A stretch of 64,000 nt of DNA from an uncultured virus (IMG/VR IMGVR_UViG_3300010348_001764) (IMGVR_UViG_3300010348_001764); one strand, 5' to 3'; positions 1 to 64,000 are shown, counted from the first letter of the stretch. A program made the numbers and translations. The notes: generated by a model not told the origin, from the letters alone.

Positions 1-28
1 ACCCTCAACACTGCCTGAAGGAACCACC

Positions 29-376
29 ATGTACGTCGCTCTCATCGTCGCCTGCGGTCTCGTGATCGTGCTGGCGATCGCCACCATCGAGGCAGTCCGA
101 CGCATGGACCGCACCACCATGGAGCTGGCGCGCGTCAAGCACGCCCGTGACGAGTACGTGTGGCGCAACATGGGCCTGACCAACCAGGTCGAGCAGCTGA
201 AGGCTGAGCTCCAGAAGCTGAAGACCGGCACGTCGGCAGCCGCGCAGAAGCGCGAAAGCGTCGAGCAGCTGCTCGATGAAGGCGATCAGCGGTTCCTGGT
301 GGGCAGCGAGAAGCTGGTCGACAAGGACGGCTTTGCTGGCACCGTGCTCGAGTTCAAGCCCACGCAGGTGATGTGA
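29..376 (+). CDS. hypothetical protein, N-terminal TM helix and coiled coil
   Basis: ORF with RBS (aaggaa); hydrophobic N-terminus. Confidence 0.7.
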   Translation: MYVALIVACGLVIVLAIATIEAVRRMDRTTMELARVKHARDEYVWRNMGLTNQVEQLKAELQKLKTGTSAAAQKRESVEQLLDEGDQRFLVGSEKLVDKDGFAGTVLEFKPTQVM

Positions 377-681
377 TGACGCCGAAGGTCCTCGCTCGAC
401 CCGAGAAGGTCCTCAAGTACGCCAAGTGGTGCCCTACGCTGGTCACCCAGGACGGCCGCAAGTTCACGTGGGCCCACCTGGTGAAGGACTACGTAGCCCA
501 GCTGGAGGTCGGTGAGACCGTCATGCTGGCCCACCGGCTGAACGTGCCGACCGAGGACTGGTGCTTCGAGATCTACCCGGTCACCATCGCCGAGGACCAG
601 TGGATGAAGGAACGCGGCCGCCCCAACTACCCGCATACGTGGTTTGGGAACGGCCGCTCAATCGTTGTGGAGATCCGCTGA
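373..681 (+). CDS. hypothetical protein
   Basis: ORF coupled to neighbours. Confidence 0.65.
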   Translation: MMTPKVLARPEKVLKYAKWCPTLVTQDGRKFTWAHLVKDYVAQLEVGETVMLAHRLNVPTEDWCFEIYPVTIAEDQWMKERGRPNYPHTWFGNGRSIVVEIR

Positions 682-890
682 TGAAGCTCTACCTTTGCAC
701 GTTTCGCGTCGACGTTCACAAGTACATGGGTCGCACCATCAAGGGCGAGAAGGACTTCCGCCTGGTGTACGCGGAGGACGAGGACGAGGCGCAGCGCAAG
801 TTGGAAGCCAATCTCGGCACCGACCGCTGCGAGCCTGGCGACGACAGCCGGTGGCTGCACGACTTCGAGGCCCACGAAGCCATCCAGTAA
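681..890 (+). CDS. small hypothetical protein (MKLYLCTF...)
   Basis: TGATG overlap with upstream stop. Confidence 0.6.
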   Translation: MKLYLCTFRVDVHKYMGRTIKGEKDFRLVYAEDEDEAQRKLEANLGTDRCEPGDDSRWLHDFEAHEAIQ

Positions 891-938
891 CCTGCGCGCC
901 GAGGTGTAAATACCGCCCCAGCTGGAGTACAATGCACC

Positions 939-1877
939 ATGCGCGATGACTTTGCCAAGCAGCTCGTAGAACGCGAGCGCATCCACAGCCGCGATCACTA
1001 CCACAACTACCGCAACGTTCGCGGCCCGAAGGGCGCGTGGAACGACGAGGAGGTCGGTGGCCGTGAGAAGATGCGCGTGCGCTACAACCACGGCTACGAC
1101 CGCAAGTCGTTCAACGAGAACCTGAACCCGCTCAAGCGCTGGCTGCACAGCTGCCTCGGCAAGAAGTGGGACAAGTGCTACAGCGAGCTGCGCAAGACCT
1201 TTGACGCCCGTAGCGTGGTGAACAACCACATCCTCGAGCACCTGTTCGACTTCGTCGAGGTCAACACCAAGCTCGTCGATGGCGTCGTCATGGTCCTGGA
1301 GGGCTACAGCGGCTCGCAGGGCTACGTGCCTCTCAAGAAGCGCCAGTACAACATGCGCTGGCCGTCGTACTACGTCTGCCCGAAGGACGGCACCCTCAAG
1401 ACGATGCACAAGCCTTCTCGTCGCTCGGTCGAGAAGCAGCGTGAGGCCGACGAGCGCCGCAAGCGCGATGCCGTCTTCCGCGTTCTCGACGACAAGACCC
1501 ACCTGCGCCTGGTCGACGGTGTCTGGTACGCCTTCGGCATCGAGCCCCTGCCGGCCGCCGAGTACCGCTTCGAGCCGCCGGCCGGCAAGACGCTCTTCCG
1601 CGTGGCTGGCTTCGGTGACAACGCCCGTATGCGGACCTGGGACCAACTGAACGAGCAGGAGAAGCGGAACAACGGCAACATGGTCATCACCAAGGGCCTC
1701 GTTCACGACGTCTTCCTGGACGCCAAGATCTACCGTCCGGTCCTGATGACCAGCTACCGCGGTCGCATGTTCCCCTACGGTGGCCGTGCCGAGAGCCCTG
1801 CCGGCCGCGGCGTCTACTACGCCACCAAGAAGACCGCCTCCCACAAGCAGCTCAAGCAGGTCGGCCTGGCTGAGTGA
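939..1877 (+). CDS. hypothetical basic protein
   Basis: 312-aa ORF with strong GC3 bias, downstream of TACAAT. Confidence 0.75.
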   Translation: MRDDFAKQLVERERIHSRDHYHNYRNVRGPKGAWNDEEVGGREKMRVRYNHGYDRKSFNENLNPLKRWLHSCLGKKWDKCYSELRKTFDARSVVNNHILEHLFDFVEVNTKLVDGVVMVLEGYSGSQGYVPLKKRQYNMRWPSYYVCPKDGTLKTMHKPSRRSVEKQREADERRKRDAVFRVLDDKTHLRLVDGVWYAFGIEPLPAAEYRFEPPAGKTLFRVAGFGDNARMRTWDQLNEQEKRNNGNMVITKGLVHDVFLDAKIYRPVLMTSYRGRMFPYGGRAESPAGRGVYYATKKTASHKQLKQVGLAE

Positions 1878-2299
1878 TGAGCTCGACGATCAGCTTTCTC
1901 CTGCAGTCCAACCAGGACGAGCTGCAGAACGCCATGCAGGGGCTGGCGAACGAGTTCGACCTTGACATCGATGCCTCGGCCACTTCGATGTACGTCACCC
2001 AGGACTACCTGCTGACCCTGATGCCGCGCGACAAGCGAGGTCAGGACCACATCATGCCCCTGAAGTGGCGCGTTACGGAGTTCATGAAGCGCGTGCTGGC
2101 AGTCCTTGCCACCTCAGACAACCTGCAGGTTGGGCTCGCCGCCAACACCTCGCTGGCGTTCTACATCCAAAGCATTCCCAAGCCGCCTACCATCGAGCAG
2201 GTGATGGCCTCGGCCAAGTGGGAACCATACCTCCACACCACCACCGGTCCCCTGGTACGGGCAGTTATCGCCCTGCGGATCCGCGAGAAGATCGCCTGA
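1874..2299 (+). CDS. hypothetical protein
   Basis: coupled ORF. Confidence 0.6.
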   Translation: MMSSTISFLLQSNQDELQNAMQGLANEFDLDIDASATSMYVTQDYLLTLMPRDKRGQDHIMPLKWRVTEFMKRVLAVLATSDNLQVGLAANTSLAFYIQSIPKPPTIEQVMASAKWEPYLHTTTGPLVRAVIALRIREKIA

Positions 2300-2307
2300 G
2301 TTGCCCG

Positions 2308-2313
2308 TAAATA
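2308..2313 (+). promoter_or_regulatory. T4-like late promoter TAAATA (representative; also + 5305, 6369, 8386, 10247, 16936, 19206, 23858, 25639, 27045, 28099, 30862, 31974, 33478, 57841; - strand 8404, 10224, 18960, 50498, 54494, 57814, 61291)
   Basis: AT-rich hexamer recurring just upstream of starts in a GC-rich sequence; matches the core of the T4 gp55 promoter TATAAATA. Confidence 0.8.
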
Positions 2314-2337
2314 GGGTCAAACTGCCGGGTTGACCCA

Positions 2338-3252
2338 ATGCGTGTTCGCGAGCTGCTGATCGAAAACGAAGCCACCGATCCTTTCACCTACATGAAGGTG
2401 CTGCAGAAGGAGTTCGCGGCGCTTGCGAAGGAAGAAGGCTTCGTCATCTCTGCCGCAATGGGCTGGCCAGCGCACGGTAAGGATGGCACCTGGTTCGGCG
2501 GTGGTTTCAAGCCTGCCAGCCGCAAGAAGGACGACGATATCGTCAATGCCAAGGATCTGCCAGCTGAGGCGCGCCTCAAGTTTCTGATGCAGCAGGTGAA
2601 GGGCGTTGTGCACAAGATTGCCGCCCGGCTCGAGGAGCTGGCCAAGTCCGGCCACGTCATCAAATTTTCACCTGGTGCGCAGCGCGGCAAGGTAGTTGTA
2701 GACGGCACGCCCGGCAAGCTGGAGCAGGAGATGCTTGCCGCCGTGAAGCTGGTGAACCCGCCTGGTACGAGAGCGTGGATCACTGACGACGAGCTGAAGC
2801 TGCCCTGTGTGGCATGGTTCGTTAGCAAGCCAGCTCACATGTCAGACGTTACGTCGGTGCGCTTCACCATGACTGGCTACACCGGAAACTCGACAACCGG
2901 AAAGATGAAATCAGGGCACACCTACACCGTGGATGAGAAGTTCACCGTCGAGCTTGGTGGTGCGATGCCCACGGCAGAGGCGAAGGCATTCGAGAAGCGC
3001 TGGAAAAAGTGGCACTCCGCCAACAGCGGAAAGTGGGTCAGCTCCACTTCTTCCATGTCACCTGCAACTGCAGACTACGACAGGTTTGCAGAGCAGGTTT
3101 GGAAGCTTGCCAACAAGCACGGTGCCAAGCTGCCTAAGATGGACACGAAGTACAGCAGCCCGTACCTGTCACTGAAGCTAAACGTGCTCACGAAGGGCAC
3201 CATCCGTCTTCCCACAGAAGACCTGATCTCCTTGACCAAGGAGATCAAGTGA
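2338..3252 (+). CDS. hypothetical late protein, possible internal head protein
   Basis: late promoter; N-terminus MRVRELLIE. Confidence 0.7.
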   Translation: MRVRELLIENEATDPFTYMKVLQKEFAALAKEEGFVISAAMGWPAHGKDGTWFGGGFKPASRKKDDDIVNAKDLPAEARLKFLMQQVKGVVHKIAARLEELAKSGHVIKFSPGAQRGKVVVDGTPGKLEQEMLAAVKLVNPPGTRAWITDDELKLPCVAWFVSKPAHMSDVTSVRFTMTGYTGNSTTGKMKSGHTYTVDEKFTVELGGAMPTAEAKAFEKRWKKWHSANSGKWVSSTSSMSPATADYDRFAEQVWKLANKHGAKLPKMDTKYSSPYLSLKLNVLTKGTIRLPTEDLISLTKEIK

Positions 3253-3946
3253 TCAACATCGAGCTCGTCGACCGCGCGCAGGACGCTGCCGATGAGGACT
3301 ACGTCTTCATCAGGGAAACGGCGCTGAAGCTAGGGTTCAATCCCTTCCAGCGCTCTGACACCGAAATCCACTTCATGCATGAGAAGGGCTACGGCATTGC
3401 ACGCTATGAGTTCAGCTTCGTCGATCGCGGTGAAGAGGGACTGCTTGAGGACACAGACCGCATTCGCATGCTGGTCAAGAAGCTTGCCGAGCGCGTCGCC
3501 AAGCAGGTAGACGAGGGGCGGCCGTGTGCATTCAAGAACAGCCCACCGCTTGATTGGACTGTCAGCGGTGAGAGGCAAATTCAGAAGTGCATGCTGAACC
3601 AGGCCTTCGGTCCTATGTCAGTTGGCGTTCCTAACAAGGGCTTCAAGCTCTACTGGCTGCAGCGTACGAACAAAGCGCCCGCGCAGGCCGAGCTGGATGA
3701 AGGCAAGGTCAGCAAGAAGATCATCTACCCCGACGGCTCAGAGATCGATGACGGCTGGCGCCACGACCTCCGCGGTGAGTTCAAGAAGGTCTTCGAGCAG
3801 TTCGGCGTCTACAACCGCGCGCCTGCCCGCTTCTCCAAGTGGAGCATTCACGAGGCCGACTTCGGCGGTGAGTTTGAAATCCTGAACGCACCAGAGAACA
3901 TGTTCACGCAGAAGCAGCGCGCGGACCTCATGGTGAAGGCGATCGC
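3249..3946 (+). CDS. hypothetical protein, 3' end lost in gap
   Basis: open to N-run at 3947. Confidence 0.6.
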
Positions 3947-4758
3947 NNNNNNNNNNNNNNNNNNNNNNNNNNNNNNNNNNNNNNNNNNNNNNNNNNNNNN
4001 NNNNNNNNNNNNNNNNNNNNNNNNNNNNNNNNNNNNNNNNNNNNNNNNNNNNNNNNNNNNNNNNNNNNNNNNNNNNNNNNNNNNNNNNNNNNNNNNNNNN
4101 NNNNNNNNNNNNNNNNNNNNNNNNNNNNNNNNNNNNNNNNNNNNNNNNNNNNNNNNNNNNNNNNNNNNNNNNNNNNNNNNNNNNNNNNNNNNNNNNNNNN
4201 NNNNNNNNNNNNNNNNNNNNNNNNNNNNNNNNNNNNNNNNNNNNNNNNNNNNNNNNNNNNNNNNNNNNNNNNNNNNNNNNNNNNNNNNNNNNNNNNNNNN
4301 NNNNNNNNNNNNNNNNNNNNNNNNNNNNNNNNNNNNNNNNNNNNNNNNNNNNNNNNNNNNNNNNNNNNNNNNNNNNNNNNNNNNNNNNNNNNNNNNNNNN
4401 NNNNNNNNNNNNNNNNNNNNNNNNNNNNNNNNNNNNNNNNNNNNNNNNNNNNNNNNNNNNNNNNNNNNNNNNNNNNNNNNNNNNNNNNNNNNNNNNNNNN
4501 NNNNNNNNNNNNNNNNNNNNNNNNNNNNNNNNNNNNNNNNNNNNNNNNNNNNNNNNNNNNNNNNNNNNNNNNNNNNNNNNNNNNNNNNNNNNNNNNNNNN
4601 NNNNNNNNNNNNNNNNNNNNNNNNNNNNNNNNNNNNNNNNNNNNNNNNNNNNNNNNNNNNNNNNNNNNNNNNNNNNNNNNNNNNNNNNNNNNNNNNGACT
4701 TCACGCCTGAGACCCCGCAGCCCGAGCGCAAGCTCATTCGCGTTGTGAAGAAGTCAGC

Positions 4759-5307
4759 ATGATGCTGCATGAAGTTAAGGGCTACGAGCCGCTGCTGCCG
4801 CCGATCGGCAAGGGCATGGACAACGTCACGAAGCAGCTGCTGACGCGGTACAGGGAGCTTGCTGCCAAGCACGGCTTCACCATCGATGGCGCCACAGGCA
4901 AGGCAACTGGCCAGCTGCCTGTCACCCGCAAGGACTTCATCCTCATGGGTGGTACCTTCATCCCAAAGGGCGGCATCCGCGGCGAGGAGAAGCAGAAGGT
5001 GCCGTTTGAGCAGCGCATGGCGGCCTTCGTGCATGACCTCTGGAACCAGGAGCTGAAGCGCCTGCTGGCTCGGTCCATCAACAACGACCTTGAGACGGAC
5101 TACGAGGTCGTCATCCAGAAGCTGAAGACGAACAACATCCAGGATGTCTGCACCCTGCGTGACGGCCGCCGGAACCGGTGGATTGAGATTGAGAAGACAA
5201 CGCCTGAGCAGGTCATCAGCAACCTCACGTTCAGCCGCGAGCGGCGTGACCTTCCCTACTGCGTCCTGACCTGGGGCATCATCCGCTCAGGTTCCACGGA
5301 AGAATAA
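4759..5307 (+). CDS. hypothetical protein
   Basis: 182-aa ORF. Confidence 0.6.
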   Translation: MMLHEVKGYEPLLPPIGKGMDNVTKQLLTRYRELAAKHGFTIDGATGKATGQLPVTRKDFILMGGTFIPKGGIRGEEKQKVPFEQRMAAFVHDLWNQELKRLLARSINNDLETDYEVVIQKLKTNNIQDVCTLRDGRRNRWIEIEKTTPEQVISNLTFSRERRDLPYCVLTWGIIRSGSTEE

Positions 5308-5387
5308 ATACAGCTACCAACGCAACTGACTTTAACCCTTCGAGCCCCTAGTCAGTGGGCTGTTCAAGATGTTGGAAAGGAAGCTGA

Positions 5388-6365
5388 GTGATGTACTCGG
5401 AAAAGCTTGCTATCGCCGTCAAGCACAATGGTCGCGTTCTACGCGAGCACGGCGACACTGTCCACCTCCCCTTCGGCAGTGAATACTCCCTCCACTTCAA
5501 GAACCTGAACTCCGTACGGGCACTGGTGCGCGTATCGGTTGATGGTCAGGACGCCACTGAGGGCACCAGCCTCATCGTGCCAGCGAACGGCACCGTCGAG
5601 CTGGAGCGCTTCATCAAGGGCGGAAACCTGTCCAGCGGCCACAAGTTCAAGTTCATCGAGCGCACCTCGAAGATCGAGAACGGTCCGCGCGGCATCAAGT
5701 CAGAAGACGGCCTGATCCGCGTCGAGTTCGAGTTTGAGCGCCAGCCCGCCAAGATCGAGTACGAGACGATCAAGAAGACGTACGTCGAGGAGTACTGGAA
5801 GACGCGCCCCTGGCCGGTCTGGTACTACCCGAGCTACACCGTCACGAGCACGCCATTTCCACCTGGTGAAATCCTCTGCTCGGCTGTCAACGGCGTGAAC
5901 GGCATCTCCGCCTCCGACTTCAAGATCGGCTCGGTGACCGCCAACATCAGCCAGACGTGCGACAGCTTCGGCGTCGCGCAGAACGCCTCAGCAAGTGCCA
6001 GCCTTTCTTCAAACACCGCAACCTACTCGTCTCCCACGAGAAGCACCAAGCTGGGCAGCCTCGACGCCAGCAACATGCGCGTCAAGAAGACGTTCGTTCC
6101 ACCGCAGGTGGAGCTGCCGCAGCTGAACGACGTCGGCATCACGGTGGCTGGAAGCGAGAGCGACCAGAAGTTCCAACAGGGCGCCTGGTTCCCGACCGAT
6201 GGTCAGAAGCACGTCATGGTGCTGAAGCTGCTCGGCGTGATTGGTGAGAAGGCTGTGCAGCAGCCGGTCACAGTCAAGACCAAGCAGGAGTGCCCCACCT
6301 GCGGTACCAAGAACAAGCACGGCACGAAGTTCTGCCGTGAGTGCGGTACGAACCTAGCGGCGTGA
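5388..6365 (+). CDS. phage protein with C-terminal zinc ribbon
   Basis: CPTC...CREC at C-terminus. Confidence 0.7.
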   Translation: MMYSEKLAIAVKHNGRVLREHGDTVHLPFGSEYSLHFKNLNSVRALVRVSVDGQDATEGTSLIVPANGTVELERFIKGGNLSSGHKFKFIERTSKIENGPRGIKSEDGLIRVEFEFERQPAKIEYETIKKTYVEEYWKTRPWPVWYYPSYTVTSTPFPPGEILCSAVNGVNGISASDFKIGSVTANISQTCDSFGVAQNASASASLSSNTATYSSPTRSTKLGSLDASNMRVKKTFVPPQVELPQLNDVGITVAGSESDQKFQQGAWFPTDGQKHVMVLKLLGVIGEKAVQQPVTVKTKQECPTCGTKNKHGTKFCRECGTNLAA

Positions 6366-6398
6366 GCGTAAATAGGTCTCCACATACGGAGACCTATC

Positions 6399-6881
6399 AT
6401 GCTAGACCTACTCAAGAAGATCGGTGTACCAGCAACGGTGGCAGCAGTCATCGCCACGCTGGTCACCGTGGTGCCATTTCTCTTCAAGATCGATGAGCGC
6501 TACGCCAAGGAGGAGGACCTCAAGGCGCAGGTAGCGAAGCTTGAGGCCGCGAACAACGACCTTCGCAAGGAGCTCGCGCAGCTCGTTGGTTTCCAGCAGG
6601 CAATGGTCTCTCTCATCCAGCAGGGAAAGACGGCCAAGCCGGTGTCCTACGAGCTTGATGAGGTCGGTGGCTTCATGCGCGTTCAGCTGAAGATCGAAGA
6701 GAAGCCCAAGGACGTGAAGGAGCCAGCACCGGCTGCCTCGGCCGCCAGCGCCCCAGCCCCAGCCCCTGCTGTCACGCAGCTTCGCCGCAACAGTGAGCTG
6801 GAGAAGCTGGAAAAGCCACGCAGCTGGAAGGAGCTGTCCGATGGGCTTGCCCGTCAGCAGATGCGGCTCATCAAGGACTGA
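6399..6881 (+). CDS. membrane-anchored coiled-coil protein
   Basis: TM helix then heptad repeats; late promoter. Confidence 0.7.
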   Translation: MLDLLKKIGVPATVAAVIATLVTVVPFLFKIDERYAKEEDLKAQVAKLEAANNDLRKELAQLVGFQQAMVSLIQQGKTAKPVSYELDEVGGFMRVQLKIEEKPKDVKEPAPAASAASAPAPAPAVTQLRRNSELEKLEKPRSWKELSDGLARQQMRLIKD

Positions 6882-6884
6882 CGC

Positions 6885-7505
6885 GTGCAGCTTCGAGAGG
6901 TTCACGATCCGTACTACCTGACGTTCACCGATCCATCAGTCGATGCTGTCAGGAACCTTCTACGGTTGAACCCCACCTACTGGGAGCAGTTCACCAAGTT
7001 CAAGCACCACGCCCTGCCTGAGGATGTTGGTCAGGCGCTGATTGAACAGGTGCCGTGCTGGCGACAGCTGAAGCTCTGGAACCAGCGCGTCTCCATCTTC
7101 GTTACGCCACCGCGCACGTACTACCGAGCCCACCGTGATGGCTACGACCTGATGGCCGGGCTCAACTACCCGCTGCACATTGCCGACGATCGCTCCATCA
7201 CCCGCTTCTGGAACGATGAGCAGGTACTCGGCATGTACAAGGTGGATGCGGTAACGAAGAGGTCACGTGAGCTCGTAAACTTCAACCCGTACCGCCAGCA
7301 GCCGGTCTGCCAGTTCACGATGAAGCCTGACGAGGCGGTGGTGCTCAACGTCGGCAACTTCCATGACTTTCACAACCGCTCTGACCAGCACCGCGTCATT
7401 CTGACGTTTCGAACGCTGGACAAGGACATGACCTACGAGCGGTTCAGCTCCATCGTCAAGGAAGCCTGCAGCTCACCAGCGTCGCACGTCCAAACGTCGG
7501 TGTAA
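6885..7505 (+). CDS. putative Fe(II)/2OG-type (DSBH) oxygenase
   Basis: HRD...FHDF...R triad pattern. Confidence 0.55.
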   Translation: MQLREVHDPYYLTFTDPSVDAVRNLLRLNPTYWEQFTKFKHHALPEDVGQALIEQVPCWRQLKLWNQRVSIFVTPPRTYYRAHRDGYDLMAGLNYPLHIADDRSITRFWNDEQVLGMYKVDAVTKRSRELVNFNPYRQQPVCQFTMKPDEAVVLNVGNFHDFHNRSDQHRVILTFRTLDKDMTYERFSSIVKEACSSPASHVQTSV

Positions 7506-8374
7506 GGAACAGCGTACTGCGCTGTCAGCTTCCTGTCAAGGGGCTTGAAGAGGTGCCGAACCTTCTCACCACCATCAAACTTCTTCCTCCGCACCAGGTC
7601 TGGCCAGTGATCGCGGTAGATGGCGTACTTCACCTCGCGCGAGTGGGGCAGCAGTAGGTTCGCCGCCTTGTTCTTTCCTGCAAGCAGCTCCTGATACCGC
7701 GGCTCCTGCAGCGCCGCGAGCATCATCTCAGCGGTGTGCTGGAAGAAGCCCATCACTCCACGAACACCGAACTTGCGCTCGAAGCGGTACCACGCCAGGT
7801 CGTACTCGTACTCAACGTAGCGCCATGACCGATCTGGCTGCTTGAGAAGCAGCACCTCACCGTTGCCCAACACCGGCAGCCCACCCCGCTGGTACAGGTG
7901 CTTCATGAGCTCCATGTGCGGCACCATCTCGAAGAACGAGCACTGCGTCTCGGTGAAGAGCGAGTGCGCGAGCCGCGACTGGCACCACTCCTCGATGTCC
8001 ATGTCGTACCACTCGTGGCGCTCAAGCAGCCCGTGGCGCTCCAGGAAGAAGCGCGCGTAGTCAACCTCATGCGAGTTCAGCCCATTGGCGAAGCGAAAGG
8101 TGGCGGTTCGAAACGGCCGACCGCTTTCCAGAAAGGCCTTGGCGACAACCTCGCTGTCCAGGCCGCCGCTCAGCAGCACCACCGGTTCGTAGCCGTACAT
8201 CGCTGCCTGCCAGTGAATGACCTCGGCGGTGCGAGCGCACTCCTCACGAAACGAGCCGACTGGTCGCTGCACCTTTCCGTAGCTGCACCACATGGTGTTG
8301 GGTGCCACCTTGTCCTGTGGGTTGAACCTGCCATCTCCGTAGCCGTAGACCAGGTTGTGATTGAAGAAGTCCAC
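7433..8374 (-). CDS. PP-loop ATPase, asparagine-synthase C-terminal-like
   Basis: LLSGGLDSE motif; GTG start chosen downstream of the minus-strand TAAATA. Confidence 0.6.
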   Translation of the reverse strand: MDFFNHNLVYGYGDGRFNPQDKVAPNTMWCSYGKVQRPVGSFREECARTAEVIHWQAAMYGYEPVVLLSGGLDSEVVAKAFLESGRPFRTATFRFANGLNSHEVDYARFFLERHGLLERHEWYDMDIEEWCQSRLAHSLFTETQCSFFEMVPHMELMKHLYQRGGLPVLGNGEVLLLKQPDRSWRYVEYEYDLAWYRFERKFGVRGVMGFFQHTAEMMLAALQEPRYQELLAGKNKAANLLLPHSREVKYAIYRDHWPDLVRRKKFDGGEKVRHLFKPLDRKLTAQYAVPYTDVWTCDAGELQASLTMELNRS

Positions 8375-8421
8375 CGGTGCAGTCCTAAATACGAGCGTGC
8401 TGGTATTTACCGGAGCCCCAC

Positions 8422-8991
8422 GTGACACCGCTGGCAGTTGACCTGACGCTTCCCTTTGACACCGATCACCTGCGCTCGATCGCAGTTCGTGACTGCGACT
8501 TGACGGTGAGGCACCAGTTTCGGGTGCCAAGGGAGAAGATGGACCTCCAGATCATGGACCTTCTGGCAAGTCACGGCATCACCATCTCCCACGCTGAGGC
8601 CTTCGTCACGCCACCGCGGCAGCTGCTCCCAATCCATGTAGATGGACCCGAGCTCAACAACATCGCGAAGCTGAACTGGCAGTGGGGAGCGCAGGGCTCA
8701 TGGATGATGTGGTGGAAGCTGAAGAACGGTGTGCAGCCCACTCAGCGCATGACCGCAATTGGAACGCGCTACCTCACGATAGAGGCTAGGGACTGCATCC
8801 CAATCTACCGCCATCAGATCAAGCAGCCGACCCTCGTCAATGTCGGCACGCCCCACTCAATCATGAACATGACGAGCGAGCATCGCTGGGTGCTCAGCCT
8901 CGTGCTGTGGGACATTCAGGGCGACCGTGCCCTGTTCTTTGATGAAGCGCTCGAGCGCCTCAGTCAGCTGAGGTCGGTGCAGGAGCCGTAA
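8422..8991 (+). CDS. putative Fe(II)/2OG-type oxygenase
   Basis: IHVDG...PHSI...R. Confidence 0.55.
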   Translation: MTPLAVDLTLPFDTDHLRSIAVRDCDLTVRHQFRVPREKMDLQIMDLLASHGITISHAEAFVTPPRQLLPIHVDGPELNNIAKLNWQWGAQGSWMMWWKLKNGVQPTQRMTAIGTRYLTIEARDCIPIYRHQIKQPTLVNVGTPHSIMNMTSEHRWVLSLVLWDIQGDRALFFDEALERLSQLRSVQEP

Positions 8992-9433
8992 GCACGACCA
9001 GGCGAGCAGCATCTGGGCGATCGCTCATGCCTTCGATCGCCAGGTCCACCTCAGGGTAGGTGGTGATGTTCACCTGAAGGGCTTCAGCCAACCAGTTGCG
9101 CGCCTCGATGAACGTTTGGAAGACGGTATCGTCAGCGCGCAGGTGCAGCATGGCAGCCTGTAGGTCAGCTGAAGATGCAAACACCATCACGGTGAAGTGG
9201 TTGATGGCGTCATGGTCGGTGTACAGCTCCACCAGCGTGCCTGGAGCGGTCAGCATCTTCACCTGCAGCTGGCGCCAGGCAGACACGTAGCGCTCAAGAG
9301 CGGTCATGTCGGTCAAACCGGCTGGTACTGGAGCGCGTCCATCGCGAATGTCAATGAAGCCAGCGGCTGTGAACCAACCGGGGCTGGATGGGTTGCGCTT
9401 GGTGTACTTGGTGATGCGGGCCTTGAGCGTCAT
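8960..9433 (-). CDS. hypothetical protein
   Basis: start MTLKARI after upstream stop at 9444. Confidence 0.55.
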   Translation of the reverse strand: MTLKARITKYTKRNPSSPGWFTAAGFIDIRDGRAPVPAGLTDMTALERYVSAWRQLQVKMLTAPGTLVELYTDHDAINHFTVMVFASSADLQAAMLHLRADDTVFQTFIEARNWLAEALQVNITTYPEVDLAIEGMSDRPDAARLVVLTAPAPTSAD

Positions 9434-9443
9434 GGTGGCGTCC

Positions 9444-10202
9444 TTAGATGTGGCTGAAGTCAGACCGAGGGTGGCTGCTGACAAGAGCGTGCTGGCCATA
9501 TTTAGCGAGCGACCGCTCCATGAGGTCCTCATACCGGTCCAGGTCGAGCCGACCGGCATGGGTGATCAGCAGTGCCTTCTCATAGGCTGGATCGTGGGTT
9601 GAGGCGTGGGTAACCCTAAGGTTGTTCCATGCAAAGGCACGGGTTCCCTCAACGCGCGGCAGATAGACGCCGCCTGCGTACTTGTTGTTCTCTACCGGGC
9701 TCTCGCGAATGATCAGCGTTCCGGCCGGGTTGGTATCAAACAGCATCAAGCGAAAGGCGCACGGCAGGTCGTACCATGGGCCCTCATCACGGTGGTGGCT
9801 CACCGGCATGTTGCTTGACCAGATGGACCAGTTTGCCACACCCTCATACGGCAAAGCCGCGAGATACTCACCGATGGCCGGAAACTCCGTCAAAACGTCT
9901 TCGCGCACGTTCACCTGCCAAATGGCATTGTTCATCGGTGCTCGGTCGATGCTTCGAAAGGTCTTGACTTCGTTGTAGCCACCGGCGACATCAGCGCGCA
10001 CCTTGTTGATGTGCTGCGAGTTCTCGGCAAACCACTGCCGAAACGCATCATCAACCTTCGGATCAGGCAGGTCGAGCGGCAGGTAGAGGTAGCGGCCGTA
10101 CCGCTCCTCCAGCTCCACGAAGCGAGCAATTGTGCCCGGTTTCACCAATCCGTTGGCAAGGGCGTGTCGCCGACGCTCGGCTAGAAGGTTGATGCTGGTC
10201 AT
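9444..10202 (-). CDS. putative DSBH oxygenase-like protein
   Basis: HHRD...THAS; late promoter. Confidence 0.5.
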   Translation of the reverse strand: MTSINLLAERRRHALANGLVKPGTIARFVELEERYGRYLYLPLDLPDPKVDDAFRQWFAENSQHINKVRADVAGGYNEVKTFRSIDRAPMNNAIWQVNVREDVLTEFPAIGEYLAALPYEGVANWSIWSSNMPVSHHRDEGPWYDLPCAFRLMLFDTNPAGTLIIRESPVENNKYAGGVYLPRVEGTRAFAWNNLRVTHASTHDPAYEKALLITHAGRLDLDRYEDLMERSLAKYGQHALVSSHPRSDFSHI

Positions 10203-10269
10203 AGTGAGGTTGGTCTGCTGTGGTATTTAGGCACCGGTGGAGGCCATAAATACGACAGGAGAGCCCACC

Positions 10270-11093
<824 letters not shown>

Positions 11094-11097
<4 letters not shown>

Positions 11098-11810
11098 CGC
11101 TTCTCCTTCTCGGACTGCTGCTGACGCATCTCACGATCGCCAGCGTGTCCATCTACCTTCACCGCTCCCTTGCCCATAGGGCGCTGACGCTTCACCCTGC
11201 GCTGGTGCACCTCATTCGGCTCTACCTCTGGCTTGGCACCGGCATCAACACTACCACCTGGGTAGGTGTTCACCGCAAGCACCACCGTTACGTGGATGCT
11301 GCTGGTGACCCGCATTCACCGCACCTGTACGGCCTGTGGAACGTGCTAGTTGGTGGAACGTTCCTGTACCTCCATGAAGGCAGCAACCCGATTGCCATGC
11401 AGGCCTACGCCCGCGGCTGCCCAACGGATTGGCTTGAGCGAAACGTCTACCGTCAGTCCAAGCTTGGGCCATTCATCGGCATGGTGCTGCTAACCGCTCT
11501 GCTTGGCTTGGGTGGCTGGATCATCTGGCTGGTGAACTACCTCTGGATCCCGTTCTGGGGTGCGGGTGTCGTCAACGGCGTCGGTCACTGGTTGGGTTAC
11601 CGCAACACCGACACCAAGGACTACAGCACAAACATCTTCCCCATCGGCCTCATCATGGCCGGTGAGGAGCTGCACAACAACCACCATGCCAACCCCGCAT
11701 CTGCAAAGTTGTCCGTGAAGTGGTACGAGTTCGATGCTGGTTGGCTTTGGATCCGTCTTCTTTCCTTCGTAGGACTTGCCCGTGTACACGCTGCGCCGAG
11801 CCGAGACTGA
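11094..11810 (+). CDS. membrane fatty-acid desaturase
   Basis: HRSLAH, HRKHH, GEELHNNHH. Confidence 0.92.
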
Positions 11811-12375
11811 AGATGACTTCAAGCAGGTGAAGCGCCTGTGGACAGTGCACGCGCGCCTCATGCGTACGAAGGTACCTGAGCGCACGGACCTCGATGTCGG
11901 CTTCATCGAGTGCGCCTTCCGAGGTGATGACCTTGTGGCGACCATGCGACACCATGACTGGGACGGCATGCAGATGTACTCGATCGACAGCATCTACGTG
12001 AAGCCTGGTGAGATGACGTACTACGCCGCGCTGCCAGGACAGAACAACCCCATCTCACCGCTCATCGACCACATCGTCGGCGCACGTGAGGCAGCAGGCC
12101 AGTTCACCTGGTGGTACAGCCGCGCGATTGCCCCAGGCTACACGAAGATGCACCGCAACGGCTACTCGTTCATGGGTGCCTCAAGGCTCGGTCACCGCTA
12201 CCAGAAGTTCCTGATGGAGATCGTGCCAGCTGGGCAGCGCTCAACCGTGACAACGCACGACACCCTGCTAGGTGCGCGCACCTACGACAAGGACGTGATG
12301 GTCGTCATGTGCTGCCTGAAGAACGAGCACCGTCAGCCGGCCCTGCAGCTGGGTGATGAAGTGGAGTACTTCTGA
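11776..12375 (+). CDS. hypothetical protein
   Basis: ORF fills operon; start uncertain. Confidence 0.55.
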   Translation: MPVYTLRRAETEDDFKQVKRLWTVHARLMRTKVPERTDLDVGFIECAFRGDDLVATMRHHDWDGMQMYSIDSIYVKPGEMTYYAALPGQNNPISPLIDHIVGAREAAGQFTWWYSRAIAPGYTKMHRNGYSFMGASRLGHRYQKFLMEIVPAGQRSTVTTHDTLLGARTYDKDVMVVMCCLKNEHRQPALQLGDEVEYF

Positions 12376-12959
12376 TGCGTCAGCCCCTTGTTGAACGGCT
12401 CGCCACCGTAGACGGCTACTTCATGAACAGGGCGCTCAGTGAGCTGCGCACCATCGACTGGGCAACCATCGGACAGGATGAGGTGCGCCGCCGCTCAGGA
12501 GTGTTTGGCACCAGCACGGCCATTCCGCTTCGCGTTCACGATACCAACCGCACCGATCTGACCGTGCTGGAGTACGGCGAGATTGTCGAGTGCCGCAACA
12601 CGCAGAACTTCAACACGCTGCCGGCCCTGGCCATCCTTGCCGGCTGGGCGTACCAGAAGGTGAAGGGCCTGCACATGGGCCGCATTCAGTGCGTGCGCCT
12701 GGAGGCAGGTGGTGATGTCGGTCTTCACATCGATCCAGGCACCTACTTTCAGGTGCACGACCGCCTGCACATCCCGCTCATCACCGACGAGGGCACCATC
12801 TTCTTCGATGACCTCGGCAACGAGGCGCGCATGCCACATGGTGGACTGTACCGCCTGAACAACCGCGACCTGCACGGCGTGCGCAATGAGAGCACCAACC
12901 CGCGCGTCCACCTCATCATTGACATTCAAACGAAGGAGCACCCATGGAAGTCGGCCTGA
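12375..12959 (+). CDS. aspartyl/asparaginyl beta-hydroxylase family oxygenase
   Basis: LHIDPG..RLHIPLIT..LHGVRN..RVHLIID. Confidence 0.85.
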   Translation: MRQPLVERLATVDGYFMNRALSELRTIDWATIGQDEVRRRSGVFGTSTAIPLRVHDTNRTDLTVLEYGEIVECRNTQNFNTLPALAILAGWAYQKVKGLHMGRIQCVRLEAGGDVGLHIDPGTYFQVHDRLHIPLITDEGTIFFDDLGNEARMPHGGLYRLNNRDLHGVRNESTNPRVHLIIDIQTKEHPWKSA

Positions 12960-13699
12960 AGCACGGAGCTCCGTTCCAGTACCTCGATGAGTTCTGCCCT
13001 GAGGTGAACTGGGAGGACATCCACAACGACACTGCCCGTGGACTTGCCAAGGCGCCGTGGATCAAGACGGCCGTTTCGGCTGGCGCGCACGACGACTGGA
13101 AGGCCGAGGAGATGGCGACCTACTACAAGGGCGCGGACAAGCTGCTCACCCCACAGCAGCAGGCCATCTTCAAGAACCTGTCGACGATGGAGCAGCGCAT
13201 CAAGTTCCTGTCGCTGACAACACCGATGCGCCACCCCTTCTGGCTCTGCTTCCTGCGCGCCAACAAGCAGGTGGAGCAGACGTACCACGAGAACAAGGCC
13301 ATCGCCGAGCAGTGCTACGACACGCCGAACGTGGTGTACTTTCCGAAGCTGATGGGCCTCATTCGCAAGCTGCCCATGAAGAGCATCGGACGCGTGCTGA
13401 TCTTCATGACCGAGGCGAACAACGAGACCGTGCCGCACTTTGACGCCTCAGACCAGGCGCAGCGCGAGCGCATGGGCAACGCCGACTTCATCTACTTCCA
13501 GCCGCAGCTTCAGGCGCAGGGCGTCTGCAAGCGGATCTACGTGATGGACGAGAACAAGCAGCGCATCTACGCAGATCCTTCCAAGGCGTTCATCTGGTTC
13601 AATGAGATGGACTGGCACGGTACTGAGGCCGCGCCGGTGTTCACGTACAGCGTCCGTGTTGAGGGTGTGTTCAATGATCTCGTCCGACCCGCAGGCTAA
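12944..13699 (+). CDS. putative Fe(II)/2OG-type oxygenase
   Basis: PHFD...WHG...SVR. Confidence 0.55.
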   Translation: MEVGLKHGAPFQYLDEFCPEVNWEDIHNDTARGLAKAPWIKTAVSAGAHDDWKAEEMATYYKGADKLLTPQQQAIFKNLSTMEQRIKFLSLTTPMRHPFWLCFLRANKQVEQTYHENKAIAEQCYDTPNVVYFPKLMGLIRKLPMKSIGRVLIFMTEANNETVPHFDASDQAQRERMGNADFIYFQPQLQAQGVCKRIYVMDENKQRIYADPSKAFIWFNEMDWHGTEAAPVFTYSVRVEGVFNDLVRPAG

Positions 13700-14210
13700 G
13701 GACTGGCCGTCGCTCTTTGAGCCAGATGGCAAGGGCCCCTGGGCCGTTCGCTACAACTGGATCAGGCACACCAACAACGAGGAGTTCCTTGAGAACTACT
13801 TCGCTGATGGAAGCAGCGAGCTGAAGCTCAACCTTCGCAACATGACGAAGGACCTTGCTCACCTCTGGAAGCCACACAACGACGCGCTCGCCCGTGGTGA
13901 GATCAGCGGCAACATGGTGTTCCGCATCAAGACGCTCAACCGCGCCAACCGCTCCATCGATCACATGGAGGTGTGGAAGTCGCCTGAGCACATTGAGCGC
14001 ACCTTTCACACCGACTACCCCGAGTGGCCGGATGCCATGAAGGCCGAGCTCGGACAGAAGGTGCGTGAACGCGGCTTCATCATCTGCCCGCTGCAGCGCC
14101 CCTATCCGCTCATCAGCCGCCGGCAGGCCCTTGACATCTACCTTACCTACCTGAAGAAGGCGATGGCCAAGGACTTCACGCGCATCGAAAGCCCGCTCAA
14201 GTACTCATGA
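13674..14210 (+). CDS. hypothetical protein
   Basis: coupled ORF. Confidence 0.55.
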   Translation: MISSDPQAKDWPSLFEPDGKGPWAVRYNWIRHTNNEEFLENYFADGSSELKLNLRNMTKDLAHLWKPHNDALARGEISGNMVFRIKTLNRANRSIDHMEVWKSPEHIERTFHTDYPEWPDAMKAELGQKVRERGFIICPLQRPYPLISRRQALDIYLTYLKKAMAKDFTRIESPLKYS

Positions 14211-15013
14211 TCCCTTCCCACTTCGTTGCCATTGCTCCACGTGTTTCACTCAACGACATTCTGGGTGCGACGGACTACTGGCGCGAGCAGCTCTATCAGA
14301 AGAAGGTGCTGGTGTTTCGCGACCTGCAGCTACGCGCCTGGGAGTTTGTGCAGGTGCACCACGCATTTGGGCGGCCATGGATGAAGCCGCTCTATGAGCT
14401 ATCGCACGAGGTGCCAATCGCGGTGCAGGGCGGCGAGTGCCTGACCGTCTACAGCAACGTCATCATGCAGAAGAGCATGGGAAACGGGTCGCTGAGCTAC
14501 CACCGCGACATCCCCTTCCACCGCCCAATTCGCTACCCCATTCGCTCGCTGTACCCAACCAAGCTGCCCTCCTACCCAACGTCGACCTCGTTCATTGACG
14601 CCGACGTGCTATGGGACCGCCTCCCACCTGAGCAGGCTGCACTGCTTCCGCGCTACGAGCAGGAGATCAAGCACTGGTACTCAGATGCCCTCGACCTGGC
14701 GCAGGTACCGCACAAGCTCATTCCGATGGTAGAGGAGCATCCTCACACGAAGCGGAAGTCGGTGCTGATCAACGCCGTTGGACCATGGGTGCAGGACGTG
14801 CTCCTTGACGGGCAGCGGCTTGGCTCCCAGGTGGCGCGCGATCTGATCGCCGTTGCAGACACGCCCGACAACACCTACGAACACGTGTGGCAGCTGGGCG
14901 ACCTCGTGCTCTTTGACAACTGGAGCGGGGTGCTGCACGGCCGCAAGGCGCTGGGTGGTGATGAAGAGCGCGCCTTTTGGCGCATCAACGTGAAGCACTA
15001 CTGGCAGAAATGA
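14207..15013 (+). CDS. TauD/TfdA family dioxygenase
   Basis: VLVFR, YHRD, HVWQLGDLVLFDN..HGR. Confidence 0.85.
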   Translation: MIPSHFVAIAPRVSLNDILGATDYWREQLYQKKVLVFRDLQLRAWEFVQVHHAFGRPWMKPLYELSHEVPIAVQGGECLTVYSNVIMQKSMGNGSLSYHRDIPFHRPIRYPIRSLYPTKLPSYPTSTSFIDADVLWDRLPPEQAALLPRYEQEIKHWYSDALDLAQVPHKLIPMVEEHPHTKRKSVLINAVGPWVQDVLLDGQRLGSQVARDLIAVADTPDNTYEHVWQLGDLVLFDNWSGVLHGRKALGGDEERAFWRINVKHYWQK

Positions 15014-15756
15014 CGCACTTCAAGAAGCTCACCATCTGGCAGTGGCTGCTGACTGCCGCTGCTGTCTACGTGCTGGTCACCGACTTTCGATGGCTCGACG
15101 TGGTGTACGCCGCCCTCGGCTTCTACGTGCTCGGCATCTTCGGTGCCAGCATCGGCTTCCACCGCTACCTGACGCACCAGTCCTTCAAGACGTCCAAGTT
15201 CTGGCACTGGGCCATGGTCGCCTGCGGCTCGCTCACCGGCATGGGCTCACCTTTCTTCTGGGTGGCGCTGCACAAGCACCACCACCTGAAGCCTGACACC
15301 CCTGAGGACGTGCACTCACCGCGCAACGGCGTCTTCCGCGCCTTCATCGGCTGGCAGTTTGAGCCGGCGCCTGACATCAAGACACCAGCGAACCGGTCCA
15401 TGTACACCGACCCGCTGCTGAAGGTCATTCACCGCCACTACTACAAGCTCTACTGGCTGGTGGTTGGACTGGCCTACCTCATCGACTGGCGCTTCGGTCT
15501 GTTCTTCTTCACGCTGGGTGGCTACTTCATCCTCGGCATGTTCGAGAACCTGGGCAACGTGCTGCTGCACCTGCCTTCGGTCGGCTACCGCAACTTCGAT
15601 ACGCCTGATGACAGCCGCAACATCCACTGGTACGCGCTCATCACCCTGGGAGGCGGCTACCACAACAACCACCACCGCTGGCCTGGCCGCTACCGCTTCG
15701 GAGAGCCGCACGAGCTGGACATGGGAGCGTGGTTCATCGAGAGGATCAAGACATGA
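15010..15756 (+). CDS. membrane fatty-acid desaturase
   Basis: HRYLTH, HKHHH, HNNHH. Confidence 0.9.
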   Translation: MTHFKKLTIWQWLLTAAAVYVLVTDFRWLDVVYAALGFYVLGIFGASIGFHRYLTHQSFKTSKFWHWAMVACGSLTGMGSPFFWVALHKHHHLKPDTPEDVHSPRNGVFRAFIGWQFEPAPDIKTPANRSMYTDPLLKVIHRHYYKLYWLVVGLAYLIDWRFGLFFFTLGGYFILGMFENLGNVLLHLPSVGYRNFDTPDDSRNIHWYALITLGGGYHNNHHRWPGRYRFGEPHELDMGAWFIERIKT

Positions 15757-16370
15757 AGACAGCGCGCGGTCGCGTACACGGTGACGGCCCAAGCCGTAGG
15801 GAGCTCAAGGCCTTCCACCGCATCGGCACCTTCCCCGAGGCGCTCGTTGACGAGCTCGACACCCTTGCCCGCACCTGCGAGCGCAACGACCTGGGTGGCG
15901 ACAACTACACTCTGCCGTCCAGCTTCGATCTGACGGGAACGTTCAACGCCGTGCCTGCGAGCTACCGCCAGGTCCTGCTGCAGGAGAGCCCTGAGATCTA
16001 CCCTCCTGACGAGACGTTCTACTGGAAGTGGGACGAGCAGTACAAGCACATTGGCGCCGCCCTGCAGGAGCACTTCACCAAGGTGTACCGCTTCCGGCTC
16101 TCTATCTCCAAGCCGCATCACTTCATTCCATGGCACATCGACACCGACCCCTCGGTCTCGTGCCGCGCCCAGATCTGCCTGAACCCAAGCGGCGTGTTCA
16201 AGTTCAAGACGAAGCAGGGCGAAGAGCACCTCTACATGGAGCGAGGCGGCATCTACTTCATCAACACCGGTTGGAGCCACAGCGTTGAGGTGGGTGATGA
16301 GGAGCGCCGAGTTGCCATCTTCGGGTTCAAGTTCAAGGACGCGCTGCAGCAGGACGGGCTATGGATCTGA
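15753..16370 (+). CDS. aspartyl/asparaginyl beta-hydroxylase-like oxygenase
   Basis: PWHID...NTGWSHSV...R. Confidence 0.7.
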   Translation: MKTARGRVHGDGPSRRELKAFHRIGTFPEALVDELDTLARTCERNDLGGDNYTLPSSFDLTGTFNAVPASYRQVLLQESPEIYPPDETFYWKWDEQYKHIGAALQEHFTKVYRFRLSISKPHHFIPWHIDTDPSVSCRAQICLNPSGVFKFKTKQGEEHLYMERGGIYFINTGWSHSVEVGDEERRVAIFGFKFKDALQQDGLWI

Positions 16371-16942
16371 ACTTCGCGCCACTTGAGATTGCGTACCCTG
16401 AGCGCCAGCAGCTGATCACCGAAGCCCGGCAGCACCTCTCTGCCACCGAGCACCACATGCCGCTGGTTGACCTGGAGGCGCTCTGTCCCGCGCTGTGTGA
16501 TGAGCTGAAGCGCACCTTTCAGTCGTCGTTCTTTCGAACTCGGCTGTTCATCACTCCACCGAAAACCGAGACAGGCATCCACGTTGACGGCTACAGCTGG
16601 GAAAGCGGAACTAAGTGGGCGGTGAACTTTCCAGTGCTGGGCTGCAAGGACACGCAGTTCCGCTACTACGAGGTTGATCGAGCTCAGCAGCAGCGCGATC
16701 GACACCACCGTCCAGAGATGGGCAACTCCATCGCCATGCGGTTTCCGCGATCAGCGGTTATCCGCGAACTGGACTGGGTTGAGATCAGCGCACCTACGCT
16801 CGTCCGCACCAACGTACCTCACAACGTCTTCAACCCCAATCTGGTGCCCCGCGTCATTCTCAGCGTGCGCTTCCAGCGCTCCCTGGAGACCGAGTTTGAG
16901 GTGGAGCTGAAGCGGCTGCAGGGGCTCGGCGTGGCTAAATAG
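16361..16942 (+). CDS. putative Fe(II)/2OG-type oxygenase
   Basis: IHVDG...PHNV..RVILSVRF; resembles 6885 and 8422 products. Confidence 0.55.
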   Translation: MDLNFAPLEIAYPERQQLITEARQHLSATEHHMPLVDLEALCPALCDELKRTFQSSFFRTRLFITPPKTETGIHVDGYSWESGTKWAVNFPVLGCKDTQFRYYEVDRAQQQRDRHHRPEMGNSIAMRFPRSAVIRELDWVEISAPTLVRTNVPHNVFNPNLVPRVILSVRFQRSLETEFEVELKRLQGLGVAK

Positions 16943-16946
16943 CCGC

Positions 16947-17219
16947 ATGGACAAACGCACCCTCATCCTTGCCGCCCTCATCGCTACCTCGACCCTTGCT
17001 GCCAAGACGGATGAGCTTGAGACCGCCTACTGGGACTGCGACTACGCGGCAACCCAGGGAGCCCTTGGCTTCGGTGATGCCACCACCTGCTCGCAGGTGT
17101 TCGAGGCCCTGAAGAAGGAGAAGTTCGGCGGCGACTTCAAGAAGTTCATGGAGTGGTGGAAGGACAACAAGGAAGTAGAGCACTCCAAGCGCCTCGCCAA
17201 GGACCGCTCGCGCACGTAA
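16947..17219 (+). CDS. small secreted protein
   Basis: signal-peptide-like N-terminus, two Cys. Confidence 0.6.
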   Translation: MDKRTLILAALIATSTLAAKTDELETAYWDCDYAATQGALGFGDATTCSQVFEALKKEKFGGDFKKFMEWWKDNKEVEHSKRLAKDRSRT

Positions 17220-17273
17220 CCACAGGTTACACTTCTGCCGCCTGCGACCTGGCAGGTGTGATACAATCCAAGC

Positions 17274-18323
17274 ATGGAACCGAAACTTCTCACGCGCGAT
17301 GAGTTCCGCGAAGCCGTCTTCAAGCGGGACGGCTACCGCTGCGTGCTGTGTGGCCGCTCCGCTGAGGAGACGCCCGAGGGCAAGCTCGACGCGCACCACA
17401 TCATCGAGCGCCGGCTCTGGGGCAACGGCGGCTACTACCTCGACAACGGCGCGACCGTGTGCGAGGAGCACCACCTCGGCTGCGAGCAGACCAACTACAG
17501 CGTTGAGTGGGTTCGCGAGAAGGCCGGCATCACCAAGATCCTGGTGCCTGATCAGTTCTACCCCGAGCAGCCCATCGACAAGTGGGGCAACTACATCCTC
17601 GAGGACGGTCGCCGTACCCGAGGCGAGCTGTTCTACGACGAGAGCGTGCAGAAGGTGCTTGCTCAGGGCGGTGTCCTGGACCTCTTCACGCCCTACGTGA
17701 AGTACGGTCGTACGTTCCACCTGCCCTGGAGCCCAGGTGCTCATGACGACGACAAGACCCTGAACGATGCCTCCCAGTTCGAGGGCAAGCGGGTCATCGT
17801 CACGAAGAAGATGGATGGCGAGAACACGACCGCGTACAGCGACGGACACGTCCATGCCCGCTCGATCGACAGCAAGGGCGGCGAGGACCGCGCCTGGGTC
17901 AAGCAGTTTCTCGTGAACAACGTCTGCTTTAACCTGCCTGAAGGCTGGCGTGTCTGCGGCGAGAACCTCTGGGCTGAGCACTCGATCCACTACTACGATC
18001 TACCCTCGTACTTCCTCGGCTTCAGCCTCTGGAACGAGCGCAACGTCTGCCTGTCGTGGGACGAGACGCTGGAGTACTTCTCGCTGCTTGGCATCACGCC
18101 GGTTGAGGTGGTGTACGACGGCACCTGGGACGAGAAGAAGATCCGAGCCATCTGCGAGGGCATCGACACCAACAAGGAAGAGGGCGTCGTTGTTCGCAAG
18201 GCCGCCAGCTTCAAGTACGGCGAGTTCAAGTCGAGCATCGCCAAGTACGTCCGGGCTGGCCACGTGCAGTCAGTTTCCCACTGGCGTCACAAGCGATTGA
18301 TTCAAAACGAACTTGCTTCGTGA
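17274..18323 (+). CDS. HNH domain - ATP-dependent RNA ligase (Rnl2-like) fusion
   Basis: RDGYRCVLC..AHHI..CEEHH then KMDGEN, GEN, EGVVVR, KYVR ligase motifs. Confidence 0.85.
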   Translation: MEPKLLTRDEFREAVFKRDGYRCVLCGRSAEETPEGKLDAHHIIERRLWGNGGYYLDNGATVCEEHHLGCEQTNYSVEWVREKAGITKILVPDQFYPEQPIDKWGNYILEDGRRTRGELFYDESVQKVLAQGGVLDLFTPYVKYGRTFHLPWSPGAHDDDKTLNDASQFEGKRVIVTKKMDGENTTAYSDGHVHARSIDSKGGEDRAWVKQFLVNNVCFNLPEGWRVCGENLWAEHSIHYYDLPSYFLGFSLWNERNVCLSWDETLEYFSLLGITPVEVVYDGTWDEKKIRAICEGIDTNKEEGVVVRKAASFKYGEFKSSIAKYVRAGHVQSVSHWRHKRLIQNELAS

Positions 18324-18953
18324 TGGTTTTCCAGTAAGAACTGGACACTTATCACCATGATGTAGGGCAAAATTCTGCGGACTAACGAACCCATGGCAGT
18401 GAGGGCATTCTTTCTTTGCCAGCTTCTTGTGGCTCTCTGAGCGTTTTGCATTCGCTTCCGCCGTTTGGGTTGTTCCCCTCATAGGGCTTGGCCTCCCACG
18501 TCGAGTTTCAGCACCCTTGGCAATACCAGCGAGGAGTTTTTCGTTTTTGGTGGCCCAAGTTTTACGCAGACTTTCTGAGGTTGAGCGCTTTGCTTCCTCA
18601 GTTCGCTGCTTTCCCCACTGCGGATGAGCTTCACCTCTCAGCGCGGTCGCCTTTCTACGATTACCCCAATCGATGGACGGTACGCCACCCGTGGCGATGT
18701 TGTACACCTCACCGCTCTCGATGAGAGCTGCCGTGACAAGCTCCTTCTCCTTCGCGTAGGCCTCAGCTGAGGTGTCGAAGCAGAAGAGGACCTCCTTTAT
18801 GAAGGCGGCTCGTCCATACTTCTTGATGGCCTGCTTGAGGGCGAGACCAGACCCGAGATAGCCATCGTTGGGGTCCGTAGTCTTGTGGACGCCGATATAG
18901 AACCTGTGCGTAGCAATGTTCGTCGTGCGGTAGACAGTGTAGAATGTGTTCAT
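18270..18953 (-). CDS. GIY-YIG (Seg-like) homing endonuclease with NUMOD3-like tail
   Basis: VYRTTN..FYIGVH..YLGSG. Confidence 0.85.
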   Translation of the reverse strand: MNTFYTVYRTTNIATHRFYIGVHKTTDPNDGYLGSGLALKQAIKKYGRAAFIKEVLFCFDTSAEAYAKEKELVTAALIESGEVYNIATGGVPSIDWGNRRKATALRGEAHPQWGKQRTEEAKRSTSESLRKTWATKNEKLLAGIAKGAETRRGRPSPMRGTTQTAEANAKRSESHKKLAKKECPHCHGFVSPQNFALHHGDKCPVLTGKPSRSKFVLNQSLVTPVGN

Positions 18954-18980
18954 GATGTGTATTTACGCAATGGACAGACT

Positions 18981-19190
18981 ATGAAGCATTGGATGATTCT
19001 GATTGTTATCGTGCTAGCTGTATGTTCAATGCTCTTCGTCGTGCCGCGTGTACAGCGGCTTGATCGACAGCGTGAAGCTTGCCAAAATGCCTATCCGACA
19101 CGGTTCGGATTGGGCGGTGACAGCGATGCTGCACGGATCCTTTTTGACATCTGCATGAAGAACGCGCACAACGAGTTCTTTGAGTTCTAG
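18981..19190 (+). CDS. small membrane protein
   Basis: hydrophobic N-terminus. Confidence 0.5.
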   Translation: MKHWMILIVIVLAVCSMLFVVPRVQRLDRQREACQNAYPTRFGLGGDSDAARILFDICMKNAHNEFFEF

Positions 19191-19215
19191 AGCGGCCCAT
19201 CCCCGTAAATAGGGG

Positions 19216-19770
19216 ATGCGCCTTGCTCAACTTGTCCCCGAAGCCGAGCACTCTCCTTACGAGACCCGTAAGGACTACCGAGAGCTGATCACTCACGCCC
19301 TGCGTGAGCTGGGTTCCGCTGCGCCCAAGGACTTCTACAAGATCTGGGACGAAGACGAGCGCGACCACAACGGAGCCATCCTCCAGGCCATTCAGCTGTG
19401 GAAGGGCGCCACTGATCCGACCAAGGTTGACAGCTGGCAGAAGGCAAACACCGCCCTGTGGGGCGCGGTCAATGCCCGAGCCGATGCCATGGACGAGGCG
19501 GCTCAAGCCTTTGAGGAAGTCGTCAAGCACGGCGTCGTACTCGACAGCCTGAGGGGCCTGGTGCCCCTGCTCAGGAAGGTGCACGAGCAGTACGAGATGG
19601 CCAAGGCGGAGATGAAGCTGGTCCAGCAGGCCTACCAGATCCTCAACCTTCTGAACACCACCGCCATCACCACGCACAACAGCGGTGAGGACAAGGATCA
19701 GACGCGCTACAAGGCGGCCATCGCCAAGGCAACCCTCAAGAAGATGGGGCTGGAGACGGTTGACCGATGA
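19216..19770 (+). CDS. hypothetical late protein
   Basis: late promoter at 19206. Confidence 0.65.
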   Translation: MRLAQLVPEAEHSPYETRKDYRELITHALRELGSAAPKDFYKIWDEDERDHNGAILQAIQLWKGATDPTKVDSWQKANTALWGAVNARADAMDEAAQAFEEVVKHGVVLDSLRGLVPLLRKVHEQYEMAKAEMKLVQQAYQILNLLNTTAITTHNSGEDKDQTRYKAAIAKATLKKMGLETVDR

Positions 19771-20162
19771 AGCTCGATGAAGTCAGCGGTAACATCCAAC
19801 TTGTTCACGTCGACTTTTCAAACGGCGTGCAGTGGACGCTTTGGCTGCGCCACCTTGGCTGGGATGGACACAACCGCCGCGTCTACACAGGTCAGTGCAA
19901 GATCACCGACGAGAACAATCCCAGGCACAATGAGCACACGTTCGTTGCCGCTGTCTTCAAGGACGACGGCAAGCTGCTCGCAATCAAGCACGTTGACACC
20001 CTCGAGGATGCCATCGACGTAGCAGGCACCACCATCGCACACCAGCAGAAGGGCTACGGCCCCGACCCGCGCAACCACAAGCGCAGCTGGATGACCATCA
20101 CCGACATGCAGGCCGACCAAGAAGGCTTCGACAACTCGCTGAACCGCCATGAAGATTACTGA
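19767..20162 (+). CDS. hypothetical protein (MKLDEV)
   Basis: coupled ORF. Confidence 0.65.
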   Translation: MKLDEVSGNIQLVHVDFSNGVQWTLWLRHLGWDGHNRRVYTGQCKITDENNPRHNEHTFVAAVFKDDGKLLAIKHVDTLEDAIDVAGTTIAHQQKGYGPDPRNHKRSWMTITDMQADQEGFDNSLNRHEDY

Positions 20163-20709
20163 ACTCCTTGAGGGTCGCGGCAGCGGCATTGAAACCTGGC
20201 CAGTGACCAACATGATGGGTCACGTCAAGAACTTCCGCAAGATCGACGGCTGGTGGGAGCACCCGACCGAGGTGCAGCGCTGGATGAAGAGCCACGACAT
20301 CCCGCAGTCGCGCGAGGACAAGGCCGAAGAGCGCCGGCGCCAGAGGGAATGGGACGACATCGACAGGCAGGAGCGCCGCGAGCAGCGCGAGAAGGCGGCG
20401 GCCGCCAAGAAGGCGCGAACCGACTACAACGCCATCGTCGCTGCAGGCGAGGAGGCCATCGGCAACGCCTTCCCTGACGGTGACCCGATCGATCACTTCG
20501 GTCCATGGCTCGAGAAGCGTGGGCTTGACATGAGCGATGCCGACGCCGCCTTCAAGAAGATCCACAAGAAGGGCTTCTACGACTACCTTGCCGACATGTG
20601 GGACGACCACGCCGCCGACCGCATCCACGATGCCCAGCACCACGGCACCCATGGCGATGACTACTCAGGTGAGTGGTTCGCCGGCGACAACCCCTGGAGG
20701 AGCTCATGA
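20149..20709 (+). CDS. hypothetical protein (MKITELLE)
   Basis: coupled ORF. Confidence 0.65.
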   Translation: MKITELLEGRGSGIETWPVTNMMGHVKNFRKIDGWWEHPTEVQRWMKSHDIPQSREDKAEERRRQREWDDIDRQERREQREKAAAAKKARTDYNAIVAAGEEAIGNAFPDGDPIDHFGPWLEKRGLDMSDADAAFKKIHKKGFYDYLADMWDDHAADRIHDAQHHGTHGDDYSGEWFAGDNPWRSS

Positions 20710-21212
20710 AGCTGACCGACCTTCAGGAAGCGCGGGCAGACAGCCACTCACCAAAGATGAAGCAGCTGCTGACGGCCGCGAAGGAGCTTGGTATCTCGAC
20801 CAAGCTGCCAAAGAACAACACGCCTGACGACTACGACATCGACAAGCTCGTCAGCATGAAGAAGGCGGGTGTCGGCAAGTCCACGCTCGGTCCTAGCGGC
20901 GTTGCCATTCCGCTCAACACTCTCGTTGAGGCGCTGAAGAAGCTGCCAGACACGCCGCTCAGCGACGTCGCCAGCGCGCTTCGCCGCCTCGAGGGGGTCG
21001 GATTTGAAGCTGATGAGAAGCTTCGCAAGCTGCAGACTGCCACCTACGAGGTCATCGGCATGAAGAGCGACCTGCTCGCCGAAGCCGCCCGGCTGCAGGC
21101 CGTGATGCACATCATGGGCGACCTCTTCATGGCAACCAAGAGCACCGACGACTGGCGCCGCTCAATCTCAACTGCCGTACTCAAGAACGTCGGCTACCCG
21201 CTGGAGAACTGA
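20706..21212 (+). CDS. hypothetical protein (MKLTDLQEA)
   Basis: ATGA overlap, GGAGG RBS. Confidence 0.65.
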   Translation: MKLTDLQEARADSHSPKMKQLLTAAKELGISTKLPKNNTPDDYDIDKLVSMKKAGVGKSTLGPSGVAIPLNTLVEALKKLPDTPLSDVASALRRLEGVGFEADEKLRKLQTATYEVIGMKSDLLAEAARLQAVMHIMGDLFMATKSTDDWRRSISTAVLKNVGYPLEN

Positions 21213-21213
21213 T

Positions 21214-21555
21214 ATGCTGATCCAAGAACTTCTGCTGATCGAGGCCTCAATGCAAGGCGCCCTCAAGAAGGCGCTCAAGCCGGCCGGCACCTTCGATGAC
21301 GTCTTCGGTCGCAACGCCGATGAGATCGCTGACGCGGTACACGACAAGGCAACCTCAAAGGTCTTCGTCGTTGACACGTCAAAGCCAGATGCGGCAGCTG
21401 CCGTCAAGGGCGTCATGAGCTCACCGACCTTCGCTGAGCTGCACGCCGTTCGCATCATCCGCCTCGGTGGTTCCAACCGCGCCATCGTCAGCAATGGCAA
21501 GGTCTACTTCGGTTCCTACCAAGCTGGTCGTCTGATCGAGCATGAAGCTGCTTGA
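21214..21555 (+). CDS. hypothetical protein (MLIQELLLIEA)
   Basis: ORF with RBS. Confidence 0.6.
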   Translation: MLIQELLLIEASMQGALKKALKPAGTFDDVFGRNADEIADAVHDKATSKVFVVDTSKPDAAAAVKGVMSSPTFAELHAVRIIRLGGSNRAIVSNGKVYFGSYQAGRLIEHEAA

Positions 21556-22078
21556 GGTTTCAGGTATCACGCCTGAGAAGGCATGGCACATGGTGGAGAT
21601 GCTCTCGCACACCATCGGCGTGAGCATGCGTCGGCCAGAGAAGTACGGTGAGGACCTGCCGTTCGACGGCGGTCGCGTGATGTACGACGCCCTGCAGATG
21701 ATGAAGGGCGTGAAGTTCGACCATGATGGACACTTCGTTCGCTCCGAGATCAGACCGATGATCGACATGGAGCACTACATGTCGAAGCTCCGCCTGCTGT
21801 ACGGCTCCAACAACGATGAAGTTGGCAACATCGCCCAGTACAACGATCTACTCCAAAGGCGCGGCTTTGAGCCAGCTGAGTGGATGAAGCCGCTCATCGA
21901 TGCTGCTAAGCTGCTCTCCGACAACCGCACCATGATGGAAACTCACCTCGAGGCCGTGTCGCACGTGAGTGAGTACTTCTTCACTCTTGCTTCGTTGCTT
22001 GGCCCCAAGTCGACCTCTGATGATCACGACAAGGCGCTGATCCGCGCCGTGTTCAAGAACCTAGGGATGCTGAAGTGA
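21542..22078 (+). CDS. hypothetical protein (MKLLEV)
   Basis: coupled ORF. Confidence 0.65.
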   Translation: MKLLEVSGITPEKAWHMVEMLSHTIGVSMRRPEKYGEDLPFDGGRVMYDALQMMKGVKFDHDGHFVRSEIRPMIDMEHYMSKLRLLYGSNNDEVGNIAQYNDLLQRRGFEPAEWMKPLIDAAKLLSDNRTMMETHLEAVSHVSEYFFTLASLLGPKSTSDDHDKALIRAVFKNLGMLK

Positions 22079-22096
22079 GTGTAACAACCTGCACGT

Positions 22097-22139
22097 GTTA
22101 CACATTCGCTGTGTACTTCACCGGCCAGGGTGATACAGT
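22097..22139 (+). promoter_or_regulatory. early-type promoter GTTACA-N8-GTGTAC-N17-TACAGT
   Basis: matches recurring promoter motif. Confidence 0.6.
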
Positions 22140-22221
22140 AGCAACATCGACCAAGCAATCGCAAGAGCGCAAGGTCACCGATCAACCTGGGTTTAACGGT
22201 TCCAAACCGCGAAACCCTGTA

Positions 22222-22227
22222 TATAAT
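22222..22227 (+). promoter_or_regulatory. -10 box TATAAT for leader/tRNA array
   Basis: perfect -10 about 40 nt upstream of leader ATG. Confidence 0.65.
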
Positions 22228-22265
22228 CTCAACATCTACTCTTCAACGAGCACTTGGACTTCATC

Positions 22266-22388
22266 ATGATCACCCGTAACGTCAAAACCACGAAGATGTT
22301 CTGGCAACAGCGCCAGAATACCGTCGTGCGCTTTGAGCGCCACGAGATTGATCGAATGGCCCTGGTTCTCGGGGAGACGAAAGCCTAA
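22266..22388 (+). CDS. putative attenuator leader peptide MITRNVKTTKMFWQQRQNTVVRFERHEIDRMALVLGETKA
   Basis: 40-aa ORF (not in track) overlapping antiterminator strand; codon content mirrors downstream tRNAs. Confidence 0.8.
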   Translation: MITRNVKTTKMFWQQRQNTVVRFERHEIDRMALVLGETKA

Positions 22389-22418
22389 CAAGCTTCAGTC
22401 AAACACCAAGAACCAGGG
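22360..22418 (+). promoter_or_regulatory. antiterminator helix
   Basis: CCCTGGTTCT (22360-69) complementary to AGAACCAGGG (22409-18), which overlaps the 5' arm of the terminator. Confidence 0.8.
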
Positions 22419-22451
22419 ACCTCGCGAAAGCAAGGTCCCTGGTTTGTTTTT
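22411..22451 (+). terminator. intrinsic terminator (attenuator)
   Basis: AACCAGGGACCT-cGCgaaaGCa-AGGTCCCTGGTT then TGTTTTT. Confidence 0.88.
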
Positions 22452-22657
22452 GGATGTAGAGAAAACCGCTTGAAAGTCCAGCGGTATACAAGCAGGATGA
22501 CCGCTTTGAACCGGCCGAGTACTCTTCAGGCCGACGAGTGCGAAAAGGGATGGATAGTTTGATCCATGGGCCGCCCAGTGCAAACGACGGGCAGTTCCCA
22601 TGGGTCCATTCTTCAGCCTACAAGAAGTTGTCTGAAGAATGGATCGTATGTTACAAT

Positions 22658-22733
22658 GGGTCTGTCGTCTAACTGGCAAGATCTACGCCTCCAAAGCGTG
22701 AGGATGGGAGTTCAAATCTCTCCGGGCCCGCCA
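22658..22733 (+). tRNA. tRNA-Trp(CCA)
   Basis: cloverleaf, loop CT-CCA-AA, 3' CCA. Confidence 0.88.
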
Positions 22734-22734
22734 C

Positions 22735-23193
22735 ATGCATCACATCATCTACAAAACCACCTGCGAACCAACAGGAAAGTTCTACATCGGGATGCACACG
22801 ACCGATGATCTGAACGATGGCTATCTCGGAAGCGGGCTTCACCTCAAGCGATCGATCAAGAAACATGGTCGATCTGCGCACCGTGTAGAAGTGCTTGAAC
22901 AGCATTCGACACGGGAGAAGCTTGCTGAACGAGAACGGCAGATCGTAGATGAGCATCTCAGTAATGAGCTCTGCATGAACATCAAACGCGGTGGAGAAGG
23001 TGGGGGACACTTCTGGTCTAAAGAGCAGCAAGCTAAGGCTGCAAGTGCCGGAGGAAAGACTTCAACCAATGCCAACTTCATCGACAGTCTCGCGATCGCG
23101 AAAGCTTCGCAGACACGCAAAGAAAGATACGGACCAACGTACTACGCTGACATCGCAAAGAAGCGTTGGGCCAAACTAAACATGGGTCGCTAG
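22735..23193 (+). CDS. GIY-YIG (Seg-like) homing endonuclease
   Basis: IYKTT..FYIGMH..YLGSG; lower GC. Confidence 0.8.
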   Translation: MHHIIYKTTCEPTGKFYIGMHTTDDLNDGYLGSGLHLKRSIKKHGRSAHRVEVLEQHSTREKLAERERQIVDEHLSNELCMNIKRGGEGGGHFWSKEQQAKAASAGGKTSTNANFIDSLAIAKASQTRKERYGPTYYADIAKKRWAKLNMGR

Positions 23194-23259
23194 CTCAATT
23201 GGCAGAGTTCCGGTCTCCAAAACCGGCGGTTCGGGGTTCGAGTCCCTGGCGGCCCGCCA
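23184..23259 (+). tRNA. tRNA-Trp(CCA)
   Basis: cloverleaf, CT-CCA-AA. Confidence 0.92.
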
Positions 23260-23264
23260 AGAAC

Positions 23265-23348
23265 ATGACAACCGAACGGATGATGGTTATCTTTGATTCG
23301 TACTCAAACTTGCCGAAAGGCATACCCGTCGCCACACCTTGTTGTCAT
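23265..23348 (+). ncRNA. Y-RNA (Yrl)-like RNA A
   Basis: ATGACAAC/GTTGTCAT stem, CCGAA, inner stem, GGTTATC, two hairpins. Confidence 0.6.
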
Positions 23349-23358
23349 ACAATTCAGT

Positions 23359-23436
23359 TGGGGAGAAGGCAAAGTGGTCGAGCCGCCTGCCTCTGAAGCA
23401 GGTCACTAGTGAGTTCGAGTCTCACCTCCCTTGCCA
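23359..23436 (+). tRNA. tRNA-Gln(CTG)
   Basis: CCTGC-CTCTGAA-GCAGG, T-arm, CCA. Confidence 0.85.
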
Positions 23437-23443
23437 AACACAT

Positions 23444-23518
23444 GCCGCGGTAGCTCTCAGGGAGGGCCGCTCGCTGTCTACGAGATGCAGGCGGGTTCGA
23501 GTCCCGTCCGCGGCGCCA
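23444..23518 (+). tRNA. tRNA-Asp(GTC)
   Basis: loop CT-GTC-TA, GCCA end. Confidence 0.85.
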
Positions 23519-23526
23519 AACACAAT

Positions 23527-23602
23527 GCCGCTGTCGTATAGCTGGTGCGTACGCGGGTCTGAAAAGCCTGAGGAGACGGTTCGATTCCGTACGGCGGCAC
23601 CA
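23527..23602 (+). tRNA. tRNA-Phe(GAA)
   Basis: loop CT-GAA-AA. Confidence 0.88.
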
Positions 23603-23607
23603 ACAAT

Positions 23608-23683
23608 AGCCTTGAGAGTGAATGGGATTCCTCTGTCCTTCACATGGACGGGTTGCGAGGTTCGAGTCCTCGCTAGGCCACCA
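23608..23683 (+). tRNA. tRNA-Val(CAC), mismatched acceptor stem
   Basis: loop TT-CAC-AT, T-arm, ACCA. Confidence 0.7.
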
Positions 23684-23691
23684 AACACTAT

Positions 23692-23763
23692 CTCACCGCT
23701 CATGGAGGAGGCCGACGGTTGCGAGCCGTTGGAATGCTGGTTCGAATCCAGCCGGTGGGTCCA
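23692..23763 (+). tRNA. non-canonical tRNA-Arg(GCG), 72 nt
   Basis: no 8-9 linker, 3-bp D stem, 7-bp anticodon stem. Confidence 0.75.
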
Positions 23764-23769
23764 AGCTAT

Positions 23770-23845
23770 CTCGCCGTCGTACAACGGACTAGTACAGGAC
23801 GCTACGAACGTTCAAATGGGGGTTCGATTCCCTCCGGCGGGTCCA
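23770..23845 (+). tRNA. tRNA-Arg(ACG)
   Basis: canonical cloverleaf, CT-ACG-AA. Confidence 0.9.
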
Positions 23846-23885
23846 CTTTTCAACGAGTAAATAGGGCACCACACAGAGGAGCCCC

Positions 23886-24518
23886 ATGAAGAACTACGCA
23901 GTGAACGACGTTTCAGGCCGCGATCGGCTTGCTATTCCAGCAGGTGGCACGTTTCCTCGTGCGCCTCTGATCGGCGAGCTGTTCTTCCTGTCGTGTGACA
24001 TGCCCGCTGACACCAACCCGCTGCTGCCGTGGTACTCACGCGGCACCTACGCCTTCGGTGGCGTAGTTTGGGAGAAGCTCAGCGACGTTCCTCGAGCCCG
24101 CAAGGTCGGCATCATCGGTGCCCGCGAGGTCGAGAACGAAGTTCCAGTCAAGCTTGGTACACCACCGAGCCTGCGAGAAGGAACCGAGATCGTCACTGTT
24201 GCAGTTCGCCCGACCAACCGCCGCGCCACCTTCTCTGGCACCGCCACCATGTGGCTCAACACGAGAAGCGCTGGTACCGTTTGGGTTGCCGTCTTCAACA
24301 AGCTGAAGCTCTGCGCCCTTGCAGCTCAGTACGTGGAGCCGGACAAATCAGCTTCGCTCAACGTGTCGTTCTACGACGCACCGAGCACGCACGAAGAGCA
24401 GACGTACTCTCTTCGTGTTTACTCAGACGTGAAGAACGTCTTCTTCATCAACCGCGGCGACCTCGCCCACTTTGATGGAGTTGCACAGACCGCCTTCATC
24501 GTCGAAGAGAACACGTAA
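23886..24518 (+). CDS. hypothetical late protein, virion/fibre-associated-like
   Basis: late promoter, RBS; GTFP..P..GELFF motif resembles tail-fibre N-termini in this window. Confidence 0.7.
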   Translation: MKNYAVNDVSGRDRLAIPAGGTFPRAPLIGELFFLSCDMPADTNPLLPWYSRGTYAFGGVVWEKLSDVPRARKVGIIGAREVENEVPVKLGTPPSLREGTEIVTVAVRPTNRRATFSGTATMWLNTRSAGTVWVAVFNKLKLCALAAQYVEPDKSASLNVSFYDAPSTHEEQTYSLRVYSDVKNVFFINRGDLAHFDGVAQTAFIVEENT

Positions 24519-24522
24519 TCAC

Positions 24523-24597
24523 GGGGTCAAAACTTTGACGGTGAAGCTTCGCCTCTTAAGCGACTGGAACTTGGTTCGAATCCAAGTGGCCCCACCA
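24523..24597 (+). tRNA. tRNA-Lys(CTT)
   Basis: loop CT-CTT-AA. Confidence 0.85.
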
Positions 24598-24603
24598 ATC
24601 TAT

Positions 24604-24679
24604 GCTGCGTTCGTCTAGGGGACCAGGACACGACCCTTTCACGGTTGGAACGCGGGTTCGAATCCCGCACGCAGTACCA
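24604..24679 (+). tRNA. tRNA-Glu(TTC)
   Basis: loop CT-TTC-AC. Confidence 0.9.
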
Positions 24680-24685
24680 AAACTT

Positions 24686-24770
24686 GGGCCGTTGGCAGAG
24701 CGGTTATGCAGCGGACTCTTAATCCGTAGGAGCAATCCTGATCTGGGTTCGACCCCCAGGCGGCCCACCA
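24686..24770 (+). tRNA. tRNA-Lys(CTT) with long variable arm
   Basis: GCGGA-CTCTTAA-TCCGT then AGGAgcaaTCCT arm. Confidence 0.8.
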
Positions 24771-24778
24771 AGTTTCAT

Positions 24779-24853
24779 ACACCCATCGACTACAGGAAGG
24801 TCGGCGAGGCTCTCACCCCGCAGGCACGGGTTCGAATCCCGTTGGGTGTCCCA
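24779..24853 (+). tRNA. tRNA-Glu(CTC), bulged anticodon stem
   Basis: loop CT-CTC-AC. Confidence 0.75.
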
Positions 24854-24858
24854 ACAAT

Positions 24859-24947
24859 ACTCCTGAATACAAAGGGTCGAGTGGCTGGGCTTTCACCCCA
24901 GTAGGCGTAACAGCTGTTAGCAGGTTCAAGTCCTGTCAGGAGTGCCA
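24859..24947 (+). tRNA. tRNA-Glu(TTC) with long variable arm
   Basis: CTGGG-CTTTCAC-CCCAG then 18-nt variable region. Confidence 0.78.
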
Positions 24948-24955
24948 GAATCAAT

Positions 24956-25031
24956 GCCCCTGGAGTGCGTGCGGATTGCATGCGACCTTGGTATGGTTGC
25001 GGATCGGGTTCGACTCCCGATGGGGGCACCA
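24956..25031 (+). tRNA. tRNA-Thr(GGT)
   Basis: loop TT-GGT-AT. Confidence 0.8.
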
Positions 25032-25038
25032 CAACGAT

Positions 25039-25112
25039 GGACGTATCGTATATGGGTATTACCCACGCCTGTCTAGCGTGAGAACGGGGTTCGAGTCCCC
25101 GTACGTCCGCCA
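25039..25112 (+). tRNA. tRNA-Asp(GTC)
   Basis: loop CT-GTC-TA. Confidence 0.88.
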
Positions 25113-25118
25113 AACAAT

Positions 25119-25194
25119 GGACTCTGTCGTCTAACGGCAGGACACCTGCTAAGAAGCAGGTGATGGTTGGTTCGAATCCACCCAGGGTCCCCCA
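25119..25194 (+). ncRNA. tRNA-like RNA, 8-bp acceptor, 6-nt anticodon loop
   Basis: GGACTCTG/CAGGGTCC + C-CCA; CCTGC-TAAGAA-GCAGG. Confidence 0.7.
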
Positions 25195-25200
25195 ATCAAT

Positions 25201-25274
25201 GGTGTTGCTAGTGTAGTGGAAGCACGACTGTCTGTGAAACAGTAAGCGAGGGTTCGATTCCCAGCTTCACCCCA
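25201..25274 (+). tRNA. tRNA-His(GTG), imperfect stems
   Basis: G-1:C73, loop CT-GTG-AA. Confidence 0.75.
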
Positions 25275-25277
25275 AGA

Positions 25278-25381
25278 ATTGTCTGTAGCTCAGTCGGTAG
25301 AGCAGCAACCACCTCATGGCGAAGGGCCAAACGCTGGTGGGTAAAGTAGGCCGTCGGTTCGAGTCCGACCAGATGATCCCA
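25278..25381 (+). ncRNA. tRNA-like RNA with expanded anticodon domain
   Basis: canonical D and T arms, 8-bp acceptor + C-CCA, about 43-nt irregular arm replacing anticodon arm. Confidence 0.7.
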
Positions 25382-25387
25382 TTCGAT

Positions 25388-25464
25388 GGTGTAGGTAGCT
25401 CAATTGGTAGAGCCCTGGATTGTGATTCCAGCCGCTGCGGGTTCGAGTCCCGTCCTACACCCCA
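25388..25464 (+). tRNA. tRNA-His(GTG)
   Basis: G-1, loop TT-GTG-AT. Confidence 0.92.
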
Positions 25465-25472
25465 ACAATCAT

Positions 25473-25546
25473 GCTCTGTTAGGATAGTGGTAGTCTGACT
25501 CTCTCGTAAGGAGTAGGCGAGTGTTCGATTCACTCACAGAGCACCA
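25473..25546 (+). tRNA. tRNA-Thr(CGT)
   Basis: loop CT-CGT-AA. Confidence 0.85.
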
Positions 25547-25557
25547 ACAGATTCTAT

Positions 25558-25635
25558 TCCGCGAGAGGCGTCATGGTGACAACCGCACCGCTGTTAACGG
25601 TGATTAGTCAGGTTCGATTCCTGGTCGCGGAGCCA
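25558..25635 (+). tRNA. tRNA-Asn(GTT)
   Basis: loop CT-GTT-AA, U1-A72, G73. Confidence 0.88.
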
Positions 25636-25649
25636 ATCTAAATAGACTC

Positions 25650-26285
25650 ATGAAAACCTTTGAGTTGCTTGAAAACAAGGTTCCTTGCCCTGTTTGTGGT
25701 AAGGAGTACAAACCACTTGGTCTTGCTTCGCACGTTAACCAACAGCATAATCCAGACTATGTGAACCCGCGGTCTACGGGAAAGGAAATCTGGAATAAGG
25801 GCAAAAAGAAAACAAACAATTCAAGTGTAGAACGAATCAGTCAAGCACTGCGTGGTAAGCCAACATGGTCAAAAGGAAAAGCGGCCTCAGATGGGCGCCG
25901 AGCGGCTACTTCTGCTTCAATGAAGAAAGCCCATGCTGAAAATAGGGCGCACAACATTGGTGCAAGTCGCTGGAACAATGAGCCTTCATACCCGGAGAAA
26001 TTCTTTGCAGATGTTATCCGCAACGAATTTGCTGACAAGAACTTCAAACAGGAATATCCTGTTGGCCGCTACAGCATTGATTTTGCCTGGCCGCACTTGA
26101 TGAAAGCCATCGAGATTGATGGTGATCAACACGAACGATTTGAGAAGCAGCGCGAAAGCGATGCACGCAAAGACAAAGTACTTGAGACAGCAGGATGGAA
26201 AGTTTTGCGTGTCAAGTGGAAGAAGATGTATGCTGACACTAAAGCAGAAATTGCTAGGTGCAAGGCTTTCATTGATGGCCAATAG
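25650..26285 (+). CDS. homing-type endonuclease: C2H2 finger, NUMOD-like repeats, Vsr/DUF559-like domain
   Basis: CPVC..HVNQQH; YSIDFA..AIEIDGDQH..GWKVLRV; low GC. Confidence 0.8.
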   Translation: MKTFELLENKVPCPVCGKEYKPLGLASHVNQQHNPDYVNPRSTGKEIWNKGKKKTNNSSVERISQALRGKPTWSKGKAASDGRRAATSASMKKAHAENRAHNIGASRWNNEPSYPEKFFADVIRNEFADKNFKQEYPVGRYSIDFAWPHLMKAIEIDGDQHERFEKQRESDARKDKVLETAGWKVLRVKWKKMYADTKAEIARCKAFIDGQ

Positions 26286-26316
26286 GAGCCGGGTTCGATT
26301 CCTGGGCGGCCAGCCA
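26276..26316 (+). pseudogene. tRNA 3' remnant (T-arm, acceptor strand, CCA)
   Basis: CCGGG-TTCGATT-CCTGG-GCGGCCA-G-CCA with no D or anticodon arm. Confidence 0.65.
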
Positions 26317-26324
26317 AACACGAA

Positions 26325-26396
26325 ACCCCTGCCGAAGGAACGGCGGCACGCCTCCTAAGCGAGCATGCGCTGGTTCGAGTCCAGCCAGGGGTACCA
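26325..26396 (+). tRNA. non-canonical tRNA-Arg(CCT), 72 nt
   Basis: CCG-AAGGAA-CGG D-arm directly after acceptor; loop CT-CCT-AA. Confidence 0.75.
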
Positions 26397-26402
26397 GAAC
26401 AT

Positions 26403-26477
26403 GGTGGTGTAGCATTGAGGTAATGCACTTCCCTCATAAGGAAGTCGAAGTCGGTTCGATTCCGACCACCACCTCCA
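26403..26477 (+). tRNA. tRNA-Met or Ile2 (CAT)
   Basis: loop CT-CAT-AA. Confidence 0.88.
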
Positions 26478-26482
26478 AGATC

Positions 26483-26563
26483 GACAGCCGGATTGCAACC
26501 TGACGGTTATCACTTTTCATGATCACCCCGTCTAAACGCGCGCTCGAAAGAGCCTTTGCTGTC
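26483..26563 (+). ncRNA. Y-RNA (Yrl)-like RNA B
   Basis: GACAGC/GCTGTC stem, CCGGA, GACGG/CCGTC with GGTTATC. Confidence 0.5.
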
Positions 26564-26568
26564 ACAAT

Positions 26569-26643
26569 TGCTCCTTAGCTCAGTGGTAGAGCAGCGTCTT
26601 GATAAGGCGAAGGTCGTAGGTTCAATCCCTACAGGAGCAACCA
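26569..26643 (+). tRNA. tRNA-Ile(GAT)
   Basis: loop TT-GAT-AA. Confidence 0.9.
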
Positions 26644-26650
26644 GAACATT

Positions 26651-26724
26651 GCCCGCGTAGCTCAATGGTAGAGCACTGCTTTGACACGGCAGATACAGTG
26701 GTTCGATTCCACTCGTGGGTACCA
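26651..26724 (+). tRNA. tRNA-Val(GAC)
   Basis: loop TT-GAC-AC. Confidence 0.9.
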
Positions 26725-26730
26725 TCCAGT

Positions 26731-26807
26731 TGGCCGGTAGCTTAAGGGGAAGAGCGGCGTGGTTCTGAGCCACGAGGGCCTCGGTTCGAGTCCGAGACGG
26801 CTTGCCA
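26731..26807 (+). tRNA. tRNA-Gln(CTG)
   Basis: loop TT-CTG-AG. Confidence 0.78.
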
Positions 26808-26814
26808 ATTCTGA

Positions 26815-26892
26815 TGGGGAGAAGCCAAAGTGGTCGAGGCACTGCGCTTTGAACGCAGTCACTAGTCGGTTCGAGTCCGACCTCCCTTGCCA
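26815..26892 (+). tRNA. tRNA-Gln(TTG)
   Basis: loop CT-TTG-AA; body paralogous to 23359. Confidence 0.85.
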
Positions 26893-26954
26893 ACAACTTG
26901 AAAGGAGCGCGCTATGCGTTCAGCCACCAGCGCCTCCGGAAAACGCCCCTTCAA

Positions 26955-27043
26955 GGGGGTGTGACCGAGAGGCCGAAGGTATCGGGCTTTTAACCCGACG
27001 CGGGAAACCGCCACCGTGGGTTCGACTCCCACTGCCCTCACCA
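26955..27043 (+). tRNA. tRNA-Lys(TTT) with long variable arm
   Basis: TCGGG-CTTTTAA-CCCGA then GCGGgaaaCCGC arm. Confidence 0.8.
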
Positions 27044-27054
27044 CTAAATACTGC

Positions 27055-27270
27055 ATGCGAGTAGGTGAACTCATTCCTCTGAGCGGTACGCACTTTCTGT
27101 CGAAGGCCTCGGTCCCGGCAGGCAAGGCAGCCGTCGCCAACCTCGGAGTGCTGGGTATCTCCATCGGCATCGGCAAGCCGTCAGGCACAACGTCGACACC
27201 ATCCGTCCCGATGCCCAAGTACAAGACCATCCCTGGGCACACGCAGGGCGTAGCTGCACCACGAAAGTAA
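27055..27270 (+). CDS. small late protein (MRVGELIPLS)
   Basis: TAAATA at 27045; fills the gap between tRNAs. Confidence 0.5.
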   Translation: MRVGELIPLSGTHFLSKASVPAGKAAVANLGVLGISIGIGKPSGTTSTPSVPMPKYKTIPGHTQGVAAPRK

Positions 27271-27271
27271 C

Positions 27272-27343
27272 ACCCCCGCCGGAGGAGCGGAGGCTTTCCT
27301 TCTAAGTTAGCCGATGGGGGTTCGAGTCCCTCCGGGGGTATCA
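27272..27343 (+). tRNA. non-canonical tRNA-Arg(TCT), 72 nt, ends TCA
   Basis: same fold as other 72-nt Arg tRNAs. Confidence 0.7.
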
Positions 27344-27350
27344 CATCCAT

Positions 27351-27426
27351 GCCTGGGTAGCTGAGAGGTTCAAGCGCTGCTTTCACACAGCAGAGCATGT
27401 GGGTTCGAGTCCCACACCAGGTACCA
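27351..27426 (+). tRNA. tRNA-Val(CAC)
   Basis: loop TT-CAC-AC. Confidence 0.88.
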
Positions 27427-27433
27427 CTTCCAT

Positions 27434-27505
27434 ACCGCGGCCGAAGGAACGGCGCTGGCCCTCCGAAGGCTGGACGCTGGGGTTCGAGTCCCCTCCGCGG
27501 TTCCA
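27434..27505 (+). tRNA. non-canonical tRNA-Arg(CCG), 72 nt
   Basis: CCG-AAGGAA-CGG D-arm; loop CT-CCG-AA. Confidence 0.75.
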
Positions 27506-27539
27506 TCTTCCATACTCAACATCTCCAAGGAGAGCTCCG

Positions 27540-27707
27540 ATGTCACAAGTCGCCAAGAAGAAGCAGAAGCTGATCGAACGCCTTGCTGTCCTCGAAGCCG
27601 AGCTCCGTCTCGCTCTACAGAAGAAGGCGTCCTCAGCTGCCGAGATCGACGTGCCTGGCAAAACCAAGCGCATTCAGGAGCTGCGACGGGAGATCGCGGC
27701 TCTGTAA
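27540..27707 (+). CDS. small coiled-coil protein
   Basis: AAGGAG RBS. Confidence 0.65.
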   Translation: MSQVAKKKQKLIERLAVLEAELRLALQKKASSAAEIDVPGKTKRIQELRREIAAL

Positions 27708-27716
27708 GGAGCCCAC

Positions 27717-28049
27717 ATGGACACCACCTTCAGGACCAAGTTCCTGACCAACACCGACGACACCGGTCGGTTCATCGTTGTCTCGCGCCGCACCGGCCGA
27801 ACGTACTACGTTGAGCCGATCGAGACAGCCCACACTCCCAAGTGGGGCTCGGTTGACCCAGCAACGGGCAACCTCATGCACAAGAAGGGCGACGGCAAGT
27901 TCCGTGGCGGCATTTCACCTAGTGAAAGTCTGATCACGCCTGAGAACGGCTTTGACCCTGAGAAGATCACGATGCTTGAGCGCGGGACCTCCCCGCTTCA
28001 CGCAATCGATGTCCTGGACGCAAAGTACCCGGACAAGGCAGCAGCCTGA
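27717..28049 (+). CDS. hypothetical protein
   Basis: TAAGGAG RBS. Confidence 0.75.
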   Translation: MDTTFRTKFLTNTDDTGRFIVVSRRTGRTYYVEPIETAHTPKWGSVDPATGNLMHKKGDGKFRGGISPSESLITPENGFDPEKITMLERGTSPLHAIDVLDAKYPDKAAA

Positions 28050-28058
28050 CAGAAGTCT

Positions 28059-28086
28059 GAGGAGAGCTCTGAGAGCTCTCCTCTCC
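28059..28086 (+). terminator. hairpin closing the tRNA operon
   Basis: GAGGAGAGCTCT..AGAGCTCTCCTC inverted repeat; weak U tract. Confidence 0.5.
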
Positions 28087-28145
28087 TGCCTCCATCCCTA
28101 AATACGCTGTGCCGCTATCGGGGCATGATAGGAACACAGCGCTAG

Positions 28146-28982
28146 ATGAAGCTCCTCCTCGCGATCGCTCTCCTTCTGCTGAGCAGTTTCACGGCAGCTA
28201 AGGACAGCCCTCCGGCTTTCACCGTCTTCACAGGATCGGTGCGTGGTACGTACTACGCCTTCGCTGAGGACATTCGCCGCGCCTGCCCATCCATCCCAAT
28301 CTCCATCGTTGCCACAGACGGCTCCACCGACAACCTCAACCGGTTGGTGCAGCCCAGCAACGGCACGAACCGCATCGGCTTCAGCCAGCTAGACGCGGTT
28401 CAGGGCCTCAGCCCCTCTGAGGCCAGCATCGCGCGCCTGCAAACGGTGCTGCAGATGTACAACGAGGACGTCTCAGTTCTTGTCAACCTCGGCTCCAACA
28501 TCAAGACAATCTCCGACCTGCGCGGTAAGCGCGTGGCTATCGGTCAGCCCGGTTCTGGAGTGTGGTACAGCTCCAGCTACATTCGTCGCCTGCTCAACAT
28601 CGACTGGATCGCGGTTGAGCAGGGCAACGATGAGGCTCTCCTGAGCCTCCTTCTCGGTGAGGTAGACGCCATCTTCCTCATCACAGGCCACCCATCTCGC
28701 CTCCTTAACGACCTACCGAAGTCGGTGGAACGGCGAGTTGGGCTGATCAACCTTAGCACGCTGAGCAGCAGGAGCCACTTTGCCGCCTCAGTCCTACCAG
28801 CAAACACGTACCCGTGGCAGAGCTCGTCGGTAGAGCTCGTCGCCGTCCGCTCAGTTCTCATGGCGGCCAGCGATGTTTCCCCTGCAGCACTCAAGGCGCT
28901 AACAACGTGCATTAAACAAGCAGAGCCAGAGCTGAAGAAATGGGGCCACCCAAAGTGGTCAGAAATCAACCTCGCAAAGTGA
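28146..28982 (+). CDS. TAXI-family TRAP transporter solute-binding protein
   Basis: signal peptide; TGS.RGTYY, TDGSTDN, DLRGKRVAIGQPGSG. Confidence 0.85.
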   Translation: MKLLLAIALLLLSSFTAAKDSPPAFTVFTGSVRGTYYAFAEDIRRACPSIPISIVATDGSTDNLNRLVQPSNGTNRIGFSQLDAVQGLSPSEASIARLQTVLQMYNEDVSVLVNLGSNIKTISDLRGKRVAIGQPGSGVWYSSSYIRRLLNIDWIAVEQGNDEALLSLLLGEVDAIFLITGHPSRLLNDLPKSVERRVGLINLSTLSSRSHFAASVLPANTYPWQSSSVELVAVRSVLMAASDVSPAALKALTTCIKQAEPELKKWGHPKWSEINLAK

Positions 28983-28985
28983 AAC

Positions 28986-29726
28986 ATGGCTCAAACTCCC
29001 AAGACGCGCAAACTTGAAAAGGCAGCTGAGGCGGTGAAGTCCGCTCCTGAGGCCATCGTGCAGTTCCTGCAGGACGTGACCGACAAGCTCACCCTCAGCA
29101 AGATCGCTGCTGTGTTTCTAGCCGGTCTGCTGGCAACCGCTCTCACGCTCATCTACGAGAACCGTACTGCCGTGTTCGACAAGGTGGTGACGTACGCCCG
29201 AGGCCAGACGGAGCAGGCAAACTGGACGCTCACCGACCAGACGAAGACGCAGATGGTCGGCATGGTGAAGGGCTCGCAGTGGATGAACATGGTGTTGGTC
29301 ACCGAGATCGATCTGCAGCAGAACCGCCGCATTCCCAAGTACTGGCACCTCGACAGCCAGTACGAGCAGCTCGTCAACAACAAGGCCTCGATGCTGTTCC
29401 CTCAGCCGGTGTTTGACATGGATGCCAAGAACACGCAGCAGATGATCGGCGTTCTGAACAATGAGTTCGTCTGCACCCGCATTGAGGACACGGTCTTCTA
29501 CCGGCTCTTCCCTGAGCTGCAGAAGGAGATGCCGATGGTGTGCCGCCTGTCCATCCCGCCCTTCTACGGTCGCTTCGTGGGCATCCTGACTGTGGGCCTC
29601 CGCAAGGTGCCGACGAAGGAGGAGCTGGAGCGACTTCGAATTGAGCTCGCCCGGTTCTCGGTCGAGATCTACCTTCGCGACGTCGTCAAGAAGCCTGAGC
29701 CCCTCGTAGTACCTGGACACAACTGA
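28986..29726 (+). CDS. T4 holin-T-like single-TM protein
   Basis: one TM plus C-terminal GAF-like domain (C.LSIPP.YG.FVGILTVG). Confidence 0.5.
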   Translation: MAQTPKTRKLEKAAEAVKSAPEAIVQFLQDVTDKLTLSKIAAVFLAGLLATALTLIYENRTAVFDKVVTYARGQTEQANWTLTDQTKTQMVGMVKGSQWMNMVLVTEIDLQQNRRIPKYWHLDSQYEQLVNNKASMLFPQPVFDMDAKNTQQMIGVLNNEFVCTRIEDTVFYRLFPELQKEMPMVCRLSIPPFYGRFVGILTVGLRKVPTKEELERLRIELARFSVEIYLRDVVKKPEPLVVPGHN

Positions 29727-29727
29727 C

Positions 29728-30372
29728 ATGCTGAACCAACTTCCATGGATCCAGAAGCTCCTGACCTGGATCACCTTCAAGCGGCTCGGCATGGTCACGC
29801 TCGGGGCTCTGGTGTGGATCGTCTCACTCACCATCTTTGAGAACCGCAGCAGCATCTGGGACACGCGCAACGACACCACCCTGCCGCGGCCACTTGAGCA
29901 TGTTCGCCTCAAGGTGAAGGACAAGGTGCAGGTACGCCTGAAGACATTCGTTGATGTGGCCCCGTACATTCATCTGATCACAGTGACCAGCGCCAACATT
30001 CGCCTGAATGAGGCTGATGTGGTGTTCTGGTACTCAGATGATCCAGTTGTCACGTTTGAGCTGAGCGACCGCTTCGCCAAGAACGGCACCACCCGTCCTC
30101 TGTTTGGCACCGATGACAACTACAACGCATCGGTTGTCCGTACCATCAACGGTGAGTTCGTCTGCTACGAGAACAAGGGAGTTCTTGGTCCGTCTCTTGC
30201 ATCTCGGGTTCCATATCTCTGCCGCATCAGCATTCCACCCCACTACGGCCAGTTCACCGGCTTCGTTACGGTTGGCCTGACCGCAAAGCCCACACCTGAG
30301 CAGGCCGAGGATATTCGGCGCACGCTGGCAGACGTTTCAAGCAACGTCTTCTTCGACAACATCAACCGCTGA
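29728..30372 (+). CDS. holin-T-like paralog
   Basis: shares IYEN/IFEN, N.EFVC, CR.SIPP.YG.F.G..TVGL with upstream gene. Confidence 0.5.
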   Translation: MLNQLPWIQKLLTWITFKRLGMVTLGALVWIVSLTIFENRSSIWDTRNDTTLPRPLEHVRLKVKDKVQVRLKTFVDVAPYIHLITVTSANIRLNEADVVFWYSDDPVVTFELSDRFAKNGTTRPLFGTDDNYNASVVRTINGEFVCYENKGVLGPSLASRVPYLCRISIPPHYGQFTGFVTVGLTAKPTPEQAEDIRRTLADVSSNVFFDNINR

Positions 30373-30546
30373 GCACCATGAAAGCAGTACTGTGCCTCAC
30401 GGCCCTGTGCGTGATTGCGATCCTCATCTCGCGGTTTAACAGCTGTCGCCTCTGGCGCGGCCCGTTGAACCGTCGGCAGAGTGACGAGCCGATCACCTTC
30501 AAGGACCGCCGCCGCTCTCGCCGAAGTGTAACCTCCGCCTGAGCCT

Positions 30547-30576
30547 GTGTACATGGGCTGGAAAGTGGTGTACAAT
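30547..30576 (+). promoter_or_regulatory. early-type promoter GTGTAC-N18-TACAAT
   Basis: recurring motif. Confidence 0.7.
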
Positions 30577-30604
30577 GCACCATCAGCCACCCACAGGAGC
30601 ACGC

Positions 30605-30838
30605 ATGGAAACCGCGATCAAGCTGTTCAACCGCCTGAACGAGATCGAGAAGATCAACCTGCGCGGTGCAGGTCCTGACCGCCTGGCCCACCTGGCCTAC
30701 GCCAACTTCCTCTCTGACCTGCCGCTGGAGAACGATGCCGAGCGTCTGGCCATCGTGACCGAGGTGAAGGCCATGTGCGACCTGCAGTTCGCTGCCAAGG
30801 GCTCCAGCACCGAGTTCGGCCAGACCTGGTTCTTCTGA
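30605..30838 (+). CDS. hypothetical protein
   Basis: AGGAG RBS. Confidence 0.65.
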   Translation: METAIKLFNRLNEIEKINLRGAGPDRLAHLAYANFLSDLPLENDAERLAIVTEVKAMCDLQFAAKGSSTEFGQTWFF

Positions 30839-30895
30839 TGAAGTTGCTCCCGGAGTGACGGTAAATAGAGGGTTGCCCTAATCAGGAACCCTCTC

Positions 30896-31966
30896 ATGGC
30901 AAACATCGCAATCGTCGGGGCTGGCCGCGTCGGTCAGGCCTTCTACCGCATCCTTCAGCACATCCCTTCGCTGCGCGACAGCACGACGTGCCTGCTCATC
31001 GACAGCAGCTCTGAGCTGCTTGAGCGCCTCGCCGAGACTGGCGCGCCGGTGAAGCTGGCAGGAAACAAGGACACGATGGAAGCGGTGCTGCGCGAGTTCA
31101 AGCCGCACACCGTCGTCTGCTCCACGCCGTACTACGTGAACGTGCAGGTGGCCGACATCGCTGCCCGTCTCGGTTCCAACTACATCGACTTCACCGAGGA
31201 CAACGCGGTAACGCGCGCCATCGAGCAGCTCAACGTCAGCCGCATCACGTTCGTGCCGCAGACCGGCCTGGCTCCAGGCCTGGTGTCCTACATCGGCCAC
31301 TCCCTCTTTGAGGGACTTGGCGAGCCCTACTCGCTTGACCTTCGAGTTGGTGCGCTGCCGCTCGTGTCCTTTGGACCAGCCCACTACGCCATCACGTGGT
31401 CACCGAACGGCCTCATCAACGAGTACGTCAAGCCAGCCTACCGCAAGGTGGACGGCGACATTGAAGAGGTGGCACCGCTCTCCGACGAGGAGCACCTCGT
31501 CGTCAACGGCGTGCGCTACGAGGGCTTCACCACCGCCGGTGGTGTTGGCAACCTGCTTGCCTACGCCTCCATTCCAAACGTCGAGTACAAGACGCTGCGC
31601 TACCCTGGTCACCTGGAGTACATCCAGAAGCTGCTCAACTCGGTGGCTGAAGCCGAGGACCCACAGCAGGCCGCCGTGGAGCTGGCGATGCAGAGCTTCC
31701 AGGCCACGCGCAACGACGTGGTGGTGCTGGTTGCCCATGCCTCCGACCGCCATGGACACTCGGCTTCGGCAGGCATCCACTTCTACCCTAGCGAGGCGAT
31801 CGGCCTGACGGCTCTCGAGCTGACGACGGCAGGCACTGGCGTCGCGGTGCTGGAGCTGCTGCTCTCAGAGCAGCTCCCGAAGGGCACTCTCGCCTCCCAC
31901 CAGGTTCCTTTCAAGCTCCTGCGCAGCACCGCGGCTGGGCGGCTTGTGATGTCCCACGGGCGCTGA
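30896..31966 (+). CDS. saccharopine dehydrogenase family oxidoreductase
   Basis: GAGRVG Rossmann motif, GLAPG, TWSPNGLINEY, YKTLRYPGH. Confidence 0.88.
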   Translation: MANIAIVGAGRVGQAFYRILQHIPSLRDSTTCLLIDSSSELLERLAETGAPVKLAGNKDTMEAVLREFKPHTVVCSTPYYVNVQVADIAARLGSNYIDFTEDNAVTRAIEQLNVSRITFVPQTGLAPGLVSYIGHSLFEGLGEPYSLDLRVGALPLVSFGPAHYAITWSPNGLINEYVKPAYRKVDGDIEEVAPLSDEEHLVVNGVRYEGFTTAGGVGNLLAYASIPNVEYKTLRYPGHLEYIQKLLNSVAEAEDPQQAAVELAMQSFQATRNDVVVLVAHASDRHGHSASAGIHFYPSEAIGLTALELTTAGTGVAVLELLLSEQLPKGTLASHQVPFKLLRSTAAGRLVMSHGR

Positions 31967-32018
31967 GGCCCTGTAAATAGAAGGTCGACAGCTTGTCGGC
32001 ACTTGAAAGGAGACCTCC

Positions 32019-32129
32019 ATGTTTGAATTCATCTGTGGCATCGCCGTTGGTGCAGCCTTCTCACCGTTCTGGATGATGGTGTGGGGCTACCTGAAGGACC
32101 AAGTCACGTCGCGCCTCGGCAAGAAGTGA
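32019..32129 (+). CDS. 36-aa membrane peptide
   Basis: late promoter 31974, AAGGAG RBS. Confidence 0.6.
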   Translation: MFEFICGIAVGAAFSPFWMMVWGYLKDQVTSRLGKK

Positions 32130-32281
32130 TGGACGTCACGTTCGACATCATCAACGGAATGTCCTTCGGGCTGGAGTACGTCTCCGCGGCCCCAGAGGTT
32201 GACGTCCCGCACCCATGCGTCATCGTCGACTTCGCTTGCTTCCGTTGGATCATCGAACTCACCGGCGACGGTACTCACTAG
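32129..32281 (+). CDS. small hypothetical protein
   Basis: TGATG coupling. Confidence 0.5.
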   Translation: MDVTFDIINGMSFGLEYVSAAPEVDVPHPCVIVDFACFRWIIELTGDGTH

Positions 32282-32304
32282 AACAGAACAACGCACACGC
32301 AGAG

Positions 32305-32345
32305 ACGGGGTTCTGTTACATGAGTGGCAGAACCCCGTTCTTGTT
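32305..32345 (+). terminator. intrinsic terminator
   Basis: ACGGGGTTCTG..CAGAACCCCGT then TCTTGTT. Confidence 0.6.
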
Positions 32346-32386
32346 ACAGGTTGTCAGTGTACGGCAACCTCAACCTGATGTATAAT
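32343..32386 (+). promoter_or_regulatory. early-type promoter GTTACA-N8-GTGTAC-N18-TATAAT
   Basis: recurring motif. Confidence 0.75.
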
Positions 32387-32392
32387 TGCACC

Positions 32393-32848
32393 ATGCATGA
32401 AAAGGATGATGACGGTTACGAGAAACGCCCGCGCGCTGGCCTGATCCCCTACCTGAGGGGAGAGGACGGTGTGCTCCGCTACCTCATGATGGTCAGCTCG
32501 GACCCGAAGTTTGGTGGTCCGCGGCCGATGATCAGCAAGGGCAAGATCGAGGACGGTGAAACGCCGCTCGAGTGCGCCCTTCGCGAGGCAGAGGAGGAGC
32601 TCGGCTTCAAGCGCGACAACGTTCGTGGCCCGATCATCGACGTGTATCACGGTCGCGTGGAGCTCTTCTCGGGCGCCTACGACCTGACGGTGTACGGCCA
32701 GGAAATCCTGGACCGATACGACTTCGACAAATGGTGTGACGAGACCGAGTTCACCACCTGGATGACCCTGGAAAGCTTCAGGGCGAAAGGACGAAAGGAC
32801 CACGTTAAGTTCGTGGAGGAGCTGGAAAGAAAGGTAGAACAACTATGA
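32393..32848 (+). CDS. NUDIX hydrolase
   Basis: Nudix box GKIEDGETPLECALREAEEELG. Confidence 0.9.
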   Translation: MHEKDDDGYEKRPRAGLIPYLRGEDGVLRYLMMVSSDPKFGGPRPMISKGKIEDGETPLECALREAEEELGFKRDNVRGPIIDVYHGRVELFSGAYDLTVYGQEILDRYDFDKWCDETEFTTWMTLESFRAKGRKDHVKFVEELERKVEQL

Positions 32849-33432
32849 GCCGCATTCTCAAGCTAGACGTTGGCGGAGCCCCCGCCGAGTGGATCAGTCA
32901 CCAAGACGCCATCGTGTACCACGCCAAGGGCCTGGTTGCATGGCAGCTCGGTGAGGGCGAGAACGATGTCCTGTTCCGTGGTGGTGAGAACCGCCTGACG
33001 GGTACGCAGTCGCGCATCATCACCGCTCCGATCATCGCCGTCAAGGGTGAAGGCTACGCGGCCAAGCGGCTGCACCGTCCCCCAAGCCTGACGAACCGCG
33101 ACCTGTTCCGCCGCGACCACATGATGTGCGCGTACTGTGGTGACATCTTCAAGGAAGCTCACCTCACGCGCGACCACGTCATCCCCCGCTCAAAGGGCGG
33201 CCCGGACAAGTGGACGAACGTGGTTACGGCCTGCGAGGACTGCAACCACCGCAAGGACGACCAGCTGCTCGAGGACTGCGGCATGCAGCTCCTGTACGTG
33301 CCGTACGCACCGAACCTGGCTGAGGCCCTGATCCTGGAGAACCGCAACGTCCTCCAGTGCCAGATGGAGTACCTCAAGTCGTTTCTGCCGGAGCACAGCC
33401 GGGTGTGGAAGCACCTGGAGACGGCTCAGTAG
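32845..33432 (+). CDS. HNH endonuclease (McrA-like)
   Basis: RDHMMCAYC..TRDHVIPRSKGG..WTNVVTACEDCN. Confidence 0.9.
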   Translation: MSRILKLDVGGAPAEWISHQDAIVYHAKGLVAWQLGEGENDVLFRGGENRLTGTQSRIITAPIIAVKGEGYAAKRLHRPPSLTNRDLFRRDHMMCAYCGDIFKEAHLTRDHVIPRSKGGPDKWTNVVTACEDCNHRKDDQLLEDCGMQLLYVPYAPNLAEALILENRNVLQCQMEYLKSFLPEHSRVWKHLETAQ

Positions 33433-33450
33433 AGCGCCTGAGCTCAGAGC

Positions 33451-33472
33451 AAGGGGACCTTCGGGTCCCCTT
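33451..33472 (+). terminator. cUUCGg hairpin
   Basis: AAGGGGACC-TTCG-GGTCCCCTT. Confidence 0.7.
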
Positions 33473-33487
33473 CGTCGTAAATAGGAC

Positions 33488-34624
33488 ATGAGCTTCCCCA
33501 CCCTCAAACACCTCCTCGAGGCCGCCGGCGCAACAGCTGCCGGCGCGAAAGTCATTCACAAGTACCTCGAAGACGAGATTGACTACGTCCCTGACCGGTT
33601 CATGGACGCCTTCGTCAACAACGGTCAGCACCTGCTCTCACACGGCACACCGGGCTTCTCCATCACGTCAGTGCAGCCCCATGGCGACGCGTACGTCGTT
33701 GCCATGAGCTTCTACGGTGTAGACCTCGACGACTTCAGCCCAGGTGACAGCTCCGAGGTTGGTGAGATTACCGGTGAGGAAGCCACCGAAGTGGTCGTCA
33801 CGTTCACGCTGCCTGCGACCATCCTCCCTGAGATCGCGACTGCCGAGATGGCAGACGATGACGCCAAGGACGACCTGCTTGGCAAGGTGTTCGACGAGAT
33901 GGGCGGTGTCATCTATCGCATCACCGAGCGGTTCAACCAGACGCGCGCCTGGCAGGAAGGCGGCTGGGAACCCGAGGACGACTACATCGAGGACGATGAT
34001 CAGCTCGACGAGATCATGCGCTCCAAGAACGGCGAGCGTCACACGGCCCACTTCGATCGTGAGGAAACAGGCCTGAACTACCGCAAGTGGGCTCAGCCTG
34101 GTTCTACGTACGACAACTCGAAGCGCACCTACAAGCGCAGCGGCATCACGATGGGACCAGTCGGCGACTGGCTCGATGCCATGGAGGTTGAGCCAAAGCG
34201 CGACATCCCGAAGGCCATGGAAATTGCGCGCCGCTCTGAGGAGTACAAGAAGCTGATGAGCCTCGGCTTTGAGGACGTCACCAACAAGCGCGAGGCCACC
34301 AACGGCACCTTCGGCTTTCGTGGCATCAAGGGGCACATGATCGGCGACGTGGAACCTGAGCTGAACAGAGATAAGCCTGGTGATCCACGTGCAGTCAACC
34401 GCCGCGTCCTAGCCAATGGCCGCATCACGGGCCTGAGTGATGACACCCGCACGTACGGCTGGCGCGCCAAGTCGCCAGCCCCAGCAACCGCCGAGACCGA
34501 GCCAGATCTCTCGCCTGTCGAGCGGCTGGTAAGCAACTACACCCGCGCCTTCGCGCAGCTCTACAAGGTTCAAGAGCCGATCTTCACCAAGGCCTTCAAG
34601 GCGCGCTTCGGCAAGAGGGGCTAA
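33488..34624 (+). CDS. hypothetical late protein with acidic N-terminal half
   Basis: late promoter 33478. Confidence 0.7.
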   Translation: MSFPTLKHLLEAAGATAAGAKVIHKYLEDEIDYVPDRFMDAFVNNGQHLLSHGTPGFSITSVQPHGDAYVVAMSFYGVDLDDFSPGDSSEVGEITGEEATEVVVTFTLPATILPEIATAEMADDDAKDDLLGKVFDEMGGVIYRITERFNQTRAWQEGGWEPEDDYIEDDDQLDEIMRSKNGERHTAHFDREETGLNYRKWAQPGSTYDNSKRTYKRSGITMGPVGDWLDAMEVEPKRDIPKAMEIARRSEEYKKLMSLGFEDVTNKREATNGTFGFRGIKGHMIGDVEPELNRDKPGDPRAVNRRVLANGRITGLSDDTRTYGWRAKSPAPATAETEPDLSPVERLVSNYTRAFAQLYKVQEPIFTKAFKARFGKRG

Positions 34625-34683
34625 CCTGCCTGTGGGCTAACACAGCAGGGCTCACGCAGTGTAGAATAGACCACAGAGGAGAG

Positions 34684-35211
34684 ATGCCCATGTCGATGCA
34701 GGAACGGATCGCCCAGACCGTAGAGCGCAACCGAGCCATCTGGGCCGCGCTGTACTCCGTTCTCGTGATCTACACGCTGATTGACCAGCCACTCTGGGTG
34801 CTGGCCCCAATCGGGCTCTTCGGCTTCGTCTCCTACTACGCGATGCTCTTCTTCACCGCGCTCTGGATGGAGCTGCTGCACAGCACGCAGGTTGACCCAC
34901 AGGAGCAGCTCAATGCGCTGACCGAGCTCAACCGTCGCCTCGCAGCCGGCGAGAGCGGTGCCGAGATCGAGCGGTTGAAGAAGCTGGCTGGCGTAGATGA
35001 GGAGCAGACCGTAAGGGTATCGGACACCGTGATCGGTCGCTACTACGACAAGGACATCTACGAGTGGGTGGACCTTACCAAGAACGGCGTGACCACCCGC
35101 TTTCTCTTCCATGACGTCGCGCCGCGCGACCAGGCCGGAAACTTCCTCATGCCTCGCGATGGTCAGACGTACCTGCACATCAGCGGCGTCAACTACAAGG
35201 AAATGACATGA
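34684..35211 (+). CDS. membrane protein (2 TM)
   Basis: GAGGAG RBS; hydrophobic segments. Confidence 0.65.
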   Translation: MPMSMQERIAQTVERNRAIWAALYSVLVIYTLIDQPLWVLAPIGLFGFVSYYAMLFFTALWMELLHSTQVDPQEQLNALTELNRRLAAGESGAEIERLKKLAGVDEEQTVRVSDTVIGRYYDKDIYEWVDLTKNGVTTRFLFHDVAPRDQAGNFLMPRDGQTYLHISGVNYKEMT

Positions 35212-35531
35212 AGCTTGACGAAGTCAAGCAGCCAAAGGCGTCTCGCAGCGGGCTGAACACCGCGCTCAAGTCGTTCTACGAGCTGCAGGGGTGGGACCCT
35301 TCGACCATTCGAATCACGACTGAAAGCTACTACGAGGAGAACCCGAAGTACCCGACCCCGAAGGGCCAGCCGTGGAAGGATCCAATCCGGGTCCCTCACT
35401 GGTTCTTCTCGATCCCTGACAAGTCCAAGCGCCCTCTTCTGACGAAGTACCTCCAGGGACTGGGCTTTCGCTGCGACCTTGGGTACAGCAAGGGCACCGC
35501 CCAAATGGAAGCTTCCGTAGCTCCAACCTGA
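35208..35531 (+). CDS. hypothetical protein (MKLDEV)
   Basis: coupled ORF. Confidence 0.6.
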   Translation: MKLDEVKQPKASRSGLNTALKSFYELQGWDPSTIRITTESYYEENPKYPTPKGQPWKDPIRVPHWFFSIPDKSKRPLLTKYLQGLGFRCDLGYSKGTAQMEASVAPT

Positions 35532-35562
35532 ATTTCTGTGTGTCCTTCGCACACCGGTCGTA

Positions 35563-35568
35563 TATAAT
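35563..35568 (+). promoter_or_regulatory. -10 box TATAAT for ncRNA-Ro60 unit
   Basis: GTATATAAT, same context as 22219-27. Confidence 0.65.
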
Positions 35569-35599
35569 AGCACATGCGTTGGAGCAATTCAGCGTATGA

Positions 35600-35750
35600 C
35601 GATTGGACCCAACCGATCGGCAACGGTTATCCTACGGATGCCGTGCCTCTAGAGGACGAGCACTCTCCTCTATGCATGCAAACAGAAGGCAAGGGCTGGC
35701 AATCCCTACCATTTCCGTTCCTCTCTTTGTTGGCCCATTCTACCCAATCG
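35600..35750 (+). ncRNA. Y-RNA (Yrl)-like RNA C
   Basis: CGATTGG/CCAATCG ends; CCAA-CCGA..AACGG-TTATC..ATTT-CCGTT..TTG-TTGG; upstream of Ro60. Confidence 0.6.
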
Positions 35751-35757
35751 AAATTCT

Positions 35758-36049
35758 TCTACACAGCACGCGGACCGCTTGGAGTTGGTTATCTACTCAA
35801 AGTGACCGTAAGGATCTGAGCTACCTACGCAAGTTGAAAGACAAGCCGGGCCAGTTCAGGGTACGCCGCCAAAACCCTACGAGCGGATAGGTGCGTCATC
35901 GCCGAAAATGATGGACGTTGGTGGGTCGAATACCACATGAGCGATCGGCCGCGAACTAACGCCGATGTAGGTCGTAGGTACAAGCCCGCAAGGGATTACC
36001 GCAGACCGAAATTTCCGACACCGCAATTTCGTCAGCGTGCTGCTGTAGA
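35758..36049 (+). ncRNA. large (about 290 nt) Y-RNA-like RNA D
   Basis: TCTACA-CAGCACGC/GCGTGCTG-c-TGTAGA closing stem; GTTGG-TTATC..ATTT-CCGAC; GNRA hairpins; T-arm-like GTGG-GTCGAATA-CCAC. Confidence 0.6.
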
Positions 36050-36094
36050 TCAACTTGCTGTCACCCACAGCCGAACTCATAGGAGAACCACACC

Positions 36095-37581
36095 ATGTCC
36101 AAGACGTACATCGACTTCGCTGCCGCTGAGAAGGTCCTGAAGGCCGCCACGCCGCAGTCACAGGCCATCCCGGGTCGTGAGACCGAGATGAAGCGCAACA
36201 ACGCTGGTGGCGTGACCTTCACGCTCGACCAGTGGGGCGTCCTGGACCGGTTCCTCGTGATCGGCTCGGAAGGTGGCAACTACTACGTTGGTGAGCGCGA
36301 CGTCACCAAGCAGTCGTTCGACGTGGTGAAGAAGTGCGTGGCGGCCGACGGCCTGCGCACCGTTGCCCGCGCTGTCGAGTACTCGACGGCTGGTCGTGCC
36401 CCGAAGAACGACCCGGCAGTTGTCGTGCTGGCCCTCGCGGCCGTGTACGGTGACGAGAAGACCAAGGAAGCCGCCTTCGAGGCGCTGCCGAAGGTCGCCC
36501 GCACGGGTACGTGGCTGTTCATGTTCGTCGCCATCGTCGACAGCCTCGGCAAGTGGAACGCCGCTACCAAGCGCGGCGTTGCAAAGTGGTACACGTCCAA
36601 GACCGTGGACCGCCTGGCCGTCCAGCTGCTGAAGTACCAGTCGCGCAACGGCTGGGCACACCGCGACGTCCTGCGCCTGGCGCACGTGAAGCCGTCGAGC
36701 GAAGTGCAGTCAAACCTCTTCCGCTACGCGGTCAAGGGCTCCGACGGCATGGAGCTGGGCATGAACGTGCCGCAGCTGGTGGTCGACTTCGAGATGCTGA
36801 AGCGCACGGACCGCAAGGCCGATGTGCTGCGCCTCATCGCGTCGAACAAGGACCTGACGTGGGAAATGGTGCCAACGCAGTGGCACAAGGACAACGACGT
36901 CATGATGGCTCTGCTCCCGGGCATGGGTCTGACGGCGCTGATCCGCAAGCTCGCGCTGTTCTCGCAGAACGGCCTGATCGCCCCGCTGTCGGAAGCTACC
37001 AAGCTGATCGTGGCGAAGCTGTCGGACGCTGAGGCCCTCAAGGCCCAGCGCGTCCACCCGGTCACGCTGCTGAACGCCCAGAAGGTGTTCGCTGCGGGTC
37101 GCCTGCTGAAGCTCCGCCCGGGCCAGGACCAGAAGACGTGGAAGGTCGAGCAGCGCATCGTCGATGCGCTCAACGACGCGTTCTACGCTTCGTTCGGCAA
37201 CGTCGACAAGACGGGTGAGAGCTACCTGCTCGGTGTCGACTGCTCTGGCTCGATGTTCGGTGCAGGTACGGTTGTCGGTCTCGATGCGCTTGTCGCAGCC
37301 GAGGTCGCTGGCGTCATGGCCCTGGCCATCGCCAAGCACCAGCCGAACTACTGGATCGGTGGCTTCAACACGCGCATGAGCGAGCTGAAGATCAGCCCGA
37401 ACATGCGTCTCGAGCAGGCGCTGAAGGTCATTCGTGACTTCAGCTGGGGCGGCACGGACTGCGCTCTGCCGATGCTGCACGCAGCTCAGCACAAGATGCA
37501 GGTGGACAAGTTCGTGACCATCACGGACAACGAGACCTGGGCTGGTTCCATCCAGCCGGTGCAGGCGCTGAAGAAGTACCG
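36095..37581 (+). CDS. rsr: Ro60/TROVE-domain RNA-binding protein (Rsr-like), 3' end in gap
   Basis: NNAGG..LDRFLVIGSEGG, KYQSRNGWAHRDVLRLAH, vWA DCSGSM, GGTDCALPM, TDNETW. Confidence 0.95.
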
Positions 37582-38435
37582 NNNNNNNNNNNNNNNNNNN
37601 NNNNNNNNNNNNNNNNNNNNNNNNNNNNNNNNNNNNNNNNNNNNNNNNNNNNNNNNNNNNNNNNNNNNNNNNNNNNNNNNNNNNNNNNNNNNNNNNNNNN
37701 NNNNNNNNNNNNNNNNNNNNNNNNNNNNNNNNNNNNNNNNNNNNNNNNNNNNNNNNNNNNNNNNNNNNNNNNNNNNNNNNNNNNNNNNNNNNNNNNNNNN
37801 NNNNNNNNNNNNNNNNNNNNNNNNNNNNNNNNNNNNNNNNNNNNNNNNNNNNNNNNNNNNNNNNNNNNNNNNNNNNNNNNNNNNNNNNNNNNNNNNNNNN
37901 NNNNNNNNNNNNNNNNNNNNNNNNNNNNNNNNNNNNNNNNNNNNNNNNNNNNNNNNNNNNNNNNNNNNNNNNNNNNNNNNNNNNNNNNNNNNNNNNNNNN
38001 NNNNNNNNNNNNNNNNNNNNNNNNNNNNNNNNNNNNNNNNNNNNNNNNNNNNNNNNNNNNNNNNNNNNNNNNNNNNNNNNNNNNNNNNNNNNNNNNNNNN
38101 NNNNNNNNNNNNNNNNNNNNNNNNNNNNNNNNNNNNNNNNNNNNNNNNNNNNNNNNNNNNNNNNNNNNNNNNNNNNNNNNNNNNNNNNNNNNNNNNNNNN
38201 NNNNNNNNNNNNNNNNNNNNNNNNNNNNNNNNNNNNNNNNNNNNNNNNNNNNNNNNNNNNNNNNNNNNNNNNNNNNNNNNNNNNNNNNNNNNNNNNNNNN
38301 NNNNNNNNNNNNNNNNNNNNNNNNNNNNNNNNNNNNNNNNNNNNNNNNNNNNNNNNNNNNNNNNNNNNNNNNNNNNNNNNNNNCTTTTTCAGCGGCGCGC
38401 TATCTTCGTACTAATGCCTGTATCGGAGCGGCGCG

Positions 38436-38479
38436 GTTACACTTCGCCTGTGTACGCGCCCAGCGCTGTGTTGTAGAAT
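38436..38479 (+). promoter_or_regulatory. early-type promoter GTTACA-N8-GTGTAC-N18-TAGAAT
   Basis: recurring motif. Confidence 0.7.
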
Positions 38480-38497
38480 GCTTGAAAGGAGATCACC

Positions 38498-38740
38498 ATG
38501 GCACGACAGATGGCAAAGGCCTCGACGGGAGTTCCGCCCGACTGGGCAGGCGTTTCGCTGAACGAGGCGATCCGCGTGTCGCGGGCAAACAAAGCCTGGA
38601 CGGGCTCGTGCAACGCCTGCACGAACGGTCAGTACGAGCTGGGTGCCGATGGCGAGGCCGTCGTGACGAACGTGGACCTCCGCGGCATGTCGTTCCGCCT
38701 CTGCGCCCGTTGCCGCGGTCAGCTCAAGGCGATGCTGTAA
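38498..38740 (+). CDS. small Zn-binding protein
   Basis: CNAC...CARC; AAGGAG RBS. Confidence 0.65.
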   Translation: MARQMAKASTGVPPDWAGVSLNEAIRVSRANKAWTGSCNACTNGQYELGADGEAVVTNVDLRGMSFRLCARCRGQLKAML

Positions 38741-38752
38741 CAGGGTTGGGTT

Positions 38753-38795
38753 GTTACACTCTTGATGTGTACAACCCTGCCCACCGGCTTACAAT
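38753..38795 (+). promoter_or_regulatory. early-type promoter GTTACA-N8-GTGTAC-N17-TACAAT
   Basis: recurring motif; upstream TGTAAC half-site. Confidence 0.75.
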
Positions 38796-38824
38796 AGCAC
38801 CATACCAACCCACTGAGGCACACC

Positions 38825-39019
38825 ATGCAGATCAACTACGACCTGATCGGTTCCCACCCGGAAGCGGACCTGTGGCGCGACGTGCCGCTGGAAGCGCTGG
38901 AGCCGGAGCAGCGCCGCCTGGTGGCGGAGCACTTCTACGGCATGGACGTCTCGGGCATGTCCGACGTCGAGGTCCTGGACGCGCTGAACGCGGCGGACCA
39001 GGAGCTGGAGTTCGCGTGA
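38825..39019 (+). CDS. small acidic protein
   Basis: GAGG RBS after promoter. Confidence 0.6.
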   Translation: MQINYDLIGSHPEADLWRDVPLEALEPEQRRLVAEHFYGMDVSGMSDVEVLDALNAADQELEFA

Positions 39020-39159
39020 TCACGTTCCCCATCGTCATCGCCTACATCTTTCTGGCCTCGGTGATGTCCGAGGTCCTTCCTCCGTCGGCACCTCCTGCGC
39101 CCGCGGTCCAACAGGAGATCACCAAGTGAAGAGCCGCGAGGGTGTGATACAATGAACTC

Positions 39160-39825
39160 ATGGAAAAGCTGACCGACTTCTCAAAGCTCATGATCTCGGC
39201 GCGCTACTGGCTGCTGGGAATGGCCGAAGGCGATCCCGAATACTTCAAGGTGATCGAGGCCATGGAGCTGGGTGCCGCGCACCACGACGGCTACCGCAAC
39301 GGCGGCGACCCGGAGTTCATCCATCAGCTGCAGATCTTCCACTACCTGCGGACGATGCACAAGCACATTCGCAGCCCCAAGCGCGTCTACATGCTGGTGT
39401 TCCTGCACGACGCGCTCGAGGACGCGAACCAGAAGACGAAGATCTACATCGATCCGGCTGAGATCGAGCGGCGCTTCGGCGAGGCGTTCCTGGTCAAGCT
39501 GAAGAAGATGTCGAAGGAGATCCTCGGCGTCAAGAACCCCGACTTCTCACTGGATGCCGTGTTCGAGGACGAGGACACCAGCGTCGCCAAGGGCGGCGAT
39601 CGAGTGAACAACGTCTCGAGCATGATCGGCGTGTTCAAGCGGCCTCGGCTGGAGCGCTACGTCAAGGAGACGATGGAGGAGTTCCTGCCTCGGCTCAAGA
39701 AGGCGCGGCGGCTGTTTCCCTACCAGGAGGCCGTGTTCGAGAACATCAAGCTCGAGCTGGTGGGCACGCTCACCCTCATCGGCCACATCCTGGAAGGCTA
39801 CGTGCCAGAGGAAGGTGCAAAGTGA
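39160..39825 (+). CDS. SpoT/Mesh1-like HD-domain hydrolase
   Basis: H.G.R..G.PEFIH, LHDALED, K..DRVNN. Confidence 0.8.
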   Translation: MEKLTDFSKLMISARYWLLGMAEGDPEYFKVIEAMELGAAHHDGYRNGGDPEFIHQLQIFHYLRTMHKHIRSPKRVYMLVFLHDALEDANQKTKIYIDPAEIERRFGEAFLVKLKKMSKEILGVKNPDFSLDAVFEDEDTSVAKGGDRVNNVSSMIGVFKRPRLERYVKETMEEFLPRLKKARRLFPYQEAVFENIKLELVGTLTLIGHILEGYVPEEGAK

Positions 39826-40019
39826 AAGAACCCGAGTTCAAGGTCGTGCAGGAGTTCGGTGACGAAGGACCGCACGAGTTCTTCGTCAACGGCGAGAAGG
39901 TCGGCGATACCGACCATGACCAGCACGGCTGGCAGGGCATGGAGGACATGTGCAGCATGTTCGAGAACATCGCCGCTCAGCTGGGCGTCGAGGTCATCTA
40001 CGAGGACGTGGAGCACTGA
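39822..40019 (+). CDS. small hypothetical protein
   Basis: coupled ORF. Confidence 0.55.
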   Translation: MKEPEFKVVQEFGDEGPHEFFVNGEKVGDTDHDQHGWQGMEDMCSMFENIAAQLGVEVIYEDVEH

Positions 40020-40195
40020 TGCCGGCCTGCGTCGACAGGTCCGTCGAGGAGCGGCGAGACAAGCTGCTCGCTGACCTCGAGCTCTGCCGAAAGCACCGCG
40101 AGGCTGAGCCGTCCCAGCGCAAGGTCTGGGACGAGGCCATCGACTACCTTCTCACTCTCATCATGGAGCTGGATCTTGAGCCGACAGGACATTGA
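40019..40195 (+). CDS. small hypothetical protein
   Basis: TGATG coupling. Confidence 0.45.
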   Translation: MPACVDRSVEERRDKLLADLELCRKHREAEPSQRKVWDEAIDYLLTLIMELDLEPTGH

Positions 40196-40703
40196 GAACG
40201 CCTCGCCAATTCGCATCGCGCTGGCCGAGAGCATGGCCCGCACGCTGGGCTTCACGCAGATCATCATCTTCGGCCACTCGCAGGAGAGCGGCACGGTGGT
40301 GACGACGTGGGGCGACACCGTCGAGCGCTCAGCCCAGGCAGCCGCTGGTGCCAACTCCATCAAGAAGCAGTGGAACTGGCCCGAGGACACTCTCGCTGAA
40401 AGCGCGAAGGTGGAGAAGCTGAAGCAGCTCGTCGAGAAGCTGGCGCGCGTCCACGTCATCGTGCAGACCGAGCACGAGCGCGGCTGGGGCTCACGCGTTG
40501 AGGGCTACATGGCCTTCGACAACGAGGCTCAGGCCAAGGGCTACTGCGCAGCGCAGAACCGCCTTCACAACACCGCGACCGAGGCGCCCGACTGGTACAT
40601 GGTGTGGTCGTACAGCGGCTCGTATGAGTGCTCGCTTGCCTTCCTGACCAAGGTCATGCAGGGTCCCGTCAGCTTCGACAGCATCCAAGAGCTCACGGCA
40701 TGA
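40176..40703 (+). CDS. hypothetical protein
   Basis: ORF with phage codon bias. Confidence 0.6.
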   Translation: MSRQDIENASPIRIALAESMARTLGFTQIIIFGHSQESGTVVTTWGDTVERSAQAAAGANSIKKQWNWPEDTLAESAKVEKLKQLVEKLARVHVIVQTEHERGWGSRVEGYMAFDNEAQAKGYCAAQNRLHNTATEAPDWYMVWSYSGSYECSLAFLTKVMQGPVSFDSIQELTA

Positions 40704-41263
40704 TCAAGCTCATTGTCGCCGTCGATCGCGGCAACTCCATCGGGTGGTCGGACGGTCGCCTTCCATGGCGGCTTCCGAACGACATGAAGCGCTTCAAGGA
40801 GCTGACGACCGGCTGCCCCGTCGTCATGGGCTTCAACACGTGGGTCTCGCTGAAGCGACCGACTGGCCTGCCGAACCGCAAGAACATCATCCTCACGCGC
40901 AAGCCGTACAGCGAAGCGCGCGAGCACTTCTCGGCCTCCGCTGACGTCGACATCATCTCCAGTCTCGACTACATCGACCAGCTGAACAGCCGTCGAAGCG
41001 CCGACCAGCCGCCCATCTGGATCATCGGCGGGGCGAGCGTCTACGAGGATGCCGTTCGTCGCAACCTCGTCGATCAGTTCCACATCACGCTCGTCGATGA
41101 CAGCTCAGGCGGTGACGTGCGCCTCATGACGGACTTCGCCGCCTGGAAGCTGTGGACCATTCGCGAGGCCAAGGCTGGTCGGCAGTGGCACATCGACAAG
41201 ACGCTTCCCGAGCGCGACGGCGACTTCTACACCTCCTACCTCACCATCACCCGGCTTTCATGA
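40700..41263 (+). CDS. folA: dihydrofolate reductase
   Basis: IG..G.LPW.LPND..RFK..T, VVMG..TW.S, LPNRKN, IIGG. Confidence 0.93.
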   Translation: MIKLIVAVDRGNSIGWSDGRLPWRLPNDMKRFKELTTGCPVVMGFNTWVSLKRPTGLPNRKNIILTRKPYSEAREHFSASADVDIISSLDYIDQLNSRRSADQPPIWIIGGASVYEDAVRRNLVDQFHITLVDDSSGGDVRLMTDFAAWKLWTIREAKAGRQWHIDKTLPERDGDFYTSYLTITRLS

Positions 41264-41565
41264 AGTTTCTGACACCCAAGTCCACCATTGACCTCTGTCA
41301 CATCAAGACGTGGGAAGGAGGTCTCACCTCTGAATGTCTTCCAGTTAAGCCTGGTGACAAGCTGAAGGTGACTGAATACACCGAGCGAGATGGAGTTCTC
41401 GTCTACGCGCACGTTGAATGGACGTCCGACGAAGGCAGGGTGACACACCGCACGTCGGTTGGTCGATCGCACTACCCAATAGATCTGTTCGAATGGCTGC
41501 CCGATGAGGACGCAGGTTCATGGACAGCTACCACGACCTACTACTTCAAAGAGGCCACAGCATGA
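41260..41565 (+). CDS. hypothetical protein
   Basis: ATGA coupled both sides. Confidence 0.55.
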   Translation: MKFLTPKSTIDLCHIKTWEGGLTSECLPVKPGDKLKVTEYTERDGVLVYAHVEWTSDEGRVTHRTSVGRSHYPIDLFEWLPDEDAGSWTATTTYYFKEATA

Positions 41566-41942
41566 GCATCTTCAAGAGCAAGGGGTTCGACACCCTCATC
41601 GGCAAGGGCACGACCGTCAACGGTCTGCTGAACATCTCCGGCACCGTGCAGGTGGACGGCGTCGTCAACAGCGACCGCATTCAGCCGGCCCCTGACCAGA
41701 AGCAGGTGCGCCTGCACGTCAATGGCGGCCTCGATGCCACCGAGGTGGAGGTGTTCGACTTCACGCTCAACGGTTCTGCCGACGTCGAGACGCTGCGCGT
41801 CGAGGGTACGCTCGCCGTCAAGAGCGGTGCCACGCTGAAGGCGAAGACCATCTACTACCGCACGCTCGTCGTCGAACCTGGCTGCGTGATGCACGGTGAG
41901 CTTCGCCACCTCGATCACGTGTCTGAAGGGGAGCGAGTGTAA
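41562..41942 (+). CDS. bactofilin (polymer-forming cytoskeletal) family protein
   Basis: TLIGKGTTVNG.L...G.VQVDG.V, L.VEPG..M.G beta-helix pattern. Confidence 0.8.
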   Translation: MSIFKSKGFDTLIGKGTTVNGLLNISGTVQVDGVVNSDRIQPAPDQKQVRLHVNGGLDATEVEVFDFTLNGSADVETLRVEGTLAVKSGATLKAKTIYYRTLVVEPGCVMHGELRHLDHVSEGERV

Positions 41943-42025
41943 CCTAGCAAAGCCTACACAACTCCCCCAAACCACATAAAATACTCTTAGAGACTATCCT
42001 TCCATCTGCACACTGGAGATACAGC

Positions 42026-43981
42026 ATGTCCCTCTCAACCCTCGCAGCTTCCTTCGCCTCGAAGTTCGCCGCGCCCGAGATCATCTCTCTCGACGAATAC
42101 CTGGCGCGAGCAAAGGCTGACCCGATGGTCTACGCCACTGCCCACGAGCGAATGGTCGCCGCGATCGGTGAGCCGACGGTCGTCGACACCAGCTCCGACG
42201 TCCGCCTGAGCCGGATCCACTCCAACAAGAAGGTCCGCTTCTACGAGAGCTTCAGCGACTTCTACGGCGCCGAAGACGCCATCGAGCGCATCGCCGCCTA
42301 CTTCCGCAACGCGGCCGCCGGTCTCGAGGAAAGCAAGCAGATCCTCTACCTCAAGGGCCCCGTCGGCGGTGGCAAGTCGTCGATCGCTGAGCGCCTGAAG
42401 GCCCTCATGCAGCAGCACCCCATCTACGTGCTGTACGACGAGAACGAGAAGGACCCCGAGAAGCAGATGTCGCCGGTGCTGGACAGCCCGCTCGGCCTGT
42501 TCAACGCCTTCGAGCACGGCCAGCTGCTCGAGGACGACTACGGCATTCCGCGCCGCTACCTCAACACCGTGATGAGCGGCTGGGCGCAGGAGAAGCTGAA
42601 GGAGTTCGGCGGTGACCCGACCAAGTTCAAGGTCGCCAAGGTCTACCCGAACAAGGACCGCCAGCTCGGCATCATGAAGGTCGAGCCGGGCGACGAGAAC
42701 AACCAGGACGTCTCCGTCCTGATCGGCAAGGTCGATCTGCGCAAGCTCGAGAAGTTCCCGCAGAACCACCCGTACGCCTACTCGTACAGCGGCGGTCTGA
42801 ACCGCACGCATCAGGGCCTGATGGACTTCGCCGAGATGTTCAAGGCCAACATCAAGACCCTGAACCCGCTGCTGATGGCCACGCAGGAGCACAACTACAA
42901 CGGCACGGAAGCCATCCCGTCGATGCCCTACACCGGCGTCATCCTCGCCCACTCGAACGAGAGCGAGTGGGTCGCCTTCCGCAACAACAAGACCAACGAG
43001 GCCTTCCTCGACCGCGTCTACATCGTCGACGTTCCGTACTGCCTGCGCTACGACGAGGAAGTCAAGATCTACGAGAAGATGCTGGCCGGCTCCTCGCTCG
43101 CCAAGGCACCGTGCGCCCCTGGCACCCTGAAGATGCTGTCGCAGTGGAGCATCCTGACCCGCCTCAAGGACCACGAGAACAGCACGCTCTACGCCAAGCT
43201 GCGCGTCTACAACGGCGACAACGTCAAGGACACGATGCCGAACGCCAAGCCGTACGAGGAGTACCGCGACGCCGCCGGCAACGACGAAGGCATGAGCGGC
43301 ATGTCCACTCGCTTCGCCTTCAAGGTGCTGTCGTCGACGTACGACCTCCGTCCGGAGGAGCGCCAGGCCAACCCGATCGACCTCATGTTCGTCATCGAGG
43401 AGGCCGTTCGCAAGGAGGCCCTGCCGGCCGAGACCGTGCAGAAGTACGTGAGCTACATCAAGGAGCACCTGCAGCCGCGCTACCTCGAGTTCCTCGAGAA
43501 GGAGCTGCGCACGGCCTACCTCGAGAGCTACCGTCCGTTCGGCCAGAACATGTTCGAGCGCTACGTCCTCTTCGCTGAGGCGTGGCTGGCCGACGAGCAG
43601 TGCCGCGATCCCGAGACCCACGTCCTGCTGGACCGCGACAACCTCAACAAGAAGCTGGAGGAGATCGAGAAGGCCAGCGGCATCGCCAACCCGAAGGACT
43701 TCCGCGACGAGGTGGTGCGCTACGTCCTCCGCTACAAGAACAAGAACGACGGCAAGTCGCCGAGCTGGGACAGCTACGAGAAGATCAAGGTCGTCATCGA
43801 GAAGCGCATGTTCGCTGCCACCGAGCAGATCATGCCGGTCATCTCGTTCGGTCCGAAGCAGGACAAGGAACTGGAAGAGAAGCACAACGGCTTCGTCCAG
43901 CGCATGGTCGACAAGGGCTACACCGTCGACCAGGTGAAGATCCTCGTGAGCTGGTTCACGAACAACAGAAAGTCGAGCTGA
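42026..43981 (+). CDS. prkA: PrkA/YeaG serine kinase / AAA ATPase
   Basis: GLEESKQILYLKGPVGGGKSS, PGDENNQDVS, AHSNESEW. Confidence 0.95.
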   Translation: MSLSTLAASFASKFAAPEIISLDEYLARAKADPMVYATAHERMVAAIGEPTVVDTSSDVRLSRIHSNKKVRFYESFSDFYGAEDAIERIAAYFRNAAAGLEESKQILYLKGPVGGGKSSIAERLKALMQQHPIYVLYDENEKDPEKQMSPVLDSPLGLFNAFEHGQLLEDDYGIPRRYLNTVMSGWAQEKLKEFGGDPTKFKVAKVYPNKDRQLGIMKVEPGDENNQDVSVLIGKVDLRKLEKFPQNHPYAYSYSGGLNRTHQGLMDFAEMFKANIKTLNPLLMATQEHNYNGTEAIPSMPYTGVILAHSNESEWVAFRNNKTNEAFLDRVYIVDVPYCLRYDEEVKIYEKMLAGSSLAKAPCAPGTLKMLSQWSILTRLKDHENSTLYAKLRVYNGDNVKDTMPNAKPYEEYRDAAGNDEGMSGMSTRFAFKVLSSTYDLRPEERQANPIDLMFVIEEAVRKEALPAETVQKYVSYIKEHLQPRYLEFLEKELRTAYLESYRPFGQNMFERYVLFAEAWLADEQCRDPETHVLLDRDNLNKKLEEIEKASGIANPKDFRDEVVRYVLRYKNKNDGKSPSWDSYEKIKVVIEKRMFAATEQIMPVISFGPKQDKELEEKHNGFVQRMVDKGYTVDQVKILVSWFTNNRKSS

Positions 43982-43983
43982 TC

Positions 43984-44166
43984 ATGCTGAAGAGGTTCAA
44001 CCGCTGGTACGACGCGCTTCGCGAGCCCTGGCGGTTCCTCTTCTTCCTGGTCATCATGATGGGCTGGGTGCCCATCGTCCAGTTCGCCGCGACGGGCACA
44101 CTGCTCTTCGACTTCGGCCTGACCTGGATGCTGTGCACCTGTGTCATCGCTTTCTCAAGGCTCTGA
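43984..44166 (+). CDS. small membrane protein
   Basis: two hydrophobic segments. Confidence 0.55.
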   Translation: MLKRFNRWYDALREPWRFLFFLVIMMGWVPIVQFAATGTLLFDFGLTWMLCTCVIAFSRL

Positions 44167-44167
44167 C

Positions 44168-45520
44168 ATGGCAACGACGTTCATCTTCGTGGACCGCCGC
44201 CGCACCTCGCGCGGCAAGTCCCTCAACAACCGCGAGAAGCTCCTGGCGCGCATCCGCGAGAGCATCCGTGCCTCGCAGCCCAAGGACGTGGGCGGTGGCT
44301 CCGTCAAGGGCGGCTCGGCCAACAGCCAGTCGTCCAAGACCTTCTCGAACCCCGTGTCCATCACCAAGGACGCGCTGCACGAACCGACCTTCCACTACGA
44401 CCCCGACACGGGTGAGCGCGAGATCGTGCTCGTCGGCAACGACCACTGGGAGCGCGGCGACGAGTTCCCGATCGACCCTCGCGGCTCAGGCAAGGGCGGT
44501 GGCAAGGGCAACGGCGCTGGTCACGGTGAGGGCGAGGACGACTTCATCATCAACGTCTCCCGCTCCGAGTGGTACGACATCTTCTTCGAGGACTGCGAGC
44601 TGCCTGACCTCCAGGAGACCAGCGAGAAGGTGCTGCCTGAGGCCGTGTGGAAGCCGGCCGGCTTCCAGAAGGAAGGCAACGCCGCCCAGCTGTCGGTCAT
44701 CCGCTCGTTCCGCAACGGCCTCGGCCGCCGGCGCGCCCTCTCGCTGGATGCCCGCGAGGAGCTCGAGCAGCTCGAGAAGGAGCTCGACCAGCTGGAAGAG
44801 ACGCTCATCAACAACCCGCTGAACGGTGTTGCCAACTCGCGCTACCATGAGGTGAAGGCCCGCATCGAGGAGCTGCGCACCAAGATCGGTGCCATCCCCT
44901 TCTTCGAGAAGGTCGACCTTCGCTACCGCAAGACCGAGAAGGTGCAGGTCAAGCAGGCCGACGCCGTTCTCGTGATGGTGATGGACATCTCCGGCTCGAT
45001 GGACGAGGAGAAGAAGACGATCGCGCGGAAGTTCTTCGCGTTGCAGTACGCCTTCATCGAGCGCCGCTACCCGAACACCGACCTCGTGTTCATCGCCCAC
45101 ACGGACGACGCCGAGGAGATGACCGAGCAGGACTTCTTCACGACGCGCAAGAGCGGCGGAACGACGGTCTCCTCCGGTCTCAAGCTCGCCAACGAGATCA
45201 TCGGCCAGCGCTACGATCCCGACCAGACCAACATCTACCTGTCCTACGCCGGTGACGGCGACAACTGGGACATGGACAACCGCGAGGTCATGGCCGAGCT
45301 CGAGGAACGGGGGCTGCTGTCGAAGCTGCGTCACGCCGTCTACGTGCAGGTAGGCGAGAGCTACGCGGCCAGCTACGGCAGCGGCCCCTCGCTCTGGAAC
45401 ACCATGCAGTCGCTGGCCAACACCAACGCCAAGTTCCACGCGCTGAAGATCCAGAAGGAAGATGAGATCTTCAAGCAGTTCAAGACTGTCTACGGCAAGA
45501 AGACGAAGGACACCAAGTGA
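44168..45520 (+). CDS. yeaH: YeaH/YhbH (DUF444) protein
   Basis: DRR...KS..NR, MDISGSM, FIAH, SGGTTVSS, DGDNW. Confidence 0.93.
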   Translation: MATTFIFVDRRRTSRGKSLNNREKLLARIRESIRASQPKDVGGGSVKGGSANSQSSKTFSNPVSITKDALHEPTFHYDPDTGEREIVLVGNDHWERGDEFPIDPRGSGKGGGKGNGAGHGEGEDDFIINVSRSEWYDIFFEDCELPDLQETSEKVLPEAVWKPAGFQKEGNAAQLSVIRSFRNGLGRRRALSLDAREELEQLEKELDQLEETLINNPLNGVANSRYHEVKARIEELRTKIGAIPFFEKVDLRYRKTEKVQVKQADAVLVMVMDISGSMDEEKKTIARKFFALQYAFIERRYPNTDLVFIAHTDDAEEMTEQDFFTTRKSGGTTVSSGLKLANEIIGQRYDPDQTNIYLSYAGDGDNWDMDNREVMAELEERGLLSKLRHAVYVQVGESYAASYGSGPSLWNTMQSLANTNAKFHALKIQKEDEIFKQFKTVYGKKTKDTK

Positions 45521-47031
45521 GCGACTTCCTGATCACGTCCCGTACCGACTGGACCCCTGAGCTCATCGAGCGCGTCTACCGCGAGTGCGAGAAGATCGCC
45601 ATCGAGGAGATGGAGCTCGACGTCTACCCCAACCAGATCGAGATCATCACCGCCGAGCAGATGCTGGACGCGTATGCCTCGATCGGCCTGCCCGTCAACT
45701 ACTCGCACTGGAGCTTCGGCAAGGAGTTCCTGAAGAACGAGAAGGCCTACCAGAAGGGCCGCATGGGCTTGGCCTACGAGATCGTCATCAACAGCAACCC
45801 GTGCATCTCCTACCTCATGGAGGAGAACAGCATGCTGATGCAGACGATGGTGATCGCGCATGCCGCCTTCGGCCACAACGCCGTCTTCAAGAACAACATC
45901 TGCTTCCAGCAGTGGACGAATGCCGGCTCCATCATCGACTACATGGTCTTCGCGCGCGACTACATCCGCCGCTGCGAGCACCGCTACGGTCCTGATGAGG
46001 TGGAGATGGTGCTCGACGCCGCGCACTCCATCGCGTCGCACTCCATCGACAAGTTCAAGCGCAAGCACCGCCCGCGCCTGAGCGAGGAGGCCCGCCTGCA
46101 GAAGCTGATCGAGGACGACGAGCGGCGCCAGCGCGAGCTCGACATCATCATGAAGAAGACGACCGTCTCGCATGATGATCCGATCAGAGAGGAAGAAGAG
46201 CACTTCGAGGAAGAAGAGAACCTGCTCTACTTCATCATGAAGAAGTCGCCGAACCTCGAGCCGTGGAAGCGCGAGATCTGCCGGATCATTTGGAAGATCA
46301 ACCAGTACTTCTACCCGCAGGGCATGACGCAGACGCTGAACGAGGGCTTCGCCTCCTTCACGCACCACTACATCATGACGCGCCTCGAGGAGAAGGGCAT
46401 CCTGTCGCCAGACGCCTACATGGCGTTCCTCGACCACCACTCGGGCGTGATCTACCAGCCCGAGTACAACAAGCGCTGGTACAACGGCTTCAACCCGTAC
46501 GCGCTCGGCTTCGCCATCCTCCGTGACGTCAAGCGCATCTGCGATGGCGGTGAGTGGAAGGAGAAGGCCAGCGGTCGCGTGTGGGTGCCCATCACCGATG
46601 AGGACCGCGAGTGGTTCCCGCACCTGATCGGCAAGCGCTGGCAGGACGCCGTCAAGGAGGCCGCGTTCGAGCACCGCGACGACAGCTTCATCGCCCAGTA
46701 CTTGTCACCGAAGGTGATGCGCGACCTGCACCTCTTCTCGATCAACCTCCAGTACGAAATGGAGGACGGCGAGGAAGTTGCCAAGGCCATCGTCACCGAG
46801 ATCCACGACGACATCGGCTACCGCAACCTTCGCACGGCGCTGGCCAAGTCGAAGGAGCGCATCAACATGGTGCCGCAGATCGCCGTTGTCGGCGCCGACA
46901 TGGAAGGTGACCGCACGCTGAAGCTCAAGTACACGCCGTACAAGGGCCGCAAGCTGGAGGTGCACGACGCCGAAGAGGTGGTGGACTACATCGACTACCT
47001 CTGGGGCTACAGCGTCGAGCTGGACGACTGA
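45517..47031 (+). CDS. spoVR: SpoVR/YcgB family protein
   Basis: HWSFGK, GLAYEIVINSNPCI, YFYPQ..T..NEG. Confidence 0.95.
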   Translation: MSDFLITSRTDWTPELIERVYRECEKIAIEEMELDVYPNQIEIITAEQMLDAYASIGLPVNYSHWSFGKEFLKNEKAYQKGRMGLAYEIVINSNPCISYLMEENSMLMQTMVIAHAAFGHNAVFKNNICFQQWTNAGSIIDYMVFARDYIRRCEHRYGPDEVEMVLDAAHSIASHSIDKFKRKHRPRLSEEARLQKLIEDDERRQRELDIIMKKTTVSHDDPIREEEEHFEEEENLLYFIMKKSPNLEPWKREICRIIWKINQYFYPQGMTQTLNEGFASFTHHYIMTRLEEKGILSPDAYMAFLDHHSGVIYQPEYNKRWYNGFNPYALGFAILRDVKRICDGGEWKEKASGRVWVPITDEDREWFPHLIGKRWQDAVKEAAFEHRDDSFIAQYLSPKVMRDLHLFSINLQYEMEDGEEVAKAIVTEIHDDIGYRNLRTALAKSKERINMVPQIAVVGADMEGDRTLKLKYTPYKGRKLEVHDAEEVVDYIDYLWGYSVELDD

Positions 47032-47035
47032 AACT

Positions 47036-47079
47036 GTTACACTCTGCCTGTGTACAACCGCAGGCAGCTGGTGTACAAT
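47036..47079 (+). promoter_or_regulatory. early-type promoter GTTACA-N8-GTGTAC-N18-TACAAT
   Basis: recurring motif. Confidence 0.75.
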
Positions 47080-47106
47080 GGTCTCATCTCAACGGAAAGG
47101 GCCACC

Positions 47107-47412
47107 ATGTCCATCCCCTCAGTCGAGCACCTGTTCTGGTTCCGTCACGACCCCGACAAGTTCGAGGCGGAGCGCGCCAAGGTCATCAAGGAGTTCCTGG
47201 ACAGCGTGCCGGCGGAGCACCGTTCGGCCGCCCTGGCGATGCAGCTGAAGATCGACCTGATGCGCGAGAAGCTGTCGCCGGACGAGCTGCTGAAGTGGAT
47301 GGTGCAGGAAGCCGCTGAGCTGACGGCCAACCTCCAGGACCAGTTCGCGTTCATCGGCCACAAGGCGGCCGATCTCAAGCGGCAGTGCGGTCAGCTCGGA
47401 TCAGCTGAATGA
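47107..47412 (+). CDS. DUF3135-like protein
   Basis: P....L......DP..FE..R...I......P........Q.KID pattern. Confidence 0.55.
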   Translation: MSIPSVEHLFWFRHDPDKFEAERAKVIKEFLDSVPAEHRSAALAMQLKIDLMREKLSPDELLKWMVQEAAELTANLQDQFAFIGHKAADLKRQCGQLGSAE

Positions 47413-48112
47413 AGCGATAGCCGGCGTCCCAAACGCCGAAGCGCGGGTCACCTGCCTTCTTGTGGTGATGGCCGTGCAGCCACTCCCCACCTGTGAACAA
47501 CAGGACCTCCATCCACTTCTGGTCGAGAGGTCCTGTTTTGTCGTGAGCGAACACCTGGTGCGCCGACCCGACGAAGTGGAGCCAGCCCATCGGTGCCAGG
47601 TAGCCGAACACGAGCGCCCATGGTGAGATGAGGTAGAGCGCCAGCGCGGTGCCGCCGACGACAAGCACGTAGTACTTGAAGAGGAAGCGGTGCAGCGGGT
47701 TGCGGTAGAGCCGAACGAGCGTGCGCCGGTGGAAGATGGTTGGGTTGTTCTTCTTCCAGAAGAGGTAGCGCCAGCCCGTGTAGTGCGGGTCCTTCTCGGT
47801 GTCGCTGTACTTGTGGTGCGAGACGTGCATGGCGCACCACTGCACCGATGAGCCGTACAGACCGAGAGTTCCCAGCCAGCCAAGCACCACGTGCCAGAAG
47901 GTCGAGGTGCGAAAGGCGTTGTGGCAGAAGAGGCGGTGCAGGCCAACCGTCACGCCCATCAGGATCATGAATGTGGCAGGAACGAACAGCGCGAGCCACC
48001 ACAGCGACGCCTGGCCGGTGGCGAGGGCGTAGGCGCCGTACAGCAGGGCGGCAAAGCCGACGTAGGACGCCAGCGGCGTCATGATGAGACGGTGAACGAA
48101 GGGGCGCTTCAT
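47375..48112 (-). CDS. membrane fatty-acid desaturase
   Basis: HRLFCH, HVSHH, GEWLHGHHH. Confidence 0.9.
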   Translation of the reverse strand: MKRPFVHRLIMTPLASYVGFAALLYGAYALATGQASLWWLALFVPATFMILMGVTVGLHRLFCHNAFRTSTFWHVVLGWLGTLGLYGSSVQWCAMHVSHHKYSDTEKDPHYTGWRYLFWKKNNPTIFHRRTLVRLYRNPLHRFLFKYYVLVVGGTALALYLISPWALVFGYLAPMGWLHFVGSAHQVFAHDKTGPLDQKWMEVLLFTGGEWLHGHHHKKAGDPRFGVWDAGYRFIQLIRADRTAA

Positions 48113-48645
48113 GATCGTGGAGAGATTGAGCGGCTGAAGTCAAGCAGCAGCACGCGGTTAGACAGGGCCTCAACGGTAGAGGCAGCCGTGACAACAGAGA
48201 AGTGGCTCTCCTCCTTGAAGGTCCTGTCACCGACCTTTACCGAACCGAGGCAGACGAGCGCCCTGAACCCGACTGGCACCAGCATGCGGTCACCGCGCTT
48301 GAGGTCAAGCTGCTGGACCACTGGAAGCTGGTTCTTGTTGATGTTGCCTGGGATGCAGACGCGGGTGGTCGGCTCGACGTACTTCAGCGTGAAGGTACCG
48401 CCCTCACCGACTACCTCGTGCTCTGACGACAGCACGCCTGGAACTCGGTCCTTGCGCCGCTCACCGTCAAGGTAGAACTCGGCGCGGCCCTTGGTAAAGT
48501 AGGTGAGCGCCTCCGTCTGCATAGCACCGCCATCGACGGTCTGGTAGGAGCCAACAGGGAAGTCGCGAAACGTTACGACCCAGCCGAATGCGCGGGTAAC
48601 CCGCGTTTCGTCCTGCCCATTGGAGCAGTGAAGGGTCTCGCGCAT
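48109..48645 (-). CDS. hypothetical protein
   Basis: ORF coupled in the fibre operon. Confidence 0.65.
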   Translation of the reverse strand: MRETLHCSNGQDETRVTRAFGWVVTFRDFPVGSYQTVDGGAMQTEALTYFTKGRAEFYLDGERRKDRVPGVLSSEHEVVGEGGTFTLKYVEPTTRVCIPGNINKNQLPVVQQLDLKRGDRMLVPVGFRALVCLGSVKVGDRTFKEESHFSVVTAASTVEALSNRVLLLDFSRSISPRS

Positions 48646-48646
48646 C

Positions 48647-49000
48647 TTACACCTGGCTTTCCTTGATCTCCTCAAGGACGCTGTAGATCATGGCGCGAAG
48701 GTACTCCTCGTTCCACGCGCCATTGATGTTAGGCGTCTCGCTCAAGGCTGGCTCTTCCTTTGGCGGTTCCCAGGCGTTGGTGCCGCTCTGGCCAATCTTG
48801 ACGTGATCGGTGTTGATGGGGTTCTTCATCAGCTCCCATGCGGCCTTTGGGGCGTAGTTGTCAACCCATTGACCTACGTCAACATCTGTCGGTGGAATGT
48901 GGATGTTGTAGCGAGCCTGAACGCCCTCGTGTTCGTAAATCACGACCATCGTGCCCGTAGACGGGTCAACGTTCTCAATCTGCCAGGTGTATTCGTACAT
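48647..49000 (-). CDS. hypothetical protein, possible fibre chaperone
   Basis: AGGAGG RBS; follows adhesin genes. Confidence 0.65.
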   Translation of the reverse strand: MYEYTWQIENVDPSTGTMVVIYEHEGVQARYNIHIPPTDVDVGQWVDNYAPKAAWELMKNPINTDHVKIGQSGTNAWEPPKEEPALSETPNINGAWNEEYLRAMIYSVLEEIKESQV

Positions 49001-49027
49001 GATGTCCTCCTGCTTCAGGAGTATCTA

Positions 49028-50473
49028 TCAGTAGAACCAGCCTGTTGGACCACCGATGACCAGGTTGTCGCTTGTGCGGCGGACGCGTAGATTGAAACCA
49101 GCTGAGGAAAAAGAAGCGTTGTTGAGCACGACGGTCAGCACGCTCATTCCCTGTGGCAGCACGAAGTTGTTGGTGGAGTAGACTGTCGGGTAGCCCATCG
49201 CGGTACCAGGAGCAACACCTACACCGTTCAGCGTCATGCTGACTAGCGAGTCATCGACTGCGCCGTACAGGTGCGCGTTGAAGCTGACGCCTGTGTTGTT
49301 AGTCAGAATGGTGGAGAAGGTGATGCTTGCCCCTGGCACGTTCGTGATGCCAGCGTTCTTGACATTCCAGTACCACGGCGAACCAAGAGCACCAGTCCAG
49401 GCACCGTTCAGCGGAGTGCCCTGCACGTAGTTCTTGCGGGTGCCCATGTTCGACGTGTAGTCGGTACCAAGTACGTAGATGCCAAAGCTGTCAACTGAGC
49501 CAACGAGCGTGCCGTGGTAGTACCACGAGATGTAGTTGCCGCCCGAGATGGCAAGGCCTGCAAGACCGCCGGTGCCTGGGGCGCTGTAGCCGCCATTGGC
49601 GTAGAGCAGGTCGCCATACAGGCCGTCCTTGCCGTTCTGTCCAAGGTCACCGCCGTTGCCACCTGGACCAGAACCAATCTGGCTTCCAATGACGAAGCGC
49701 GCGCCACCAGCACCTGCTGCTGCAAGAGTTCCTGCGCTGCCAGCCGAAGCCACACCGTTTGTCGTGTTGCCAGTCGATGTACCTGCTGCACCGCCTGCAC
49801 CGCCTGCCCGACCACCGCCACCGCCACCGCCAGAGGCGCCGATGAAGTCAGTCATCTTACCAGTTGGGTCGTGGCGGGTTGCGCCACCGCCACCGCCACC
49901 ACCACCCCCGCCACCAATGATGCCGAAGTTGCGCATGGTGACGTTGTAGTTCAGGCTGATGCCGATGCCACCGGCACCACCGTTGGTGCCGTTTGTGAGG
50001 GTTGCGCCGCTCACCGAGCCACCAGTTCCACCGGCACCACCGGCACCCTCAATGGTGCCGTAGTTCTGGATGTCGATCGTTGAGGTGGGGTCAGGAGGTG
50101 TTGGAGTTCCAAGTTCAAAGGCAGGAACTGAAGGCGACGTGCTGTACACGTACACGCCACCATTGATGGTCACGCTGGCAACGAGGCGCTTCACGCCGTC
50201 CCAGCCGGCAGCGATAGCGCGGTTGCGAAGGTTGTAGTTGGCAGTATCAACGGCTACGACGTCGTTGAAGATGAACTGCGCTGAGACGCCGAGGAAGTTG
50301 CCAATGGTGATCGTGCCGCTTGTTGGAATAGCGCCGATCTGCTGAACGCTGGTCGGAGGAGGATTGCCAACGTAGCCACCACCCGCGTAGTACTCGTTGA
50401 GGCCGATTGGCGCTGAGCCACCAAACTCGTTCTGAATGTCGAGCAGGCTGGCTGGTCCGGTAGGTACTGACAT
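49028..50473 (-). CDS. Gly-rich gp38-like tail-fibre adhesin with extra C-terminal domain
   Basis: N.G.I.G.GG.GG and IGGGGGGGG motifs; IQ.EFGG N-terminus. Confidence 0.7.
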   Translation of the reverse strand: MSVPTGPASLLDIQNEFGGSAPIGLNEYYAGGGYVGNPPPTSVQQIGAIPTSGTITIGNFLGVSAQFIFNDVVAVDTANYNLRNRAIAAGWDGVKRLVASVTINGGVYVYSTSPSVPAFELGTPTPPDPTSTIDIQNYGTIEGAGGAGGTGGSVSGATLTNGTNGGAGGIGISLNYNVTMRNFGIIGGGGGGGGGGGATRHDPTGKMTDFIGASGGGGGGGRAGGAGGAAGTSTGNTTNGVASAGSAGTLAAAGAGGARFVIGSQIGSGPGGNGGDLGQNGKDGLYGDLLYANGGYSAPGTGGLAGLAISGGNYISWYYHGTLVGSVDSFGIYVLGTDYTSNMGTRKNYVQGTPLNGAWTGALGSPWYWNVKNAGITNVPGASITFSTILTNNTGVSFNAHLYGAVDDSLVSMTLNGVGVAPGTAMGYPTVYSTNNFVLPQGMSVLTVVLNNASFSSAGFNLRVRRTSDNLVIGGPTGWFY

Positions 50474-50507
50474 CTGATCTTCCTAGTCTTTGAGACCTAT
50501 TTACGCG

Positions 50508-51635
50508 TCAGCCGATGGTGCCAAGACGAGTGCCTGTAACCGCCCAAGTCACATAGGTAGGCGCACCCGATGTGGCGGCACCTCCAGCGCCGCCAGCGAC
50601 GCCAAAGATGTAGCCTCCAGTGTAGTACTGACCACTAGATGCCGCTGGGTTACCGCCCTTGAAGCCTGCAGTGCCAAGAGCTCCACCAATACCCGTGTTT
50701 GCGCCAGTGCCACCGTTAAATCCACCGTCACCGTCAAATTGGTAGCCACCCCCGGATCCAACGCTACCGATAACAGCGCGAGTTCCTGGAACGCCTGGAG
50801 CAGTGAGAGAACCTGCTGATGCAAGCCCAGGGCTCGTGTTGCTTGAGCAGCCAGCGCAGGTACCTTGGGCACCAGCAGCACCACCCGGGTTGCCGCCTCG
50901 GCCGCCACCGCCACCAGCTCCACCGAAACCGTAGATTGTTCCCTTACCGTCGGTGTTGTTCTTTTCTGCACCGCTGCCACCACCGCCACCACCACCACCA
51001 CCAATAGTGCCGTTGTTGGTGAATGATGTTGCGTATTGGGCACGGAAGGCAGTACCACCAGCAGATCCTACAACAGGGGCAACACCGCCGTTAGCGTTCC
51101 ACGTAGTGGCGTTATTGGCACCGCCGTTTCCTGGACCAGTAATCTTTGCGCCTGCGCCTCCTGCGCCGCCCTTGCCGGTGATCAACCCATTGTTGACGAT
51201 GCTGATCGTTGAACCAGCGGGCCAACCAGTATCGGTATCAAGCGCGTAGGTAGCCGTTGATGAGGCCACGACATAGACGCCTGAGTTGATGGTCAGCGTT
51301 ACCAGCAAAGGTGCAGAGGATGAACCAGATACCGCAACTGCGCGGGTGCGGATGTTGTAGTCAACAGCAGAGACTGTGCCATCAGTGCCAACCGTGCCTG
51401 ATGTACCAGAGATGGTCAGCGACACGCTGATCGCCTTTGTCAGACCACGGAACATGCCCATGCGGATCAACCCGCTGGTGCTGATGGCGGTACCATCTGT
51501 CACAGATGTCGCCTGCGTCGAGGGCACGTAGCCAGTACCGCCACCGCGGTAGTACTCAGACAGAGCAGCAGGGTTGGCCCCACCGAACTCCGACTGGATG
51601 TGGCTCATTCCTAGGTTGGTTGTTGGCGTCGTCAT
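50508..51635 (-). CDS. Gly-rich gp38-like tail-fibre adhesin
   Basis: NNGLITGKGGAGG, NNGTIGGGGGGG; coupled to fibre gene. Confidence 0.7.
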   Translation of the reverse strand: MTTPTTNLGMSHIQSEFGGANPAALSEYYRGGGTGYVPSTQATSVTDGTAISTSGLIRMGMFRGLTKAISVSLTISGTSGTVGTDGTVSAVDYNIRTRAVAVSGSSSAPLLVTLTINSGVYVVASSTATYALDTDTGWPAGSTISIVNNGLITGKGGAGGAGAKITGPGNGGANNATTWNANGGVAPVVGSAGGTAFRAQYATSFTNNGTIGGGGGGGGGSGAEKNNTDGKGTIYGFGGAGGGGGRGGNPGGAAGAQGTCAGCSSNTSPGLASAGSLTAPGVPGTRAVIGSVGSGGGYQFDGDGGFNGGTGANTGIGGALGTAGFKGGNPAASSGQYYTGGYIFGVAGGAGGAATSGAPTYVTWAVTGTRLGTIG

Positions 51636-54469
51636 TCGGCGTCCTTAGCAGCCAGTTGGGCCTTCAGCGCGTTCACCTCGGCCTTGAGTTCCTTGACAGC
51701 TTCTACAAGCAGCGCGACCATGTTACCGTAGGTCACGCCCTTCATGCCGTCGTGATCCGTCTTCACCACCTCTGGTACGACCTCTTCCACTTCCTGGGCG
51801 ATGAAGCCGATCTGGTAGTCTCCTGTATCTACGCGCCTGTAGGAGACACCGCGCAGGCCTTCAACCTTCGCGAGCGCGTTGTAGATCGGCTCGATGTCCG
51901 TCTTGATGCGGCGGTCGGAGAACGCGGTTACGTCACCTGTGGCGTACAGGCTTCCAGCGACGTAGTGGTTGCCGTTCGTGTAGGCGGCGTAGCCAGCCGC
52001 GGTGGTTGAACCACCGATGCCAAGACAGACGTTGGCGCGGTTCCAGTAGAAGTGCCAGCCAGTCGAAGTGTCGTAGTCACCGCCGTTGCCAGAGGTGTCG
52101 AACATTCCGCCGTACGTGCTGGCAGAACCTGGGTAGTAGAGACCAAAGTAGCCGTTGTTTGACTGGCCACCGAACTCCATTGTTCCGTAGGTGCCGGTAG
52201 ACGTCTGCATGTAGGCGCTGCCGTTGCTTGGGTACAGCGCGCCAGTGATGCGAAGCGAGCCGCTGGCATAGAACTGAGCGCGGTAGACGTTGAGGCCATC
52301 AGACCAACCGCCGATGCGGAACACGTTGTCGGTGTCCAGGCCCATGTTGATGGCGTAGGCACCAGGCCGGTGGAACGACATGACTGCGGCATTGGTGCCA
52401 GCGGAATTGCCGAAGGCAACCAGGGTGCCTGCCTGAGTAGCAACGCCGACTGAGTTGCCAGATAGGAAGTTCTGGGTGCCAGTCCAGGTGTAGCTGCCAC
52501 CAACCGCAGAGGAAATGCTGCTCGTGTTGTTGGCAAGGGTGGCTGTCGCTGCATTGCCGCTGATGCTGATGGCCCACGTGCCAGAGGCACCGGTGCCGGT
52601 GAGCGTTGGCACATAGGTGTTGTAGTTGGCGCTGTCAAGCGGCGTGTTGCCAGCAAACGAAGGGCGGTGCTCGAAGTGCCACTGCGTTCCATTATTATAT
52701 GCCTTCGAGCTGAAGGAAGTATCGGTGCGAAGCAGCTCGATTGCCCATGGCCCAGAACTTGATGTGCGCAGCGACAGCGGCAACGAAGCACCGCTATTGA
52801 CCACGAGGGCACCAGTCATCGTGTCACCGGCCTTGAGCACGTTCAGCGAAGCAGCACCAGTAAGCGAGGCCGTGATGGTACCAGCGATAAAGTTGCCCGA
52901 GGCGTCACGCGAGACAACGGTAGAGGCCGTGTTGGCTGACGTGATGCCGATTGCCGACGCGGCTGCAGTGACGCGGCCCTTGCTGTCAACCGTGACAGTT
53001 GGTACCGAGGCCGAGCTACCGAACGTACCGATGTTGCCGGCTACCTGCTTGAGCTGCAGCTGCGGTGGGGAGAACGTGAAGTCATTGACCGTGTCGGCAT
53101 TCACCGAGATGGTGGTGCCAGCGATCGTGATACCGTTACCAGCAACGCCACCACCTGCGGTGGAGAACTGCACGAAGGCCAGCGGTGTTGAGTTGACCGT
53201 GACGCTGTCGACGATCTGGACATAGGCGATGTCGGCCTGCGTCGTGCCTTCAGACACGAACACAGCCGCCGATGGCAGTTCAGTTGCGCTGTCAGCATCA
53301 GCAACGCGGGTCCAGGCTCCTGAGGCAACGTTGTAGATGCCGTTGGCGGCGTTGCGCGTGCGACCAAGGAAGGCACCAGCATCGGCATCTGGCGTCTGGT
53401 TCTTGACAAGGACGCGGTCACCGACGTTCAGCGCCACTCCATCGACAGTCTGCGCGCCCGAAAGAGTGATGTTGGCCGTAGTGGCGGCACGAACTGCCTG
53501 CTTCCACGACACGCCGTTGGCCACGACGTTGTCAACGTACTGCTTGGTTGCTGCCTGCAGCGCGAGGGTTGGGTCAGCTGACAGCAGAACGGTGCTGTTG
53601 AACTGCGCTGCACCACCGACCACCAGCGACGAGAGCGTGCCGACCGACGTCAGTGAGGACGCGGTGACGGTTGGGTTCAGCGTGGTGCCAGTCAGCGTTC
53701 CAGCTGCGGCCGTGACGGTGATGTTTGCCGAGCCGTCGAAGGCGACGCCGTTGATGGTGCGCGGAGTGGTCAGAGTTGCCGCTGAACCAGAGATGTTGAT
53801 GGCATAGGTGCCGCTCAGGCGAGCAGCCGCGATCGTACCTGACAGGAGGGATGCAGGAACGTCCGTAACCGGAATGGTGATGTTGGCCGAACCGTCAAAT
53901 GACTGCGCAGTCGCGGTCACACCTGACAGGCCGATCGTGCGCGCGGCCTGAAGGGTCGTCGCAGTAGAGGCGTTGCCTGCCACAGTGATCGTGTAGGTGC
54001 CAGACAGCCGAGCTGCAGGAACCGTGCCAGCCGTCAGGTTGGTGGCATTGAGGTCGGTGACTGGGATCGTGATGTTGGCCGAGCCGTTGAACGAAGTCGC
54101 CGTGCCTGTTGCTCCACCTGAGATAGCGATGGTACGCGCCGTCTGAAGAACAGTTGCGGTGGCTGCGTTGCCACCAATGTTCAGCGAGCTGGCAGTTCCA
54201 GTCAGACCAGTGCCAGAGCCAGTGAACTGGCCAGTGGCGGTGATGACGTCAGCGGTGACGTCACCCGATCCCAGATCGATGTTGCCGCTTGCATCGAGCG
54301 GCTTCATGGAGAACCAGGCGCTTGCACCTGTGAAGATGCGAAGCGCATCCAAATCGGTGCGATAGAACAGCTCGCCGACGTCTGGATTTGACGGGTCAGA
54401 TGTGCCGGAGTCAATCGACACATTGACGATCTTGGAGGTCTCGGTAATCTGAGGGCGGTCAATCAGCAT
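51632..54469 (-). CDS. tail fibre with C-terminal S74 chaperone domain
   Basis: FDGSANIT repeats; SDRRIKTDI..GFIAQEVE..coiled coil. Confidence 0.9.
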   Translation of the reverse strand: MLIDRPQITETSKIVNVSIDSGTSDPSNPDVGELFYRTDLDALRIFTGASAWFSMKPLDASGNIDLGSGDVTADVITATGQFTGSGTGLTGTASSLNIGGNAATATVLQTARTIAISGGATGTATSFNGSANITIPVTDLNATNLTAGTVPAARLSGTYTITVAGNASTATTLQAARTIGLSGVTATAQSFDGSANITIPVTDVPASLLSGTIAAARLSGTYAINISGSAATLTTPRTINGVAFDGSANITVTAAAGTLTGTTLNPTVTASSLTSVGTLSSLVVGGAAQFNSTVLLSADPTLALQAATKQYVDNVVANGVSWKQAVRAATTANITLSGAQTVDGVALNVGDRVLVKNQTPDADAGAFLGRTRNAANGIYNVASGAWTRVADADSATELPSAAVFVSEGTTQADIAYVQIVDSVTVNSTPLAFVQFSTAGGGVAGNGITIAGTTISVNADTVNDFTFSPPQLQLKQVAGNIGTFGSSASVPTVTVDSKGRVTAAASAIGITSANTASTVVSRDASGNFIAGTITASLTGAASLNVLKAGDTMTGALVVNSGASLPLSLRTSSSGPWAIELLRTDTSFSSKAYNNGTQWHFEHRPSFAGNTPLDSANYNTYVPTLTGTGASGTWAISISGNAATATLANNTSSISSAVGGSYTWTGTQNFLSGNSVGVATQAGTLVAFGNSAGTNAAVMSFHRPGAYAINMGLDTDNVFRIGGWSDGLNVYRAQFYASGSLRITGALYPSNGSAYMQTSTGTYGTMEFGGQSNNGYFGLYYPGSASTYGGMFDTSGNGGDYDTSTGWHFYWNRANVCLGIGGSTTAAGYAAYTNGNHYVAGSLYATGDVTAFSDRRIKTDIEPIYNALAKVEGLRGVSYRRVDTGDYQIGFIAQEVEEVVPEVVKTDHDGMKGVTYGNMVALLVEAVKELKAEVNALKAQLAAKDAE

Positions 54470-54503
54470 GGGATGTCCCTATGGAGGCTGGCCTATTTAA
54501 CCC

Positions 54504-55097
54504 TTAGACGATGTTTCCAGTCTCCATTCTGATCGTCAGCGTCTTGGTAGCTACAACCGTTGAGGCGTCGTTGGAGAACTCCAGGGTGAACACCCGCGTG
54601 CTGACACCGGTACCGCTTCTCGTGACGCCGAAGCTACGAGAGGCATTTAGCTGATACCACGTGCCTGCGGTCATGGCTGGGCTGGTAAAAGGCGTGCCGC
54701 CGGTAACTGAGAAGCGCACATACTTGCCTGTTCCGATGCTGGCCGTTGTGGGTGACCACCAAGATCCTGCACCTGCGTCAGTGTTAGATGAAATGCTGCC
54801 ATCTGTAGCAAGCGTGGCGTAGGCAGTGGACGAGCTGGTTCCTGGCACCGAGCGAAGCCCGCCATATGCAGCTGTGTTATACGCACCGGACACCGTCTTC
54901 GTCAGCCCACGGAACATTCCGATTCGGATCTCAGAAGCAGTCGACGTTGGAATCGCTACTCCATCAGTTGCTGACGTGGTTTGGTTGGACGGAACGTAGG
55001 CTCCACCCTTCACGTACTCAGACACGGAGACGGGGTTTGCACCACCAAACTCCGTCTGAATGTCACTGAACAGAACGTTGGTTGTTGGAATCGGCAT
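54504..55097 (-). CDS. fibre-tip partner sharing adhesin N-terminal domain
   Basis: MPIPTTN..IQTEFGGANP..FRGLTK like 50508 product. Confidence 0.65.
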   Translation of the reverse strand: MPIPTTNVLFSDIQTEFGGANPVSVSEYVKGGAYVPSNQTTSATDGVAIPTSTASEIRIGMFRGLTKTVSGAYNTAAYGGLRSVPGTSSSTAYATLATDGSISSNTDAGAGSWWSPTTASIGTGKYVRFSVTGGTPFTSPAMTAGTWYQLNASRSFGVTRSGTGVSTRVFTLEFSNDASTVVATKTLTIRMETGNIV

Positions 55098-55154
55098 GGT
55101 TTACTCGTAGCGAGCCAGTTTTTCCTGCAGCAGCATGACCTTGGCGTTCAGTTG

Positions 55155-57788
55155 TTATTTGGCTTCGAGGGCAGCTACTCGCTTCTCAAGTGCCTCAATG
55201 CGCTCCATAGCTTCCTGCAGAGCCTTGACTGCCTTCATGTACAGCACCGAGTACTGCACAGAAAGTGTCTTGTCTTCATCAGGGGCTTCCGTCACCAGCC
55301 CTGGCGACGTGGTTTGCAGCTCCTGGGCCACCACGCCGAGCTGCAGCGGGCCAGTTGGGTCGTTCTTGAAGTGGAACTTACGAACACGCACCGCCTTGAC
55401 GTCATCCCACTGTGAGCCAGCATCAACGATGTCTTGCTTCAGCCGCTGGTCAGAGATTGCGCCGTACGAGTTGTTCGCGTTTTGAACGTTGCCGTTCCGA
55501 AGCACGACGAAGCGTGAAGCAGCTGCAGACTGCAGAGAGATGGCAGTGACGGTATCATTTGCACGAGCGACAATCTGCAGGCTGGTTGGCGAGCCGGCAG
55601 ATGCATTCGTGTCATTGATGAACACGCCGTTGTTGGACGAACCGTCATGGTCGATGTCGACCTTAAAGTTGGATGGCGACGAGGTCTTGCCAACCAACAG
55701 GCGGCCAGCTGTGTCGAGGCACATGCGCTCGATGCTATTCGTACCAAAGTACATCGGTAGGTTGGCACGGTTCCAAACGTAGGCGGAGCCGTCTGCCGCC
55801 TGTCGCAGCAGAAAATCTGATGAACCCGTGGCGTTAGCATTACCACACAGACTCAGATCAGCTTCATATCCAGCTGTTACAGCACGAACGATCGTTTGAA
55901 CTGAACTCGAGGATTTTGAAATGTCTACTGAGCCATTGACTTGGAGAACACCCAGTCCAGAAGATGAAGAGCGTGCCACCAGCAGATTACCGCTGCTGTC
56001 GAGCCGCATTTTTTCGGTGTTGTTGGTACCGAAAATAAGAGCAGCGCTGAAGTACTCGAAGATGTTGCCATTGCCAGAAACATCTGACCACAGGCGAAGA
56101 CCACCAGTATCACCTGCCGCGTTGCGACTTTGGATCGTGCCAATTACCTCCAGCTTGTTTCCTGAAGAAGTAGCACCGATGCCGAGGTTGCCTGAACCAT
56201 CTAGCCGCATGCGCTCAGCACCGCCTGCCTGGAAGTACATGCTCTGGCCAGCCGAGCCGATGATCAGGTTGTTCGTGGTGCCGCTGTCCTTGAGGACAAG
56301 CGCGGCGCCGGTGGCGTTTGCGCTCTGTACGGTAAGGGCGGCGGCGTTGTAGTTCAGCGTCAGCGCGCCAGTCATCGTGTCGCCGGTGACGTTCACGTAG
56401 GTGGCATCAGCGAGGGCGGTGATGTCGGCTGTCGTGACGGCAGTGGTGCCTGAAACGCGGCCGTAGGCATCGCGCGTGAACTTCAGGAAGGAGCCAGTGC
56501 CGGCATCAGTGACGGTGGCGAGGTCGATGTCATCAACGTTCACCACGATGCGCGAGGTCGAGGCGGTGCCAACGTTGAACGCGTTGCCGGAGAGCGACAG
56601 ACCGGCGCCTGCGGTGTAGGCGCCGGAGGCTGAGAACTGAACGAACACCATGGCGTCGGTACCAACCGTGGTGACAGGTGCCGTTTGCGTCCAGCCAGTA
56701 TCCGACTGCGTTGAGCCCTGCTGCACGAACACCGCCGCGCTGTTGACCTCATCGATGGGTGAGGTGGCGTCGAAGTCGGTAGCGCGGGTCCAGGTGCCAG
56801 AGGCGACAACCCAGATGCCGTTCTCGGCCTGAGTGGTCTGGTTCTTTACCAGCACGCGGTCACCAGCAACGCATGACACGCCGTCGATCGTCTGCGCACC
56901 AGACAGCGTGATGTTGGAAACAGTTGCGGCCTTGACTGACTTCTTCCATGACAGGCCGGCGAGGGCGTTGTCGACGTAGTTCTTGGTGGTCAGGTGCGAC
57001 GATGAAGATGGTTCGGCGCTGACGACCGGGTTGTTGAACGTCCAGCTGCCGGTGATGGTCTCATTGCCACCCACACGCGCGAGCAGAGTGCCGTCGGTGA
57101 TCTGGCTCTCAGTGATAGTTAGCGCAGCCTGGTGCTGGGTGACGTTGGACTGGGCGATGCGGGCATCAGCAAGGGTGCCACTCGTGACCTGGCTAGCAGC
57201 AAGTGCAAGTGCAGCCTGGTGCTGGGTGACGTTCGACTGAGCGATGCGCGCGTCGCTGAAGGTACCGCTCGTGACCTGGGCAGCGTCGATGTTGATCTGG
57301 CCGGTCGTAACAGAGGTGACCAGGCCCTTGCCGTTGACAGTCAGCGCAACGTACGACGAGTTGTTGCCAAACGAGCCGGTGGATGCGTTGACTGTGGCCA
57401 GGGTGAGCACGTCAGTGCCACCGTCGATGGTGCCGGTGACGTCGCCGGTGATGGTGTACGAGGTACCGCTGGCCGAAACAGCAACCCATGTGCTGTCGTT
57501 GTAGGCGTACAGGCCCTCAGCGCCATCGTTGGAGTTCTTGTAGAACAGGTCGCCAGGGTTGGCCGAAACTGGGAAGGAGGTTCCCGACGGCACGGTGACG
57601 CTGTCAGCTGAGGCGATCCGCTCCCAGGTTCCGCCGATGTAGACGTACAGGCCACGAACCGTTGTGGCGCTGTCGGAGCGGTAGAAGACCTCGCCCGCGT
57701 CTGGGCTGCTCGGGAAGCTTGTTCCTGAAGCTACAACAAGGTTGGAGATGGTGGCGCCCTGTACGAGCTGAATACCGTCGATGCGCAT
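55155..57788 (-). CDS. tail fibre with C-terminal S74 chaperone domain
   Basis: GDRVLVKNQ module; ERMRLD repeats; SDQRLKQDI..GVVAQEL. Confidence 0.9.
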   Translation of the reverse strand: MRIDGIQLVQGATISNLVVASGTSFPSSPDAGEVFYRSDSATTVRGLYVYIGGTWERIASADSVTVPSGTSFPVSANPGDLFYKNSNDGAEGLYAYNDSTWVAVSASGTSYTITGDVTGTIDGGTDVLTLATVNASTGSFGNNSSYVALTVNGKGLVTSVTTGQINIDAAQVTSGTFSDARIAQSNVTQHQAALALAASQVTSGTLADARIAQSNVTQHQAALTITESQITDGTLLARVGGNETITGSWTFNNPVVSAEPSSSSHLTTKNYVDNALAGLSWKKSVKAATVSNITLSGAQTIDGVSCVAGDRVLVKNQTTQAENGIWVVASGTWTRATDFDATSPIDEVNSAAVFVQQGSTQSDTGWTQTAPVTTVGTDAMVFVQFSASGAYTAGAGLSLSGNAFNVGTASTSRIVVNVDDIDLATVTDAGTGSFLKFTRDAYGRVSGTTAVTTADITALADATYVNVTGDTMTGALTLNYNAAALTVQSANATGAALVLKDSGTTNNLIIGSAGQSMYFQAGGAERMRLDGSGNLGIGATSSGNKLEVIGTIQSRNAAGDTGGLRLWSDVSGNGNIFEYFSAALIFGTNNTEKMRLDSSGNLLVARSSSSGLGVLQVNGSVDISKSSSSVQTIVRAVTAGYEADLSLCGNANATGSSDFLLRQAADGSAYVWNRANLPMYFGTNSIERMCLDTAGRLLVGKTSSPSNFKVDIDHDGSSNNGVFINDTNASAGSPTSLQIVARANDTVTAISLQSAAASRFVVLRNGNVQNANNSYGAISDQRLKQDIVDAGSQWDDVKAVRVRKFHFKNDPTGPLQLGVVAQELQTTSPGLVTEAPDEDKTLSVQYSVLYMKAVKALQEAMERIEALEKRVAALEAK

Positions 57789-57852
57789 GGGTTGATCCCT
57801 CGGTCAGATGTCATATTTACGGGAGGCGTCCGCTTGCCCGTAAATAGCAGCC

Positions 57853-58152
57853 ATGATGTCGTTCAAACAGTTCCTGGCTGAGGATCCGCTGGTGTCTCTT
57901 GCTGCAGAGATGTGGCTGCGTACGCACTTCAAGGAGCTCACCAAGGAAGAGTGCCGTGAGATCGCTGAATGGATCATTACCGGCGACGATGAGCACCTGT
58001 CGTTCAACGGACCGTACGACAAGATCTACAACGTGTTTGTCAACAACGGCGAAATTCCGTATGGCATCGCAAAGGGCGACACTGGTGATCCAAATCAGTG
58101 GGTCTTTGATCACCTACACCAGCTAATGAGGGCAGACGGCATCGACGTATGA
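57853..58152 (+). CDS. putative internal head protein
   Basis: late promoter; MSFKQFLAE. Confidence 0.6.
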   Translation: MMSFKQFLAEDPLVSLAAEMWLRTHFKELTKEECREIAEWIITGDDEHLSFNGPYDKIYNVFVNNGEIPYGIAKGDTGDPNQWVFDHLHQLMRADGIDV

Positions 58153-58712
58153 AGACCTTCAAGCAGTTCCTCGAGGACCAGGATCCCCTTGACCGCACCG
58201 TCGCCGAGATGTGGCTGCGCCACCACCTGAAGGTCGACCAGGAGGATGCCGAGGAGGCCCTCAACTGGCTGCGCCAAAAGGACAACTGGCTGCCCGATCA
58301 GGTCTGGAAGAAGATGATCGCTCTTGCCCGCACTGGAATGCATGAGACCAAGGACTTTGACGCGCTGCTTGGTGGACAGATGCAGGACGACGTAGTTCGC
58401 TTCTACCTCGCCAAGATGATGCTGGCAGATGACATCAAGCTGGCAGAGAGCTCAGACCCGCTGCACGACACCGCCATCGAGATGGCCCTGCGCAAGGAGT
58501 TTGACATGTCGCAGGCGCAGGCTGAAGAGGGTCGCGCTTGGCTGCAGGGCGAGAAGGATGCGCAGGACCTGGGTCACTGGGCATGGGACCGCATTTGGTC
58601 GCGCTGGGAAGACCAGCTGGATGACTTTGGTTCAGCTCGTCACGAGTTTGAAGAGTTCATTCACGGTAAGGTGCTGCGCATCCTGAAGAGCAAGTACAAG
58701 GTGGAAGTATGA
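58149..58712 (+). CDS. putative internal head protein, repeat paralog of upstream gene
   Basis: MKTFKQFLE; DPL...EM.LR repeated. Confidence 0.6.
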   Translation: MKTFKQFLEDQDPLDRTVAEMWLRHHLKVDQEDAEEALNWLRQKDNWLPDQVWKKMIALARTGMHETKDFDALLGGQMQDDVVRFYLAKMMLADDIKLAESSDPLHDTAIEMALRKEFDMSQAQAEEGRAWLQGEKDAQDLGHWAWDRIWSRWEDQLDDFGSARHEFEEFIHGKVLRILKSKYKVEV

Positions 58713-59596
58713 TCACGTTCAAGGAATTCCTCGCTGAGGGTGGCGCTGCCACCGCCAAGTACAACACAGAGCGCGCCACCAAGGCCGATATCGAGGCGGC
58801 TCTCAAGTTCGTCGCAAAGCACACCGGCCTGCCGCTGAAGACGCTGCAGGACAACCTCCTTGGCTCGACTGCCCAAACGCTGGCGGGTACCAAGAAGGAC
58901 AGCGGCGACATCGACATCGCCATCGAGCTGGATGACGACGCCATCGAGCCGATGGTCGAGAAGATGAAGAAGGCCTGCCAGATGGACACCGTCAAGCGGA
59001 CTGGCGAGGGTGTCTACTCCTTCGCGGTGCCGGCAGTCGGCGACAAGCGCGTGCAGGTGGACCTCATGCTGGTGCCTGACGTCAAGTGGGCCAAGTTCGG
59101 CTTCCACTCCGAGCCGACATCCAAGTACAAGGGCGCCATCCGCAACCTGCTGCTCGTGAACCTCATGAAGCGCGTGTTCGAGAAGAACAAGGACTTCGTG
59201 ATCACCGACGACGGCGGCAAGGAGGTCATCCGCGTCCGCCGCGGCTTTACGATGGACCGCGGCCTGAAGCGCACGTTCCGCATGGCAGCGATGCGCAAGG
59301 ACGGCAAGGGCCGCCTGGCAGCGATGACGAACGCCACGCCTGACGAGATTGAGGCCGAGCTGAAGCGCATCGGCATCAAGAAGACGTTCTCGAAGGAGGC
59401 GGATCCGATCCTGGATCCGGACCTGGCCGCTGCCTACATGTTCCCTGGCAAGAAGGCCAAGGACATCATGTCAGCTGAGCAGGTGATCAAGCTGATCGCG
59501 AAGCGCTCAGACGCCGCTGAGATCTTCAAGGACGCCGTGGCCGACTTCAAGAAGAACGGCCTCGACGTTCCAGACGAGCTCAAGCAGTACGGTTGA
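58709..59596 (+). CDS. Pol-beta-superfamily nucleotidyltransferase-like protein
   Basis: LGS...SGDIDIA, VQVDLM; MITFKEFLAE. Confidence 0.7.
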   Translation: MITFKEFLAEGGAATAKYNTERATKADIEAALKFVAKHTGLPLKTLQDNLLGSTAQTLAGTKKDSGDIDIAIELDDDAIEPMVEKMKKACQMDTVKRTGEGVYSFAVPAVGDKRVQVDLMLVPDVKWAKFGFHSEPTSKYKGAIRNLLLVNLMKRVFEKNKDFVITDDGGKEVIRVRRGFTMDRGLKRTFRMAAMRKDGKGRLAAMTNATPDEIEAELKRIGIKKTFSKEADPILDPDLAAAYMFPGKKAKDIMSAEQVIKLIAKRSDAAEIFKDAVADFKKNGLDVPDELKQYG

Positions 59597-61256
59597 GCAG
59601 GCTGCGAACAGCAGCGCGCAGCTCGTCGATTTCTTCCTGCTGGTCCTTGATGGCCTCAACAAGCAGGCCGACCAGGTTGCCGTAGGCAACGCTCATGAAG
59701 CCGTCGCGGTTGGTCTCAACCGCCTCAGGCAGGACCTTCTGCACGTCCTGTGCAATCAGACCCGTACCACGAGCACCGTCGCTCTTGCGAGTGAAGTTGA
59801 CGCCGCGCAGCTGCTTGACCTTGTTGACTGGATCGAGGATGAGGGCGATCTCAGTCTTGAGGCGCTCGTCCGAGAAGGCAGTCACGTTGCCCTGAGCGGT
59901 GATGCTGCCAGTCGTCGTGAGGTTGCCGGTGAAGGCGTGCGTTGCAGCGACGTAGTTGATCACGCCGGTGTCGGTGGAACCAACTGCACCTGTGTTGCCG
60001 ATGTAGCCAGCGCGCACGTCGTTGCCTGGCCAGAACTCGAGGTAGCCCGAGTTGCCTGAACCAGACGACTGCATGCGGATGTAGCCGGTCGCAGCTGCTG
60101 CATCACCAGCCTGAACGTAACCGTTCTGGGCGATGACGGCAGATCCCAAGCCGGTAGCAACAACGTTGCCAGAAGCTGACATTGAGCCAGTGGTCTGGAT
60201 CAGCGATGACGTCCAGTTGAGCTGAATGCCATTGACCTTGAGGTAGTCACCTGCGCCGTCACCGACCTGCATGCTACCGCTCGTGATGATGTCGACGATG
60301 TTGGTGTACGAACCACTGAGGCGAAGGTCTGGAACCACGCCGGCGTCGAGGTTCGAAGCGTTGAGGCCGGTAACTGGAATGGAGATGGCGCTGCCGCCGG
60401 TGAAGAGCGTAGCGGTGCCAGTTGCCGCACCCGACAGAGCGATCGTGGCACCTGGGCTCAGCGAGCTGGCGGTGGTTGCCGAGCTGGCGGTCGTGGCCGA
60501 TGCGGCGGTGGTTGCCGTGTTGGCGCTGTTGGCGTTGGTTGCAAAGCCGACGGACAGCGACGACTGGTTGGCCCAGGTCGGTGCACCAGCACCGCCCGAG
60601 AGCAGGACCTGCGACGAGGAGCCGGTAGCGGTGACGCCCATCGAGGTGGTCGAGGCACCGTAGATGATGCCGCCGGCGTTGAGGGCCGCGCCCTGTCCAG
60701 TGCCGCCGCGCGTAACGGCAAGCGTGCCGCTGGCCATGTTGGAGGCGTTGGTGAAGAACGTGCTGTTGCTGCCGTCAAGCAGGTCGGCATCGAGGCCTGA
60801 ACCCGAGCCATCGTTGCCGGCGTGCCAGACGTCGTTGCCGCTGACCGTGATGCCGGTTGGGGTGATGACGACAGCCGCACCGAGGCCAATGTTGGTTGCA
60901 GGTGTGGTGGCAAGGTTGAACACGCCACCTGAGATCTGCATGTAGCCGGTCAGGCTGCCGTTGGAAACCGCGACGTACGGGTTGGGGCCAGCGTAGTTGA
61001 CCGTCAGGTTGCCGGTCATCGTGTCACCGGTCTTCAGGACGTACGGGACGAAGCCTGAGGTATCGGCGACCTGCGTCCAACCGAGTGAACCTTGGTTGCC
61101 AAGGAGACCTGAGTTGGCGTCTGGTACGAAGCCGTAGAAGTAGAGACCGGCCGAAGCACCGGTCTTCATAAAGAGGGAGCCCTCAGACACCGTTCCGACT
61201 GCTGGCAGGGTCGGACCTGAGTTGATGACGGCGCCGCCGAAGAGGTTCTTGCTCAT
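59580..61256 (-). CDS. tail fibre with C-terminal S74 chaperone domain
   Basis: WHAGNDGSGSGLDADLLDG; SDERLKTEI..GLIAQDVQ. Confidence 0.9.
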   Translation of the reverse strand: MSKNLFGGAVINSGPTLPAVGTVSEGSLFMKTGASAGLYFYGFVPDANSGLLGNQGSLGWTQVADTSGFVPYVLKTGDTMTGNLTVNYAGPNPYVAVSNGSLTGYMQISGGVFNLATTPATNIGLGAAVVITPTGITVSGNDVWHAGNDGSGSGLDADLLDGSNSTFFTNASNMASGTLAVTRGGTGQGAALNAGGIIYGASTTSMGVTATGSSSQVLLSGGAGAPTWANQSSLSVGFATNANSANTATTAASATTASSATTASSLSPGATIALSGAATGTATLFTGGSAISIPVTGLNASNLDAGVVPDLRLSGSYTNIVDIITSGSMQVGDGAGDYLKVNGIQLNWTSSLIQTTGSMSASGNVVATGLGSAVIAQNGYVQAGDAAAATGYIRMQSSGSGNSGYLEFWPGNDVRAGYIGNTGAVGSTDTGVINYVAATHAFTGNLTTTGSITAQGNVTAFSDERLKTEIALILDPVNKVKQLRGVNFTRKSDGARGTGLIAQDVQKVLPEAVETNRDGFMSVAYGNLVGLLVEAIKDQQEEIDELRAAVRSLLNRTA

Positions 61257-61448
61257 GTAGGGTGGTCCTGTGACAGGTGTACGTGCAACCTATTTATGAG
61301 GTTGAGGACGCCTGGGGTCGGCTTACAATGAAACCTCAGTTGCACGGTGTCTGTCTCCTAAGGACCCGTTTGGTGGGGACCTTGCGTCCCCACTTTCTTT
61401 TGCGGTGGAGGCCTTCATGTGCTACAATGATCAAGCTAAGGAGAACTC

Positions 61449-62438
61449 ATGGAACACGTGCAAACCGGCAACCTGAACAACGACTTTCGCACCTGCCTTG
61501 CCCAGCTCATGGAGCACGGCCTGGTTGCCCACCCTCGCGGCACCACCACCCGCGAGCTGCTGAACTACAACATCACCCTGCGGAACCCGCGCAACCGCAT
61601 CATCCTCTTTCCGGACCGCAAGACCAGCCTGAAGTACCTCCTCGGTGAGCTCTGCTGGTACCTGTCGGGTTCACCCAACCCAGCTGGCATCCTGCCGTAC
61701 GCCAAGTTCTGGGACGGCATTCGCAACTCCGGCGGCTACGCGACCTACAACACCGGTGACGTGAACTCCAACTACGGTCACCGCCTCTTCGGCCACCACG
61801 AGCCCTCGCTCTGCTACGGCGACAACGAGGACATCGGCATGATCTCGCAGTGGGAGAAGGTGCAGACCATCCTGCGCGCCGACCCCGACAGCCGCCAGGC
61901 GATCATGAACATTCACCTGCCGGCTGACCGCCACCCTGGCAACAAGGACGTGCCGTGCACGCTGACGCTGCAGTGGTTCATCCGCGAGGACGCGCTGCAC
62001 CTGATCGTCAACATGCGCTCGAACGACGTCATCCTCGGCTTCACGAACGACGTGTTCCAGTTCACGATGCTGCAGGAGATCATGGCCGTCCAGCTGCGCG
62101 AGTTCTACCCGAACCTGGACGTCGGCTACTACTTCCACAACGCCGGCTCGATGCACATCTACGATCGCCACTTCGAGATGGCCGGCAAGATCATCAAGGA
62201 CGAGCGCGCCGTGGACGTGTCCATGATCAAGATGGACGTCTTCGATGAGAAGACCCTTCTCAACCTGCTGGGCGTCAACGCTGTGTGGGTGACCGAGGGC
62301 ATGAACCCCGAGTTTGACTTCGACAACCTCGAGCCCTTCAAGCAGCTGTCGCCGTACTGGCAGACGCTCATCAAGTTCTGCTTCGCTGAGGACCACGACG
62401 CGTCGCACGACATCTTCGGCCTGCCGCACGACGACTGA
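61449..62438 (+). CDS. thymidylate-synthase family, dCMP hydroxymethylase-like
   Basis: DSRQAI, PCT, MRSNDVILGFTND, GSMHIY. Confidence 0.8.
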   Translation: MEHVQTGNLNNDFRTCLAQLMEHGLVAHPRGTTTRELLNYNITLRNPRNRIILFPDRKTSLKYLLGELCWYLSGSPNPAGILPYAKFWDGIRNSGGYATYNTGDVNSNYGHRLFGHHEPSLCYGDNEDIGMISQWEKVQTILRADPDSRQAIMNIHLPADRHPGNKDVPCTLTLQWFIREDALHLIVNMRSNDVILGFTNDVFQFTMLQEIMAVQLREFYPNLDVGYYFHNAGSMHIYDRHFEMAGKIIKDERAVDVSMIKMDVFDEKTLLNLLGVNAVWVTEGMNPEFDFDNLEPFKQLSPYWQTLIKFCFAEDHDASHDIFGLPHDD

Positions 62439-62604
62439 CAGATGGCAGAGCTTCGCACCGTTGGAAAGCACCACTGGTGCGAGCGCTGCCGAACGTTTCA
62501 CAAGCACGCCGACTTCGATCAGCAGGAGCTGATCGACCGGGCCGTCGAGGACCTCGCAGCCCAGATTGATGCGGAGATTCTAGCGGACCTCCTGAAGGAA
62601 CCAA

Positions 62605-64000
62605 ATGCGCTACGAGAAGCAGATCAACGAGGCGTACGAGCGCCTGGGGTTCAAGCCCCGCGACAACCAGGTCGAGCACTGCAACCAGGTGATCGAGGCC
62701 TTCCTCGACGAGGGGTTCACCAACGTGGTGCTCTCAGCACCAACTGGTACGGGCAAGTCGATCATCGGGGCCGTCGTCGCTGACGTCATTCACTCGATCA
62801 AGTACCCAGACGACCCAGCGCACGCCTCCTTCATGCTGACCGCCACGAACGTGCTGGCGCAGCAGTACGACGACGCCTTCGGCCAGGAGGATGGCCAGCC
62901 GTGGGACGGCCGCTTCCTTGTTGTGAAGGGCGCATCCAACTACGACTGCGCGGCCCTCTCCACCGACGAGGAGCCGGCACGGGCTGACAGCTGCGCGATC
63001 ATGCTCTTCAAGAAGCAGGGCATGCAGGACATCCTCGACAAGTACTGCGAGAAGTGCGAGTACAAGTGGTCGCGGGCAATGCGCAACCGCACGCGCCACC
63101 TCATCACGAACTACTCGTACTACTTCATCGACCGCATGTACGCGACGCACCCGATGGAGAAGCGCTCGGTGTGCATCTTCGACGAGGCGCACCTGCTGAA
63201 CGACCTGTTCGTGGAGCACAACGCCATCTACTTCTCCGAGAAGCGGCTGACGCAGTTCGAGATGGAAACGGCTGAGCTGCTGGACGGGCAGGGCGGCTTT
63301 CACGTGATCAAGCGCGACCTGGTGCAGGGCAAGATCAACGAGAAGACGTACCAGGACTACCTCAAGAAGCTGCAGGACCTGTACAACGGCGTGTCAGATG
63401 CGCTCAAGGCCCGAGCCGACCGCAACGTGCGCAACCACTCCAAGTACCTGAAGCTGAACCGCGCCTCCAAGAAGTACCACGACCTCGCGTGCAAGATCGA
63501 CGACCTGTTCCTCTTCGAGTACCCACACGTCTTCGAGTACAAGCCGAAGGACCTCAAGAAGCAGCAGAACGAGCACGAGGTCACCGTCAAGCCCATCTTC
63601 GTGGGTGAGATGTTCGAGTGCCTCCACAACGCCGAGCACAACCTCTTCATGTCCGCCACCGTCACCGAGAGCTACATGAAGCGGACGATGACGCTGCCTG
63701 GCACCACGAAGCACATTCGCCTTGCCCCGCAGTTTCCGCCCGAGAACAAGAAGGTGGTGTTCCTGAAGCCGCAGACGCTCAACTACACCACAATGAAAGA
63801 CCCTGAGGTGGTCAAGCGGCTCTGCGCCAACGTCTGGCAGATCGTGGAGCACCACACCAAGGCCGGCGAGCGCGGCATCGTGCTCTGCCCCTCCTTCAAC
63901 GTCGTGCAGTCCATCGCTGAGACGCTGCGAGGAGTGAAGATCCCTGGCCTCCGCGTCTTCGAGCAGGTGCGTGGACAGAAGCTGGCTGAGCTTCTCGATG
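62605..64000 (+). CDS. DinG/Rad3-like helicase (runs off window)
   Basis: read manually: GFKPRDNQ, SAPTGTGKS, ITNYSY, FDEAH, MSAT. Confidence 0.88.
   Translation, partial: MRYEKQINEAYERLGFKPRDNQVEHCNQVIEAFLDEGFTNVVLSAPTGTGKSIIGAVVADVIHSIKYPDDPAHASFMLTATNVLAQQYDDAFGQEDGQPWDGRFLVVKGASNYDCAALSTDEEPARADSCAIMLFKKQGMQDILDKYCEKCEYKWSRAMRNRTRHLITNYSYYFIDRMYATHPMEKRSVCIFDEAHLLNDLFVEHNAIYFSEKRLTQFEMETAELLDGQGGFHVIKRDLVQGKINEKTYQDYLKKLQDLYNGVSDALKARADRNVRNHSKYLKLNRASKKYHDLACKIDDLFLFEYPHVFEYKPKDLKKQQNEHEVTVKPIFVGEMFECLHNAEHNLFMSATVTESYMKRTMTLPGTTKHIRLAPQFPPENKKVVFLKPQTLNYTTMKDPEVVKRLCANVWQIVEHHTKAGERGIVLCPSFNVVQSIAETLRGVKIPGLRVFEQVRGQKLAELLD

Follow-up and report, generated by a model that had tools for sequence, protein, structure and literature searches.

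The tRNA array of an uncultured virus, a giant phage, is preceded by a short open reading frame whose codons mirror the array and by two alternative RNA helices, and we think that this arrangement is probably a ribosome-mediated leader-peptide attenuator that gives feedback on tRNA supply. The window, that is the whole stretch of 64,000 nucleotides analysed here (IMGVR_UViG_3300010348_001764), contains in this order a TATAAT box, a 40-codon ORF, an antiterminator sequence, a strong terminator and the tRNA array (Table 1), and our analysis thus confirms from the sequence the order given in an earlier note on this DNA. Control by attenuators is known for amino-acid operons, but for tRNA genes it has not been described, and our literature search found no description of a codon-matched leader attenuator controlling tRNA genes.

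Table 1. Positions of the leader, its predicted regulatory elements and the tRNA array in the window.
Feature	Position	Strand	Remarks
Promoter-like region	22183..22227	+	CAACCTG (22183-22189), then GTATATAAT; TATAAT at 22222-22227
Leader ORF	22266..22388	+	40 codons including stop; ATG 22266, TAA 22386-22388
Putative sensor zone	22266..22358	+	codons 1-31, all readable by array tRNAs; run from 22257
Two conserved local hairpins in the ORF	22297..22345	+	RNAalifold consensus, 5 sequences
Predicted antiterminator 5' strand (region 2)	22360..22369	+	CCCTGGTTCT, within codons 32-35
Region 3 and predicted intrinsic terminator	22409..22451	+	region 3 = 22409-22418, overlaps the terminator
Conserved structured spacer	22452..22657	+	between terminator and first tRNA
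tRNA array	22658..27504	+	~30 genes, 13 amino acids
GIY-YIG gene interrupting the array	22735-23193
ORF interrupting the array	23886-24518
HNH gene interrupting the array	25650-26285

The leader ORF and its codon content

Under standard wobble, each of the first 31 codons of the leader ORF (MITRNVKTTKMFWQQRQNTVVRFERHEIDRMALVLGETKA) can be read by an anticodon of the array (31/31). Counted from 22257, the run of readable codons comprises 34 codons, which makes it the longest in the six frames of the window (the next longest has 23), and none of 200,000 dinucleotide shuffles reached 34/34 readable codons. The other two frames of the leader contain 11/33 and 17/33 readable codons, and the in-set share of 0.584 among the codons of phage genes gives a probability of ~1e-7 for 30 codons. 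The GC3 of the ORF is 0.73, as in phage genes (adjacent spurious ORFs: 0.47-0.62). Its Shine-Dalgarno match is weak (-3.0 kcal/mol; 56 genes of the window span 0.4 to -9.5), and a TTG at 22254 offers an alternative start in frame with it. The GC3, the frame that stays open in relatives and the frame-keeping gaps described below are indirect signs that the ORF may be translated.

The promoter-like region upstream of the ORF was absent from the output of the sigma-70 consensus scan. Its arrangement, CAACCTG-NN-TTT-N24-GTATATAAT, is found again at 35524-35568, and in a DNA alignment the region corresponds to TATAAATA in the relatives L025, L026 and L027 and to TATATAAT in L028. Within the ORF, the two local hairpins are formed by TGTTCTGGC/GCCAGAATA (22297-22320) and by TCGTGCGCT/AGCGCCACGA (22324-22345), and they possibly play a role in pausing.

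Antiterminator and terminator

Region 2 is exactly complementary to AGAACCAGGG (22409-22418). The earlier note had described this complementarity, which holds, but had implied a position of the antiterminator strand one base upstream of the actual one. A complement of 10 nt to the terminator arm was reached by 5 of 5,000 shuffles. The stem of the terminator, 12-14 bp long, pairs AACCAGGGACCT (22411-22422) with AGGTCCCTGGTT (22433-22444) around a CGAAAG loop and is directly followed by the T tract TGTTTTT (22445-22451); the consensus scan reported this hairpin under the minus strand only. With -27.4 kcal/mol for the terminator hairpin and -20.7 kcal/mol for the antiterminator duplex, the terminator is always favoured at equilibrium, and thus antitermination must be kinetic. 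For transcripts that stop short of region 4, at 22420 or 22432, the MFE folds contain the antiterminator, and the fold of the full-length transcript forms the terminator. When the part of the RNA covered by a ribosome was masked, the antiterminator was predicted with the A site at codons 1-27 and was impossible from codon 31 onward; the predicted switch point at codons 29-31 coincides with the first out-of-set codons.

In the window, region 2 pairs weakly with the 5' UTR in the MFE fold, and this pairing is not conserved; the conserved leader structures are the local hairpins plus CCCTG/CGGGG. Neither the MFE fold of the leader in the window nor the conserved structures contain a clear 1:2 anti-antiterminator, so that read-through is predicted for an untranslated leader. 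Prefix folds without a ribosome likewise predict read-through, unlike in the trp attenuator.

Conservation in related phages

The leader module is also present on five diverged phage contigs, and six further database peptides match it. In five lineages besides that of the window, leader ORF, antiterminator and terminator stay together in front of a tRNA array for the same 13 amino acids. Homologous leader ORFs in five loci have 40-44 codons, and the frame is open in 12 sequences. In the sensor zones of 12 leader peptides, 361/370 residues belong to the amino acids served by the array; counted as distinct column states, 76/83 are in-set (binomial 3.6e-11), including 44/49 in the hypervariable N-terminus, whereas in the leader tail the share is 12/22, as by chance. 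The four gap blocks that fall within the ORF each measure 3 nt; outside the ORF, 2/9 internal gap blocks are multiples of three.

Both helices are conserved as well. For the antiterminator, 50/50 cells are paired in five sequences and 2/10 pairs have changed on both sides; for the terminator, 91% of the cells are paired and 4/14 pairs are compensatory. L026 and L028 have lost outer terminator pairs and have kept the antiterminator intact, and a variant, X4, carries no substitution across 22380-22464. The compensatory changes, the shuffles and the ribosome masking support the proposal of the earlier note that antiterminator and terminator exclude each other.

A Cys codon is found in the L028 leader alone and a tRNA-Cys gene in the L028 array alone. 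The His codon of position 26 has been lost from this leader, which has acquired one at position 14. The mirror, which is complete in the window, is not strict in the relatives: Ser codons occur in the leaders of L026, L027, L028, P0004, P0006 and P0008 and one Ala codon in that of L027, with no matching tRNA gene found, and some codons of relatives' leaders, GTG or ACA, have no reader under strict wobble. In a wastewater variant, Arg16 of the leader is replaced by Ser.

Leaders with other alphabets

It had been predicted that a second array for A/L/G/S/P/C/Y should have a complementary leader, and this was found in the relative G002, where such an array is preceded by a complementary leader and a terminator. 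All 27 residues of this second leader (27/27) belong to the set of the second array, a value equalled by 2 of 100,000 shuffles, and it has both an antiterminator and a terminator; two sigma-70-like matches lie between the second terminator and the second array. The cultured Ralstonia phage RsoM2USA contains two mirrored leaders with different alphabets, leader A with 21/21 and leader B with 30/30 residues in-set (each 0/100,000 shuffles), and each has an 8-nt complement to its own terminator arm. In the cultured Xanthomonas phage XacN1, one mirrored ORF has a run of 29 residues (log10P -8.7). When every short ORF located upstream of tRNAs was scored in an unbiased scan, these leaders reached log10P values of -6.8 to -8.7 and the next-best ORF -2.4.

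Spacer and tRNA array

The spacer between terminator and array contains hairpins at 22466-22484 and 22514-22531 and a stem, CCATTCTTCAG/CTGAAGAATGG (22606-22642), which adjoins the first tRNA and co-varies in L026, L027 and L028. Its first ~150 nt are conserved among the window, L025, L027 and L040, and this conservation argues for read-through transcripts. A search for RNA runs that contain this stretch found none. Promoter-like motifs are over-represented downstream of the terminator. Directly next to the first tRNA lies TGTTACAAT (22649-22657), which is specific for the window, and TAAATAG motifs are located inside the array at 23858 and 25639. The motif TGNTAYAAT occurs four times (0.51 expected), and at the spacer position it is absent in the relatives. 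With promoter-like motifs 3' of the terminator and within the array, the leader cannot be the sole switch of the array, and much of the array may be transcribed without read-through.

Between 22658 and 27426, ARAGORN identified 27 tRNA genes, each of them on the + strand, and at a relaxed threshold it identified 30; Rfam added two, one atypical (25279-25377) and one weak (26325-26393). The 29 tRNAs counted in the earlier note lie inside this range. According to the anticodons, the array serves W, Q, D, F, V, R, K, E, T, H, N, M and I; one atypical gene is called as Ala(ggc), at the relaxed threshold only. Two genes have anticodon loops of 6 and 8 bases, and three have long variable arms.

Proposed mechanism

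In the attenuator that we propose, transcription would start near the A/T-rich box at ~22222, and a ribosome would translate the 40-codon leader close behind the RNA polymerase. If the sensor codons (1 to ~29) are all decoded fast, the ribosome would cover 22360-22369 as 22409-22451 emerges, the terminator hairpin would form and the transcript would stop at ~22451. If any sensor codon is slow, or if the leader is untranslated, 22360-22369 would pair with 22409-22418, no terminator would form and the polymerase would transcribe the conserved spacer and then the array. The outcome would be a feedback that fits the supply of the array's tRNA set to the decoding demand, and a second tRNA block has its own complementary leader. 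Since host tRNAs decode the same codons, the sensed quantity would be the total decoding speed and not the phage tRNA alone. We infer translation of the ORF, the kinetic race between ribosome and polymerase at the leader, the read-through of the terminator into the array and the cause of the tRNA depletion.

Comparison with known systems

Leader-peptide attenuators of enterobacteria include ilvGMEDA (with Ile/Leu/Val codons), thr (Thr/Ile), trpL, hisL, leuL and pheL. The phage leader resembles them in its short ORF, here predicted to be translated, in control codons located upstream of the antiterminator strand, and in a mutually exclusive antiterminator and intrinsic terminator of which the terminator is thermodynamically stronger. 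It differs in that it precedes tRNA genes whereas the enterobacterial leaders control biosynthetic enzymes, and in that their codon runs for one to three amino acids are replaced by a putative sensor that devotes one to five codons to each of 13 amino acids (~20 codon types). In addition, it has no clear 1:2 anti-antiterminator, with read-through predicted when translation is absent, and it is phage-borne, with one leader per tRNA block. As proposed here for the phage, the pheST attenuator of E. coli uses the cognate codons of a leader peptide, pheM, to control part of the translation machinery via the supply of charged tRNA; however, the target there is the synthetase for one amino acid and not tRNA genes, and there is no panel of several tRNAs. 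T-box riboswitches bind uncharged tRNA directly and work without translation. They share with the phage leader the sensing of tRNA status, putative in the phage, and an antiterminator/terminator switch upstream of translation-related genes, but in the phage leader a conserved, frame-preserved ORF would do the reading. An Rfam scan of 21500-28200 (E up to 1) detected no T-box or other known cis-regulatory family, and the sole match at the leader was BjrC68 with 20.3 bits (cut-off 39).

During infection, the tRNAs of phage arrays stand in for those of the host or add to them, and it is in this setting that a switch operating on demand would be valuable. Phage tRNAs have been reported to escape tRNA-targeting defences (PMC10264068), and a T5 tRNA is reported to neutralise PARIS (PMC11464382); the available parts of these reports concern what the phage tRNAs do. 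In mycobacteria, polycysteine leaderless short ORFs act as Cys-responsive attenuators (bioRxiv 10.1101/834739), which means that a codon-enriched short ORF reports decoding to downstream genes; in the accessible part of that report they concern one amino acid and metabolic targets, and no intrinsic-terminator switch is stated there.

The link to anticodon nucleases and counter-defence that the earlier note proposed is speculative. It is a tentative idea that large phages in general use codon-matched leader attenuators, one panel sensor per tRNA block, each testing for every codon of its block whether decoding in the cell still works, to induce replacement tRNAs upon loss of host tRNAs. If this were true, the loss would be caused by anticodon nucleases, by defences of the PARIS-like or retron type, or by host shut-off, and a phage tRNA array would be an inducible operon for counter-defence and homeostasis rather than a constant supplement to the codon supply. 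Which tRNAs share a block would then depend on which of them need co-induction.

Alternative explanations

It might also be that translation of the mirrored ORF reports decoding speed, but that the position of the ribosome on the leader acts on how the tRNA precursor is processed, how stable it is or how it folds, and not on termination; one route would be the conserved stem located next to the 5' end of the first tRNA or overlapping it. XacN1 would fit such a control: only 33 nt separate its strongly mirrored ORF from tRNA-Phe, there is no recognisable intrinsic terminator between them, and a hairpin takes in the 5' strand of the tRNA. The co-varying stem next to the first tRNA and the 200-nt spacer conserved in the family of the window point in the same direction. 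We nevertheless consider this explanation unlikely, since a strong terminator together with a complementary antiterminator is located at the end of the ORF in the window, in the second leader of G002 and in both leaders of RsoM2USA, and since the antiterminator co-varies.

About as doubtful is the explanation that promoter, ORF and terminator constitute a stand-alone small gene, encoding a small protein or a structured sRNA, and that the array uses its own downstream promoters; the matching alphabet would then serve synthesis of the peptide, for instance from phage tRNAs alone, and not regulation of the array. An sRNA gene would indeed consist of a promoter, a structured RNA, here of ~215 nt (fold z-score -6.15), and a terminator; the core MFWQQRQNTVVRFERHEID is conserved, 5/6 substitutions of a natural variant are at positions predicted to be unpaired, and the promoter-like motifs downstream of the terminator would suit this explanation. 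However, TGTTACAAT is not conserved in the relatives whereas the spacer is, the variable sites per codon position (10, 7 and 12 of 35) indicate no strong selection on the peptide, and both the codon alphabet and the indels, which keep the frame, suggest translation. A stand-alone gene also leaves unexplained that the alphabet ends exactly where the antiterminator starts, that the antiterminator co-varies, and that four unrelated leaders each match their own downstream block.

We give almost no credence to a spurious ORF in the 3' untranslated region of an upstream operon, ahead of the operon terminator: a run of + strand genes stops at 22078 and might have its end at this terminator, and the earlier note set the boundary at codon 31 after the sequence had been seen, but no shuffle equalled the codon run, the module is conserved with its frame kept in five other lineages, the upstream gene has no relatives, the sequence of a relative diverges sharply upstream of ~22228, and the match between leader and own array recurs in three further leader types. 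Sequence statistics thus already refute a chance origin of the leader ORF at their level.

A leader ORF with the alphabet of its tRNA array

The window, with a G+C content of about 60%, covers part of a large phage genome, which would span roughly 370 kb, judging from the 12% completeness assigned to a near-identical IMG/VR record of 44 kb. Distant relatives, reached via the RNA ligase and PrkA-like proteins, are the jumbo phages RsoM2USA (Ralstonia), CcrSC type (Caulobacter) and SCTP-2 (Salicola). ARAGORN found 27 tRNA genes with default settings and 30 at a relaxed threshold, and Rfam added an atypical one. Judged from the anticodons, the array serves 13 amino acids: W, Q, D, F, V, R, K, E, T, H, N, M and I.

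The earlier note had claimed that the codons of the leader ORF mirror the array downstream. This claim proves correct, and the pattern departs strongly from randomness: all of the first 31 codons are readable by array anticodons. Starting at 22257, 34 consecutive in-frame codons are readable; no frame of the 64 kb has a longer run, and the runner-up (23 codons) lies inside a charged low-complexity stretch. Dinucleotide-preserving shuffling of the leader segment gave 34/34 in none of 200,000 trials, and in its remaining two frames 11/33 and 17/33 codons are readable. Since in-set codons make up 0.584 of the codons in the phage's own genes, 30 consecutive ones have a probability of about 1e-7. 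The leader ORF has a GC3 of 0.73, which falls within the 0.7-0.95 of most phage genes and above the 0.47-0.62 of overlapping spurious ORFs. The idea that hairpin symmetry imposes the restricted alphabet does not hold, since reverse complementation of the set's codons yields codons outside it.

Features of the leader element, its surroundings, and related leaders and arrays
Feature	Position	Description
End of upstream gene	22078	followed by a lower-G+C stretch
CAACCTG	22183-22189	upstream of A/T-rich box
TATATAAT	22220-22227	A/T-rich box
Leader ORF	ATG 22266, TAA 22386-22388	40 codons
AGAACCAGGG	22409-22418	3' of leader ORF
Terminator stem	22411-22422 with 22433-22444	perfect 12 bp, CGAAAG loop
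T tract	22445-22451	TGTTTTT, directly 3' of stem
Spacer	between T tract and first tRNA	200 nt
tRNA genes	22658 to about 27504	
RNA ligase gene	17274-18323	HNH-like N-terminal part
GIY-YIG homing-endonuclease gene	22735-23193	between two different tRNA-Trp genes
HNH homing-endonuclease gene	25650-26285	inside array
tRNAs with long (type II-like) variable arms	24686-24770, 24859-24947, 26955-27043	anticodons of Lys(CTT), Glu(TTC), Lys(TTT)
tRNAs with irregular anticodon loops	24779-24853, 25119-25194	one of 6 bases (ct), one of 8 bases (aaga)
Atypical tRNA-like gene	25279-25377	about 100 nt; Rfam 40 bits
Arg tRNA-like genes	26325-26398, 27270-27340, 27432-27504	CCT, TCT, CCG
Second CAACCTG...GTATATAAT box and following stretch	35524-36094	about 530 nt without obvious gene
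Three genes	42026-47031	GC3 0.92-0.94
Low-G+C islands	4001-6000, 36001-40000	0.39 and about 0.50; background 0.60
G002, box upstream of block 2	about 520 nt upstream	GAACCTG-NN-TTT...TATATAGAAT; layout as at window leader
G002, leader 2		33-codon ORF VNSLGLPSSSLLLTTGSGSAVCAPAYPAEAAQG, then terminator with CGAAAG loop
RsoM2USA, leader A		MTSHWHSYSLPVSSLELYCLEVEMT; codons 3-23 readable 21/21 by following tRNAs
RsoM2USA, leader B		MFNAFNNNQRQNQAAMFDVRAIAFNAKNDIKGVALVE; 30/30 match to following tRNAs
RsoM2USA, further ORF	about 111841-112029, minus strand	40 codons, between leader A terminator and tRNA-Pro
Arrays of L026, L027, L040		exactly the 13 amino acids (ARAGORN)
Array of L025		the 13 and a doubtful Gly(ccc) (ARAGORN)
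Array of L028		12/13 and Cys at default; Trp at relaxed threshold only (ARAGORN)

Conservation of alphabet, frame and helices

Six diverged database peptides match the leader peptide with 78-88% identity. With this peptide we found four diverged IMG/VR loci (L025-L028) and a fifth, L040, on a 10-kb contig of a genome bin. All five share one order: A/T-rich box, ORF of 40-44 codons, CCCTGGTCTT, terminator, conserved spacer and tRNA array. Gene order and inserted homing-endonuclease genes vary among the relatives' arrays, and the same 13 amino acids are kept. A GTDB match, L041, was a false positive within a bacterial gene, and many contig joints resembling unrelated tRNAs were excluded from use. 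With the flanking genes, array DNA and exact terminator as queries, the phage collection and IMG/VR yielded only generic tRNA matches or the same phage; the upstream gene had no homologue besides itself, tblastn of the leader against the phage collection gave nothing relevant, and the shared promoter pattern matched solely the window's own phage.

An alignment of 12 leader sequences has a conserved core, MFWQQRQN.VVRFERHEID, preceded by 5-12 residues that are almost wholly different among lineages. In the sensor zone (codons 1-31 in the window), 361 of 370 residues belong to the 13-letter set. Counted as distinct states per column, 76 of 83 are in-set (binomial 3.6e-11, p = 0.59), and the hypervariable N-terminus alone gives 44/49 (2e-6); the tail overlapping the antiterminator is chance-like (12/22). 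The out-of-set states are five Ser, one Ala and one Cys. Among the loci compared, the Cys codon is confined to the leader of L028 and tRNA-Cys(GCA) to its array. The same leader has lost His codon 26 and has a new His codon at position 14, and its CGG codon has a matching Arg(ccg) gene at the relaxed threshold. All 13 amino acids are present in the sensor part of each leader at the five loci analysed.

Within the ORF all four gap blocks are of 3 nt, and outside it two of nine internal blocks are multiples of three. Columns vary at all three codon positions (10, 7 and 12 of 35 for positions 1, 2 and 3), which points to no strong protection of the amino-acid sequence itself. The antiterminator pairing is intact in 50/50 cells, with two adjacent pairs altered on both sides in the window versus the other four sequences. 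For the terminator, 91% of cells are paired and four pairs are compensatory; L026 and L028 have lost the outer terminator pairs, and their AAGACC strand is still complementary to the 5' strand of the antiterminator. The long 5'-3' pairing in the MFE fold of the window leader is not conserved among the relatives. A natural variant of the leader in a wastewater run (X4) carries six substitutions in the ORF, none in 22380-22464, and at least 21 substitutions and eight indels over the next 120 nt. Five of the six lie at predicted unpaired positions, and one (Arg16 to Ser) leads outside the 13-letter set.

Leaders with other alphabets

A second array for A, L, G, S, P, C and Y with a complementary leader had been predicted, and it was found in a relative. 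L025 is part of the 106-kb record G002, whose 53 tRNA matches fall into two blocks; the second serves Y, S, A, L, P, G and C as well as some V, K, M, T, I and N. This block is preceded by its own leader (leader 2) and terminator. After the start, 27 of 27 residues of leader 2 are in the block 2 set, reached by two of 100,000 shuffles, and 23 of 27 are A, L, G, S, P, C or Y. Five Ser and four Leu codon types each have a matching anticodon downstream. Prefix folds also predict an antiterminator here. An extended leader 2 query found no protein homologue, the neighbouring gene matched only itself, and the antiterminator plus terminator pattern matched itself and five unrelated sites without tRNAs. 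No leader precedes the single tRNA genes of G002 and G003 (Arg-CCT, CUA suppressor), only plain promoter boxes. The CUA suppressor tRNA gene at L031 in G002 is preceded by a tRNA-like 3' end (oriented 1700-1750).

Searching related phages for upstream ORFs whose codons match their own array, as the earlier note advised, revealed such ORFs with differing alphabets. The 73-kb tRNA region of the cultured phage RsoM2USA contains two leader units, both preceded by TATAAATA. Leader A is followed by tRNAs for Pro, Cys, Glu, Tyr, Leu, Trp, Ser, His and Val, and leader B by those for Met, Ile, Asn, Gln, Lys, Arg, Phe, Ala, Val, Pro, Asp and Thr; these identities are ARAGORN calls and may differ from Supplementary Table 6 (PMC8504454). 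No match this complete arose in 100,000 shuffles of either leader, and both have 8 nt complementary to the 5' arm of their own terminator. The tRNA passages of the RsoM2USA genome paper do not mention a terminator, promoter or leader. The further ORF downstream of leader A, read from the sequence, has a good ribosome-binding site and encodes a very basic peptide. The cultured Xanthomonas phage XacN1 has one mirrored ORF 3' of a TAAATAG box, in which a run of 29 residues corresponds to the eight tRNAs that follow (F, D, I, A, V, H, S, R), with no clear terminator between the ORF and tRNA-Phe. An unbiased scan of all 18-70-codon ORFs at most 450 nt upstream of a tRNA, a limit beyond which leader 2 lies, gave log10P values of -6.8 to -8.7 for the leaders and -2.4 for the best other ORF.

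Predicted mode of action and its limits

The 10-base complementarity of codons 32-35, the proposed antiterminator strand, to the terminator 5' arm was equalled in 5 of 5,000 shuffles. In folds of the growing transcript, the antiterminator is predicted to form once 22409-22420 is present and to be displaced by the terminator only when 22433-22446 is present. With a modelled ribosome, the antiterminator probability is about 1 while the A site is at codons 1-27, falls to 0.31 at codon 29 and is 0 at codon 31 and beyond; its predicted loss coincides with the end of the restricted alphabet. The terminator (-27.4 kcal/mol) is stronger at equilibrium than the antiterminator (-20.7 kcal/mol), so the choice between them must be made kinetically, by a race like that of classical attenuators. 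In contrast to the trp attenuator, the untranslated leader is predicted to read through. A ribosome-mediated attenuator is the probable reading, well supported by comparative evidence.

The promoter-like motifs downstream of the terminator argue against a simple master switch. TGNTAYAAT occurs four times in the window (17259, 22649, 39145, 61420; 0.51 expected), and the copy at 22649 adjoins the first tRNA and is missing from the corresponding place in the relatives. Two copies lie 6 nt 5' of an ATG, which suggests leaderless mRNAs there. TAAATAG occurs 13 times (0.46 expected; e.g. 2308, 19206, 23858, 25639, 33478), nearly always just 5' of genes, and at 23858 and 25639 it precedes both protein genes inserted in the array. 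It is also found directly 5' of single tRNA genes in a relative (L030), and is likely a promoter motif of this phage clade. The array tRNAs downstream of 23858 probably have additional promoters, and G002 has two sigma-70-like matches between its second terminator and the array. The spacer after the window terminator is conserved and structured and lacks a shared promoter box, which would fit read-through transcripts.

The reasons for phages to carry tRNA genes, and the use made of them, have been a matter of debate for decades. Published work reportedly treats phage tRNAs as counter-defence; for the leader, this purpose is speculation. A full-text literature search found no paper on leader-peptide control of tRNA genes. 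If the attenuator reading is true, phage tRNA supply is regulated on demand, with transcription of a block tied to decoding of the same block's codons, and leader-peptide attenuation extends from amino-acid metabolism to the tRNA pool. The leader would then also work as a small natural gauge of how fast about 20 codon types are decoded, all in one reading. Since the element is small and present in two cultured phages, direct tests with reporters and in vitro systems are possible. For annotation, a short ORF whose alphabet matches the tRNAs behind it would indicate where a tRNA transcription unit starts.

Unusual tRNAs and other genes

Long-arm tRNA genes also occur in L025, L026 and L027, where they are called Asn, Gln, Glu, Met, Ile and Lys. 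The atypical tRNA-like gene of the window is read by ARAGORN as His with an insert or as Ala(ggc), depending on settings. ARAGORN detected none of the three Arg tRNA-like genes by default and TCT and CCG in the relaxed run, and Rfam detected CCT weakly; read from the sequence, they carry a near-identical GAAGGAACGGCG or GGAGGAGCGGAG in the D-arm region. In L026 and L028 a putative endonuclease gene follows the conserved spacer. The RNA ligase gene, 4 kb upstream of the leader and common to jumbo phages, may serve tRNA repair.

The stretch without obvious gene after the second CAACCTG box is followed by a 793-aa protein matching PHROG 850 (RNA-binding protein) and may encode a non-coding RNA. 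Among the three genes with high GC3, the first matches records annotated YeaG or serine kinase and has relatives in megaphage records, and the second weakly matches a sporulation-protein PHROG.
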